A stretch of DNA of 64,000 bases, from the NCBI GenBank assembly GCA_900617105.1, contig UYFQ01000381.1, positions 1 to 64,000 of the forward strand. Reading direction: 5' to 3'. This document shows, piece by piece, positions 1-64,000 of this stretch. Numbering within the stretch: position 1 is the stretch's first letter; the number at the start of each line of letters is the position of its first letter. Source of the stretch: Hydrurus foetidus. Taxonomy: Eukaryota. A program made the translations under genes and the position numbers. Below the pieces are notes generated by a model that ran no database searches, was not told the DNA's origin, and saw nothing but the letters and a program-made list of their open reading frames with translations.

Positions 1-3000
1 CAAGCGCGCTGCTGAGCCTGATGAGGACACCATCAAACCACGTGCTAAGTCCGCGAAGACTGCAAAGTCTTCGAATCCCTCAACCACTCGCACCGTACAG
101 GTCTGTGTTGGTTGTGGAAGATCTAATCACACTATCTCTGTGTGTAGATTTACTGCATCACCCTACTTCAATTCTTCTGACAGTGCATATGCTGATAGCA
201 ATGCATTTAAGAAACTGAAAAAGGATTACCCTGATGCATTGGTTGCAAGAGGAGCGTACGTGCCTACCACCTCCTCTTCTTCCTCTTCTTCTACTGCTAC
301 CGCGTCAGCCTCGGCTGTACCGGAGGGTCCGTCTAAGCCGGTCACTAAGCAAAAGAGCTTAAAGAAGACAAGTAAGTTATCATCAACTATTAGTTTCACT
401 GATGTTGTTATTCCTTCTTCCATATTGGGAGCTCTTACGAACCTTTCGTCAGCCGACTTTCTAACTGCTACTGTCACCTATGTGTCACAGCCCAGCCAGC
501 CAAGAAATGAAGTCCAAGTGCTGATCGATACGGGATCGCTCGCCGGCAATTTTGTTGCCATGCGTGTAATTAAGAATTTTCATTTAGAAGAATTTATTAT
601 TTTCGACAAGACACTGACTGTTTGTTCAGCCTTAGATGGAAAATGTTATAACATTTCTAAGTCTATAAATTTGAAAATGACTTACTTTTCTGAACGTTTA
701 AATAAAAATACTTTTTTAAATTTCAAAGCAATTATTTTAAACAAGTCTTCAGTCGATGTTGTGATCGGACGAGTGACAATTCGGGAATCACAAATATTCC
801 TCGAGTTGCCTAGTCAATTAGCATCGACTAATATAGTGCACAGGGCAGCGACCTCAGTAACACCCCAAAGGGTTATTGTATCAGGTCTACTAGCTTCTCT
901 CGTCATTCAATCCGAGAATACATCTCAACTGGCTATGCCAGATGATGATGAAATCGGTGAACATGAGGCTAGTACCTTTTCACCTTGGTTACCGGATACC
1001 AATCCGGAACCGGTTGACCCAGTATCCCTGATTAACATATCGGGTACTCCTGAACTTCAGGAGTTGATTAGACTACTCTGTATTGAATACAGAGATATCT
1101 TTTCAAATACACTTTCATCTCAGCCTGCTTCTATTCCTCCTTTTGATCTGGTTGTTCAGGACCCTAAGTGGCGTGTCTCTAAAAATAGACAACCACCTAG
1201 ACCTCAATCAGCAGCCAATCAGAAGGAGATTACTAGACAATTAAATATCCTCATTGAGCAGGGTATTATTGAGAAATCCACGGCGGCTTATTATAGCCAA
1301 GGATTTTTAGTAACTAAGGCTGACGGATCTAAAAGATTCGTTATAGATTACCGTAACTTGAACGAATGTACGGAACATGCCTCTTGGCCCGTACCGAACA
1401 TAACGGAAATGTTACAGAGAATCGGTTCTCAGAAACCGACGATCTTTGGCACGGTGGATTTTGCTCAAGCATACCATCAAGCCGCATTAACACTCGCTAC
1501 TAAAAAATATACTTCGTTTATATTATATAGTGGTGTCTATCAGTTTACTAGACTACCTTTTGGTCTAAAGCAAGCACCTTCTTATTTTCAAGAGATGATT
1601 GCTACTGAAGTGTTAAATACGTTACTTTATAGAATTTTAGAAATTTATATCGATGACGTTAACATTTTTGGAAACAGTCCTGACAACTTTGTTGCACGAC
1701 TGCGAGAATTCTTTTCTCGCGTTCGTCTCCATAAAATGATCCTTAAACCATCCAAATGTTATCTTGGCTATGCCGATTTAAAATTTGTTGGTAAGGTTAT
1801 ATCACAAGAGGGACTTAGAATGTCCCAGAGTAAAATCCAATTAGTTTTGGATTTTCCTTGTCCTACTGTATCCAAACAACTTAAAAGTTTTCTTGGATTG
1901 GTAAACTATTTCCGTGATTTCATCAGAAATCAGTCTACGATAGTAAGACCGTTACATGCGTTACTTACAAATTATCAAAGAACAAAACGGATAGTATGGA
2001 CACCAGAAGCAACTTCTGCTTTTAATGAAATAAAGGAACAAGTATCGAAATGTACTACCATTCATTTCATTAGTGATACTGCACCAATCACGTTGCACAC
2101 TGATGCATCTGATTATGGTATCGGTGGTTACCTCTTCCAGACTATTGATGGAAAGGACTATCCGGTTGCATTTGTAAGCAAATCTCTTTCTGGGTCTCAA
2201 CTTCGTTGGTCCACTATTCAAAAGGAAGCTTATGCAATTTACTATTCTTGTATTTTTCTACAATCACTTTTACGTGATAGATTATTTACAATTCGAACGG
2301 ATCATAGAAATCTGTTATACATATATAACAATTCTAATCCAATGATTGTTCGGTGGTATGTAGCACTCTCAGAGTATACATATAAAATTGAATTTATTAA
2401 AGGTGTTGATAATGATATCGCCGACTCTATGTCTCGACTATGTCGTAACAATATGATCGACTCACCTAAGGAATACTCTGCAGATATGATTCTTGCAGCA
2501 GCTATTATTCCGAAAATTCAACTCACCGATATGCAATACAATGCTATATCATCAGTTCACAATTCTATGGTTGGTCATTTTGGACTAGCCAGAACTATGA
2601 AACGATTGAAAGCAAATCAACATAAGTGGGAATTCATGGAAAATCATGTTAGATATTTCATTGACTTTTGCCCACAATGTCAAAAGATGAGTATGATTAA
2701 AATACCTATTCATGCTCATCCTTTTACGACTTCGTCGTATTACCCTATGGAATGTTTAAACATCGACTTTGTCGGTCCATTTCCTGACGGAGGACATATC
2801 CTCGTTATCATTGATACATTCACTCGTTGGACTGAATTGTATCATACTACTGATTCAACTGCACTATCCGCCGCCCAATGTCTAATACAACATTTTGGTC
2901 GTTTCGGAGCACCTCATCAGTTAAGATCAGATAACGGTCCCCACTTTATTGCTGACGTAATACGTGAGTTTTTATCGTTTGTTGGTACTCGACACTGTTT

Positions 3001-3836
3001 AACATTAGCTTACTCTAAGGAGGAAAATGCTATTGTTGAACGTATGAACAAAGAGATTAACCGTCACATCCGATCACTCACATACGACAACACTTCATTA
3101 GAAGATTACAAATTAGCTTTACCTTTCGTTATGAGAATAATTAATTCAAATCATAGTGATCGTTTAAAGATATCTTCTGCACAATTACTGTTTGGTAACT
3201 GTGTTAATCTTGATCGTGGTATGTTCCGTCCAATTGACGAAGTTCCTCCTTCAAAGAAATCTATGTCAGTCTATATGAGTAACCTTCTCAAGACACAAGA
3301 TAGTCTTAGAAAAGCAGCTGCTAAAGAGCTTCTTCGCACTGACTTACTTCATATGACACATAAAAACAATTACAACATACGGATTTCCAACCCGGAACGT
3401 ATGTATTGGTACATTACCGTACAGGTCACCCGCCTACACGTCTTCATACGTTCTGGCGTGGTCCTATGAGAGTTATTTCCGGATCAAACTCAAGGTTTAC
3501 CCTTTATGATCTTATCTCTCATGTCGAAAAGAATATCATGTTTCAGATATGAAACCTTTTCTTTTTGATCCACTACGTGTTGAACCATTAGACGTTGCTC
3601 GTCATGATTATATGGAATTTTATATTGAGAATATCCTTGAACATCGTGGTGACTTACAACGCAAAACTTCGTTAGAATTCCTTGTCAAATGGTTAGGTTA
3701 TGCCGATGAACACAATTCATGGACATCCTATGCCAATCTTCGTGATACCGAAAAATTACACGAATACTTGACATCTAACAATCTTCAACGTTTAATACCT
3801 AGAAAGTTTACAAACGTTGTAGATACAAATATATAA
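1..3836 (+). CDS. Gag-Pol polyprotein of Gypsy-1 (partial; two apparent 1-nt deletions in A-runs near 3365 and 3530)
   Basis: CVGCGRSNHTISVC knuckle (101-165), LIDTGS protease, FVIDYRNLN and YIDD RT, TDASDYGIG RNase H, HNSMVGH..CPQC plus DFVGP/SDNG/VERMN integrase, FLVKWLGY..NSW chromodomain (3549-3836). Confidence 0.93.
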
Positions 3837-4166
3837 TACTAAACAATATCCATGATGGATTTCAACCCTATTTTTGTTTGTTGTCGGTCAACATTCTTTT
3901 GGGAGTTTTTAGTCAGTAAGAGTCTGACATAATTGTTTAGATATTATACCCCGACTCTAAGGAGTGCCGCCGATGAAAATCGTGTCGACAACATTTTGAT
4001 TTTCATATCCACACATACTACCAAATCTTTGACGATAGATAGGCGTATGGGATCCCTGAATAATTTGAAGTGGCACCTTTTTCAAATGAGCTATACGTTA
4101 CCACATGTATTTCCACTCATATTCATTTTCTTTCACTTAACTTAAATTTTAAGGAGGAAGGAGTAG

Positions 4167-4439
4167 TGTAGCCTAGCACGTACGTTCACCGTACACTTTA
4201 TATACGTTTGTATATATTCACGTATGTATATAATTCACGCACCCATAGTCTATTTTCATCCACATCAACTGTCCACCGGTAACGGACGCTCATCAGCATC
4301 AGCACCCTTGTAGCCTATCGTTTGTGTCTGTTGTTAGCTGCTTGCTCGCTTCTTTCACAAACTGTAACTAACCTAACAGTTTACTCCAGCATACCGTCTT
4401 TACCCGGATTCTTCGTACTCGAATCCGGCCGCGACTACA
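4167..4439 (+). repeat. 3' LTR of Gypsy-1 (273 bp)
   Basis: Directly after the PPT; TGTAG...CTACA inverted ends; partner LTR not in window. Confidence 0.8.
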
Positions 4440-4532
4440 GTTCCATAATATCCAACAGGTTGCAGCATTGATTGTAGTGACCGCTGACCGCGCACAACAC
4501 ATTCGCTTTCCGAGAATAATTCACATTCCTTG

Positions 4533-4765
4533 TGTTGACGGATCTCAAGTTTCGAAGTCGCGTACAGCCTCTCGCAGTACGTGTATCGTGGATCGCTTGG
4601 TCAAGACTCGTAAAATAAGCTTGGTGTAGTCAGTAATCACTTGTTAATTGACTGTGCTTCATCCCTGCTGAAGTCCCCGAGTCCCCTTTAACGCAACAAC
4701 AACATTCAATCATACACTACAGTTGAAGTATTCAGTGACGATGCACGGATCCATTCATCGTCTGT

Positions 4766-4814
<49 letters not shown>

Positions 4815-4890
4815 ATAATCCGTACGTCCGTACGAAAGCATAAGTACACTGATTGTGTTCGTGCCATAAACTCAGATATTATCTCCAACA
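4533..4890 (-). repeat. 3' LTR of Copia-1 (358 bp, contains (CA)22)
   Basis: Near-identical to 9831-10178 plus 12241-12252. Confidence 0.95.
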
Positions 4891-4955
4891 CACCTATGCC
4901 ACATCACAATCAACTCTATTCACGCATCACGCATATGTCTTTAATTAAATGCTGT

Positions 4956-7900
4956 CTAAGCTACTATCTCTTGGTCCCATCCGGTAAGCGCCTGTCTCTC
5001 CGACTTGAACTGTGCCCCCCCCCCGCAACGGCTTGGTCAGCATATTGGCGTACATGTGCTTAGTTCCAAGGTGCCGCACTCTCGCCTCGCCCTGGTCCAC
5101 ACGCTCCTTCAGCCAGAAGTACCACACGCTCCTTCAGCCAGAAGTACTTGATGGCGATGTGTCTTGTCCTCTCTGCGGCTGACCGTCCCCTTTCTATGAG
5201 TGACATACACGACATGTTGTCCTGGTACACTGTCACGGGTCCACACGCATGCCCTTGCCCTATGATAAAGTGTCTCAAGTGTAAGGCTTGGTTAGTAGAA
5301 TCAGACAGTGCGACCAGCTCTGCCTCTGTACTAGACTTCGTCACAATCTGTTGCTTCGCTGACTTCGAGTGCACCGCACCCCTACTCCCCACCACCACAC
5401 AGCTCCCCGTATGTGATCTCCCGTCCGGGTGTACCCCGTACGCTGCGTCGATCAGCACGCTCACTTCTATCCCCTTCGCCCCAGGTGCGAACACCACTCC
5501 TCTGTCCTTGGTGGCATTGATGTACCTCAGCAGTCGCTCCAGCTTCGCCAGGTCATCCTCTGTGCACCGTGTCACTCGGGTCGCAAGGAAAGCCACGGCG
5601 GTCAGGCAGTCTGGTCTCGCACGCTTCGCAAGGTACAGTCCCTTTGCCACTTGACGGTGGAATCGGACGCGCTCCTCCTCGCTCGCCATCGCCGCACTCT
5701 CCCTCACGTCAAAGAGTCCCTCTGTCGCTGGTGATCTCGCACCCCCCTTCGTCCCGCTTTCTTTGAGCATGTCTTCCACGGATCCCGTCATCGACACGCG
5801 TGCCATACCTGTGAATGAAAGGTCGAAAACCATCCCTAGGTAGTTCACTATAGGGCCATGCTTCCTGGTAATGTCGCCGTACCTTTTTATCAGACCGGTT
5901 GCAACCGCCTCGATCATAATCCCATCGATGCTCGTCACCATCAAGTCATCCACGTGCACGGCGATGGTACATTGCACTCCATGCTCGTTGTACTTGTTGA
6001 ACACACACGTGTCGTGTGCGTTCGGTACGTACCCCATTTCGGACAGTCCGACCTTCAGGTTCTCGTACCACAGCGCGGCTGACTCCACGCACCCGTACAG
6101 TGCCTTGTCAAGGCGCACCACGATACACCCCTTGTGGTCGACAAATTGCGCATATGGGGGCGACAGTCTCACCATGATGCCTGACATGTTTCGATCCAAT
6201 CGCATGTGCACCGAGAGTCCCGTGGTCATGTCCGCGTTCAGAAAAGCCCCGCTGATGTCAATCACCGTGATCCTCCTCCCCTCATGTGCGGCTATGCTCA
6301 GCAGCGTGAAGACCGAGCTCGTTGCTACTGTCGATGCGGACAGGTCGTCGTACAGGTCGCGATCCTGTTGATCCCCTCCTGCGACTAGTCTTGCCTTCAA
6401 CTTCTCAAACTCCCCGCTTGCAAGGAACTTCTCCTTCAGAAACATACTAGACCTGATGATCCTCTTTTTCTCCTCACATGACAGTCCCTTCACGTCGACC
6501 GGCTCCCAAACCTTCTTGTCGATCATCTGCCTGAGCTCTTTCTCTATCACACTCACTGCTGCATCGCCTCTCGTTCGCAGCGCCTCACTGACCGATATGT
6601 TGAGCACATGATCTCCCCAGTCTGCACCGTTCCCCTCGTAGTTCCGTGTAAGCAGTGCCGAGCCACTCCTCATCCTGAAGAAGTCCATCAACTCGTGCCT
6701 GGTGACGCCGTGCCCCATCGGGTTCCGTGGCACGTCCAGGAGACGCGCTGCGTGATCCAGTGCGTCCCTCCCATTCCGCTGCTCTTCCACACCCTTGTCC
6801 CCTGCTGTATAGTCCACCGGCACTCCGCTCGCGTCGATCTCGCTTGCGTATGTCTCTTCGTGCTCGCGTGGCCCTGCTCGCATGCGGCTCATGTTCTCAA
6901 CTAGGCTGTCCATCTCACAGTCCACGTGCTCATGCTCCTCATGCTCCGCAACTCCAGGCTGCTCTACATCCTCACTGTGTGCATCCATGTCGTTAACTGC
7001 GTCACTGTCGCTCTGCTCATACTCACCCCCATGTCCGTGCTGCACGCCTTCACCATTGTCCATCTGATCTGGCTCGTCCACGTTATCAAGTGGCAGGACT
7101 GCAGGGTCGACTCCATCGTTCACTTCGGGTTCTATGGTGTCCGGGAGGTCACTCACTGCGCCTGCGTCCTGCGCATAGGTTGCTGGTTTCGTGTACAATT
7201 CCCCCTTACCCTTGACTCTACCGTCGGCCAGTGCGAGATCGTTCAGTCGCTTGATGACCGACTCCGGCATCGGGAGTATTCGGAACTGATCACGGTTGAC
7301 CAGATGCCCTGTTTTGAGCGATAGCATTCTGACGGACCCAGTACGATTCCCAAGGGGGAGCATCACCACACAGTCCTCGGTTCGACTCTCCATTCCTGAA
7401 TCAGTGTTAGTAACGGTACACTGTGCGTAGTCTCCGAATGAACAGCGAAAATCCCTCTTACCATCAGGCTTCCTACCGATAAACGCCTCTCGGGGGCTGG
7501 GGCCCCATTCTCGTAGTCCAGCCTGGATATACAGTACAGTACACACATGGCGATACCCACGGTCGACAATGTGAACGGTAGATGGTACGCTACATGAGAT
7601 CGTACTCGTTCCTTAACAAGCCTGATTTTTCTTTCTATCCTAGCCACGTGCCCGCCAGCTCCGCTGATGTCCACTTCCACCCCAAGTTTTCCTAACTCGT
7701 CGACGAGGCTGACCACTGCGCTCTCTCCGTCGCTCATGATCACGGAGGCTCTAAAGTTTTGCGAGGCGAGGACGCCAAGAAATGGCTGATTCCAAGCTTC
7801 ACCTGAGCTGCTGTCCTCGCTGGCTTCTTCAGATCTGCTGTATTGAGACTATATGCAATAGTTAGACCTAGTGGAGTAGCCACCCCGACTAGAATAGCTA

Positions 7901-9806
7901 ATTTATCTAAATACATAATGTCGATCGACAGGACCTGATCTCTTTGCAGTATTTTTGTGCTCACGGTGATGTCTGCGACAGCAGTAGCTCGCTTGGTAGT
8001 CTTCCCTTTCAGGGAAGCTATATCCTTCCCCCATATCGCTTCAGCGATCTGGAAATCTCTCGCGCTGACCTCGAAGTTGCTCCCACTGTTGATGATCGAC
8101 ATCGCCTGCTCCACTGTCGGGAACCCCATCCTAGCAAGCATCTCCCTGGCTCTCCTAGCCTGCTCCACCTCACGCTTCGTGAATGCTCTCAGGTTTTCAG
8201 TAACTGTTGCCACCAGGGCTCGATCGTTCATGAATTCTCTCCAGTCGCAAGAGTAGAATCTACCCTCGCTCCCTGCGACATGCTTCCTTCCAAATCGATA
8301 CACGCTCTCGCTCCCCTTAGGTCGCAGGGTAAAGCAGTCACTCAGGTAGTCGTATCTTATAGCAGCTCCCGAATCGACTTGTGACGCAAATGACAGGATG
8401 TTGGCCGACGCTGCTCCACTGTAGTAAACAGTTCCGAACTCCCCGAAGTTTCCTTCTTGATCGACTGAAACGCCTCCCCTCTGCTCGATCCCAGTTACTC
8501 GCACTTTCTTGTCGGTCACTCGCACGTCGGTGAGTAAATCCTTGTTGCTGAAGATGTTCAGCGAGGCTTCATTGTCCAGTAGTACATCGTACTTTGTAAA
8601 GCAGCATACCTCCTGTGCTGCGACCAGTGCTATACCCCACTCACTAACCTCACCCTCGTACTCACTGTCCGACTCTGTCGTCGTGACGTGGACTTTCTCA
8701 ACTGACAGTTTCCGTTGTGGACAGTTCCTTGCGTAGTGTCCCTTCAATTCACATTTGAAGCATTCGACATCTGCTAACGATTTCTTACCGGTCCCTCCTG
8801 CTTTCCCCGCTTTCTTCTCCGGGTCATTGGAGGCGATAACGTGTGCTCCTTCTGTAACGTACGCTGCGTTCGCACCGGCGGGTGCTGGTGCGGCTGCTGG
8901 TATGGGGTCTCTTCCCTCGTTCCATTGGTTCGATACGTGGAAGGCTGAGGCGAGTGTGTTCGGGAACGCATCCGGTTTACGCCTTAGTGCGTCATGCTTC
9001 ATATCGCCCATCATGACCCCGAACCTGCGGGGATCGAGTTTGCCGAGGAAGTCGAGTGCGCGCTTCGATTCCGATACGGCTGCGATCCCCATAGCGAGGT
9101 TCGCCGTCACCTGTTCGTCAAAGCGATTCTTGAAGGTTACTAAATGCTCTCTCTCACCTTGTCTCATAGACGCGTATTTCATCTCCTGTTGGTGCTGATT
9201 GTACTCTACCAGTGCCTCATCTGCACCGTACATGTGCGTGAGGTGAGTTCGCTCGATCAGTGTCCATAACAGGACGCAGTCTAGGGTGAGATACGCCGTC
9301 CTGTACTCCTCTTCCTCCCTTACTCTGCTCTGAGATATGAGCGACATACGCTTCCACATCATGGGGAAGACCGTACGTTCGTTCTCGTGTTGTGTCTTCA
9401 AATCTTTCTTCCTCTGAATGTACTCATTCTCTCTGAATTTCGCACGAGATTTCTGTGTCGCTTTGCGTTGCCTTTCTGATTTCGCCAGTCGCACCGCAGC
9501 GCGTGCGGCTTTAGCGGCGGCTGCTGCTGCAGTTCGCACCTGGTCTACCGGACCGTTGACGACCGGTACCTCTTCGTCGGACTCGTCTGAACTTTCCGAA
9601 GAAGAATCTGAGGGATAATCCTCGTATGATAACTTCGGAAGTTCGTATCTCACGCCAGTGGTGAAGAACATCCCCACGATTCCGTACAGTTCTGTGACGA
9701 TCGTCTGCATATGTTCTCTCCACTTGATGACGTTGCCGTGTTTGCCGTGTTGGAGAATGCACTCTTCTGCACTCTTGAGGGCTTCTACAGCGCGTTTGGG
9801 AGGCAT
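4956..9806 (-). pseudogene. Copia-1 Gag-Pol, disrupted (frameshifts near 7770 and 7510, 25-bp tandem duplication 5097-5146, altered C-run near 5015)
   Basis: CFKCELKGHYARNC knuckle, LLDNEAS protease, SIDIMY/SDGE/IERKIR integrase, KARLVAGG, LYGCVES and HVDD RT, DAAYG and SSTEAEL RNase H; colinear with Copia-2. Confidence 0.9.
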
Positions 9807-10071
9807 GGAAAATGCCTAGCCAGTCAATTATGTTGACGGATCTCAAGTTTCGAAGTCGCGTACAGCCTCTCGCAGTACGTGTATCGTGGATCGCTTGGTC
9901 AAGACTCGTGAAATAAGCTTGGTGTAGTCAGTAATCACTTGTTAATTGACTGTGCTTCATCCCTGCTGAAGTCCCCGAGTCCCTTTCAACGCAACAACAA
10001 CATTCAATCATACACTACAGTTGAAGTATTCAGTGACGATGCACGGATCCATTCATCGTCTTCACGCATGT

Positions 10072-10114
<43 letters not shown>

Positions 10115-10178
10115 ATAATCCGTACGTCCGTACGAAAGCATAAGTACACTGATTGTGTTCGTGCCATAAACTCAGATA

Positions 10179-12238
10179 ACGTAAAGCTCGGATAGCTTAG
10201 TACCGGAAGGCTCAGGAAATCGCGAAGATCCCCGTAGTGTAGCTTGGCACTCAGGAAATTTCGAAAACTGAGTTAAACGTTCCTGAGTCAACCGATAGAG
10301 AGATATGCTACTTATATTCTCCTTAGAACAGCAATTGAGCAAGATGATGAAGAAAGTGAGCACCTTTTTCCCGGTTGTCTCCAAGGAGATGCACGCCGCA
10401 AGATCAATCGTTTCAAATTTGATCGATGATGAGAGGGTAGCCGCTAGAAGAGAAGCGAAAGCGAAAGCTGATAAGGCAAAGAGCGATCGAATTCTTGAGG
10501 CAAACGCACGATACAACAAAATAAGGAAAAGGAAACGAGAAGAAGCAAAAGCGGCTGGTTTATTGGTTGATCCAGTCATGCATGCGATAGACAATATCTT
10601 TCTAGATGTCGCCGAGCCAGAGGTAGCCGACAAAAAGGTTAGAGTTCAGTTCTCGAGGCCCAAGAATTGGGCTGTGATTGCGGAATTTTACGGTCAGTGG
10701 GGGAAAAGCAAAACGTTGATGGTTTTTCAAGAAGAGTTTGAAGGTCGCAGTGATAGGTCTGCAGATCAGGCTTTAAGGCAGTGGCTTGTCGACTTCCGAT
10801 CCCAGAAGCTAATCATCGCTTCGAATAGGGCTCCAGCCTATGGGACTGCTATCGATAACTTGTTACTGGTAGAGACGAAGACCCGAATAGCAGCAGGGCT
10901 CCCTACGGATGATACTACGCTGCGACTGATTCTTGTCGGACTTCTTGAATCGCATGGCAAATCCGATCTACTGGAGGAAAATGGTGGCAAGAACTCGTTC
11001 CAACATGGATGGGCCTGCAGATTCTGGAAACGCCACAATCTCGTAAGCAGAGCCGTGACGACTAAGATGCGACTACTGCCAGGAAACTTTGCTGCTTTAG
11101 AGGAAAACTATATCACTGTCGCAGCACAAATGATACGTGACCACAACGTTCCTCCTGACTTAGTCTATGGGCAGGATGAAACGAACGCTCAATTTGTATC
11201 GAGACCAAACAGGACTCGAGCGGAAAGAGGTTCCAAGCGTGTACGGTTGCTCGGAGTTGGTTGTGAGAAACCTCAAATAACCGTAACCTTTACACTGAAG
11301 GAAACGGGAGAAGTCGTCGGACTACACCAACTAATCTTTGGCGGCAAGACAAAGAAGTGCGAACCGCAAAAGCCACCGCCTGCAAATACTTACTACGATC
11401 ACACCGAAAGTCACTGGCAGATGCCAGCTACGTACATTACCTACTTGGCTAAGGTGGTTGTACCGAACAAAAATACCACTATCGAACGCTTGAAAGTACC
11501 ACTCGACCAGAAAGCGATCGTCGTTCATGACCTTCACTATTCCCATAAGAACGCTGCAGTCCTCGACTTTATGAAGGAAAATAAGCTGCTTTCACTGTAC
11601 ATACCTGCAGCTTGTACAGACGTTATGCAGACTTGTGACACGGTTGCCAACAAGCCGTTCAAAGTCGGTCTCAAAGCGGCTTTCCGTGATTATCTCCACA
11701 CGGAGTACGGTAAGTGGATGATTGCAAATCCGGAAGAGGAGGTCCGAGGACAGTGGAACCCGAAGTTTACAATGGGAGCGCTTAAGGAACAGATCACAAG
11801 CTTTGTTTCGATTGGCATGGACACACTGAAGACACCAGAGATGAAGATTACGATAGCGGAAGCCTTCGGTAGAGACAGCCATTTCACAATCATTCGGAGT
11901 GCAGAACGTCAAGCGCTTGTAGCACATAATCAAGACGCAAATATGATTGATGAGGGTGAGGAGCCTGAAGTTCCAGGAGAGAATATTGCTGTTGACACTG
12001 ACCGCGCATTTGCTGCATATGCCGGCTCTGACTCAGATAACAGTGACTTGGAAGATTTCGACTTTGATTAGATTTGTCATAATGTCGTGATTGCATCTGA
12101 CTTTGTGAAAATGAAGTAATTTAAGATATTATACTTGATGAACATGGATCACACCAATCCTATATGCACAGCTCGGCACTCAGGAAAAAAAAGTCCAAGA
12201 TCCTGAGTTAAAAATCCTAAGCTATCCGAGCTTTACGT
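10179..12238 (+). mobile_element. Autonomous-looking pogo-family (Tc1/mariner-related) DNA transposon
   Basis: Perfect 22-bp TIRs ACGTAAAGCTCGGATAGCTTAG / CTAAGCTATCCGAGCTTTACGT; TA TSD at 10177-10178 and 12239-12240; subterminal CTCAGGA/TCCTGAG motifs. Confidence 0.96.
10305..12071 (+). CDS. pogo/CENP-B-like DDE_1 transposase (DD35D)
   Basis: Intact 588-aa ORF; FQHGWACRFWKRH HTH-like motif, GQDET, HDLHYSH and QTCDTVANKPFK catalytic motifs with 35 residues between the second and third Asp; acidic tail. Confidence 0.92.
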   Translation: MLLIFSLEQQLSKMMKKVSTFFPVVSKEMHAARSIVSNLIDDERVAARREAKAKADKAKSDRILEANARYNKIRKRKREEAKAAGLLVDPVMHAIDNIFLDVAEPEVADKKVRVQFSRPKNWAVIAEFYGQWGKSKTLMVFQEEFEGRSDRSADQALRQWLVDFRSQKLIIASNRAPAYGTAIDNLLLVETKTRIAAGLPTDDTTLRLILVGLLESHGKSDLLEENGGKNSFQHGWACRFWKRHNLVSRAVTTKMRLLPGNFAALEENYITVAAQMIRDHNVPPDLVYGQDETNAQFVSRPNRTRAERGSKRVRLLGVGCEKPQITVTFTLKETGEVVGLHQLIFGGKTKKCEPQKPPPANTYYDHTESHWQMPATYITYLAKVVVPNKNTTIERLKVPLDQKAIVVHDLHYSHKNAAVLDFMKENKLLSLYIPAACTDVMQTCDTVANKPFKVGLKAAFRDYLHTEYGKWMIANPEEEVRGQWNPKFTMGALKEQITSFVSIGMDTLKTPEMKITIAEAFGRDSHFTIIRSAERQALVAHNQDANMIDEGEEPEVPGENIAVDTDRAFAAYAGSDSDNSDLEDFDFD

Positions 12239-12442
12239 TATTATCTCCAACACCTTGCAACAACAACTTCTTGCAACAACAGTGGAGTGTGGAGTGCTGT
12301 ATTATTTATTTCTGTTGTAGCTGTAGCTCTAATACAGTAGAGAAGAAGACAGCTCAACCTGATACCTATTACTGCTGGGCCGTGCAGCAAAGGCAAGTGT
12401 TATTGAAGGATATTACTTGGGGTGATAAATTACCATTCTCCA

Positions 12443-13499
12443 ATGCCCTCCTCCACAACTCTCGCAATTGTGCTGCTTCTTGCTTCCGCAATAGCACCAT
12501 CGAGATGCGACCCAGAAATCCCCGAAAGTAAGCAGCACAGCACGAAGCAGTTGATCATCCACTCCGAAAAATTGGCCGAGCTCTACTATCAAAATCAACT
12601 CAGAGAGCGTCGGAAAAGTCTCAACTTCAATACATTCATTCACTTGAATCCAAACTATCCTTGCATGTATGGCGTTATACCACTTGGTGAGGATACTCCA
12701 TTTTCCGTTGTAGATGGCCACAAATATTCTTGCGGCATCACGCACATAAAATCAGATCCGATTGTCTACTCGTTTGGAAGCAATCAGCAACAGGATTTTG
12801 AAATGGCTATTCTCCGCTGGAGGCCAGATTCTCGTATCTGGACTCATGATATCTTAGAAAGAAATCTGCCAGTCCCAGAGAGCAGATTGCCCGGCATAAA
12901 TTACACCGCTACTGCGTTGGAGCCATCCAAACAGAACAAAGGGGACAAAAGATACAGGCTACTCAATGATTTCATGAAGGAACGAGGACACACTTACATC
13001 GACTTATTGAAGATAGACATCGAAATCGGGGAATTCGCATGGATTGCAAATGAGCCACTTGACACTTTTACCCGCATTGGTCAGCTTATGATAGAAGTTC
13101 ACCGACCTGGCGGCGGTAAGTGTGTGCTCGATTACGTTGTCACAGACTTCGATTTGTGCCATCAGTGCATTCTATCAAAAGTTTCCACTGCAATAGCTCT
13201 GTATGGTTATCTTGCCAATCAAAAACAAGTTCATCTTATCTTCTGCTTGAAATGCCATTTGACTTCCTTGAATGTGCTTATCTGACTTCTATGTTCATGG
13301 TCACAACGTAGCTGTCAAAGAAGACTACAAAAAGATAAAAGCGTTCGTCGAAACCTTGGAGGCAAGGAAATTTCGAATTTTCCATAGAGAACTAAACATA
13401 AATGATCGTGATCCACGCTGCATGGAGTTCTCGTTAATAACGCTGGACTGGACTAATTGGAACTCAGTGACCAAATTTGAACTAACTCCTGTGAAGTGA
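12443..13499 (+). CDS. Secreted or membrane methyltransferase-like protein (Methyltransf_22/METTL24-like); exons 12443-13115 and 13312-13499
   Basis: Signal peptide, DGHKYSCG, VYSFGSN..DFE, IDLLKIDIE, IGQLMIEVH; a GTAAG...TAG phase-1 intron joins the two ORFs. Confidence 0.8.
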
Positions 13500-13821
13500 T
13501 CAGAGAAGATACAAACGAATTTATCTGCCACAAATTGTATTCAGTGCTACACTATTCCTCCGCGGAATACATGGCATCGCTTACATTCCATATCTATCCG
13601 CAGACATTCGCTTTTCACCCAAGTTATCCTATTACAGTTTTTACCTCCTCAAGGTACCTAGGGAGATTTTTACATTTTACTACTCTCTCAATTGCAGCCA
13701 CGCTTATTTTTTCATTTCCACCTTTTGTTACCTGTAGATGCTAGGGCAACCATGTAAACCCTATAGCCATTGCATAATCAATCCATAGCATGATACTCCA
13801 CCATTCATATCCTATTACAAC

Positions 13822-14069
13822 TGTGGCATTCTGCCTTGTGCGAACATCCTGTTCTACCATTCCGCTACAAAAGCTCCTATTACAACTAGAGTACTCGATG
13901 AATGCCGTGGCGACCACGGGTCACGAGTTCGAAACCCGTCTTCACGATAGTCTAAAAACCAAAAACGTACAAACAAAGGCAAGAAAGAAGTGAGACCAAT
14001 GTGGCATTCTGCCTTGTGCGAATATCCTGTTCTACCATTCCGCTACACAACTAGAGTACTGATGAATGC
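13822..14069. repeat. Local direct duplication (about 70-85 bp; 13822-13906 and 14000-14069)
   Basis: TGTGGCATTCTGCCTTGTGCGAAYATCCTGTTCTACCATTCCGCTACA...CAACTAGAGTACT occurs twice. Confidence 0.8.
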
Positions 14070-14735
14070 TGAAGTACTTCCACGCGATCAGAAATGATAT
14101 TGGATTCTCTCACACTACACCTCTATGTATATACAGTCTAGTGAATCTTAGAGTAGTCACAATTGATTATCAATGCAAGCGCATCAGAAGCGACCGTGCG
14201 TGATTAAACAAAACTGAAAATTTTCTGTTCGATTGAGGCCCCACAAGTGATGTCGCTGATTGATGCTCAGATTGATGTATTACTACCATACGGAAGAAAG
14301 ATAGGCACATGGAAGAGCACAGAATCTCATCATATATGGAAGAACTGTAGTCACCTGGAGGAGGAGCACAGAATATCAGTACGTGTTCTGTAACACGCGG
14401 TTTCCGATGCAAAATAATAAAACCCGTTATACGGTTTTTCAGGTCACCATGCATAAGCTGCACTATACGCCTCAGGGCTATTAAAATACTGGACGACACG
14501 CACGGTACAATTAACAATTAAAATAGAAATCGCAGCAGTACGGTGGTAGATCGAGAGAGATGCAGATAAATTCTGGGGCAGCTAGCAGTGACAGGGGTTG
14601 CAGTAGGAGCCTCGGGCATTTGCACCAAAAATTTTGGAAGCTTCTGTAAATTTCGTCCTCCATCACATGTTCCACGGTGTCGCAATAACTTCAGCTACAG
14701 AACTCAGCAGCATTTAAAAACCACAAGCAACCACC

Positions 14736-15680
14736 ATGGTGGAAAAAAGGGCTTTGATTGATTGTAGCATTGTGTCTGAAGATGAAGCTAAGCATATCAG
14801 AGGCTTAACGATCAGAAGAGAGAGAGAAATAGTAGAGGCGGATCGTCACCGCAAATCCCAGATCAGAAACATAAATCAGCACTATGAGTTCGAGCTCAGC
14901 AGAGCAGAAGGTATTTCACCTGTAACCATTCCTTCAATAGAATTGAATCACAGTGCTACAATCTTTCTTTTTCAGCAGTGAGATTTAGTGACGACCTGCA
15001 GCTTTGGCGAAGTAGGCATAAACATGAGACTCTTCAGCAATCAATCTCTGAGGAAGAAAATTCCTCTGTGGCGCCCCAAGTTGTTCGAGTTGTACCTGCT
15101 GCGACTGCAAATCTTGTCCGCTATTCTGCTAGTGGTGATGTGACAGCACTACAGCTCGGAGATCAGTCCATCAGGTGTGCACAAGCTACAACCTGACTTA
15201 AAATCGACTGTAGAGATTGATCCTTATCTGAAATAAAAAAAATTCGTCATTGAAGTGAAGACATTTTCGAAGCCTCTCGGGATTTTATTAATGTCGCTAG
15301 GAATTTCTCTGATTCAGTTCCTGAGGTATGATTATCTTATTTTCTAATTGCTGTCTGAAAGCAAACTTCACTGAGCTTTCCCTTAACATATCCTGTAGGA
15401 AACAAACGTCGTAGTAATGGCAGATACATGCCAAATATCAATTGGCACAGAGACGTTTGTAGTAGGCGAAATGGTCAAATGCCTTTCGAGTCTATCTCAG
15501 GAAGTTTTTCATGGCATGATATCGTCTATAACGGAGATAAGCATACTGATCATATGTGGTAACTCCGCTAGAATTCTTCTGCCTGTAGGCCGAATAAGAG
15601 ACGGCAGAGTAACACTATCGAGCGATACAGAAATTATTCAAAGCGCTGAAATAGTGAAAAAGCACAGAAGTGTTCTATAA
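14736..15680 (+). CDS. Multi-exon gene, Sds3/BRMS1-like (Sin3-HDAC subunit) candidate
   Basis: Coiled coil RREREIVEA..INQHYEFELSRAE and a C-terminal exon (FHGMISSI..RILLPVGRIRDG) resembling SUDS3; introns 14911-14975 and about 15326-15399; middle exon structure uncertain. Confidence 0.45.
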
Positions 15681-16031
15681 TCCACTACTTCGGCTGTTAC
15701 TGGTCATTTTTAGCTGTCTGTGGGATGGCTTAAAAGTATGATTTTTTTGGACTACATAGTGGAGGCTCCGTCATGCAGTGTCGTAAATCTGTGGATTGAG
15801 TAATGGGTCATACGAACTCTACATTATATCTGATGGTCCTTACCGCTGCAATGTATTCGACAACCGTTATAGCGTCCGTCTGTGCAAATTATGCAACAAA
15901 TTCTGGTTAAATGAATGCGGGTTGACAACCCGTCACCGATACATTAATTACAGTCGAAAACTTTCGAAGAGGTGGACAGTTACATGGCTTGACTCGTCTT
16001 TGGATAACACAGATTGCGGGGCGCGGTGACG

Positions 16032-16463
16032 TTAATCTAGCGTATCAGCGACTGAGCATGTTCCTTCAACGATAGGGAATACCTCGTCTACCTGCTCCTC
16101 AATATTCTCGAAGACCAAAGTTTGTGAAGAATCCAATATGCCAATTTCATGGAGATGAGAGCTGGCGGTGCAGACAGATTCAGACTCTTCTTTAATTGAA
16201 ATGTTCCTGAATTTACCGTGCGGTACTTCCCTCAAAAGCTGCTCCTTGACCCCAGAGTAATTAATAACTGTAATAGGTCCACTGCAGTATACGTAAGTAG
16301 CAACAATCGAAGAGATAGCGGCCGCACAGAGCCAGTACCAAGTCCTACCCGAATCTGGCCGATGAACTTCGTTGTCTTCCGAAAGCTCCTTGGAATTTTT
16401 TCGTTCCGCACTTGATTGCATTTGAAGTTCGTGTTTGACTGGAAGAAACTGTGGGCTCTTCAA
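16032..16463 (-). CDS. Hypothetical single-TM protein (3' structure uncertain)
   Basis: 143-aa ORF with hydrophobic segment WYWLCAAAISSIVATYVY. Confidence 0.4.
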   Translation of the reverse strand: MKSPQFLPVKHELQMQSSAERKNSKELSEDNEVHRPDSGRTWYWLCAAAISSIVATYVYCSGPITVINYSGVKEQLLREVPHGKFRNISIKEESESVCTASSHLHEIGILDSSQTLVFENIEEQVDEVFPIVEGTCSVADTLD

Positions 16464-16653
16464 TATTCTACTGCACTGTCATCCAATGTCTTGTTGCTGT
16501 GCGTAGTTATCAGAGAAAATAATTATCAATTAAACTGCATCAATTGGGCCATGAAAATGAAAAGGCTTTACATCATGAAAAACGAAAGTGTGATGAAAGA
16601 TGGTCAAATATTTCGCGCACACACGAGCCGGAAGTGTACCGTACCATATAGCT

Positions 16654-16846
16654 CAAGGGTCGTGTTTAATGCATTTGTCGTTTTTAATCGGGTACCAGCC
16701 CCGCACACAACAACACACAGCATTTTTCATGCTGAGCGGTCCCCCTGGGGAATGTTTTATTTTTCAGTCATGAAAAATGCTGTGTGTTGTTGTGTGGGGG
16801 GCTGGTACCCGATTAAAAACGACAAATGCATTAAACACGACCCTTG
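16654..16846. mobile_element. MITE (about 193 bp) with about 80-bp TIRs
   Basis: Inverted arms 16650-16731 and 16769-16850 with one mismatch; ends CAAGGG...CCCTTG flanked by AGCT on both sides. Confidence 0.85.
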
Positions 16847-17036
16847 AGCTGTGTTCACTAAATGCCAACAATCCCGACAGAATTCAGGCAGGAATAATCA
16901 TGGAGTGTTCTCTCGGATACCTCGAACTGATTTATCAGGAGAATCCTCATCTCGCCACCAACCTGATCGATCACTTTATTTCATGTACTCATTTCTCTGA
17001 GTGATTTTTCGTGGAATACTCGACTTGAGAATAGTT

Positions 17037-18560
17037 TTAAGAATAGTTTTCAGACATTTTAAGAATAGTTTTCCTCGCATATTGTCCCAAGTATGTACTC
17101 TGGCTACAGTCATCAACTACTGAGGATCCCCAAAGAGATTTTATGGATGCCGATGTCAGTACCGTTTCTTCTATTAAAGCATCAGTTATGTTATGAGAGT
17201 CTCCGCCTCGCCTGATATGTTGGGATATAGCACTCGGAGGTGTCTTCCCATTTCCATCACTCCGACCAGATTCAGAAGTGCCATTACAACTAGTGCTCCT
17301 TGCCATACTCTTGCCGCTGACTGATGATGCGTGACTTATGAATCTACTATTTGCTGACGTTGGACTGGATCTGCTAAATACAGGGCCATGTTGAGGTCTG
17401 GTTCTCTTTCCTTTCAAGAGACGCAAATAGAGCTGCCTGTGATCCCTTTCCATGATACCACAGCTGATAGCGGCAACACTTTCTGAGCAATGTGATTCTA
17501 ATAAGATTGGTGCCTCTCTAAAACGTCTAACGATGCGATTATTGTACAATTTTTTCCAATGTAAAAGTGCAGGCTTTGTGATGAAATAAAAGGCCTTGAA
17601 TCTTTCTTGTTTTTCACGCTCAAGTACAATACTGATCCATGCTGCAATAGAGCGACTAAGCAACTTTTGCGATGTAGCAGATGCGATGCTTTCTGCACAA
17701 AAGCGCACTCTGATGGATCGATTCATAATAGCAAGCCTTCTCTTGCGAATCCGCAACATCTGTCTCCTTTGAATATTGGTAATTCTAAACCATATATGGA
17801 ATAATCGGCTTTGGTGAATTGTACGATACGTATGCTCTGAAAATTCCCTGGATTTCATCAGCAGTAACGATTCAATCAATTTGCCACAGCGCAGCTTCGC
17901 AGCTACCACAGTCTCACTCGTTTGGGGACTGAATAAGCTTTGGCATGTTGTGGTGCTTTTATTTCCTGAAGTAAGTGTCTTCTCTCTATCCATACCCCAG
18001 AAAACTTTGTCTGCAACAGTTGCCACTCTATTTCTCCTTATTTGAGACGAAAACACTGTTGAGTTCAACCTCGTCAAAGCACGAAAAATAGAGAAACGCT
18101 GCTCGAGTATTTTCGCCCATCCGTCAACCCATATTTCTAAATAAATCCTCACATAACGTCGAGCGCGGACTGTGGCCACCGCTTCAATCCGCCGGCGATT
18201 CTCAGCGACAAGTGGAATAAACTCTCTGGCCCAAACGTGGAAAATTCTTTCCACCAGGTGGCTATCAACTGCACTTATACGTTTTGGGTGGAGTTTGATG
18301 AAGACATTCACGTTTCGACGATGGTCCGAATTGCTCCAGGCATAATCTTTCCAGCGAAGTAAAGCTGAGTGTGCAGCATTATTTTGAAACTTGATATTTG
18401 ATCGCTTCAGCCTGGCCTTCTGTTTCAACTTATTTTGGAAGTAAGTCGTCCATATTCGGAAAGCTTTTGTACAGCGAATGTGAGAATCTAGATAGTGCTT
18501 CGTTGTGTCTTCCTCCATCCTCAAGGCTTGTTCAGATAGGCCAATGGCCTTTGACATCAA
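17037..18560 (-). CDS. Basic helical protein with Sfi1-like (centrin-binding) F/L-x-x-W repeats
   Basis: 507-aa ORF; KAFRIW, ALLRW, RIFHVW, RLFHIW, SIAAW and ALLHW motifs; Ser-rich tail. Family call is tentative. Confidence 0.5.
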   Translation of the reverse strand: MMSKAIGLSEQALRMEEDTTKHYLDSHIRCTKAFRIWTTYFQNKLKQKARLKRSNIKFQNNAAHSALLRWKDYAWSNSDHRRNVNVFIKLHPKRISAVDSHLVERIFHVWAREFIPLVAENRRRIEAVATVRARRYVRIYLEIWVDGWAKILEQRFSIFRALTRLNSTVFSSQIRRNRVATVADKVFWGMDREKTLTSGNKSTTTCQSLFSPQTSETVVAAKLRCGKLIESLLLMKSREFSEHTYRTIHQSRLFHIWFRITNIQRRQMLRIRKRRLAIMNRSIRVRFCAESIASATSQKLLSRSIAAWISIVLEREKQERFKAFYFITKPALLHWKKLYNNRIVRRFREAPILLESHCSESVAAISCGIMERDHRQLYLRLLKGKRTRPQHGPVFSRSSPTSANSRFISHASSVSGKSMARSTSCNGTSESGRSDGNGKTPPSAISQHIRRGGDSHNITDALIEETVLTSASIKSLWGSSVVDDCSQSTYLGQYARKTILKMSENYS

Positions 18561-18725
18561 CTCAGCTACAGAAGTTCTCTAAAGAAGTGGCATCATATCA
18601 CAATCTCCAAATTATTGTCTTTCAGGCTTCAGGGTGCAATCAGAAAATTTTGAATTTTTGAAATTTGAAAATCCTACGAGGTAGATCGGCGATCACATCG
18701 ATCGATCATCAAATAAATCAATAAT

Positions 18726-19610
18726 ATGGTAACACGCAGCCTTCGATCAAAAATCATTGATGCATCATCATTAGCCCTGTAGCACTCATCTTTGCGCGAG
18801 TGTCCCATGTGGCGTGGATGGCATAAGTTGCCAGGTGGTGACGCCACATTTGACGCATTAGCGAATATACCGAGTTCGTTTCCATCATCATCTGCTGCTG
18901 GTACAATTGACTTGATCGCCGCTGGGGGCGAAAACTTATTTGCCATTGTCGTAGATGATGTCCTCCAACTTTCTTCCTGTAAATCCACGATTGCTACCTC
19001 AGAATCGAAAGGATTTGAGCTGGCACTGCTAAACCAAGGGTCTGGACAGCAAGAGAAAGGAGTGACTTTGATCAGCATTCGTTCCGGTCAACGATGTATT
19101 ATTGATGACGTCGAGCTAGCGGAGTTGCTGTGGCCCCTGGTACAGGAGCATCTACCTCATCGAGATATTGTACCAGGAATGCGGTATAAAGGCTGGATAG
19201 CGACCGGAATTAACCCCAGATTCAGAGTGCTGAAGTATTCGGAAGGCGAACGTTTCGAGCTACATCAGGATGGCTCATACTATGTGCAGCCAGAAAGTCT
19301 GACAGGAGAAGTTACATGCGATCAGCAAAGTTTTGTTACATTCCAGCTTTACTTGAATGACGGCGGAGGCGTTGATTTTACGGGAGGAGCGACACGATTC
19401 ATACAACCCGCTGAACAACAGTATAGCAAAAACGTTACAATACCTTCGCCCAGTATCATCGATCGGCAGCAATTTGTAAAAGTACATGACGTTGTCCCTT
19501 TGGCTGGAAGGTTATTGTTATTTCAGCATAACTGTTGGCATGAAGGTGAAAGGGTGACGAGCGGTATTAAGTATGTGCTTAGGAGTGAAATCATGTTCTC
19601 AAAGATATGA
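18726..19610 (+). CDS. 2OG-Fe(II) oxygenase (prolyl-4-hydroxylase-like)
   Basis: NPRFRVLKY, HQDG (HxD), FQLYLND, GGATRF, HEGERVTSGIKYVLRSEIMF. Start is either ATG 18726 plus intron 18729-18782, or ATG 18807. Confidence 0.88.
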
Positions 19611-20115
19611 ATGTTGTGTGGTAGTATTGTGAAGGAGGCATGTCGGCTACGTAATTGCTCCCACAGCCAGCAAGCAACTGGCTGCATTTCTTGGAGTATG
19701 TCTGAAATGCAGCACCAATCCAGGATTTGATTGTTCTCATCAACAGTTGTGCGATTGATGCGTGATATTAGGAATTAAGCTCAACGGAATGCTGTCATAA
19801 CTTATTCTCCATGGCTTCTATAAAAAATCTCTCAATTGAAGTTTTGGCACAATCTCGCTTATTAAAACATTACAACCGGAAACTCAAGCGTTATCACGGA
19901 CAAATCGTCAGGACTGGAATTCGAGACGTCGCTGATGATGAGAGATATCCATCTATTGCTTGGGGGAAGATTCCAATCGATAATTCAAGAAACGGGTCTA
20001 CTTCGGCCATCCATTCGAGGCAGAGAGGCAAATTTGAGTATTGACTGGAGGCGCTTCTTTCGTTGTTTCTTTGCATGCAACTACGCTTCTATTCAAGGTG
20101 GTGGCGGAGATGAAT

Positions 20116-20553
20116 TCACGAAGATATTGCTGATGGATCCCCTCCAGGAACAAGGAGACAGATATTGGCGCCATTCAACAATATTTGATCAAGCTGCGTC
20201 TAGTTGACGATAATAAGTTCAAGAGATTGAGTGAGCTGCACATATGAAAAACACTCTTTGTACAGGTCTGGAGCGAAGTCTACCTCCTTTCTCCCTGTGG
20301 GTGTAATTTCATATTCGGTCACATCATCGAGGACCATGTTAACATACTCGTCGAAACCGCGAAGAGTTCCGATGACCTCTTTGTCCCCCTGTGCATATAA
20401 TACGGCAATCTTTGATTAAGAGGATAGACTCTCAGGACGACGTCGAATAGAATTCTTTCGTGGTGGCATTTCTTCAATGACCTTCAAAATTATCCATATT
20501 CGAGAACCTATGCACTTGTCAACGAGTGCTAGAGGCTGGATGCGTCCAGCCAT
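20116..20553 (-). CDS. LSM5: U6 snRNA-associated Sm-like protein LSm5; exons 20553-20482, 20388-20284 and 20199-20116
   Basis: Spliced product [86 protein letters not shown]; both introns GT-AG. Not recovered by the ORF track. Confidence 0.95.
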
Positions 20554-20754
20554 CGTTACAGTATATACTGTTTTTCGAAGTTGTTCACTGGAATGCTCAG
20601 TGAAGACTAATGTAGAACAGCTGAGAGCCGAGCTGAGACGATAGATATGTTGGAGATATGACGACTTCTCGCTGTACCTGGTCCCATATTTGGGACCGTT
20701 TACAGGTAATTATCATTTTTGAATAGATCTTGTCGAGATAAGTCTCGTAGTGGT

Positions 20755-21494
20755 CCCAGTGGTGTCAAGAACCAAGTCGGAATCAAAAACCTAGTTGGAT
20801 TTTGGTAGCTACGAGAACATTAATGAAAAACTTTCAAAAACCCTTTCTGCGAAATGACTCCGACTAAACAAACAGTGGCGCATCCATTTCTGAAGTCAGA
20901 AAATTTCAATACAATTTTTTTTGCTCTCATTTTCCCACAGTTTCAGAAGTGCTGAACTCAAATTCGATTACGAATGTGTTTTCGAAGAAAGTTAATGACA
21001 AAATCCAATCCACAATGATTGAATTAGTGTAGACCTATAAAGGTTTGACTTAAAACGGAAAAGTTCTTGAGATGCAATGACTTCAGTCATAAATTTGGGT
21101 GTTTCCCCACGAAATCAGTGAAAAATCACGTCTGAAAACCGTGAAAACACCCAAATTTATGACTGAAGTCATTGCATCTCAAGAACTTTTCCGTTTTAAG
21201 TCAAACCTTTATAGGTCTACACTAATTTAATCATTGTGGATTGGATTTTGTCATTAACTTTCTTCGAAAACACATTCGTAATCGAATTTGAGTTCAGCAC
21301 TTCTGAAACTGTGGGAAAATGAGAGCAAAAAAAATTGTATTGAAATTTTCTGACTTCAGAAATGGATGCGCCACTGTTTGTTTAGTCGGAGTCATTTCGC
21401 AGAAAGGGTTTTTGAAAGTTTTTCATTAATGTTCTCGTAGCTACCAAAATCCAACTAGGTTTTTGATTCCGACTTGGTTCTTGACACCACTGGG
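20755..21494. mobile_element. 740-bp foldback/MITE: two 350-bp inverted arms with a 40-bp spacer
   Basis: Arms 20755-21104 and 21145-21494, one mismatch seen; termini CCCAGTGG...CCACTGGG flanked by GT on each side. Confidence 0.9.
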
Positions 21495-21650
21495 GTCCTG
21501 AACCTCTTCATATCGTGTTATTTAGGGTGTACGAAGGAGAAAGAAAAAAAAAATCGTGGATCCCAGATCTGGAATTTAAGATCATTTTAGAAAAAGAAGT
21601 GATCTATCAGTGCACGATCAATTGACAGTTTGCTCACTTGAATAAGATTC

Positions 21651-22211
21651 TTACCGAGAGAAATTGTCGATGCCTTTTTCTGAGACGTAATGCTTCATCC
21701 TTCTATGGGAGCATGGGTAACCGTCTTCGACAGTCAGTGATTTGATGAAATCATTCAGATTTTCCAGATCTTCGTCAGTAATCTGAGTCCAAGATGAATG
21801 ACGTCAATCGAAATCCGAAGCAAAATACTTGGCGGAGGTATGCCTCACCTGGTTTCCGTTCAGACGCGCATGGTCAGTTCTTTTCGATTTTCGGTCTCTG
21901 CTCCTTTTGATGCGAGTCGTTCCGATTTTGAAGACTGCAGCCAGCATTCGCTTCGTAACTTTTTTCGTGGTGATCAAGGTGGACAAGAATCCATCAGCCA
22001 TGATTTTCTGGCCGTTGTCTCCATTGTTCAGTTTCGCAAAGAGTTCAATTGCTTCCTCCGCCTTTGCAGGACCACCCATGCAATTCTGGAAATCCCTCAG
22101 GTAATCTACCTCCTCAACATTCCTCGGATTATCTTGAATATTGATCAATCTACCTCTCTCGCCTTTGCAAACTTTGGGGCGGTAGTCCACTGGTTCTGAT
22201 GTGTTCGACAT
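21651..22211 (-). pseudogene. N-terminal transposase remnant of the 20660-22389 element
   Basis: ORF 22211-21804; a GTGAG...CAG intron joins ..LNGNQ to ITDEDLENLNDFIKSLTVEDGYPCSHRRMKHYV; no catalytic domain follows. Confidence 0.5.
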
Positions 22212-22720
22212 TTCAAGACAGGATGACGCTCAAATTTATGACACGCAGATGATTTCAAGTGCATATCCTGAGGTGACGACTGCTTACTACGCTTCATTTC
22301 ATCCAGCGTATCTTCCCGTTCAAAAAAAGAATTAATTGACCGAAATTCAAAAATTTTCTACGTGTAACTGGGTACAGCGAGAAGTCGTCATATCCGAGTT
22401 TATGGCACGAACACAATCAGTGTACTTATGCATTCGTACGGTCGTACGGATTATTATGTGTGTGTGTGTGTGTGTGCGTACGTGCGTGGCGACGATGGAT
22501 GGATCCGTGCATCGCCACTGAATACTTCAACTGTAGTGTTTGACTGAATGTTGTTGTTGCGTTGAAAGGGACTCGGGGACTTCAGCAGGGATGAAGCACA
22601 GTCAATTAACAAGTGATTACTGATTAAACCAAGCTTATTTCACGAGCCCTGACCGAGAGATCTTCAACAGCTGTACCGCGAGAGGCAGTACGTGACTGCG
22701 AAACCGAAGATCCGTCAACA

Positions 22721-22730
22721 TAATTGACTG
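22721..22730 (+). promoter_or_regulatory. Non-tRNA primer-binding site TAATTGACTG of Copia-2 (same sequence in Copia-1 at 9830-9821)
   Basis: Abuts the 5' LTR, lacks the TGG start, and is the exact reverse complement of LTR 22599-22608. Confidence 0.75.
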
Positions 22731-22745
22731 GCATAGGCATTCCCA

Positions 22746-25700
22746 ATGCCCCCTAAACGCGCTGTAGAAGCTCTCAAGAGTACAGAAGAGTGTACGCTTC
22801 AATACGGCAAACACAGCAACATAATCAAGTGGAGAGAACACATGCAGACGATAGTCACCGAACTATACGGAATCGTGGGGATGTTCTTCACCACTAACGA
22901 GAGATACGAACTTCCGAAAGCATCTCACAGGGATTACCCTTCAGATTCGTCATCGGAAAGTTCGGAATACGATACCGAAGAAGAGGAATCGGACGAGACA
23001 GACGCTGCAGTTCCTGCGAGGAGTGCAGCTGAAGTCGCAGCTAAAGCTGCGAGGGCCGCAGTGCGGCTGGCGAGCAGAGAAAGGAAACGCAAAGCATCGG
23101 AGAAATCGCGTGCGAAATTCAAAGAGGATGCGTTCATCCAGAGGAAGCGAGACCTCAAGACCCAACGCGAGAACGAACGTACGGTCTTCCCCATGATGTG
23201 GAAGCGTATGTCGCTTGTGTCACAGAGTAGGGTTAGGGAGGAAGAGGAGTACAAGACAGCATATCTCACATTGGACTGCGTTCTCCTGTGGACACTCATT
23301 CGAAGGACCCACCTGACTCATATGTTTGGTGCAGACGAGGCACTACAAGAATACAATCAGCACGAACAAGAGAATAAGTATTCGTCCATGAGACAAGGTG
23401 AGAGAGAACACCTAGTCACATTCAAGAACCGATTTGATGAACAGGTGGAGGCGAACATGTCCGTGGGGATCGCAGCGGTGTCCGACTCCAAACGTGCACT
23501 CGACTTCCTCGGCAAGCTAGACCCCGGAGGTTCAAAGTCATGATGGATGATATGAAGCATGACGCACTAAGGCGCAAACCGGATGCATTCCCCAGCACGC
23601 TAGCCTTAGCATTCCACATATCCAACCAATGGAACGAGGGAAACACTCCCGCACACACACCCGCGCCAGCACCGGCAGGGGTGAACGCAGCGTACGTTAC
23701 CGAAGAAGTACACGTCACCATGGCCAAGGATACCGAGAAGAAAGCAGGGAAAGCCGGAGGGGGAAGCAAGAAATCCTTGGAGGATGTTGAATGCTTCAAG
23801 TGCGAGAAGAAAGGTCACTACGCGAGGAACTGCCCTCTGAGAAAACCGTCAGTGGAAAAAGTCCACGTCACGGCGACGGAGTCGGATAGTGAATACGAAG
23901 GAGAGACTAGCGAATGGGGTATAGCGCTTGTCGCTACAGAAGAGATGTGCTGCTTTACGAAATTCGATGTACTACTAGACAATGAGGCGTCACTGAACAT
24001 ATTCAGTAACCTGGAGCTACTAACCGACGTGAGAAAGTCAGACAAGACTGTGAGAGTGAGTGGCATCGAGCAGGGTAGCGGCGTGTCGGTTGATCGAGAG
24101 GGAAACTTCGGAGAATTCGGAACGGTCTATTACAGCGGAGCAGCATCGGCGAATATCCTGTCGTTCGCATCACAGGTGGACTCGGGAGCCGAGATCAGAT
24201 ACGATCACGTGAGCGATTGCTTCACCCTGCAGCCGAAGGGGAGCACGAGGACATATCGATTCGGGAGGAAGCGTGTCGTCGGTAGTGAGGGAAGATTTTA
24301 CTCCTGTGATTGGAGAGAGGTTGATCACGATCGGGCATTAGTCACAACTGTAACCAAGAACCTGAAGTCGTTCACGAAACGCGAAGTGGAGCAGGCGAGA
24401 AGAGCTAGGGAGATGCTGGCGAGAATGGGATTCCCGACTGTAGAGCAAGCCATGTCGATCATCAACTGCGGGAGCAATTTCGATGTGACAGCAAGGGACT
24501 TTCAGATCGCCGACGCGATATGGGGGAAGGACATAGCCTCCCTGAAAGGAAAGACTACCAAGAGAGCTACTGCTATCGCCGACATAGCCATCAGCACAAA
24601 ACTCGTACAAAGGGATCAGGTGTTGTCGATCGACATTATGTATTTAGATAAATTAGCTATTCTAATCGGGGTGGCTACTCCACTGGGACTAACTATTGCA
24701 TATAGTCTAAACGCAGCTGATCTGAAGAAGCCAGCTAGGACAGCTGGGCAGGTGAAGATTGGAATCAACCATTTCATCGGCGTTCTCGCGGCGCAGAATT
24801 TCAGGACATCCGTGATCATGAGCGACGGAGAGGGAGCAGTGATCAGCCTTGTCGACGAGCTTGGGAAACTTGGAGTGGAGGTGGACATCAGCGGAGCCGG
24901 TGGACACGTCGCTAGGATCGAAAGAAAGATCAGGATTGTTAAAGAGAGAGTTCGCTGTCATGTAGCGTACCACCTTCCGTTCGTGTTGTCGACCGTGGGT
25001 ATCGCGATGCTCGTACTGTACTGTATATCTAGGCTGAACTATGAACCCACCGGTTTACGGGAACAGGGCCCCAGTCCGCGAGAGGCATTTATAGGCAGGA
25101 AACCAGACGGTAAGAGGGATTTTCGCTGTTCTTTCGGAGACTATGCACAGTGTACTGTCACTAATACCGACTCAGGCATGGAGAGCAGAACAGAAGACTG
25201 TGTGGTGATGCTCCCACTAGGGAACCGCACCGGGTCGGTGCGAATGTTATCTCTCAAAACAGGCAGACTAGTCAACCGAGATCAGTTCCGCATACTGCCG
25301 ATGCCGGAGTCAGTGATTAAGCGCCTTAACGAACTTGCGCTCGCTGATGGGAGAGCGAAAGGCAAGGGAGAGATATACGCTAAACCAACGTCATACGAGC
25401 AAGACAGCGGTGCAAAATCCGATCTCCCCGACACGATCAACAGCACTGTGAATGAAGGAGTCGACCCAGCGATACTTCCTCTCGACATCCATGACGACAC
25501 CGACCTCATTGACACGACAGGTGAGGTACAGTACGACAATGGGGGTGAACATGGACCGGGATGGCAACATGATGATGCAGCGGTGGACGATGTAGAACTG
25601 CATGGAGATATCGTTGAGTACCCACAGCCAGAACCACAGGAGCAGCCATACGGCTCCGACTACGAGATGGATAGTTTAGTCGACGACATGAATCGCATGC

Positions 25701-27595
25701 GTGCTGGACCGAGAGACTATGATGAAAAGGCTACTGAGAATATCGACTCGAGCGGAGTACCCATTGACTACACAGCGGGCGACAGCATAGACCATGACCA
25801 CAGAGGCCCCAAGAATGCACTAGACCGTGCGGAGAGATTGCTAGCAGCACCGAGAATTGTGCTTGAACGGGGAGTAGATAGACACGAGCTGATGGACTTC
25901 TTCAGAGTGAAGAGTGGGACAGCACTGCTAACCCGCAGCTACGAAGGGGACGGTACGGAGTGGGGTGATTACGTGTTCAACATATCAGTCAACGAGGCGC
26001 TGCGCACAAGGGGTGACGCGGCGGTGAGCGTTATACAGAAAGAGCTCCAGCAAATGATAGACAAGAAGGTGTGGGAACCAGTGTGCGTGAAGGGATTGTC
26101 GATGGAAGAGAAACATAGGATCATCAGGTCGAGTATGTTCCTGAAAGAGAAGTTCCTAGCGAGCGGAGATTTTGAGAAACTAAAAGCGCGACTTGTCGCA
26201 GGAGGTAACCAACAAGATCGTGACCTATATGATGACTTATCTGCACCCACAGTGGCCACCAGCTCGGTGTTCGCGCTACTGAGCATAGCGGGACATGAGG
26301 CGCGGAGGATCACGGTGATCGATATCAGCGGAGCGTTTTTGAACGCGGACATGACAACCGGACTCGCGGTGCACATGCGATTGGATAGGAATATGACGAG
26401 CATTATGACACGGCTGTGTCCGCGGTACTCGCAGTTCGTGGACCATAAGGGGTGTGTCGTGGTGAGGCTTGACAAAGCCCTGTATGGGTGTGTGGAGTCG
26501 GCAGCCCTGTGGTACGAAAACCTGAGAGGAGGACTGTCGGACATGGGATATATACCAAACGCGCACGACATGTGTGTCTTCAACAAGAGCGACGAATATG
26601 GCGTGCAGTGTACCATTGCTGTGCACGTCGATGACCTCATGATCACGAGTGTCAATGGGGCGATGATTGAAGAGGTGGCGAACGGATTGATAAAGAGGTA
26701 TGGCGATATCACCAGGAAGGATGGCCCTGTAGTGAACTATCTAGGTATGGTATTCGACCTTTCAATCGTAGGTGTTGCCAGAGTGTCAATGACCGGGTAT
26801 GTCGAGGACATGCTGAAGGAGAGCGGGACAATAGGGGGTGCAAGGACACCGGCCACAGAGGGGCTATTCGACACGAGGGATGATGCCGAACCAACAAGCG
26901 AAGAGGACCGAGTCAGGTTCCACCGCCTGGTGGCCAAGGGTCTGTACCTCGGGAAGCGTGCGAGGCCCGACTGTATGACCGCTTTGGCATTTCTCGCGAC
27001 CCGAGTGACGAGATGCACAGCGGACGACCTGTTGAAGCTGGAGCGGCTGCTCAAGTACATCAATGCGACGAAGGACAGAGGGATAGTATTCGCACCGGGG
27101 AAGCAGGGGATCAGTGTTAGCGTGCTGATAGATGCAGCGTACGGAGTACATCCGGACGGCAAGTCCCATACCGGAAGCTGTGTGGTGGTAGGAGAGCTGG
27201 GCGCGGTGCACTCGAAGTCAGCGAAGCAGCAAATTGTGACCAAGTCGAGCACGGAGGCGGAGCTGGTTGCCCTTTCTGATTCAACTAACCAAGCATTACA
27301 CATGAGACAATTTATCATAGGGCAAGGACATGCGTGCGGGCCGGTGACGGTGTACCAAGACAACATGTCTTGCATGGCTCTGATCGAGAGAGGGCGGTCA
27401 GCGGCGGAGCGCACGCGGCACATAGCGATCAAGTACTTCTGGCTCAAGGAGCGGGTGGACCAAGGCGAGGCGAGAGTGCGGCACCTGGGGACTAAACACA
27501 TGTATGCGAACCTACTGACCAAGCCGCTGCAGGGAGCACAGTTCAAGTCAGAGAGACAGGCCCTTACCGGATGGGACAAAGAGATAGTAGTTTAG
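22746..27595 (+). CDS. Copia-2 Gag-Pol polyprotein (single apparent 1-nt deletion in a C-run at about 23525)
   Basis: The 265-aa and 1351-aa ORFs join where Copia-1 reads LDPRRF; knuckle, PR, IN, RT (HVDD) and RNase H (ANLLTKPL) all present. Confidence 0.93.
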
Positions 27596-27662
27596 ACAAC
27601 GTTTAATTAAAGACTTATGCATGATGCGTGAATAGAGTTGATTGTGATGCGGCATAGGGGTG

Positions 27663-28001
27663 TGTTGGAGATATCCGAGTTTATGGCACGAACACAATCA
27701 GTGTACTTATGCATTCGTACGGTCGTACGGATTATTATGTGTGTGTGTGTGTGTGTGCGTACGTGCGTGGCGACGATGGATGGATCCGTGCATCGCCACT
27801 GAATACTTCAACTGTAGTGTTTGACTGAATGTTGTTGTTGCGTTGAAAGGGACTCGGGGACTTCAGCAGGGATGAAGCACAGTCAATTAACAAGTGATTA
27901 CTGATTAAACCAAGCTTATTTCACGAGCCCTGACCGAGAGATCTTCAACAGCTGTACCGCGAGAGGCAGTACGTGACTGCGAAACCGAAGATCCGTCAAC
28001 A
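27663..28001 (+). repeat. 3' LTR of Copia-2 (339 bp, contains (TG)10)
   Basis: TGTTG...CAACA, preceded by purine-rich GGCATAGGGGTG. Confidence 0.96.
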
Positions 28002-28091
28002 AGATACACACATTGGCGGAAATAATGAAGAAATAACGCGGTTCCGGTATAATATTCCGGTACACCCAACATTTTGACGTCATGTTACATG

Positions 28092-28348
28092 CGAAACATA
28101 CAAAAAACGAAACCTCAATCCTCGAATCCTCAAAACACGGGTTTCCAGAATTCCTCAAATCGGTGAAACCGAACCAGCCACTTTTTCGTAATTTTGAGTT
28201 TTGAGGTTTTCAAATTCCTCGTTTTGAAGCCCTCGGATCGAGGAATTCAAAACGAGGAATCCAAAAAAACACGAGGTCTTGGGTCCAAAAGGGCCGAGGA
28301 TTTTCGGAAAACCCGTGTTTTGAGGATTTTTTATTTTGTATGTTTCGA
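28092..28348. repeat. Degenerate inverted repeat, probable old MITE
   Basis: CGAAACATACAAAA...ATCCTCAAAACACGGGTTT versus AAACCCGTGTTTTGAGGAT...TTTTGTATGTTTCG. Confidence 0.55.
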
Positions 28349-29717
28349 CTGTAAGGTATTGAAAAACGAATTACCCACTGGAAAATACCCACACTAACTA
28401 TCACTAATCATGCATGACAGAGTGGGGTTTACGGCAAAGGGTTTCCGGATTCCGAACACAAATTATTATGCGCTTATTTCACTTGTGTTGGACTTAAATG
28501 TCTCTCGTGTTTCAAGCGTGTTGGGATTTCACGTGATAGCGCCATAAGGTAATTTTTTTTAATCTAATAATTTCGTAAGAACATCGTCAATATGGAAATA
28601 TCTCAAATATCTTCCGCAGATGCACGAGTGACAAAATATTTAGAGCTCAAGAAAAGTTTAAGATGAAGTAACAAGCACAGAATCATCTCTTCAGCGTTAC
28701 ATGCATATGGACATTTTGTTATCAACCGGTTGTTACGACAGTTATGTTTACAGATACTTATTGAATTTTTTTCAGGAACGCGAACCGCTCACTCAATTCG
28801 GCTCCATCTCCTGCTTTTTGAGGTTACTTAGAATGACAGGAATTGGTTTCAATATGCTGCTTGGGAGAACCCCGAAGTCGTCCAGTTGAGTCTATGTTAA
28901 AATTTCTTATGTTCTAGTGATACATGCGTGTCCATGTATTCTACTGTACAGTTGGAAGCTCCTGTAGTCGACAAAAGTCCCACGAGAAGAAGAAAAGTTG
29001 GTGTAGATAAAACCGGATAAATTCTTGGAATTACCGGATAAATACACTGTGGGCCCTCTGTTTTAGAAGCCCACAATGTACCCTTTAAATGGGACGTCTT
29101 GATTTTCCACCATACTACTCCCACGAGATTTGCCACCAGTCAAATTTGCCCTCTATTAACTTTTCCCAGAGGTTGAAATAAAGAATTTCAACCAAATGGA
29201 ATTCTTCCTTTACCATAAACGAACACATGTGTGTGGTTGGAAATCCTATTTTGAATGAAGTGAAGTGTGTGATACAGCTGGCGTTTCCCCATATACAATT
29301 GTCGAGTATAGGAGCTTCCTACTGTGCACATTACACGTGTGAACAGGAATAAAGGATCTCATCTTTATCCGGAAATCACAACGGTAGCCTATCACGCATC
29401 ACACACAGTGTCGTGTGTCGCAGTCGCAGTGGGACACAGCGAAGGTCTCCATCGAGCCTAATTCTTGCTATTTGGCTGAACTGAGGTATTACAAACTCTC
29501 ACAAGGCACTTTTTACCTTCCCTGTGAGGCTGTCTTGTATTTGGTGGGCGTCGTGAAGGCAACAATTGTTGCTTCGATTTCGAAGTGACAGTGTGTGACT
29601 TCGAATTTTCTTGAAGCGGCGAGGAGGAGTTTTCCGCAAAGCTTCCCCTTCGAGGAACATATCAACTGAACATCTTTCAGACCTCCAAGGACAGTGATTT
29701 TAAGAACAATTACTGAT

Positions 29718-29964
29718 ATGATTGGGACGACCGTATACAGCTCTGCAATATGCATATTGCAGATGTTTCTGCTTTGCACCTGGAATTGTACTGGTGAAAT
29801 TACTTCAATCGGAAAGAAATCAATTAAATTTGTCGACTTCCTTGCAAAACATCAGCAAAACAGTCATTCCATCTATGACTATGGAGACAACAGAGTGTAT
29901 GAGGTCGTTTCATCGCGTGACGTAGTAAATGATGACTCAGCTCAAACGTACGACCAGGAGCAGC

Positions 29965-29995
<31 letters not shown>

Positions 29996-30575
29996 GTTTC
30001 AGCAGCACTATGCCGGCAAGTATAATGGAGCTGCAGCATCGGGCCAGCAGCAGCTGCCCCAGCAACTTAATCCACTTCTTAAACAGGCTGGCACTGTATC
30101 TATTTGCATTCTTTTCATACTGCTGATTTGGAGATCTCTCGCGGCCTATGAACTTGCTGATCAATTTAATTCAGGTTCATTGCGGATATTAGCTGTTTCT
30201 CCTACGGTTCTTATTCTTTGCTGCAATCTCATGGGATTTGTCATCAATGTGATGAGGCCGTACAACTTCAAAAACTTTTTAAAATTCATTTTGGCTCTGA
30301 ACATAACTCGCGAATTCGTGGAACTGTTGTACAATGTAGTGATGCTCGTAGCCAACACATCCACATCTGGTATTTCTAGAGACGTTTATTTTGGGAGATT
30401 TTTCATGAATGTCTGGTGGCTTTCTCTTTGTGGCACCTTTAGTAAAAGTCGTTGGGTTTTGCAGATCGCATCGCCTGTACCGGACAACGTTAGAACGAAC
30501 GCTTACCAGCAGCAATCACAGCCGCAGCAGCGTACTTATCAACCAGCCTCAGATAGAAATCAGAGGTATAATTGA
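29718..30575 (+). CDS. Hypothetical multi-pass membrane protein with signal peptide and polyQ (CAA repeat)
   Basis: Long ORF with a hydrophobic N-terminus, about 4 TM segments and Q-rich tracts. Confidence 0.75.
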
Positions 30576-31142
30576 CTCCAGCGATGATAAGATAACTTAA
30601 AGAATCAATAAAGATGTGTCTATTTAGTTGAAGATGAAATACGGAAGTGAGCGTAAATGCTATGAAGACATCAGGCACATGATACTTCAGAGATCTTGCA
30701 GCTGTAGAGGTGCTGATTTTGTCAACTAAGTGGATTACACACATCTACTAGTAGGAGAACAAATGATGAAGGATGCGTCGTCTATTGGTACGATCAACCA
30801 GTACAAACGGTCCAAGAATGCCTAGTTTACTGGTTTCAATCAAACTCCGTGCACACAGCACAACGAATCATAATTTTTCTCGAGGTGTAGTGTGTACAGA
30901 CAACAGTTTGACATGTTTGGATTAAGGCATATCGGTCCAGCAAGTTTTAGTTTCATCACTACATCAAAAGAAATTACACACATGTATGAAGAATGAGAGA
31001 GTAATTCACCTCTGCTGACTTGCATTTTAAGATGGTTTGACGGTGTACAGTGACACCCCTTGCGGAAATTGTAAACTCTCCCAGTAATGCAGAATACAAT
31101 TTGTTGTCACGCACACAGTATGAACCTTATTCTCTTCATATT

Positions 31143-32279
31143 TTATCTACGCTGCGGCCGACCAGAAGCTGTTTGAGCGACGCCTCTCTCTTGTCCCCCT
31201 TTTGAGCTAGCTTGATATGTCGGAGATACTTTGCCGTGAAGCCGTTGCATACGCAAAGTTGGATTTAAGATCGGGTTCTCGCGTAAATTAGTGTTGTTGT
31301 ATCCCATCTCCTTGAATAAAATGGCCGCCAGCAGAAGATGACCTGCCTCATTCATGTGAATGCCGTCATAGGTGAGGATGGAACTAGACATATTGTCCTC
31401 GTTGTTCTCCTCTAAAAAAATGAGCATTTGATGCCTTATATCAACAAAAAGGAGTCCTCGTTCCTCTGCAATATCACGCACTACTGCCGAATATTCCTCG
31501 AGAAGCTCGTCCTTCTCATTCGTGCCATCAAATTTATCCCCTGCGAAGCGATTAGGACGAGTTTAGAAAAGCGGGTCATCTTAATCTTTACGTTGAAACA
31601 TTTAATACAAGGATATATCGAGTACCTATCAGAGTAGGCGTGCAGAGTACTATAGAAAGATTCAATTCGTTTTGGAAAATATCTCGCTGCATACTGAAAA
31701 CAATCTCTTCCAAGTCGATTCGGTATGACCCGACAATTGTGGACGTAGGAGAATCCTTTAAATTGTTCAACCCATCAATCCCTGATTAGTTATAGGAGTA
31801 GTTCTAAGAGTTGGTGGCAAAGGGAAACAACGATTTGGATCCAAGTCTGAGGTTTCAGTCTAGATAATTTCCTAGGGGCAAAAGTTACCGGTCATGATGA
31901 ATGCCGTTGATTTCTCTCGCGGAGAGGACAATAATTTCAGGCGGACAGAGTTATTCGTTATCATCAGGTCTTTTATATCAGCAGGTAGGATTGAGATATC
32001 TGCAGCTATTGAATTGTGAACTTTTTTTAGCATAGATTTGTTCAGATATTTAGACTAATGAACCTCAAAAGAAGTACCCCTGTTGATGGCGCGTAGCTCT
32101 CGTCGGAGAATATTCGCGAATCCATAAGTCATAGCATCCCCGTAGAGGATTTGAGAGTCTCCAATGAACAAGAAAAAATCCGATATCTCCTTCATATCTG
32201 ACGGCACTCCCTTGGAAATTGTCAAAACCGCGAATCCACATAGAGCTCCTAGGAATATAATGACGTTCGAGAGTCTCAT
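31143..32279 (-). CDS. Secreted SGNH/GDSL-type hydrolase (multi-exon)
   Basis: Signal peptide MRLSNVIIFLG.., block I FIGDSQ, block V DGIHMNEAGH, intervening exon ORFs. Confidence 0.8.
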
Positions 32280-32734
32280 GACCGACACAAGTTTGCAACC
32301 GAAGGCCTCACGCAGCGAATCTCGAAGCAGTGAAGCATCATAACGGTAAGATAGACAGCTTTTCAACAGTCTCTTCTGCAATAATTCTTCAGTTTCTTTT
32401 CTCAGCTGGTTCAAGTTGGTCACACTGAAATGGAATATATTTATCCAAAATCAGAATTTAATTATTACGATCAAATTCCGGTAAATCCGTTCAAAAAAAT
32501 CCGTACTTTCCGCGATTAAATTCTCGGCATGCTCGCTCAATTTTTGGGAGACTTCTTCAAAATAATTTCCATTAGAATCATCACCTGAATTGAGGTATAC
32601 GCATCAAATGTTTTTCATTTCCCATGAAAATCTGGCGATATCCATCAATTTTACATTCTCTACGTGCATGTGTAGTAGTCGACCACCAGTATGCATCTAA
32701 GACAGCCGTCGTTCCCTGTGGAAGGCAGTTTGCG

Positions 32735-35700
32735 ATGATGTTTCTTGCAGAGATTGCATTGGGTGAAGAAACTGGATTCGACGATGAAGACATTTCTGAA
32801 CCATCATCTCCTCAATCAGCCATAGAGGAAAATGGGGATGATGTAGGAGATCCATCTCAATCCAACCGACGGTTTCGTGGGACAGGAGCAATTTGGAGTG
32901 ACTGTTTGGACGAATTGGGAAACGATTTCATTAGTTACAGTAGTTTGGATGAAGTCCAAAAAGATGCTGCTGAGTCAAACTACTCTAAGATAGGTTCATC
33001 GTCAACTGATGTTCACACTTTTGTGTGTCGCATCAAGGGTTGCTATTACAAAAAGAAGTACCGGAGACTGGGAGATTCTGGATCGTTTGTGTCTTACTCT
33101 ACCGGCGACAATACTCATCCCACCTCTGAGATATTGAGTGATCAGCGTGGTCTATCGGGTGAACAAAAGCTGATCATTGAGCAAGCCTTTGCTGAGGATC
33201 GGAAATCTTCCCGAGATATTCTTGCTTTTTTTCGCTCCAAGAGGTCCCTATCCGATGAATCAATGAAGGCGTCTTTCCCACCGGATCCGGAGATCTCAAA
33301 ACTCAATAACTACATTCAAGCATTCAAGAAAAGGAAGTCGTCGAAGTACAATCCTACTCCTAACGACTTAGAGGAGTGGTGCATTGGACATGGTCCATCG
33401 ACGGTCAATGCAGAAGATGAAGGGACTTTTAACACTCCTTTTGTGCTTAATTACATGTTGGTGAGAATAAAAGATCTAACTTTATGATATGACTACATTA
33501 TACAACAATTCCTCAAATTCTGAACCTTTTTTCTTATTCACTAGGATACATCGGTAGCTCTGAAACCTCGTTTCATTGCTGTCATATCTAGCTATAGGCT
33601 GCTCTATCATGGTATTGATTCTTCATCACCTACAGCAGACGTTCGCAACTGTCTACAAGCTGATGGAACGCACAAAACAAACTCACATGGCTATCCGACC
33701 ATCATCGTTGGTAAATTCAGTAAAACTGTTGAGCTAATATAAATGCACTTTATATAAGTTGTACATTTTGTGTACAACTAATCTTAACATATCATATCAT
33801 TTCAGGTGTCTCAGATATGGCGAGAGTATTTCATCCATTGGCTATTTCAATGAGCACGAATGAGGACGCAATGATGTTCCAGTTTATAGGTAATATATAT
33901 TTTATTATAGTTATCTATATTTTTTCTAATTTTAATATTCTTATATTATTCAGGTGACTCTTTGGTTAAATACATTCCCAACTTCTTACCATCGAAATTA
34001 ATGAGCGATGCAGCTCCTGCTATCTTCAACGGCCTATCAATGGCATATCCTAACATTATAAATGGAAGGTGTTACTTTCATATGATGCAATGTATGAAAA
34101 ATCGCCATTACACGGACGAGAATTCAAAAAAGTTGTTCTTAAATGATTTAAGATCTTTATCAAAGTCTCATTGTCAGGAGCATTTTGATGTGTCAGTAAA
34201 TCTATTTTTAGACAAGTACCGTGATCATCAGGACGAACACATTAAGTTAGCGAGAGATTACCTTGAGAAGTTTTGGCTGCTGGACAGGAACAGAGGATGG
34301 CATTCTGGACTTGTACCTGGGACGGTAACATCGAATAATGGGCTTGAAGTTACAAATAGAGTATTCAAGAAAAATTTCAAAGGTTAGGCTTGATGAATAA
34401 GACAACTCATTTCATTATTATGTCCTAAACAATATTGTTGTAATAAATTGTTACTCTTAGGTGATTTAGTCAGCGGAACCGAATGTTTAGATTACACTTG
34501 TGTGTATCTACAAAATGAGTCAATATCAAGAACACGGGGGGATGTTAATTATAAAGAATACTCAATGTCAGCTAAAAAAGCTAAAGATATAATGAGGCTA
34601 GCGAAGTCGTTGGTAGAGACACACAATCTAACAAAAATACGTCCGTCAACAGTAAGGCGACAATATGTAATAATGAGAGATAATGAGATATTGAGCGATG
34701 ACAGCGCAGTTGGAATTATTAATTGTAGCAATTACAACAGATTTAAGAGTTGGGATGAGAGGGAGAGGTATCAGAAAAATGTAAGAATTATTAGTCCAGT
34801 TTCAGATGACAGGAAAGCAAATAGTCATAGCGGATATAGATGCACATGTCAAACTTATATGGATGAATACGAATGTGAACATGCGATGGCAATTTCTATT
34901 GCGAAAAATGAATTATCACAATCAATTATCATGCATATGCCGTTGGGGTTAAAGAGAGGTCCTGGACGACCAGTCAAAGCAGTGAAAGGAGCTCTAAATC
35001 CACAGATTAAAGTAAACAAAAAAAAATCAAAAATTGAGCTTTCAGATACCACAACTACACAAGGTAATGCTTTACAGTTATCATTTACTTGTTTTCCTAA
35101 ATTAACTCTGAAAAATTTACCATACATTTCATTAGGAAACGGTGATGCAATCACCATCGATTCGGAAAAGAGGTTGATATTAAAAGGTTTTGTATGGCAT
35201 AATATGTCATGTTCGTACGATGCATTATTCACAACGTTATGGATAATATATTTCTTAGGTCGAGACGAAATTAGAAAAACTTTCGATTCTACCCTACCTC
35301 TTATGGCAAAAATGTACAGAGAAATGATAGGCAATACATTGACATTCAAAGAGGCCAATGATCGAATTAGGGATACTTACTTTATTTCTACTCCAATCGT
35401 TGATTTCCGCCGAGGTGTGTTTCAAGGCGTATCGGACATAACCAGCCATCTGCTTCTGCAATGCGTCTTATCTGTTGACGAAAATGAGAAAGATTGTTTT
35501 ACATTTCAGTACAATTGCATTAAAAAATGTACAAATACATTGTGCATTGACATCTCGAAAGAAAGAACATCTGAATGTGCGTTACGTTGTTTATTTTTCG
35601 GTGTTGATGTTGATACGACAAAAACTGTGACACAAATGATTATCCAGTATTTTTCATTAGAAAACAGAAATTTCCGTTGTCATGTATGCAGTCATCAGAT

Positions 35701-36037
35701 GGTATACACAAAAATTTTAGTATCATGTCCATTGATATTATGCATATGTTTCAATGGTACCAATGTATTAAGTGAATTCGAAAAAGTAGTAGTGATCAAA
35801 AATGAAACATACGACTTCGTATCAGCATTATATCTTCTGGGACAACACTTCAGAACTAGATTTAATATTAGCAATAAAGCATACGAATACGACGGGATGC
35901 TTAATGGTGGTGTTTTGAAAGAGATAAATTCCGAAAATGCTTTCTGTGGTACCATATTTAATGTAGATAAAACAGTAATGATGGTAGCTATGTCAATCTA
36001 TTATGTAAAGAGAGATGGCAATGAGTTGTACGTATAA
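32735..36037 (+). CDS. MULE/Mutator transposase with SWIM finger, AT-hook and C-terminal USP-like cysteine-protease domain; exons about 32735-33460, 33545-33710, 33806-33889, 33954-34382, 34461-35063, 35136-36037
   Basis: ADGTHKTN..GYP, MSDAAPAI, CYFH and TSNNGLEVTN (DDE); CTC..YECEH SWIM; KRGPGRP; WHNMSCSYDA...HF...YEYDGM; GT-AG introns link the ORFs. Confidence 0.88.
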
Positions 36038-36319
36038 TTTAGGCATTCAAATAAGTAAAGCAGTCAGCAAGAATAAAAAGGAATGTAAATAATCGAGTTC
36101 ATATTAAGTAGATAAATTTTGCCATAGCGATATCATCGTGTAGTAATAAATTGAAATGTATTTTAATCTAAATAAATAGAGAATCTTTCGATCATAAGAT
36201 GAACATATTAAACCAAGAAAATTGCAGCCGCATTGATGATAAAGGAGAGAGATCAATACGGAAGGTATGATGAGATAGTGACAGAAGATATGATGAGATA
36301 GTAACCAAGATGTAATGAG

Positions 36320-39300
36320 TAAGTATCGATGCATAAGTGTGTATGGCTGGATGCATGAGAGAGTAGGGATGCATGAGAGAGTAGAGATGCATGAGTGAGT
36401 ATGGATGCATGAGTGAGTATGGATGCATGAGTTAGTATGGCTGGATGCATGAGTGAGTATGGCTGGATGCATGAGAGTAGAGATGCATGAGTGAGTATGA
36501 GATGCATGAGTGAGTATGGCTGTGCATGAAATGTATGGATGCATGAGAGTATAGGGATGCATGGGTGAGTATGGGATGCATGAGTGAGTATGGATGCATG
36601 AGTGAGTATGGCTGGATGCATGAGTGTAGTATGAGAGTATATGCATGAGAGTATAGGGTTGCATGGGTGAGTAGAGATGCTTGAGTGAGTATGGGTGCAT
36701 GAGTATGTATGGATGCATGAGTATGTATGGATGCATGAGAGTATGGATGCATGAGTTGTATGGATGCATGAGTGAGTATGGCTGGATGCATGAGTGAGTA
36801 TGGCTGGATGCATGAGAGTATAGGGTTGCATGAGTGAGTATGGATGGATGCATGAGTGAGTATGGCTGGATGCATGAGTTAGTATGGATGCATGGATGAT
36901 GAGTAAGTAGAAATACATGAGTGAGTAGAGATGCATAAATGAGTATGGTTGTATGAATTTGTATGGATGCATGAGAGTATAGGGATGCATGGGTGAGTAG
37001 AGATGCATGAGTGAGTATGGATGGATGAGTTAGTATGGATGCATGAGTGAGTATGGCTGGATGCATGAGAGTATAGAGTTGCATGAGAGTATAGGGTTGC
37101 ATGAGAGTATAGGATTGCATGGGTGAGTAGAGATGCTTGAGTGAGTATGGGTGCATGAATATGGCTGGATGCATGAGTGAGTATGGCTGGATGCATGAGA
37201 GAGTAGGGATGCATGGGTGAGTAGAGATGCATGAGTGAGTATGGCTGGATGCATGAGTTAGTATGGCTGGATGCATGAGTAAGTAGAAATACATGAGTGA
37301 GTAGAGATGCATAAATGAGTATGGTTGTATGAATTTGTATGGATGCATGAGAGTATAGGGATGCATGGGTGAGTAGAGATGCATGAGTGAGTATGGGTGG
37401 ATGAGTTAGTATGGATGCATGAGTGAGTATGGCTGGATGCATGAGAGTATAGGGTTGCATGAGAGTATAGGATTGCATGGGTGAGTAGAGATGCTTGAGT
37501 GAGTATGGGTGCATGAATATGGCTGGATGCATGAGTGAGTATGGCTGGATGCATGAGTGAGTATGGCTGGATGCATGAGTGAGTATGGCTGGATGCATGA
37601 GAGAGTAGGGATGCATGGGTGAGTATGGATGCATGAGTGAGTATGGATGCATGAGTTAGTATGGCTGGATGCATGAGTAAGTAGAAATACATGAGTGAGT
37701 AGAGATGCATAAATGAGTATGGTTGTATGAATTTGTATGGATGCATGAGAGTATAGGGATGCATGGGTGAGTATGGATGCATGAGTGAGTATGGATGCAT
37801 GAGTTAGTATGGCTGGATGCATGAGTAAGTAGAAATACATGAGTGAGTAGAGATGCATAAATGAGTATGGTTGTATGAATTTGTATGGATGCATGAGAGT
37901 ATAGGGATGCATGGGTGAGTATGGATGCATGAGTGAGTATGGGTGGATGAGTTAGTATGGATGCATGAGTGAGTATGGCTGGATGCATGAGAGTATAGGG
38001 TTGCATGAGAGTATAGGATTGCATGGGTGAGTAGAGATGCTTGAGTGAGTATGGGTGCATGAAGTATGGCTGGATGCATGAGTGAGTATGGCTGGATGCA
38101 TGAGTGAGTATGGATGCATGAGTGAGTATGGCTGGATGCATGAGAATGGAGGGATGCATGAGAGTGAGTATGGCTGGATGCATGAGTGAGTATGGCTGGA
38201 TGCATGAGTTAGTATGGCTGGATGCATGAGAGAGTAGAAATACATGAGTGAGTAGAGATGCATAAATGAGTATGGTTGTATGAATTTGTATGGATGCATG
38301 AGAGTATAGGGATGCATGGGTGAGTAGAGATGCATGAGTGAGTATGGATGCATGAGTGAGTATGGCTGGATGCATGAGTAAGTATGAAATGCATGAGTGA
38401 GTAGGGATGCATGAGTGAGTATGGCTGGATGAGTGAGTATGGATGCATGAGAGTATAGGGATGCATGAGTGAGTATGGCTGGATGAGTGAGTATGGATGC
38501 ATGAGTTAGTATGGCTGGATGCATGAGTGAGTAGAAATGCATGAGTGAGTAGAGATGCATAAATGAGTATGGTTGTATGAGTTTGTATGGATGCATGAGA
38601 GTATAGGGATGCATGGGTGAGTATGGCTGGATGCATGAGTGAGTATGGGTGGATGAGTTAGTATGGATGCATGAGTGAGTATGGCTGGATGCATGAGAGT
38701 ATAGGGTTGCATGAGAGTATAGGATTGCATGGGTGAGTAGAGATGCATGAGTGAGTATGGGTGCATGAATATGGCTGGATGCATGAGTGAGTATGGCTGG
38801 ATGCATGAGTGAGTATGGCTGGATGCATGAGTGAGTAGGGATGCATGAGTGAGTATGGATGCATGAGTGAGTATGGATGCATGAGTGAGTATGGCTGGAT
38901 GCATGAGTTAGTATGGCTGGATGCATGAGTAAGTAGAAATACATGAGTGAGTAGAGATGCATAAATGAGTATGGTTGTATGAATTTGTATTGATGCATGA
39001 GAGTATAGGGATGCATGAGTGAGTATGGATGCATGAGTGAGTATGGCTGGATGCATGAGTGAGTATGGCTGGATGCATGAGTAAGTAGAAATACATGAGT
39101 GAGTAGAGATGCATAAATGAGTATGGTTGTATGAATTTGTATGGATGCATGAGAGTATAGGGATGCATGGGTGAGTAGAGATGCATGAGTGAGTATGGGT
39201 GGATGAGTTAGTATGGATGCATGAGTGAGTATGGCTGGATGCATGAGTGAGTATGGCTGGATGCATGAGAGTATAGGGTTGCATGAGAGTATAGGATTGC

Positions 39301-42300
39301 ATGGGTGAGTAGAGATGCATGAGTGAGTATGGGTGCATGAATATGGCTGGATGCATGAGTGAGTATGGCTGGATGCATGAGTATGTGGATGCATGAGAGT
39401 ATGGGATGCATGAGTGAGTATGGCATGAGTGAGTATGGATGCATGAGTGAGTAGGGATGCATGAGTGAGTATGGATGCATGAGTGAGTATGGATGCATGA
39501 GTTAGTATGGCTGGATGCATGAGTTAGTATGGCTGGATGCATGAGTAAGTAGAAATACATGAGTGAGTAGAGATGCATAAATGAGTATGGTTGTATGAAT
39601 TTGTATGGATGCATGAGAGTATAGGGATGCATGGGTGAGTAGAGATGCATGAGTGAGTATGGGTGGATGAGTTAGTATGGATGCATGAGTGAGTATGGCT
39701 GGATGCATGAGAGTATAGGGTTGCATGAGAGTATAGGATTGCATGGGTGAGTAGAGATGCTTGAGTGAGTATGGGTGCATGAATATGGCTGGATGCATGA
39801 GTGAGTATGGCTGGATGCATGAGTGAGTATGGCTGGATGCATGAGAGAGTAGGGATGCATGGGTGAGTAGAGATGCATGAGTGAGTATGGATGCATGAGT
39901 TAGTATGGCTGGATGCATGAGTTAGTATGGCTGGATGCATGAGTAAGTAGAAATACATGAGTGAGTAGAGATGCATAAATGAGTATGGTTGTATGAATTT
40001 GTATGGATGCATGAGAGTATAGGGATGCATGGGTGAGTAGAGATGCATGAGTGAGTATGGGTGGATGAGTTAGTATGGATGCATGAGTGAGTATGGCTGG
40101 ATGCATGAGAGTATAGGGTTGCATGAGAGTATAGGATTGCATGGGTGAGTAGAGATGCTTGAGTGAGTATGGGTGCATGAATATGGCTGGATGCATGAGT
40201 GAGTATGGCTGGATGCATGAGTGAGTATGGCTGGATGCATGAGAGAGTAGGGATGCATGGGTGAGTAGAGATGCATGAGTGAGTATGGATGCATGAGTTA
40301 GTATGGCTGGATGCATGAGTAAGTAGAAATACATGAGTGAGTAGAGATGCATAAATGAGTATGGTTGTATGAATTTGTATGGATGCATGAGAGTATAGGG
40401 ATGCATGGGTGAGTATGGGTGGATGAGTTAGTATGGATGCATGAGTGAGTATGGCTGGATGCATGAGAGTATAGGGTTGCATGAGAGTATAGGATTGCAT
40501 GGGTGAGTAGAGATGCTTGAGTGAGTATGGGTGCATGAATATGGCTGGATGCATGAGTGAGTATGGCTGGATGCATGAGTGAGTATGGCTGGATGCATGA
40601 GAGAGTAGGGATGCATGGGTGAGTAGAGATGCATGAGTGAGTATGGATGCATGAGTTAGTATGGCTGGATGCATGAGTTAGTATGGCTGGATGCATGAGT
40701 AAGTAGAAATACATGAGTGAGTAGAGATGCATAAATGAGTATGGTTGTATGAATTTGTATGGATGCATGAGAGTATAGGGATGCATGGGTGAGTATGGGT
40801 GGATGAGTTAGTATGGATGCATGAGTGAGTATGGCTGGATGCATGAGAGTATAGGGTTGCATGAGAGTATAGGATTGCATGGGTGAGTAGAGATGCTTGA
40901 GTGAGTATGGGTGCATGAATATGGCTGGATGCATGAGTGAGTATGGCTGGATGCATGAGTGAGTATGGCTGGATGCATGAGTGAGTAGGGATGCATGGGT
41001 GAGTAGAGATGCATGAGTGAGTATGGATGCATGAGTTAGTATGGCTGGATGCATGAGTTAGTATGGCTGGATGCATGAGTAAGTAGAAATACATGAGTGA
41101 GTAGAGATGCATAAATGAGTATGGTTGTATGAATTTGTATGGATGCATGAGAGTATAGGGATGCATGGGTGAGTAGAGATGCATGAGTGAGTATGGGTGG
41201 ATGAGTTAGTATGGCTGGATGCATGAGTGAGTATGGATGCATGGATATGGCATGAGAGTATAGGGTTGCATGAGAGTATAGGATTGCATGGGTGAGTAGA
41301 GATGCTTGAGTGAGTATGGGTGCATGAATATGGCTGGATGCATGAGTGAGTATGGCTGGATGCATGAGTGAGTATGGCTGGATGCATGAGTGAGTATGGC
41401 TGGATGCATGAGAGAGTAGGGATGCATGGGTGAGTAGAGATGCATGAGTGAGTATGGATGCATGAGTTAGTATGGCTGGATGCATGAGTAAGTAGAAATA
41501 CATGAGTGAGTAGAGATGCATAAATGAGTATGGTTGTATGAATTTGTATGGATGCATGAGAGTATAGGGATGCATGGGTGAGTATGGGTGGATGAGTGAG
41601 TATGGATGCATGAGTGAGTATGGCTGGATGCATGAGAGTATAGGGTTGCATGAGAGTATAGGATTGCATGGGTGAGTAGAGATGCTTGAGTGAGTATGGG
41701 TGCATGAATATGGCTGGATGCATGAGTGAGTATGGCTGGATGCATGAGTGAGTATGGCTGGATGCATGAGTGAGTATGGCTGGATGCATGAGTGAGTATG
41801 GCTGGATGCATGAGTGAGTAGGGATGCATGAGTGAGTATGGATGCATGAGTGAGTATGGATGCATGAGTTAGTATGGCTGGATGCATGAGTAAGTAGAAA
41901 TACATGAGTGAGTAGAGATGCATAAATGAGTATGGTTGTATGAATTTGTATGGATGCATGAGAGTATAGGGATGCATGGGTGAGTAGAGATGCATGAGTG
42001 AGTATGGGTGGATGAGTGAGTATGGGTGCATGAGATATGGATGCATGAGTGAGTATGGCTGGATGCATGAGAGTATAGGGTTGCATGAGAGTATAGGATT
42101 GCATGGGTGAGTAGAGATGCTTGAGTGAGTATGGGTGCATGAATATGGCTGGATGCATGAGTGAGTATGGCTGGATGCATGAGTGAGTATGGCTGGATGC
42201 ATGAGTGAGTATGGCTGGATGCATGAGTGAGTAGGGATGCATGGGTGAGTATGAGATGCATGAGTGAGTATGGATGCATGAGAGTATAGGGATGCATGAG

Positions 42301-45300
42301 TGAGTATGGATGCATGAGTGAGTATGGTATGGCTGTATGGATGCATGAGTAAGTAGAAATACATGAGTGAGTAGAGATGCATAAATGAGTATGGTTGTAT
42401 GAATTTGTATGGATGCATGAGAGTATAGGGATGCATGAGTGAGTATGGGTGGATGAGTTAGTATGGATGCATGAGTGAGTATGGCTGGATGCATGAGAGT
42501 ATAGGGTTGCATGAGAGTATAGGATTGCATGGGTGAGTAGAGATGCTTGAGTGAGTATGGGTGCATGAATATGGCTGGATGCATGAGTGAGTATGGCTGG
42601 ATGCATGAGTGAGTATGGCTGGATGCATGAGAGAGTAGGGATGCATGGGTGAGTAGAGATGCATGAGTGAGTATGGCTGGATGCATGAGTTAGTATGGCT
42701 GGATGCATGAGTTAGTATGGCTGGATGCATGAGTAAGTAGAAATACATGAGTGAGTAGAGATGCATAAATGAGTATGGTTGTATGAATTTGTATGGATGC
42801 ATGAGAGTATAGGGATGCATGGGTGAGTAGAGATGCATGAGTGAGTATGGGTGGATGAGTTAGTATGGATGCATGAGTGAGTATGGATGCATGAGTGAGT
42901 ATGGCTGGATGCATGAGTATAGGGTTGCATGAGAGTATAGGATTGCATGGGTGAGTAGAGATGCTTGAGTGAGTATGGGTGCATGAATATGGCTGGATGC
43001 ATGAGTGAGTATGGCTGGATGCATGAGTGAGTATGGCTGGATGCATGAGAGAGTAGGGATGCATGAGTGAGTAGAGATGCATGAGTGAGTATGGATGCAT
43101 GAGTGAGTATGGATGCATGAGTGAGTATGGCTGGATGCATGAGTGAGTAGAGATGCATGAGAGTATAGGATGCATGAGAGTATAGGATGCATGAGTGAGT
43201 AGAGATGCATGAGTGAGTATGGATGCATGAGTATGGCTGGATGCATGAGTGAGTATGGCTGGATGCATGAGTGAGTATGGATGCATGAGTGAGTATGGCT
43301 GGATGCATGAGTGAGTAGGGATGCATGGGTGAGTATGGATGCATGAGTGAGTATGGATGGATGAGTGAGTATGGATGCATGAGTGAGTATGGCTGGATGC
43401 ATGAGTGAGTATGGCTGGATGCATGAGTGAGTAGAAATGCATGAGTGAGTATGAGATGCATGAGTGAGTATGGATGCATGAATGAGTATGGATGCATGAG
43501 AGTATAGGGATGCATGAGTGAGTATGGATGGATGAGTGAGTATGGATGCATGAGTGAGTATGGCTGGATGCATGAGTGAGTATGGCTGGATGCATGAGAG
43601 AGTAGGGATGCATGAGAGTATAGGGTTGCATGGGTGAGTAGAGATGCATGAGTGAGTATGGATGCATGAGTGAGTATGGCTGGATGCATGAGTGAGTATG
43701 GCTGGATGCATGAGTGAGTATGGATGCATGAGTGAGTATGGCTGGATGCATGAGTGAGTATGGCTGGATGCATGAGTGAGTATGGCTGGATGCATGGGTG
43801 AGTAGAGATGCATGAGTGAGTATGGATGCATGAGTTAGTATGGCTGGATGCATGAGTGAGTATGGATGCATGAGTTAGTATGGCTGGATGCATGAGTAAG
43901 TAGAAATACATGAGTGAGTAGAGATGCATAAATGAGTATGGTTGTATGAATTTGTATGGATGCATGAGAGTATAGGGATGCATGGGTGAGTAGAGATGCA
44001 TGAGTGAGTATGGGTGGATGAGTTAGTATGGATGCATGAGTGAGTATGGCTGGATGCATGAGAGTATAGGGTTGCATGAGTGAGTAGAGATGCATGAGTG
44101 AGTATGGATGCATGAGTGAGTATGGCTGGATGCATGAGTGAGTATGGCTGGATGCATGAGTGAGTATGGCTGGATGCATGAGAGTATAGGGATGCATGGG
44201 TGAGTAGAGATGCATGAGTGAGTATGGATGCATGAGTGAGTATGGCTGGATGCATGAGTTAGTATGGCTGGATGCATGAGTAAGTAGAAATGCATGAGTG
44301 AGTAGGGATGCATGAGTGAGTATGGTTGTATGAATTTGTATGGATGCATGAGAGTATAGGGATGCATGGGTGAGTAGAGATGCATGAGTGAGTATGGATG
44401 CATGAGTTAGTATGGATGCATGAGTGAGTATGGCTGGATGCATGAGAGTATAGGGTTGCATGAGAGTATAGGATTGCATGGGTGAGTAGAGATGCATGAG
44501 TGAGTATGGGTGCATGAATATGGCTGGATGCATGAGTGAGTATGGCTGGATGCATGAGTGAGTATGGCTGGATGCATGAGTGAGTATGGCTGGATGCATG
44601 AGTGAGTAGGGATGCATGGGTGAGTAGAGATGCATGAGTGAGTATGGATGCATGAGTGAGTATGGCTGGATGCATGAGTGAGTATGGCTGGATGCATGAG
44701 TGAGTATGGCTGGATGCATGAGAGAGTAGGGATGCATGGGTGAGTAGAGATGCATGAGTGAGTATGGATGCATGAGTTAGTATGGCTGGATGCATGAGTG
44801 AGTATGGCTGGATGCATGAGTAAGTAGAAATACATGAGTGAGTAGAGATGCATAAATGAGTATGGTTGTATGAATTTGTATGGATGCATGAGAGTATAGG
44901 GATGCATGGGTGAGTATGGGTGGATGAGTTAGTATGGATGCATGAGTGAGTATGGCTGGATGCATGAGAGTATAGGGTTGCATGAGAGTATAGGATTGCA
45001 TGGGTGAGTAGAGATGCTTGAGTGAGTATGGGTGCATGAATATGGCTGGATGCATGAGTGAGTATGGCTGGATGCATGAGTGAGTATGGCTGGATGCATG
45101 AGTGAGTATGGCTGGATGCATGAGTGAGTATGGCTGGATGCATGAGTGAGTATGGCTGGATGCATGAGTGAGTATGGCTGGATGCATGAGAGTATGGGAT
45201 GCATGAGTTAGTATGGCTGGATGCATGAGTTAGTATGGCTGGATGCATGAGTAAGTAGAAATACATGAGTGAGTAGAGATGCATAAATGAGTATGGTTGT

Positions 45301-48300
45301 ATGAATTTGTATGGATGCATGAGAGTATAGGGATGCATGGGTGAGTAGAGATGCATGAGTGAGTATGGGTGGATGAGTTAGTATGGATGCATGAGTGAGT
45401 ATGGCTGGATGCATGAGAGTATAGGGTTGCATGAGAGTATAGGATTGCATGGGTGAGTAGAGATGCTTGAGTGAGTATGGGTGCATGAATATGGCTGGAT
45501 GCATGAGTGAGTATGGCTGGATGCATGAGTGAGTATGGCTGGATGCATGAGTGAGTATGGCTGGATGCATGAGTGAGTATGGATGCATGGGTGAGTAGAG
45601 ATGCATGAGTGAGTATGGATGCATGAGTGAGTATGGCTGGATGCATGAGTGAGTATGGCTGGATGCATGAGTGAGTATGGCTGGATGCATGAGTGAGTAG
45701 GGATGCATGAGTGAGTAGAGATGCATGAGTGAGTATGGATGCATGAGTGAGTATGGCTGGATGCATGAGTGAGTATGGCTGGATGCATGAGTGAGTAGAG
45801 ATGCATGAGTGAGTATGGATGCATGAGTGAGTATGGCTGGATGAATGAGTATGGATGCATGAGAGTATAGGGTTGCATGAGAGTATAGGATTGCATGGGT
45901 GAGTAGAGATGCTTGAGTGAGTATGGGTGCATGAATATGGCTGGATGCATGAGTGAGTATGGCTGGATGCATGAGTGAGTATGGCTGGATGCATGAGTGA
46001 GTATGGGATGCATGAGTGAGTATGGCTGGATGCATGAGTGAGTATGGCTGGATGCATGAGTGAGTATGGATGCATGAGTGAGTATGGCTGGATGCATGAG
46101 AGTAGGGATGCATGAGTGAGTAGAGATGCATGAGTGAGTATGGATGCATGAGTTAGTATGGCTGGATGCATGAGTGAGTATGGCTGGATGCATGAGTAGT
46201 AGAAATGCATGAGTGAGTAGAGATGCATAAATGAGTATGGTTGTATGAATTTGTATGGATGCATGAGAGTATAGGGTTGCATGAGAGTATAGGATTGCAT
46301 GGGTGAGTAGAGATGCTTGAGTGAGTATGGGTGCATGAATATGGCTGGATGCATGAGTGAGTATGGCTGGATGCATGAGTGAGTATGGCTGGATGCATGA
46401 GTGAGTATGGCTGGATGCATGAGAGAGTATGGCTGGATGCATGGGTGAGTAGAGATGCATGAGTGAGTATGGATGCATGAGTGAGTATGGCTGGATGCAT
46501 GAGTGAGTATGGCTGGATGCATGAGTGAGTATGGCTGGATGCATGAGTGAGTAGGGATGCATGGGTGAGTAGAGATGCATGAGTGAGTATGGATGCATGA
46601 GTTAGTATGGCTGGATGCATGAGTTAGTATGGCTGGATGCATGAGTAAGTAGAAATACATGAGTGAGTAGAGATGCATAAATGAGTATGGTTGTATGAAT
46701 TTGTATGGATGCATGAGAGTATAGGGATGCATGGGTGAGTAGAGATGCATGAGTGAGTATGGGTGGATGAGTTAGTATGGATGCATGAGTGAGTATGGCT
46801 GGATGCATGAGAGTATAGGGTTGCATGAGAGTATAGGATTGCATGGGTGAGTAGAGATGCTTGAGTGAGTATGGGTGCATGAATATGGCTGGATGCATGA
46901 GTGAGTATGGCTGGATGCATGAGTGAGTATGGCTGGATGCATGAGTGAGTATGGCTGGATGCATGAGTGAGTATGGCTGGATGCATGGGTGAGTAGAGAT
47001 GCATGAGTGAGTATGGATGCATGAGTGAGTATGGCTGGATGCATGAGTGAGTATGGCTGGATGCATGAGTGAGTATGGCTGGATGCATGAGTGAGTAGAG
47101 ATGCATGAGTGAGTATGGATGCATGAGTGAGTATGGCTGGATGCATGAGTTAGTATGGCTGGATGCATGAGTAAGTAGAAATACATGAGTGAGTAGAGAT
47201 GCATAAATGAGTATGGTTGTATGAATTTGTATGGATGCATGAGAGTATAGGGATGCATGGGTGAGTATGGGTGGATGAGTTAGTATGGATGCATGAGTGA
47301 GTATGGCTGGATGCATGAGAGTATAGGGTTGCATGAGAGTATAGGATTGCATGGGTGAGTAGAGATGCATGAGTGAGTATGGGTGCATGAATATGGCTGG
47401 ATGCATGAGTGAGTATGGATGCATGAGTGAGTATGGCTGGATGCATGAGTGAGTATGGCTGGATGCATGGATGCATGAGAGTAGTAGGGATGCATGAGTG
47501 AGTATGGATGCATGAGTGAGTATGGATGCATGAGTTAGTATGGCTGGATGCATGAGTGAGTATGGCTGGATGCATGAGTAAGTAGAAATACATGAGTGAG
47601 TAGAGATGCATAAATGAGTATGGTTGTATGAATTTGTATGGATGCATGAGAGTATAGGGATGCATGGGTGAGTAGAGATGCATGAGTGAGTATGGGTGGA
47701 TGAGTTAGTATGGCTGGATGCATGAGTGAGTATGGCTGGATGCATGAGAGTATAGGGTTGCATGAGAGTATAGGATTGCATGGGTGAGTAGAGATGCTTG
47801 AGTGAGTATGGGTGCATGAATATGGCTGGATGCATGAGTGAGTATGGGTGGATGAGTTAGTATGGATGCATGAGTGAGTATGGCTGGATGCATGAGAGAG
47901 TAGGGATGCATGGGTGAGTAGAGATGCATGAGTGAGTATGGATGCATGAGTGAGTATGGCTGGATGCATGAGTGAGTATGGCTGGATGCATGAGTGAGTA
48001 TGGCTGGATGCATGAGTGAGTAGGGATGCATGAGTGAGTAGAGATGCATGAGTGAGTATGGATGCATGAGTTAGTATGGCTGGATGCATGAGTGAGTATG
48101 GCTGGATGCATGAGTGAGTAGAGATGCATGAGTGAGTAGAGATGCATGAGTGAGTATGGGTGGATGAGTTAGTATGGATGCATGAGTGAGTATGGCTGGA
48201 TGCATGAGAGTATAGGGTTGCATGAGAGTATAGGATTGCATGGGTGAGTAGAGATGCTTGAGTGAGTATGGGTGCATGAATATGGCTGGATGCATGAGTG

Positions 48301-51300
48301 AGTATGGCTGGATGCATGAGTGAGTATGGCTGGATGCATGAGTGAGTATGGCTGGATGCATGAGAGAGTAGGGATGCATGGGTGAGTAGAGATGCATGAG
48401 TGAGTATGGATGCATGAGTTAGTATGGCTGGATGCATGAGTTAGTATGGCTGGATGCATGAGTAAGTAGAAATACATGAGTGAGTAGAGATGCATAAATG
48501 AGTATGGTTGTATGAATTTGTATGGATGCATGAGAGTATAGGGATGCATGGGTGAGTAGAGATGCATGAGTGAGTATGGGTGGATGAGTTAGTATGGATG
48601 CATGAGTGAGTATGGCTGGATGCATGAGAGTATAGGGTTGCATGAGAGTATAGGATTGCATGGGTGAGTAGAGATGCTTGAGTGAGTATGGGTGCATGAA
48701 TATGGCTGGATGCATGAGTGAGTATGGCTGGATGCATGAGTGAGTATGGATGGATGAGTGAGTATGGATGCATGAGTGAGTATGGCTGGATGCATGAGAG
48801 AGTAGGGATGCATGAGTGAGTAGAGATGCATGAGTGAGTATGGATGCATGAGTGAGTATGGCTGGATGCATGAGTGAGTATGGCTGGATGCATGAGTAAG
48901 TAGAAATACATGAGTGAGTAGAGATGCATAAATGAGTATGGTTGTATGAATTTGTATGGATGCATGAGAGTATAGGGTTGCATGAGAGTATAGGATTGCA
49001 TGGGTGAGTAGAGATGCTTGAGTGAGTATGGGTGCATGAATATGGCTGGATGCATGAGTGAGTATGGCTGGATGCATGAGTGAGTATGGCTGGATGCATG
49101 AGTGAGTATGGCTGGATGCATGAGTGAGTAGGGATGCATGAGTGAGTAGAGATGCATGAGTGAGTATGGATGCATGAGTGAGTATGGATGCATGAGTGAG
49201 TATGGATGCATGAGTGAGTATGGCTGGATGCATGAGTGAGTATGGCTGGATGCATGAGAGAGTATGGATGCATGGGTGAGTATGGCTGGATGCATGAGTG
49301 AGTATGGATGCATGAGTATGGCTGGATGCATGAGTGAGTATGGCTGGATGCATGAGTGAGTATGGCTGGATGCATGAGTGAGTATGGCTGGATGCATGAG
49401 AGTAGGGATGCATGAGTGAGTAGAGATGCATGAGTGAGTATGGATGCATGAGTTAGTATGGCTGGATGCATGAGTGAGTATGGCTGGATGCATGAGTGAG
49501 TATGGATGCATGAGTGAGTAGAGATGCATAAATGAGTATGGTTGTATGAATTTGTATGGATGCATGAGAGTATAGGGTTGCATGAGAGTATAGGATTGCA
49601 TGGGTGAGTAGAGATGCTTGAGTGAGTATGGGTGCATGAATATGGCTGGATGCATGAGTGAGTATGGCTGGATGCATGAGTGAGTATGGCTGGATGCATG
49701 AGTGAGTATGGCTGGATGCATGAGAGAGTAGGGATGCATGGGTGAGTAGAGATGCATGAGTGAGTATGGATGCATGAGTTAGTATGGCTGGATGCATGAG
49801 TGAGTATGGCTGGATGCATGAGTAAGTAGAAATACATGAGTGAGTAGAGATGCATAAATGAGTATGGTTGTATGAATTTGTATGGATGCATGAGAGTATA
49901 GGGATGCATGGGTGAGTAGAGATGCATGAGTGAGTATGGGTGGATGAGTTAGTATGGATGCATGAGTGAGTATGGCTGGATGCATGAGAGTGTAGGGTTG
50001 CATGAGAGTATAGGATTGCATGGGTGAGTAGAGATGCTTGAGTGAGTATGGGTGCATGAATATGGCTGGATGCATGAGTGAGTATGGCTGGATGCATGAG
50101 TGAGTATGGCTGGATGCATGAGTGAGTATGGCTGGATGCATGAGAGAGTAGGGATGCATGGGTGAGTAGAGATGCATGAGTGAGTATGGATGCATGAGTT
50201 AGTATGGCTGGATGCATGAGTGAGTATGGCTGGATGCATGAGTAAGTAGAAATACATGAGTGAGTAGAGATGCATAAATGAGTATGGTTGTATGAATTTG
50301 TATGGATGCATGAGAGTATAGGGTTGCATGAGAGTATAGGATTGCATGGGTGAGTAGAGATGCGTGAGTGAGTATGGTCGCATGAGTGAGTATGGATGCA
50401 TGAGTGAGTATGGCTGGATGCATGAGTGAGTATGGCTGGATGCATGAGTGAGTATGGCTGGATGCATGAGTGAGTAGGGATGCATGAGTGAGTATGGATG
50501 CATGAGTGAGTATGGATGCATGAGTGAGTATGGCTGGATGCATGAGTGAGTATGGCTGGATGCATGAGTGAGTATGGCTGGATGCATGAGTGAGTATGGA
50601 TGCATGAGTGAGTAGGGATGCATGGGTGAGTAGAGATGCATGAGTGAGTATGGATGCATGAGTTAGTATGGCTGGATGCATGAGTGAGTATGGCTGGATG
50701 CATGAGTGAGTATGGCTGGATGCATGAGTGAGTATGGATGCATGAGTGAGTATGGCTGGATGCATGAGTGAGTATGGGATGCATGAGTGAGTATGGATGC
50801 ATGAGTGAGTATGGCTGGATGAGTGAGTATGAGTGGATGCATGAGATGCATGAGTGAGTATGGATGCATGAGTGAGTATGGCTGGATGCATGAGAGAGTA
50901 GGGATGCATGGGTGAGTAGAGATGCATGAGTGAGTATGGATGCATGAGTGAGTATGGCTGGATGCATGAGTGAGTATGGCTGGATGCATGAGTAAGTAGA
51001 AATACATGAGTGAGTAGAGATGCATAAATGAGTATGGTTGTATGAATTTGTATTGATGCATGAGAGTATAGGGATGCATGGGTGAGTATGGGTGGATGAG
51101 TTAGTATGGATGCATGAGTGAGTATGGCTGGATGCATGAGTGAGTATGGCTGGATGCATGAGTGAGTATGGCTGGATGCATGAGTGAGTATGGCTGGATG
51201 CATGAGAGAGTAGGGATGCATGGGTGAGTAGAGATGCATGAGTGAGTATGGATGCATGAGTTAGTATGGCTGGATGCATGAGTGAGTATGGCTGGATGCA

Positions 51301-53589
51301 TGAGTAAGTAGAAATACATGAGTGAGTAGAGATGCATAAATGAGTATGGTTGTATGAATTTGTATGGATGCATGAGAGTATAGGGATGCATGGGTGAGTA
51401 GAGATGCATGAGTGAGTATGGGTGGATGCATGAGTGAGTATGGATGCATGAGTGAGTATGGCTGGATGCATGAGTGAGTATGGCTGGATGCATGAGTGAG
51501 TATGGCTGGATGCATGAGTGAGTATGGCTGGATGCATGAGAGAGTAGGGATGCATGAGTGAGTAGAGATGCATGAGTGAGTATGGATGCATGAGTTAGTA
51601 TGGCTGGATGCATGAGTGAGTATGGCTGGATGCATGAGTAAGTAGAAATACATGAGTGAGTAGAGATGCATAAATGAGTATGGTTGTATGAATTTGTATG
51701 GATGCATGAGAGTATATGGGATGCATGGGCATGAGTGAGTAGATGCATGAGTGAGTATGGGTGGATGAGTTAGTATGGATGCATGAGTGAGTATGGCTGG
51801 ATGCATGAGAGTATAGGGTTGCATGAGAGTATAGGATTGCATGGGTGAGTAGAGATGCTTGAGTGAGTATGGGTGCATGAATATGGCTGGATGCATGAGT
51901 GAGTATGGCTGGATGCATGAGTGAGTATGGCTGGATGCATGAGTGAGTATGGCTGGATGCATGAGTGAGTAGGGATGCATGAGTGAGTAGAGATGCATGA
52001 GTGAGTATGGCTGGATGCATGAGTTAGTATGGCTGGATGCATGAGTGAGTATGGATGCATGAGTTAGTATGGCTGGATGCATGAGTTAGTATGGCTGGAT
52101 GCATGAGTAAGTAGAAATACATGAGTGAGTAGAGATGCATAAATGAGTATGGTTGTATGAATTTGTATGGATGCATGAGAGTATAGGGATGCATGGGTGA
52201 GTAGAGATGCATGAGTGAGTATGGGTGGATGAGTTAGTATGGCTGGATGCATGAGTGAGTATGGCTGGATGCATGAGAGTATAGGGTTGCATGAGAGTAT
52301 AGGATTGCATGGGTGAGTAGAGATGCTTGAGTGAGTATGGGTGCATGAATATGGCTGGATGCATGAGTGAGTATGGCTGGATGCATGAGTGAGTATGGCT
52401 GGATGCATGAGTGAGTATGGCTGGATGCATGAGAGTATAGGGATGCATGGGTGAGTAGAGATGCATGAGTGAGTATGGATGCATGAGTGAGTATGGATGC
52501 ATGAGTTAGTATGGCTGGATGCATGAGTGAGTATGGCTGGATGCATGAGTGAGTATGGCTGGATGCATGAGAGAGTAGGGATGCATGAGTGAGTATGAGA
52601 TGCATGAGTGAGTATGGATGCATGAGTTAGTATGGCTGGATGCATGAGTTAGTATGGCTGGATGCATGAGTAAGTAGAAATACATGAGTGAGTAGAGATG
52701 CATAAATGAGTATGGTTGTATGAATTTGTATGGATGCATGAGAGTATAGGGATGCATGGGTGAGTAGAGATGCATGAGTGAGTATGGGTGGATGAGTTAG
52801 TATGGCTGGATGCATGAGTGAGTATGGCTGGATGCATGAGAGTATAGGGTTGCATGAGAGTATAGGATTGCATGGGTGAGTAGAGATGCTTGAGTGAGTA
52901 TGGGTGCATGAATATGGCTGGATGCATGAGTGAGTATGGCTGGATGCATGAGTGAGTATGGCTGGATGCATGAGTGAGTATGGCTGGATGCATGAGAGAG
53001 TAGGGATGCATGAGTGAGTAGAGATGCATGAGTGAGTATGGATGCATGAGTGAGTATGGCTGGATGCATGAGTGAGTATGGCTGGATGCATGAGTGAGTA
53101 TGGCTGGATGCATGAGTGTATAGGGATGCATGGGTGAGTAGAGATGCATGAGTGAGTATGGATGCATGAGTGAGTATGGCTGGATGCATGAGTGAGTATG
53201 GCTGGATGCATGAGTAAGTATAAATACATGAGTGAGTAGATGCATGAGTGAGTATGGTTGTATGAATTTGTATGGATGCATGAGAGTATAGGGATGCATG
53301 GGTGAGTAGAGATGCATGAGTGAGTATGGCTGGATGAGTTAGTATGGCTGGATGCATGAGTGAGTATGGCTGGATGCATGAGAGTATAGGGTTGCATGAG
53401 AGTATAGGATTGCATGGGTGAGTAGAGATGCTTGAGTGAGTATGGGTGCATGAATATGGCTGGATGCATGAGTGAGTATGGCTGGATGCATGAGTGAGTA
53501 TGGCTGGATGCATGAGTGAGTATGGCTGGATGCATGAGAGAGTAGGGATGCATGGGTGAGTAGAGATGCATGAGTGAGTATGGATGCAT
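36320..53589. repeat. Satellite array, left block: 18-bp GATGCATGAGTGAGTATG and 22-bp GATGCATGAGTGAGTATGGCTG monomers in a roughly 380-420-bp higher-order repeat
   Basis: Continuous tandem array; the marker variant GTAAGTAGAAATAC recurs at about 39545, 39943, 40319, 40699, 41079, 41488 and 41890. Confidence 0.98.
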
Positions 53590-56500
53590 TGTAGCCTTAT
53601 TGCATTCCTAAGGGGATACAATGTGTCTAGGTTAACTAGGTACAATAGGTATACTACGCCCAGATTCCACTTTTAGGTCTTAGTTCTATGTATGATGTGA
53701 GTGCACTAGCGTACACATCACTTGTATATATTCAACTGTAAGATATTAACATAAGTCTTCTCTACCGACTTCCGCTTCCTCTTGCTCCACCGCTTGCCCA
53801 CCGTACCAGCCACCAACAGCTCCGACGTCCTAGGCCCCACCGTCGACCACAATATCGATATTTGGTCTCCTACCAAAGTTTTTTCTTGAGAATTTTCTTC
53901 TCAAACTTATTTTATTCGTCTTCATTCTCCGACATCCGACATATTATGGCGCTCCGACGTCAGGGAAACAAGACCACCTCCATCAACACTTTGCGACGAC
54001 AACAGCAGCCACCTCGAGCTGTTGCCGTCGCGTTCCGACAACGCTACGACGAGCATCATAATCGTGGGGAGATATTTTCGAGTCTCCTGGGCCACCTGCG
54101 GCTCAGGACCCCGCCGGCGACCTGTCTGCACCGATTCCTCAGCGGAATTCGGAGCCTGCGGTCATGTCTGCCATTGATGTCCCTGTCATTTCTGCGTTGA
54201 ATGCTTTATCATTGCAACCAGCTTCGGCTGAGACACCAGCTTCGGCTGAGATACCAGCTTCGGCTGAGATACCAGATTCGTCTGCGACACCAGCCTCGGC
54301 TGAGATTCCACGTTCGATGGCACCACCTCAGCACTATGTGCAGACGGGTGAGAGAGCTCCTAAGTTGAGCGCCATGCCCTCTCGACAGGAAGTCTTACGA
54401 GTTACGGAGGTTCTACTTTCAAATGGAACTCCGTTTCGACCAATTGATGTCGTTCATGCTTCAAACCATCAATCGTTCACAACGCTTCTCAAGCGTAAAT
54501 TCGCGACGAATCCAACTCGTCGTGATGCGTGTAACGGTTGGAAGCATTGGACGAATCAAATGTTTTGTAGAGAATTAAATATCACAATTCCTACATCAGC
54601 TGTCAATCGTACTGACAAGCTGAGTTTCATTGAAACAGTTTCTCAGGTCCCACTTCAATTCGACCTGAAGAACAAATCAGTTGAAGATAAGACAGATCAA
54701 CTTTTAGCTGATATTGTTGATGCCTTCCCTGATGTGACACCTGCTCTCCAACTTCAGGCAACAAAAATTCTCATTGAGAAGTTGCCAGTCGAACCTGTCA
54801 ATTGGAGAGCAGTGTTACAACGTTGTCTTGACGACACTACGCCTAGACTCATCACGATCGAAGATTTTCGATTCGTATGGCTGGCGCAGTTAGCAAAACT
54901 TCGTGAATCAATTGATGCTTTGCGTTTCATTGATGTCACACCTTTGTATGGCAGTAACTCTCGCCAGATTAAAGCCCAACCTCGTTCTTCACTTGATTCG
55001 CAAATCAAAAAGCGTCAACGTGAAGACGAGCAATCTGTGCAGGCTGAAAAGTCTGATAGGCCTCCACGACCTATGTGCACAGGTTGTGGGAGACTCGGCC
55101 ATGTAGTCGCCACGTGTTTCTACACTTCGTCTCCGTACTATAACAGTACAGACGCTCCCTATCTCAACTCTGAGGGTCATAAGCAGTTGTTGAAAGTTGA
55201 TCCGAAGGCTCAGTTCATTCCGACTTTGCCTAAGACAACCTCTTCTTCGTCTTCTTCCTCCTCCTCTTCTTCGTCAAGGTCTGCTACTTCAACAGCAGAT
55301 TCGACACATCCTTCGAAGAAACACAAAGGTGAGCAACTATGCAATCTCAACTCATCATCTACTCTCTCCGATGATCCAGAGCTGATCCCTTTCTACATCT
55401 CTCCTCTTTCACAGGAGCCGTTGTTGGAAAAAGTGATAGAGTATTTACTCTTCTGGACACCGGCTCTTTTGCTGGCAATTTTGTCAATCGCCGCATTATA
55501 ATTTCTCATAAACTAACACAATTTATAACTAAAACTAATAATAAATTGTGTAGAGTTTGTAGTGGATTAGATAATCATTGTTATGATATCTCTGATACTA
55601 TAGACTTAACTTTATCTTCTTTTGCCATGATTTAAATAATTACTATACTTTTCCAATCACGGCTTATATTTTAGAAGATTCTAAATTTGATCTAGTAGTG
55701 GGACGTAAAACAATTCGTCAATTGAATTTGTTTTCACGATTCCCGGATCAAATATCCGCCAATGCTTCATCAGGCACTGTTCCGTTGGAAGAAGTTTTAA
55801 CTTCTGAAGATGTGGACGTAACGTGTGGCTGCTTGCCTAAGGAGAATTTGCAACCCTCCGAAGGCTCCCCAAAAGTGGATCCTTTAACCCAAAAGGTGAA
55901 ACCGGCAGTCACCCAAACACACGTTATTCTAGCCTCGCTGATTCAAGAGTCAGAAAGACTCTTTGGAGCAGTACCACCTGATGAAGACGAAATCGACGAC
56001 TCGATCAAGGACTCGTTTTCACCTTGGATGGATGAATTTCCTGCTTCAGATCCACTCTCGCTAATACACATAGCAGGTGATGAAGAGCAGAAAAACAAAT
56101 TACGTATACTAGTACACGAATTTGAGGATATATTTAGCAGTGAACTATCACAAACTCCTGCTGATATTCCACCTTTTGACTTTAATGTCAATGATACTAA
56201 ATGGAAAGTACCTAAGAATAGGCAACCTCCATGGACAAAATCAAATGTTGATCAAGCTGACATCTTAAGTCAAATAACAAAGCTTGAAAAACATAAAATT
56301 GTCGAAAAATCAAACGCGGCATATTATAGCCAAGTTTTGTTAGTTCCTAAATCAGATGGAACTAAGCGTATGTGTATAGATTTTCGGAACTTAAATAACT
56401 GTACCGAAGATACATCACATCCTATTCCACACATCGGTGAGATGTTGCGTCGAATAGGTGCACATGGAGCAAAAGTATTTGCTGTACTTGACCTTACTCA

Positions 56501-59306
56501 AGGATATCATCAAGCACCACTTACACTCGCTGCACGTGCTTATACTGCATTCATACTATTCTGCGGTGTATATCAATTTACTCGTTTACCTTTTGGGCCT
56601 AAACAAGCTCCCTCCTACTTCCAACAGATCATGACGACTGTTGTGTTAGCAGGGTTGATATACTCCATATGCGAAATGTATATTGATGATTGCAATGTAT
56701 TCGGTAAAGACATTGATGAACTCATTGCGAGACTTCGTCTTGTTTTTGAACGCTTTAGAAAACACAAAATATTCCTTAAACCGAATAAGTGTTATCTTGG
56801 CTACGCCGAAATAGACTATGTTGGCAAAGTTCTTTCTGCTGAAGGACTAAGAATGTCACAAGAAAAATACGGAATGTCTTAGATTTTCCTAAACCAGTAC
56901 TATCTAAACAACTTAAAAGTTTTTAGGATTGGTTAATTATTTTCACGATTTTGTTAGAAACGCTTCAACTGTTGTATATCCAATGAACCAGTTGTTGCTT
57001 AACTACAATAAATATAAGAAAATAACATGGACAATAGAAGCTCTTCGAGCATTCAATTTGATCAAATCTGAGATTTCTAAATGCACGACTATGCACTTTC
57101 TAAGTGACACCGATCCGATTTACTTGCACACTGATGCATCGGACTATGGTGTAGGTGCCTATCTTTTCCAGTTAGTTGACGGAAAGGAGACGCCCATAGC
57201 ATTTGTTAGTAAGTCACTCAACAAAGCTCAGCTTCGTTGGGCTGTCATACAGAAAGAAGCATATGCTATCTTTTATGCGTGCACGTATTTAAAATCGCTA
57301 TTACGTGATCGTACGTTTACATTACGTACAGACCATCGTAACTTGTTATACATAAAGGAAAATTCAAATCCAATGATAGTCAGATGGTTTATGGCCTTAT
57401 CTGAATATTCATTTAACATTGAATATATTCCTGGACCTAACAATAACATAGCTGATTCGATGTCTCGACTCTGTCGCAATAACATGGTTGATTTTCCTCA
57501 GGAATATACTCCTGATGCAATCATGTCTGCTAATACTATTGAAAAATTTAAACTAACACGTGAGCAGTATGACAAAATCAGTGAACTGCATAATTCACAA
57601 GTTGGTCATTTCGGCCTCGAGCGTACTATAAAACGTCTCAGAGATAGAAATGAAAATTGGCAATATATGCGACAGCATGTCAGGTACTTCATAGATCACT
57701 GTTCGTGTTGTCAGAAGATGAGTATGTTAAAGATACCAATACATGCTCATGGCTTCTCGACTTCTACTTACACACCTATGGAATGCCTAAACATAGACTT
57801 CATAGGACCGTTTCCAGACGGCGGGTACGTACTCGTAATTATCGATACGTTCACAAGATGGGTTGAACTGTTTCACACAGAAGATGCTACTGCACTTTCA
57901 ACAGCTAAATGCCTCTTGCAACATTTCGGTCGTTTCGGCGCACCTCTTCAACTCCGTTCTGATAATGGGCCACACTTCATTTCCGAAGTAATCAAAGAGT
58001 TTCTAACTCTGATTGGCACTCAACATTGTCTTACTTTAGCATACTCTAAAGAAGAAAATGCTATTGTTGAGCGCATGAATAAAGAAGTTAATAGACATCT
58101 TCGTGCATTAACTTATGATAATGTCACATTAGAAGACTATAAAACATCACTTCCATTTGTGCAAAGAATTATAAATTCTAATCACAGTGATCGTTTGAAG
58201 ATATCAGCTTCACAACTTCTTTTCGGAAATGTACTTAAACTCGACAGAGGTATCTTTTTACCTCCTGCTGAGCGAAACGTTACTGATGACAAACCTTTGT
58301 CAAAACGATTAAGCAATCTAATCAAAACACAAGATAGTCTTCTGAAAGCTTCTGCTAAAGAACTTCTTCGTACAGATTTGCTGCATCAAAGTCAGTCTCA
58401 AGTTTCTCAACATGTAGAGTATCCGAAGGACTCATATGTTCTTGTGCACTATCGCGATGGCTCTCCTCCTTCACGCCTTCATACGCATTGGAGAGGTCCA
58501 TTAAAAGTCGTTAGTGGCGAAAATTCGCGTTACACACTATATGATTTAGTCACTCAGAAAACTTCAGAGTTTCATGTATCTGCAATGAAACCGTTTCTAT
58601 TTGACCCTTCAATCACAAATCCGTTGGATGTTGCACGACGTGATCACATGGAATACTTTGTTGAAGAGATTCTGGATCATCGTGGCAAACACCAACGTAC
58701 CCACATAGAGTTTTTAGTCAAATGGTTGAACTACCCTTCTGACAAAAACACTTGGGAACCTTACTCAAGTCTTCGTGATGTTGATAAACTTCATGATTAT
58801 TTACGTCATAATAACATGACTAAATTAATCAATAAACAACATCGATGACTTAATATATTTGAAACTTTATCCATGAGGATTCTCTCCTATTTTTTTTACC
58901 TATGGGTCTTTTTTTGGAGAGTTTAGTCAGTAAAAGTCTGACATAATCGTTTCACTTATATCTCATTTATATATATGTTTTACATATCTTCTTTTTCTTT
59001 TTTTATATATCATCAAAGATCTTCAAAAAAGGAAGAAGGGGTAGTGTAGCCTTATTGCATTCCTAAGGGGATACAATGTGTCTAGGTTAACTAGGTACAA
59101 TAGGTATACTACGCCCAGATTCCACTTTTAGGTCTTAGTTCTATGTATGATGTGAGTGCACTAGCGTACACATCACTTGTATATATTCAACTGTAAGATA
59201 TTAACATAAGTCTTCTCTACCGACTTCCGCTTCCTCTTGCTCCACCGCTTGCCCACCGTACCAGCCACCAACAGCTCCGACGTCCTAGGCCCCACCGTCG
59301 ACCACA
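53590..59306 (+). mobile_element. Full-length young Ty3/Gypsy chromovirus (Gypsy-2) inserted in the satellite
   Basis: Identical 262-bp LTRs 53590-53851 and 59045-59306; 4-bp TSD GCAT; PPT AAAAAAGGAAGAAGGGGTAG. Confidence 0.98.
53946..58848 (+). CDS. Gypsy-2 Gag-Pol (several apparent 1-nt frameshifts in this assembly)
   Basis: PASAE repeats, CTGCGRLGHVVATC knuckle, LLDTGS protease (alternate frame near 55450), YIDD RT, TDASDYG RNase H, integrase, FLVKWLNY..TWEP chromodomain; closely similar to Gypsy-1 Pol. Confidence 0.9.
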
Positions 59307-62300
59307 GCATGAGTTAGTATGGCTGGATGCATGAGTGAGTATGGCTGGATGCATGAGTGAGTATGGCTGGATGCATGAGAGAGTAGGGATGCATGGGTGA
59401 GTAGAGATGCATGAGTGAGTATGGATGCATGAGTTAGTATGGCTGGATGCATGAGTGAGTATGGCTGGATGCATGAGTAAGTAGAAATACATGAGTGAGT
59501 AGAGATGCATAAATGAGTATGGTTGTATGAATTTGTATGGATGCATGAGAGTATAGGGATGCATGGGTGAGTAGAGATGCATGAGTGAGTATGGGTGGAT
59601 GAGTTAGTATGGCTGGATGCATGAGTGAGTATGGCTGGATGCATGAGAGTATAGGGTTGCATGAGAGTATAGGATTGCATGGGTGAGTAGAGATGCTTGA
59701 GTGAGTATGGGTGCATGAATATGGCTGGATGCATGAGTGAGTATGGCTGGATGCATGAGTGAGTATGGCTGGATGCATGAGTGAGTATGGCTGGATGCAT
59801 GAGAGTATAGGGTTGCATCGGTGAGTATGGCTGGATGCATGAGTGAGTATGGATGCATGAGTGAGTATGGCTGGATGCATGAGTTAGTATGGCTGGATGC
59901 ATGAGTAAGTAGAAATACATGAGTGAGTAGAGATGCATAAATGAGTATGGTTGTATGAATTTGTATGGATGCATGAGTATAGGGATGCATGGGTGAGTAG
60001 AGATGCATGAGTGAGTATGGATGCATGAGTGAGTATGGCTGGATGCATGAGTGAGTATGGCTGGATGCATGAGAGTATAGGGTTGCATCGGTGAGTATGG
60101 CTGGATGCATGAGTGAGTATGGCTGGATGCATGAGTGAGTATGGCTGGATGCATGAGTGAGTATGGCTGGATGCATGAGTGAGTATGGCTGGATGCATGA
60201 GTGAGTATGGCTGGATGCATGAGTGAGTATGGCTGGATGCATGAGAGAGTAGGGATGCATGAGAGTATAGCTGGATGCATGAGTGAGTATGGATGCATGA
60301 GTTAGTATGGCTGGATGCATGAGTTAGTATGGCTGGATGCATGAGTAAGTAGAAATACATGAGTGAGTAGAGATGCATAAATGAGTATGGTTGTATGAAT
60401 TTGTATGGATGCATGAGAGTATAGGGATGCATGGGTGAGTAGAGATGCATGAGTGAGTATGGATGCATGAGTGAGTATGGATGCATGAGTGAGTATGGCT
60501 GGTTGAGTGAGTATGGCTGGATGCATGAGAGTATAGGGTTGCATGAGAGTAGGATTGCATGGGTGAGTAGAGATGCTTGAGTGAGTATGGGTGCATGAAT
60601 ATGGCTGGATGCATGAGTGAGTATGGCTGGATGCATGAGTGAGTATGGCTGGATGCATGAGTGAGTATGGCTGGATGCATGAGTGAGTAGGGATGCATGA
60701 GTGAGTATGGGTGGATGAGTGAGTATGGGTGGATGAGTGAGTATGGATGCATGAGTTAGTATGGCTGGATGCATGAGTTAGTATGGCTGGATGCATGAGA
60801 GTATAGGGATGCATGAGTGAGTAGAGATGCATAAATGAGTATGGTTGTATGAATTTGTATGGATGCATGAGAGTATATGGATGCATGGGTGAGTAGAGGT
60901 GCATGAGTGAGTATGGGTGGATGAGTTAGTATGGATGCATGAGTGAGTATGGCTGGATGCATGAGTATAGGGTTGCATGAGAGTATAGGTTGCATGGGTG
61001 AGTAGAGATGCTTGAGTGAGTATGGGTGCATGAATATGGCTGGATGCATGAGTGAGTATGGCTGGATGCATGAGTGAGTATGGCTGGATGCATGAGAGAG
61101 TAGGGATGCATGGGTGAGTAGAGATGCATGAGTGAGTATGGATGCATGAGTTAGTATGGCTGGATGCATGAGTTAGTATGGCTGGATGCATGAGTAAGTA
61201 GAAATACATGAGTGAGTAGAGATGCATAAATGAGTATGGTTGTATGAATTTGTATGGATGCATGAGAGTATAGGGATGCATGGGTGAGTAGAGATGCATG
61301 AGTGAGTATGGATGGATGAGTTAGTATGGATGCATGAGTGAGTATGGCTGGATGCATGAGAGTATAGGGTTGCATGAGAGTATAGGTTGCATGGGTGAGT
61401 AGAGATGCTTGAGTGAGTATGGGTGCATGAATATGGCTGGATGCATGAGTGAGTATGGCTGGATGCATGAGTGAGTATGGCTGGATGCATGAGAGTAGGG
61501 ATGCATGGGTGAGAGTAGAGATGCATGAGTGAGTATGGATGCATGAGTGAGTATGGCTGGATGCATGAGTTAGTATGGCTGGATGCATGAGTGAGTATGG
61601 GTGGATGAGTGAGTATGGATGCATGAGTGAGTAGGATGCATGAGTGAGTATGGTTGTATGAATTTGTATGGATGCATGAGTGAGTATGGGTGGATGCATG
61701 GGTGAGTAGAGATGCATGAGTGAGTATGGGTGGATGAGTTAGTATGGCTGGATGCATGAGTGAGTATGGCTGGATGCATGAGAGTATAGGGTTGCATGAG
61801 AGTATAGGATTGCATGGGTGAGTAGAGATGCTTGAGTGAGTATGGGTGCATGAATGAGTATGGCTGGATGCATGAGTGAGTATGGCTGGATGCATGAGTG
61901 AGTATGGCTGGATGCATGAGTGAGTATGGCTGGATGCATGAGAGAGTAGGGATGCATGGGTGAGTAGAGATGCATGAGTGAGTATGGATGCATGAGTTAG
62001 TATGGCTGGATGCATGAGTTAGTATGGCTGGATGCATGAGTAAGTAGAAATACATGAGTGAGTAGAGATGCATAAATGAGTATGGTTGTATGAATTTGTA
62101 TGGATGCATGAGAGTATAGGGATGCATGGGTGAGTAGAGATGCATGAGTGAGTATGGGTGGATGAGTTAGTATGGATGCATGAGTGAGTATGGCTGGATG
62201 CATGAGTGAGTATGGCTGGATGCATGAGTGAGTATGGCTGGATGCATGGGTGAGTATGGCTGGATGCATGAGTGAGTATGGATGCATGAGTGAGTATGGC

Positions 62301-64000
62301 TGGATGCATGAGTGAGTATGGCTGGATGCATGAGTGAGTAGAGATGCATGAGTGAGTATGGATGCATGAGTTAGTATGGCTGGATGCATGAGTTAGTATG
62401 GCTGGATGCATGAGTAAGTAGAAATACATGAGTGAGTAGAGATGCATAAATGAGTATGGTTGTATGAATTTGTATGGATGCATGAGAGTATAGGGATGCA
62501 TGGGTGAGTAGAGATGCATGAGTGAGTATGGGTGGATGAGTGAGTATGGCTGGATGCATGAGTGAGTATGGCTGGATGCATGAGAGTATAGGGTTGCATG
62601 AGAGTATAGGTTGCATGGGTGAGTAGAGATGCTTGAGTGAGTATGGGTGCATGAATATGGCTGGATGCATGAGTGAGTATGGCTGGATGCATGAGTGAGT
62701 ATGGCTGGATGCATGAGTGAGTATGGCTGGATGCATGAGAGAGTAGGGATGCATGGGTGAGTAGAGATGCATGAGTGAGTATGGATGCATGAGTGAGTAT
62801 GGCTGGATGCATGAGTTAGTATGGCTGGATGCATGAGTAAGTAGAAATACATGAGTGAGTAGAGATGCATAAATGAGTATGGTTGTATGAATTTGTATGG
62901 ATGCATGAGAGTATAGGGATGCATGGGTGAGTAGAGATGCATGAGTGAGTATGGGTGGATGAGTTAGTATGGCTGGATGCATGAGTGAGTATGGCTGGAT
63001 GCATGAGAGTATAGGGTTGCATGAGAGTATAGGATTGCATGGGTGAGTAGAGATGCTTGAGTGAGTATGGGTGCATGAATATGGCTGGATGCATGAGTGA
63101 GTATGGCTGGATGCATGAGTGAGTATGGCTGGATGCATGAGTGAGTAGGGATGCATGGGTGAGTGAGTGCATGAGTGAGTATGGATGCATGAGTTAGTAT
63201 GGCTGGATGCATGAGTTAGTATGGCTGGATGCATGAGTAAGTAGAAATACATGAGTGAGTAGAGATGCATAAATGAGTATGGTTGTATGAATTTGTATGG
63301 ATGCATGAGAGTATAGGGATGCATGGGTGAGTAGAGATGCATGAGTGAGTATGGATGCATGAGTTAGTATGGATGCATGAGTGAGTATGGCTGGATGCAT
63401 GAGAGTATAGGGTTGCATGAGAGTATAGGATTGCATGGGTGAGTAGAGATGCTTGAGTGAGTATGGGTGCATGAATATGGCTGGATGCATGAGTGAGTAT
63501 GGCTGGATGCATGAGTGAGTATGGCTGGATGCATGAGTGAGTATGGCTGGATGCATGAGAGAGTAGGGATGCATGGGTGAGTAGAGATGCATGAGTGAGT
63601 ATGGATGCATGAGTGAGTATGGCTGGATGCATGAGTTAGTATGGCTGGATGCATGAGTAAGTAGAAATACATGAGTGAGTAGAGATGCATAAATGAGTAT
63701 GGTTGTATGAATTTGTATGGATGCATGAGAGTATAGGGATGCATGGGTGAGTAGAGATGCATGAGTGAGTATGGGTGGATGAGTTAGTATGGCTGGATGC
63801 ATGAGTGAGTATGGCTGGATGCATGAGAGTATACGGTTGCATGAGAGTAGGATTGCATGGGTGAGTAGAGATGCTTGAGTGAGTATGGATGCATGAATGA
63901 GTATGGATGCATGAGTGAGTATGGCTGGATGCATGAGTGAGTATGGCTGGATGCATGAGTGAGTAGAGATGCATGAGTGAGTATGGATGCATGAGTTAGT
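59307..64000. repeat. Satellite array, right block (continues past the window end)
   Basis: Same monomers and higher-order repeat; resumes in register after the GCAT TSD. Confidence 0.98.

Follow-up and report, generated by a model that had tools for sequence, protein, structure and literature searches.

The target motifs of TIR elements are palindromic and mostly AT-rich, and the pogo TSD is TA (excerpt of PMC3276498). Sola TSDs are 4 bp long (excerpt of PMC10741241), and Sola1 prefers AWWT or AWDT with a 4-bp TSD, its listed TIRs starting with G (excerpt of PMC3845634). In carrot, 292 of 18,518 sites were each shared exactly by different Stowaway families, with more than 63% near or in genes (excerpt of PMC6881990), and Mu favours DNA 5' of the ATG and the TSS (excerpt of PMC2774946). 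Plant LTRs are seldom struck by nested LTR elements (excerpt of PMC6911290). A literature search, which left most subscription papers outside it, turned up no published case of an LTR end being targeted by DNA transposons.

The DNA analysed here is a eukaryotic stretch of 64,000 nucleotides (the window), which holds spliceosomal introns, Copia and Gypsy elements, and an 18-bp satellite from about 36.3 kb. The satellite forms a large 18/22-bp array (36300-53600 and 59200-64000, unit GGATGCATGAGTGAGTAG) and is broken up by a chromodomain Gypsy with matching LTRs at about 53590-59300. A second chromodomain Gypsy, at 1-4439, is more AT-rich and 70-73% alike to the satellite Gypsy over parts of pol. 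At 32594-36037, intron-containing ORFs are followed by a protease-like ORF; no Pfam match was obtained for this segment, whose ORFs presumably resemble a MULE/SWIM-type transposase. The elements of the two Copia loci are as follows.

20648-28001, plus strand: Copia-2 LTR retrotransposon, TSD AGATA (20643-20647 and 28002-28006), one gag/pol frame break near 23500
27663-28001, plus strand: Copia-2 3' LTR, site empty, reading TGTTGGAGATATCCGAG
20660-22389, minus strand: non-autonomous TIR transposon (the second insert) with 19-bp perfect TIRs, G-first, and ATAT flanks at 20656-20659 and 22390-22393
12252-4533, minus strand: Copia-1 LTR retrotransposon, TSD CAAGG (12253-12257 and 4528-4532), gag-pol split over several ORFs
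12239-12252, minus strand: outer tip of the Copia-1 5' LTR, TGTTGGAGATAA plus the left TA copy
4533-4890, minus strand: Copia-1 3' LTR, site empty, reading TGTTGGAGATAATATCTGAG
10179-12238, plus strand: pogo-type DNA transposon of 2060 bp with 22-bp perfect TIRs and a TA duplication

Both Copias have the Ty1/Copia features of TG...CA LTRs, a 5-bp TSD and an RVT_2 reverse transcriptase; the Pfam domains of Copia-1 are RVT_2 and zf-CCHC. In both, the 5' LTR is followed by TAATTGACTGGC (22721-22740 and 9830-9811) instead of a clear TGG tRNA primer-binding site. The LTRs also contain a variable (TG)n array. The gag of Copia-1 carries a second TGTTGGAGA on the opposite strand (9748-9756), so that 9 bp of the LTR tip recur there in inverted orientation. 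TpA hypermutation was considered as the source of TA scarcity and rejected, the observed/expected TA ratio being 0.73 and 0.77 in the Copias versus 0.71 in the host island.

The Copia-2 5' LTR reads TGTTGGAG-ATAT-(20660-22389)-ATAT-CCGAG, and the Copia-1 5' LTR reads TGTTGGAGATAA-TA-(12238-10179, 2060 bp)-TA-TCTGAG. The break in both 5' LTRs thus falls near position 10-14, and neither 3' LTR has an insert. The first-pass annotation had described two unrelated DNA transposons at a homologous 5' LTR site with both 3' LTRs empty, and junctions, TIRs and proteins all agree with that description. The Copia-2 LTRs, which it had called otherwise identical, show 0 differences in 339 bp when the insert is left out. 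The Copia-1 LTRs differ at 7 of 358 aligned sites, and the 3' LTRs of Copia-1 and Copia-2 differ from each other at 34 of 339 sites. The proposal that both inserts occupy the same TA needs to be narrowed: the pogo duplication is TA, but that in Copia-2 can be read as TA or ATAT. Relative to Copia-2, moreover, both Copia-1 LTRs have 3 extra bases at the insertion site. Because the bases are in both LTRs, their gain predates the insertion of Copia-1, and because of the gain the two sites are homologous only if anchored on the right flank.

For comparison with other samples, contigs of the data sets X1-X4 were compared with the window over 9750-22800. Of the sampled words, a share of 0.75-0.78 was present in X1 and X2, public DNA data sets under one organism label, and a share of 0.44-0.49 in four metagenomes from sediment or biofilm. 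Throughout, summed contig depth is used as a rough rank rather than a copy number. These contigs bear on whether the junctions are an assembly artefact. None of the X1-X4 contigs listed bridges the Copia-2 junction: the X1 and X2 flank contigs end at 20628 on the Copia-2 side, and one X4 contig diverges from the window at 20643 with 41 other letters, like a Copia-free allele. That divergence, however, fits a young and polymorphic Copia-2. Both inserts are bounded by exact duplications and perfect TIRs, and a gapless X1 contig of single-copy depth (12212-13555) runs from the host flank through the LTR tip into 27 bases of the pogo TIR, fewer than the 31 bases by which we define a bridge. An artefact is therefore extremely improbable. 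Scattered substitutions separate X1 from the window, and two nearby small elements are missing in X1; the pogo allele thus appears to be shared between two strains.

The 2060-bp element in Copia-1 is, by its sequence, a pogo. Its 22-bp TIRs begin ACGTAAAG, its termini start ACGT, and the duplicated TA lies at 12239-12240 and 10177-10178. The ORF at 10344-12071 is open and predicts a 575-aa transposase with a DD35D triad (D278/D396/D432); D278 is kept in 14 of 14 aligned proteins, D396 and D432 in 12 of 14 (the two other rows being gapped), and the spacing is 35. In pogo elements the DDD triad is spaced by about 30-35. The ORF matches Pfam DDE_1 with an E value of 0.0037 and 17.3 bits, below the curated cut-off of 22, and DDE_1 is carried by 40 of 63 homologues. 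The element therefore shares TA duplication, short TIRs and DD35D with the Tc1/mariner-pogo group, and differs from it by the sub-cut-off DDE_1 score of its own ORF and by its ACGT-first termini. Alignment confirmed 0 of 44 pattern matches in viral contigs and 0 of 44 in prokaryote contigs. The summed contig depth of pogo is 400-1000, which includes a short, internally deleted derivative (joint 10371>12134) seen in X1, X2 and X3 at a depth above that of the full element.

The insert in Copia-2 was less simple, and two further features lie within it.

21654-22211, minus strand: 5' fragment of a transposase gene, catalytic core absent
20756-21493, no strand assigned: nested high-copy foldback MITE of 738 bp with arms of about 350 bp and the 4-bp duplication GGTC

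The size of 1.73 kb first given for this insert stands, but it is not one element: the 738 bp of the MITE are a separate, nested insertion, and about 1 kb is left once they are removed. The MITE-free form is present in X3 and X4 contigs (joint 20751>21494); the 93-base side of that joint fits either side, so the joint does not fix the duplication length. The MITE has a summed depth of about 30,000, compared with 280-450 in the remainder of the insert and about 115 in single-copy DNA. X1 and X2 have another deletion form of the insert (joint 21595>22134), and an X3 contig goes on beyond 21591 with different sequence, which is perhaps the transposase core that the window copy lacks.

The TIR of this insert is 19 bp long and begins GACGACTT. 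Its junctions, GGAG ATAT (G...C) ATAT CCGAG, can from one copy be read equally validly as an ATAT duplication or, with the bounds moved to 20659-22390 and an element of the form T...A, as a TA duplication. The protein family favours ATAT. A 66-nt GT-AG intron is predicted in the transposase fragment (21848-21783), where a 22-residue gap separates intronless relatives from it. Pfam assigned no family to the ORF, and none convincingly to 10 near relatives. Among its 24 relatives, the longer ones run into an acidic-triad-like core with EDYGGN...MDNCVGQNKS...GHSHMxPD, which we take to be the Sola core, and DUF7869 scored above cut-off in 3 of 5 relatives scanned. A word-based search for longer homologues gave 0 of 181, and the family profile had no significant match among PDB sequences. 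The predicted core structure was of low confidence (pTM 0.29), and a fold search with it gave no match; Sola-like alignment confirmed 0 of 212 pattern matches in metagenome contigs and 0 of 41 in viral contigs. The 4-bp TSD of Sola and the AWWT preference of Sola1 agree with the ATAT reading. The second insert is thus probably Sola-type. With Sola (Sola1-like) elements it would share the AWWT-type 4-bp duplication reading, the G-first TIRs (on the ATAT reading only) and, through its relatives, the core and DUF7869, the window copy itself being coreless; the likeness is to descriptions and motifs of Sola elements. Beyond its place in this locus, the insert flags an intron-bearing DUF7869 transposase family whose N-terminal half has no Pfam match.

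With different TIRs and proteins of different families, the two inserts are unrelated. Their sites probably overlap on an AT palindrome, with no TA chemistry in common. In each LTR, ATAT is found a single time, at the insertion site; in the Copia-2 3' LTR it lies at position 9-12, and it is one of the 3 AWWT sites of the Copia-2 LTR. For one insert per LTR placed uniformly, the chance of the same site is about 1/3 (AWWT) x 1/22 (TA) = 0.015. The first 100 bp of the LTR contain 1 AWWT, 5-6 WTAW and 9 TA sites, and with placement in those 100 bp only (1/1 for AWWT, 1/6 for WTAW or 1/9 for TA) the chance is about 0.1-0.2. The probability that two of two inserts fall in 5' LTRs only is 0.25, and two of two is weak evidence for a 5' pattern.

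The shared site might then have arisen by chance where polymorphic elements are dense, and have caught the eye through the reading of very many windows. Indeed, the interval 10179-22389 contains five or more TIR or MITE-like insertions, three of which are missing in contigs of other samples (joints 13816>14047, 16649>16847 and 20751>21494). But 1-36000 had 2024 TA and 958 AWWT sites on offer, both inserting families are at low depth, and the same-site probability given LTR inserts is the 0.015 above; we consider coincidence to be distinctly unlikely. Two of the missing elements have features of their own. The first (16654-16846) is a 193-bp TIR element with AGCT flanks and high depth, missing in X1 and X2 contigs. 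The other (13817-14047) is 230 bp long, has no TIRs, contains internal direct repeats and a tRNA-like box, and is likewise of high depth and missing in X1 and X2; it is possibly a SINE.

The other samples also speak to how often LTR tips are filled. At 10178 and 22390, every one of the best-supported loose ends in X1, X2 and X3 is an empty tip. Two have non-PPT flanks, from which it follows that other 5' or solo tips are empty; this statement covers the loose ends listed and is compatible with a minority of filled tips. The LTR is a conserved multicopy sequence with a depth hundreds of times that of single-copy DNA (summed depth 35,000-48,000 versus about 115), and the majority of LTR tips cannot be filled by the pogo or second-insert families. 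Searches with LTR patterns in metagenome, viral and prokaryote contigs gave 0 loci each. A conserved and highly repeated LTR has the conditions named for target choice by Dada (excerpt of PMC3706591), and one or both families might have become specialised on the end of the Copia LTR, much as Dada is on snRNA and tRNA genes. Such a dedicated system would, however, require two unrelated superfamilies to converge on one site, the depths imply that most tips are empty, and Pfam showed no targeting domain in the pogo ORF. We hold it to be very improbable.

A related explanation makes the LTR tip an intrinsic hotspot wherever it lies, either as a bendable AT palindrome or as a mimic of the pogo TIR that draws the transposase, with the 3 extra bases of Copia-1 as the footprint of a third insert, since excised. 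The Copia-2-type tip does match the pogo TIR in 14 of 16 columns, for a score of 22. Among 2312 control TA windows, 3 (one locus) scored as high, as did 0.2% of 5000 shuffled TIRs. The sequence GA-TA-A-TA-TC allows two readings, TA+A+TA or an ATAT duplication that is nearly complete, and AGATA-A-TATCT is an 11-bp palindrome. The LTR that pogo actually entered, however, scores 16, a value reached by 9.6% of controls, and the TIR of the second insert scores 8 against the tip, under all controls. The comparison was made post hoc with two TIRs, the insertion meets the inner edge of the mimic rather than its cleavage end, and ATA slippage accounts equally well for the extra bases. With the best-supported public contigs at both junctions having empty tips, an intrinsic hotspot is unlikely. 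In its fullest form, the outer ATAT would be a landing pad reused by two superfamilies, by pogo through the TIR mimic and by the Sola-type element through the palindrome, with the Copia-1 gain as the scar of a third visit. That combination is very doubtful; if true, it would amount to DNA transposons targeting the end of an LTR retrotransposon. LTR ends would then join the few natural targets known for cut-and-paste transposons, and targeting by TIR mimicry would be a readily testable mechanism.

The surroundings of the two tips suggest a plainer explanation. Each Copia has its 5' end beside the start of a host gene and an older element beyond its far TSD.

20284-20553, minus strand: host LSm5 gene, exon 1 at 20553-20482 and exon 2 at about 20385-20284
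28086-28353, no strand assigned: older TA-flanked inverted-repeat element, one end CAGT, beyond the far TSD of Copia-2
12443-13285, plus strand: first ORF of a host methyltransferase-like gene (Methyltransf_22, E 3.9e-6)
4167-4439, plus strand: Gypsy LTR, beyond the far TSD of Copia-1

The LSm5 identity is given by a best match of E 1.9e-12, with 5 of 5 matches being LSm5. Its ATG (20553, minus strand) is head-to-head with Copia-2, 95 bp from the tip and 103 bp from the insertion; the methyltransferase-like ATG (12443) is head-to-head with Copia-1, 191 bp from the tip and 203 bp from the pogo TA. In the presumed pre-Copia alleles, the inverted-repeat element would lie 175 bp from the LSm5 ATG and the Gypsy LTR 279 bp from the methyltransferase ATG. 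Counting older elements, Copias and inserts, there were at least three insertions within 300 bp of each gene start. The 3' LTR tips are more than 5 kb from these promoters.

We therefore most likely have no new targeting system here but a promoter-side insertion hotspot of an ordinary kind. In particular, we lean, by a little more than even chances, to the explanation that open promoter-side DNA, a preference for AT palindromes, and selection that spares the host promoter together steer inserts to the first ATAT of the LTR. Under this explanation the older elements would have settled first, 175-280 bp upstream of each gene, and each Copia would then have inserted 5'-end-first just outside the core promoter. 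The outer tip of the Copia would so become the closest dispensable DNA within a presumably accessible promoter zone, while selection would remove inserts in the 5' UTR or core promoter, above all at LSm5. The TA-specific pogo and the probably AWWT-specific Sola-type element would each take the overlapping AT-rich palindrome at LTR position 9-14. On the pogo side, the 191-bp host gap offers 16 TA sites that stayed unused, which speaks against the explanation unless selection is invoked. The 3' tips would be empty because of their distance from the promoters, with no need for reverse transcription as a reason. The gene context of both tips is suggestive, with n=2 and a prior of about 0.25 for finding 5' ends at both, because whatever element borders this gene island will touch a gene. 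The cited preference for promoters concerns Mu and Stowaway and not the two inserting families, and the promoter-side hotspot leaves the likeness of the pogo TIR to the LTR tip and the 3 extra bases of Copia-1 unexplained.

Of the causes proposed for a hotspot in the first-pass annotation, exposed DNA beside a host promoter is directly supported by the context, with host start codons 95 and 191 bp from the tips, but an intrinsic property of the tip, protein tethering and an LTR-parasitising system are not borne out, the best-supported public loose ends being empty tips. The annotation had also proposed that the outer 5'-U3 is a low-cost haven. The outer 5'-U3 is not copied into progeny, which is correct retroelement biology. 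The argument nonetheless does not account for the LTR in which an insertion persists once a copy is in the genome, because retention there would depend on host-level selection at the locus.

The promoter-side hotspot would make this locus a clean natural example of openness, target preference and selection stacking transposons at gene 5' ends, a result that is useful though expected. On the same explanation, the DNA upstream of LSm5, an essential splicing gene, would have been replaced twice recently.

In comparison with described systems, the locus resembles Dada (excerpt of PMC3706591) and Pokey in rDNA (excerpt of PMC4912750) in having insertions in a conserved multicopy sequence, but in those systems one family goes repeatedly to one target, whereas here a single insertion per family was observed. 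Maize Mu (excerpt of PMC2774946) belongs to another superfamily, and here the landing DNA is a retrotransposon tip whose openness is presumed; the likeness is that cut-and-paste inserts gather just 5' of the ATG or TSS, with a preference for open chromatin. Finally, the carrot Stowaway case (excerpt of PMC6881990) concerns one orthologous locus across plants and one superfamily, whereas here a paralogous site in two LTR copies received elements of two superfamilies. As in carrot, however, different TA-type elements lie at exactly the same position and mostly near genes, a pattern that the authors of that work read as hotspots.

Follow-up and report, generated by a model that had tools for sequence, protein, structure and literature searches.

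Copia elements from Hydrurus foetidus and their relatives carry a primer-binding site complementary to their own LTR and are likely self-primed

Self-priming of reverse transcription is proven for the Tf1 retrotransposon, whose transcript pairs with the primer-binding site (PBS) through its first 11 nt and is cut by RNase H between nucleotides 11 and 12 (PMC7175516), and it requires two flanking duplexes there (PMC10085805). Among Copia elements, Houba/Osr-1 has been proposed to prime itself, and a plant survey predicts the same for 89% of 203 TAR elements (PMC6317226). Hairpin priming has also been speculated to be ancestral for LTR elements (PMC3601003). Priming, tRNAs and primer-binding sites are not discussed in the main text of the paper on the CoDi elements, whose supplements may describe PBSs (PMC2806351). 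The open-access literature, covered mostly at the level of titles and abstracts and with subscription papers outside its scope, yielded no description of self-priming in CoDi-like or protist Copia elements, and we found no experimental proof of Copia self-priming in the literature covered. The mechanism considered here is already known from Tf1 and predicted for plant TAR Copia (PMC6317226); a preliminary description of this DNA, which knew of no self-priming Copia lineage, overstated its novelty.

We analyzed two Copia elements in a 64,000-nt stretch of H. foetidus DNA (the window). As in Tf1 and Tf2 of Schizosaccharomyces pombe (Tf1/sushi group), the PBS follows the CA end of the LTR and complements the element's own RNA 5′ end, which is a predicted one here, and there is no tRNA site (PMC7175516, PMC10085805). 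The pairing covers 11 nt in Tf1 (PMC7175516), 10 nt in the window (11 if counted from A22598) and 9 to 25 nt across the families described below. Unlike Tf1, a Ty3/gypsy chromovirus, the window elements have the Copia gene order, an RVT_2-type reverse transcriptase (RT) and no chromodomain, and the duplexes of the Tf1 "pretzel" were not detected; these traits are known here from sequence. Plant TAR elements are likewise Copia with a predicted self-primer, and the window pairing falls within the range used for them, at least 10 bp located 0 to 5 bp after the LTR (PMC6317226). Unlike plant TAR, the elements described here have diatom-associated nearest Atlas clusters and an RVT_2 match of only 79 bits, which suggests a distance between the two, in a comparison whose tree holds no TAR sequence. 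CoDi elements share the Copia order, the TG/CA LTRs and a gag-pol boundary with at most one stop or frameshift (PMC2806351). The fungal GalEa elements, in a Copia branch that includes CoDi, have no tRNA PBS, and CTAATTAGT after their LTR resembles the TAATT start common here; the GalEa site is palindromic, with its partner 12 to 41 nt downstream and no LTR complement found, whereas the partner here lies upstream in the LTR (PMC5445492).

Both window elements are full insertions (Table 1), element 2 at 20648-28001 between AGATA duplications and element 1 on the minus strand at 12252-4533 between CAAGG duplications. The coding region of element 2 matched Pfam zf-CCHC and RVT_2 (residues 911-1129, 79 bits), with integrase-like motifs at residues 397-497, upstream of RT-RNase H; compared with P0001, a relative with a single ORF, it carries one frameshift, near 23525. 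The protease, integrase and RNase H regions were assigned from their motifs. Pfam rve had no match in the element coding region, and Chromo had none in the Copia element. The TG...CA LTRs, the 5-bp target duplication and the purine tract before the 3′ LTR are further Ty1/copia traits, and the window elements are Ty1/copia (Pseudoviridae) elements, not members of the Tf1/sushi group. Their nearest Atlas clusters are Copia RTs (score, 0.97) with Bacillariophyta as the commonest taxon, the phylum being known for only 3 to 4 members of each cluster, and the lineage is probably related to CoDi. The 20 listed sequencing runs with element DNA are mostly from freshwater and sediment samples; none of the 20 is an RNA run, which has no bearing on expression.

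Table 1. Features of the two Copia elements in the window
Feature	Position	Strand	Basis
Element 2 5′ target-site duplication AGATA	20643..20647	+	equals 28002-28006
Element 2 5′ LTR, first 11 nt (TGTTG start), severed by insertion	20648..20658	+	two 5′ pieces equal 3′ LTR, 339/339
DNA-transposon-like insertion, 1732 bp, ~20-bp terminal inverted repeats, TA duplication, in U3 of 5′ LTR	20659..22390	.	
Element 2 5′ LTR remainder, CAACA end	22391..22720	+	100% identity to 3′ LTR
Initiator/transcription start, predicted (A22598 favored, A22600 alternative)	22596..22600	+	inferred from family CA/TCA pattern
Self-primer arm CAGTCAATTA, predicted	22599..22608	+	paired in minimum-energy and centroid folds
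U5 stem-loop between primer and PBS, predicted	22661..22713	+	fold only
PBS TAATTGACTG, abuts LTR, no TGG start	22721..22730	+	exact LTR complement
gag N-terminal frame	22746..23543	+	80% identity to residues 1-228 of P0001
Zinc knuckle-PR-IN-RT-RNase H frame, Copia order	23441..27595	+	Pfam zf-CCHC, RVT_2; motif positions; tblastn
Polypurine-tract-like AGGGGTG preceding 3′ LTR	27656..27662	+	same motif before TGTTG in most relatives
Element 2 3′ LTR, 339 nt, TGTTG...CAACA, arm copy at 27880	27663..28001	+	
Element 2 3′ target-site duplication AGATA	28002..28006	+	
Element 1 5′ target-site duplication CAAGG	12253..12257	-	partner 4528-4532
Element 1 5′ LTR start, severed by insertion	12239..12252	-	
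Tc5/pogo-like DNA transposon in element 1 5′ LTR	10179..12238	+	~22-bp inverted repeats, TA duplication, ORF 10299-12071
Element 1 5′ LTR remainder	9831..10178	-	97% identity to 3′ LTR
Element 1 self-primer arm, predicted	9943..9952	-	sequence match and fold
Element 1 PBS TAATTGACTG	9821..9830	-	sequence match
Element 1 gag-pol region, several frameshifts	4891..9806	-	
Element 1 3′ LTR, 358 nt	4533..4890	-	

The LTR of 339 bp given in the preliminary description is intact at the 3′ end of element 2, but both 5′ LTRs are split about 10 to 14 nt from their start by insertions. Without its insertion, the element 2 5′ LTR equals the 3′ LTR at all 339 positions, so the insertion is young or the LTRs have been homogenized. 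Different TA-duplicating DNA transposons occupy the equivalent site in the two 5′ LTRs, 10 to 14 nt in (TA before TCYGAG), and both 3′ LTRs are free of insertions; this coincidence could reflect an insertion hot spot, targeted integration or a selective advantage of inactivating U3. The element 1 transposon gave weak matches to DDE_1 (E = 0.004) and HTH_Tnp_Tc5 (E = 0.03), under the curated cutoffs. Near-perfect inverted repeats occur at 20755-21494 (350-nt arms, 40 nt apart), inside the element 2 insertion, and at 16650-16850 (82-nt arms, 37 nt apart).

Elsewhere in the window, a Ty3/gypsy chromovirus with identical 262-nt LTRs (53590-59306) is inserted in a tandem array; its 5′ LTR is followed by a palindrome, ATATCGATAT, and TGG is absent from the LTR edge. 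The window also holds a decayed Gypsy chromovirus (1-4530) with 67% identity to this one, and Copia element 1 appears to be inserted in, or just after, the 3′ LTR of this second copy. The array itself, very long and AT/GA-rich with 18- and 22-nt spacings (about 36200-64000), is possibly a subtelomeric or centromeric satellite. Three open reading frames at 32594-36037 (297, 158 and 546 amino acids) resemble a mutator-type transposon remnant, and a Pfam scan of two of them gave no match.

The 10 nt directly 3′ of the element 2 5′ LTR, TAATTGACTG (22721-22730), are the exact reverse complement of CAGTCAATTA at 22599-22608. Element 1 has the identical pair on the minus strand (9821-9830 and 9943-9952), as the preliminary description had stated, and the gap between arm and PBS is 112 nt in both elements. 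The LTR end at 22720 is set by the identical 3′ LTR (27663-28001) together with the 5-bp target duplication. When we simulated 339-nt LTRs with a Markov model, 42 of 200,000 contained the exact PBS complement (2.1 × 10−4), close to the earlier estimate of about 3 × 10−4, and none of 300 other internal 10-mers had a complement in the LTR. At the PBS position of the Gypsy element at 53590-59306, complementarity to the LTR was at most 6 bp. Copies of the PBS complement were found in element LTRs only and nowhere else, and the window PBS is not palindromic. Across the arm-U5-PBS region, 165 of 192 alignment columns are identical between the two elements, with both arms within conserved blocks, and we therefore treat the pair as one observation, in agreement with the earlier caution that the copies are not independent; the U5 divergence also claimed for them exists but is modest. 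No tRNA genes were found in the 64-kb window, and an Rfam scan of 20600-28100 gave no match. Contigs from 4 of 20 runs showed at least 40 variant sites across 22391-23000, and none of the 40 listed lies in either arm, a result not counted as evidence.

For independent families, we turned to relatives. A protein search returned 1,997 relatives, and an alignment of 67 long ones among the 120 listed served as the query for metagenome loci. The best 79 of 553 confirmed loci were used, 53 of them with a region upstream of gag and 26 without. Many loci are collapsed circles that run without a break from the end of pol through the LTR and PBS into the start of gag, and since most relatives are collapsed metagenome contigs, their LTR ends were inferred from the CAACA terminus. 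For every CA in a locus, we looked for an unbroken Watson-Crick helix beginning at the next base, with its partner 30 to 500 nt upstream, and compared the longest one per locus with 300 dinucleotide shuffles. This all-CA statistic with its matched shuffle null replaced an earlier rule, the last AACA before the ATG as the LTR end, which was dropped for often lying beyond the true end. For family counts, 36 of 41 helix hits that had an LTR-like end were clustered with the two window elements at 70% RT-RNase H identity; the other 5 were set aside because their site was not at an LTR-like end. A quick unrooted tree, used for spread only, held 54 loci or window elements and 8 proteins, without named elements and without L036, which was omitted as short. 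A second set comprised 26 loci on contigs filed in prokaryote bins, 7 of which had an LTR interior and leader (chosen by eye), two of the 7 being close kin of first-set loci. Among viral contigs, 26 pattern matches yielded no relatives.

Some features of these loci were noted in passing. Copia contigs in bacterial genome bins (L081, L083, L086 to L091, L095, L099 and others of the second scan) are most likely misbinned eukaryotic DNA. A single in-frame stop between gag and pol in L009, L016, L020, L047, L069, L076, L077 and L087 suggests readthrough in part of the lineage. The last RNase H motif reads AN..TK rather than AD..TK in the window (27503-27526) and in L002, L019, L021, L024, L038, L045 and L059, with the D kept in most other loci, and this change may bear on primer cleavage.

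A helix of at least 9 bp was found in 41 of the 53 loci, at least 10 bp in 32 and at least 12 bp in 21, the longest being 25 bp. Shuffle means were 4.7 to 7.9 bp, and 26 of 53 loci reached a shuffle P of ≤0.01, P values that are overstated since the families are kin. In 22 of the 41 loci the helix is preceded by CAACA, which forms an inverted repeat with the LTR start TGTTG, and in 12 more by TAACA, TATCA or CTACA. Helix-positive loci are spread over the whole tree, and in the second set all 7 testable loci have a 9- to 16-bp helix at the LTR edge; in L090 (family of L089), where the repeat end fixes the LTR end, a 16-bp match begins at the next base. The 17 loci that were not kept are the 12 of 53 without a 9-bp helix and the 5 set-aside hits. 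Six were positive with another end motif, a longer loop or the second-best site (L017, L033, L038, L064, L067 and L069), L024 and L051 have a helix with one mismatch, L004 and L020 are ambiguous, and L034, L045 and L075 are badly delimited. L012 has the PBS of L011 with a drifted arm, and no helix was found in L026, L036 and L076, two of which may be truncated. Two further candidates, L101 and L105, proved not to be LTR junctions, and a 12-bp CA-started helix in L087 lies within U3 and was excluded from the count.

The preliminary description had proposed covariation of PBS and LTR in diverged families as a test, and the outcome favors self-priming. The 32 families, with a median pairwise RT-RNase H identity of 45%, have 31 distinct first PBS 9-mers, each matching its own LTR with a helix of 9 to 17 bp, whereas a PBS pairs with another family's LTR over at least 9 bp in only 5 of 992 pairs. 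Where arms could be aligned, compensatory changes were seen at one pair between L068 and L095 and at two pairs between L019 and L021. TGG was present at the PBS, within the 0 to 5 nt from the LTR that define a canonical tRNA PBS, in 0 of 32 families (window family included) and 0 of 7 second-set loci. This last result would also be expected if a host tRNA half or fragment matched the PBS, as in Osser, Bianca and FunCo1, and the LTR match were secondary; half-tRNA priming does occur in Copia and gives PBSs without TGG (PMC6317226, PMC5445492). We consider such a primer highly improbable, as each family's PBS tracks its own LTR over up to 25 nt and changes with it, and the close relatives L057, L063 and L066 differ in their PBSs, so that a single tRNA cannot fit them.

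Another possibility is that the complementarity is a functionless by-product of template switches that copied the LTR into the PBS position, or of collapsed assemblies. Most relatives are indeed collapsed contigs, and L012 appears chimeric or decayed. The window elements, on the other hand, are full insertions with target duplications and two LTRs, the helix keeps a constant position at the LTR edge and the Initiator across the tree, and an inverted match cannot arise from assembly collapse, all of which leave a by-product with very little probability. The PBS-LTR complementarity is a real, lineage-wide feature.

We then asked where the LTR arm lies relative to putative transcription starts. 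On its far side, the helix ends no more than one base from the A of a CA in 28 of 32 families (background, 15.8%); for TCA the figure is 23 of 32 (background, 5.5%), with 5 of 7 in the second set, compared with 4 of 57 placebo helices (≥8 bp) from the same regions. This A takes part in the helix in 18 families and stays unpaired in 9. Initiators of the TCA type have been described for diatoms and oomycetes (PMC4686930, PMC3599244). The predicted Initiator of the window elements reads GCA or ACA rather than TCA, and A22598 is unpaired; a start there would give an 11-nt primer, equal to that of Tf1, and fits the unpaired-A pattern. Judged by the family pattern, a start at A22598 (or A22600) is more likely than one at C22599. 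The self-priming geometry suggested earlier, with the RNA 5′ end as the putative primer, draws strong support from the covariation and the Initiator-like helix end. When the leader was folded from A22598, the helix was closed in the minimum-energy and centroid structures of both elements (z ≈ −2), and the mean helix pair probability was at least 0.5 in 29 of 32 folded leaders. Flanking duplexes of the Tf1 pretzel type reached a P of ≤0.05 in only 2 of 32 families each (mean z ≈ −0.15) in a crude energy test that could miss short helices, and a helix of the U5 stem-loop type between primer and PBS was not enriched across the 32 families.

A selected helix could instead be regulatory, acting in PBS masking, translation, dimerization or packaging, with a host RNA or another route providing the primer. 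The helix ends 24 to 25 nt before the gag ATG in the window and near the ATG in most families, there was no sign of the flanking helices on which Tf1 cleavage depends, and the PBS starts with YAATT in 15 of 32 families, which could reflect a trans-acting partner or perhaps a cleavage or initiation preference. A regulatory helix, however, would have no need to run exactly from the LTR edge to the start site or to exclude G-U pairs (G-U pairs extended the helix in 0 of 32 families, a figure partly built into the selection), and the 31 different 9-mers leave no site common to the families for a host primer. We regard a purely regulatory helix as unlikely, if less so than a tRNA fragment or a by-product.

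Taken together, these Copia elements very probably use their own transcript's 5′ end, rather than a tRNA, to prime reverse transcription in a Tf1-like manner, a reading drawn from sequence and from analogy with Tf1. RNA polymerase II would start at the CA Initiator in the 5′ LTR (A22598 or A22600 in element 2), and the first 10 to 11 nt are predicted to fold onto the PBS next to the LTR, with about 112 nt of R-U5 in the loop between them. By analogy with Tf1, the element's RNase H would cut just past the paired segment, leaving a 3′-OH at the LTR edge for minus-strand synthesis. Plus-strand synthesis may then copy the primer, so that each cycle would renew the PBS from the RNA 5′ end, a step we put forward with less confidence than the others. 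Tf1 reportedly keeps its primer.

Rewriting of the PBS from the primer, with a C templated by the cap, is our proposal for both the unbroken Watson-Crick match and an excess of C past the helix. Directly beyond the helix, a C is present in 17 of 32 families (7.3 expected), compared with 10 of 57 placebo helices, and in 3 of 7 second-set loci; this is a post hoc signal, which hints at a capped primer as the template from which the PBS is recopied. The reverse transcriptase of MMLV can read a cap (PMC6885630). L079 and L094 are close relatives with a common arm, the L094 PBS is one base shorter, and C follows both, as though transcription had begun one base apart in the two and each PBS had recorded its own start. 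In its fullest form, the proposal is that a deep aquatic-protist branch of Copia abandoned tRNA, primes from its own capped 9- to 25-nt 5′ end without a pretzel and rewrites its PBS each cycle, leaving a cap-templated C as a footprint, and that it either evolved self-priming independently, as a third such origin, or retains an ancestral hairpin priming, with the GalEa TAATT maybe a relic. We offer this wider scenario tentatively, at somewhat less than even chances.

For annotation, the pairing supplies a practical rule, as it reveals the start site and the LTR end of these elements, and pipelines that demand a tRNA PBS will overlook them. Should the CoDi elements of cultured diatoms have the same feature, a first experimental test of Copia self-priming would become feasible. 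LTR elements rely on the host for priming, and tRNA fragments can block them at this step. If the mechanism is as proposed, a large protist Copia lineage would escape dependence on host tRNA at this step, and its existence bears on whether self-priming had several origins or is ancestral, as has been speculated for LTR elements (PMC3601003).
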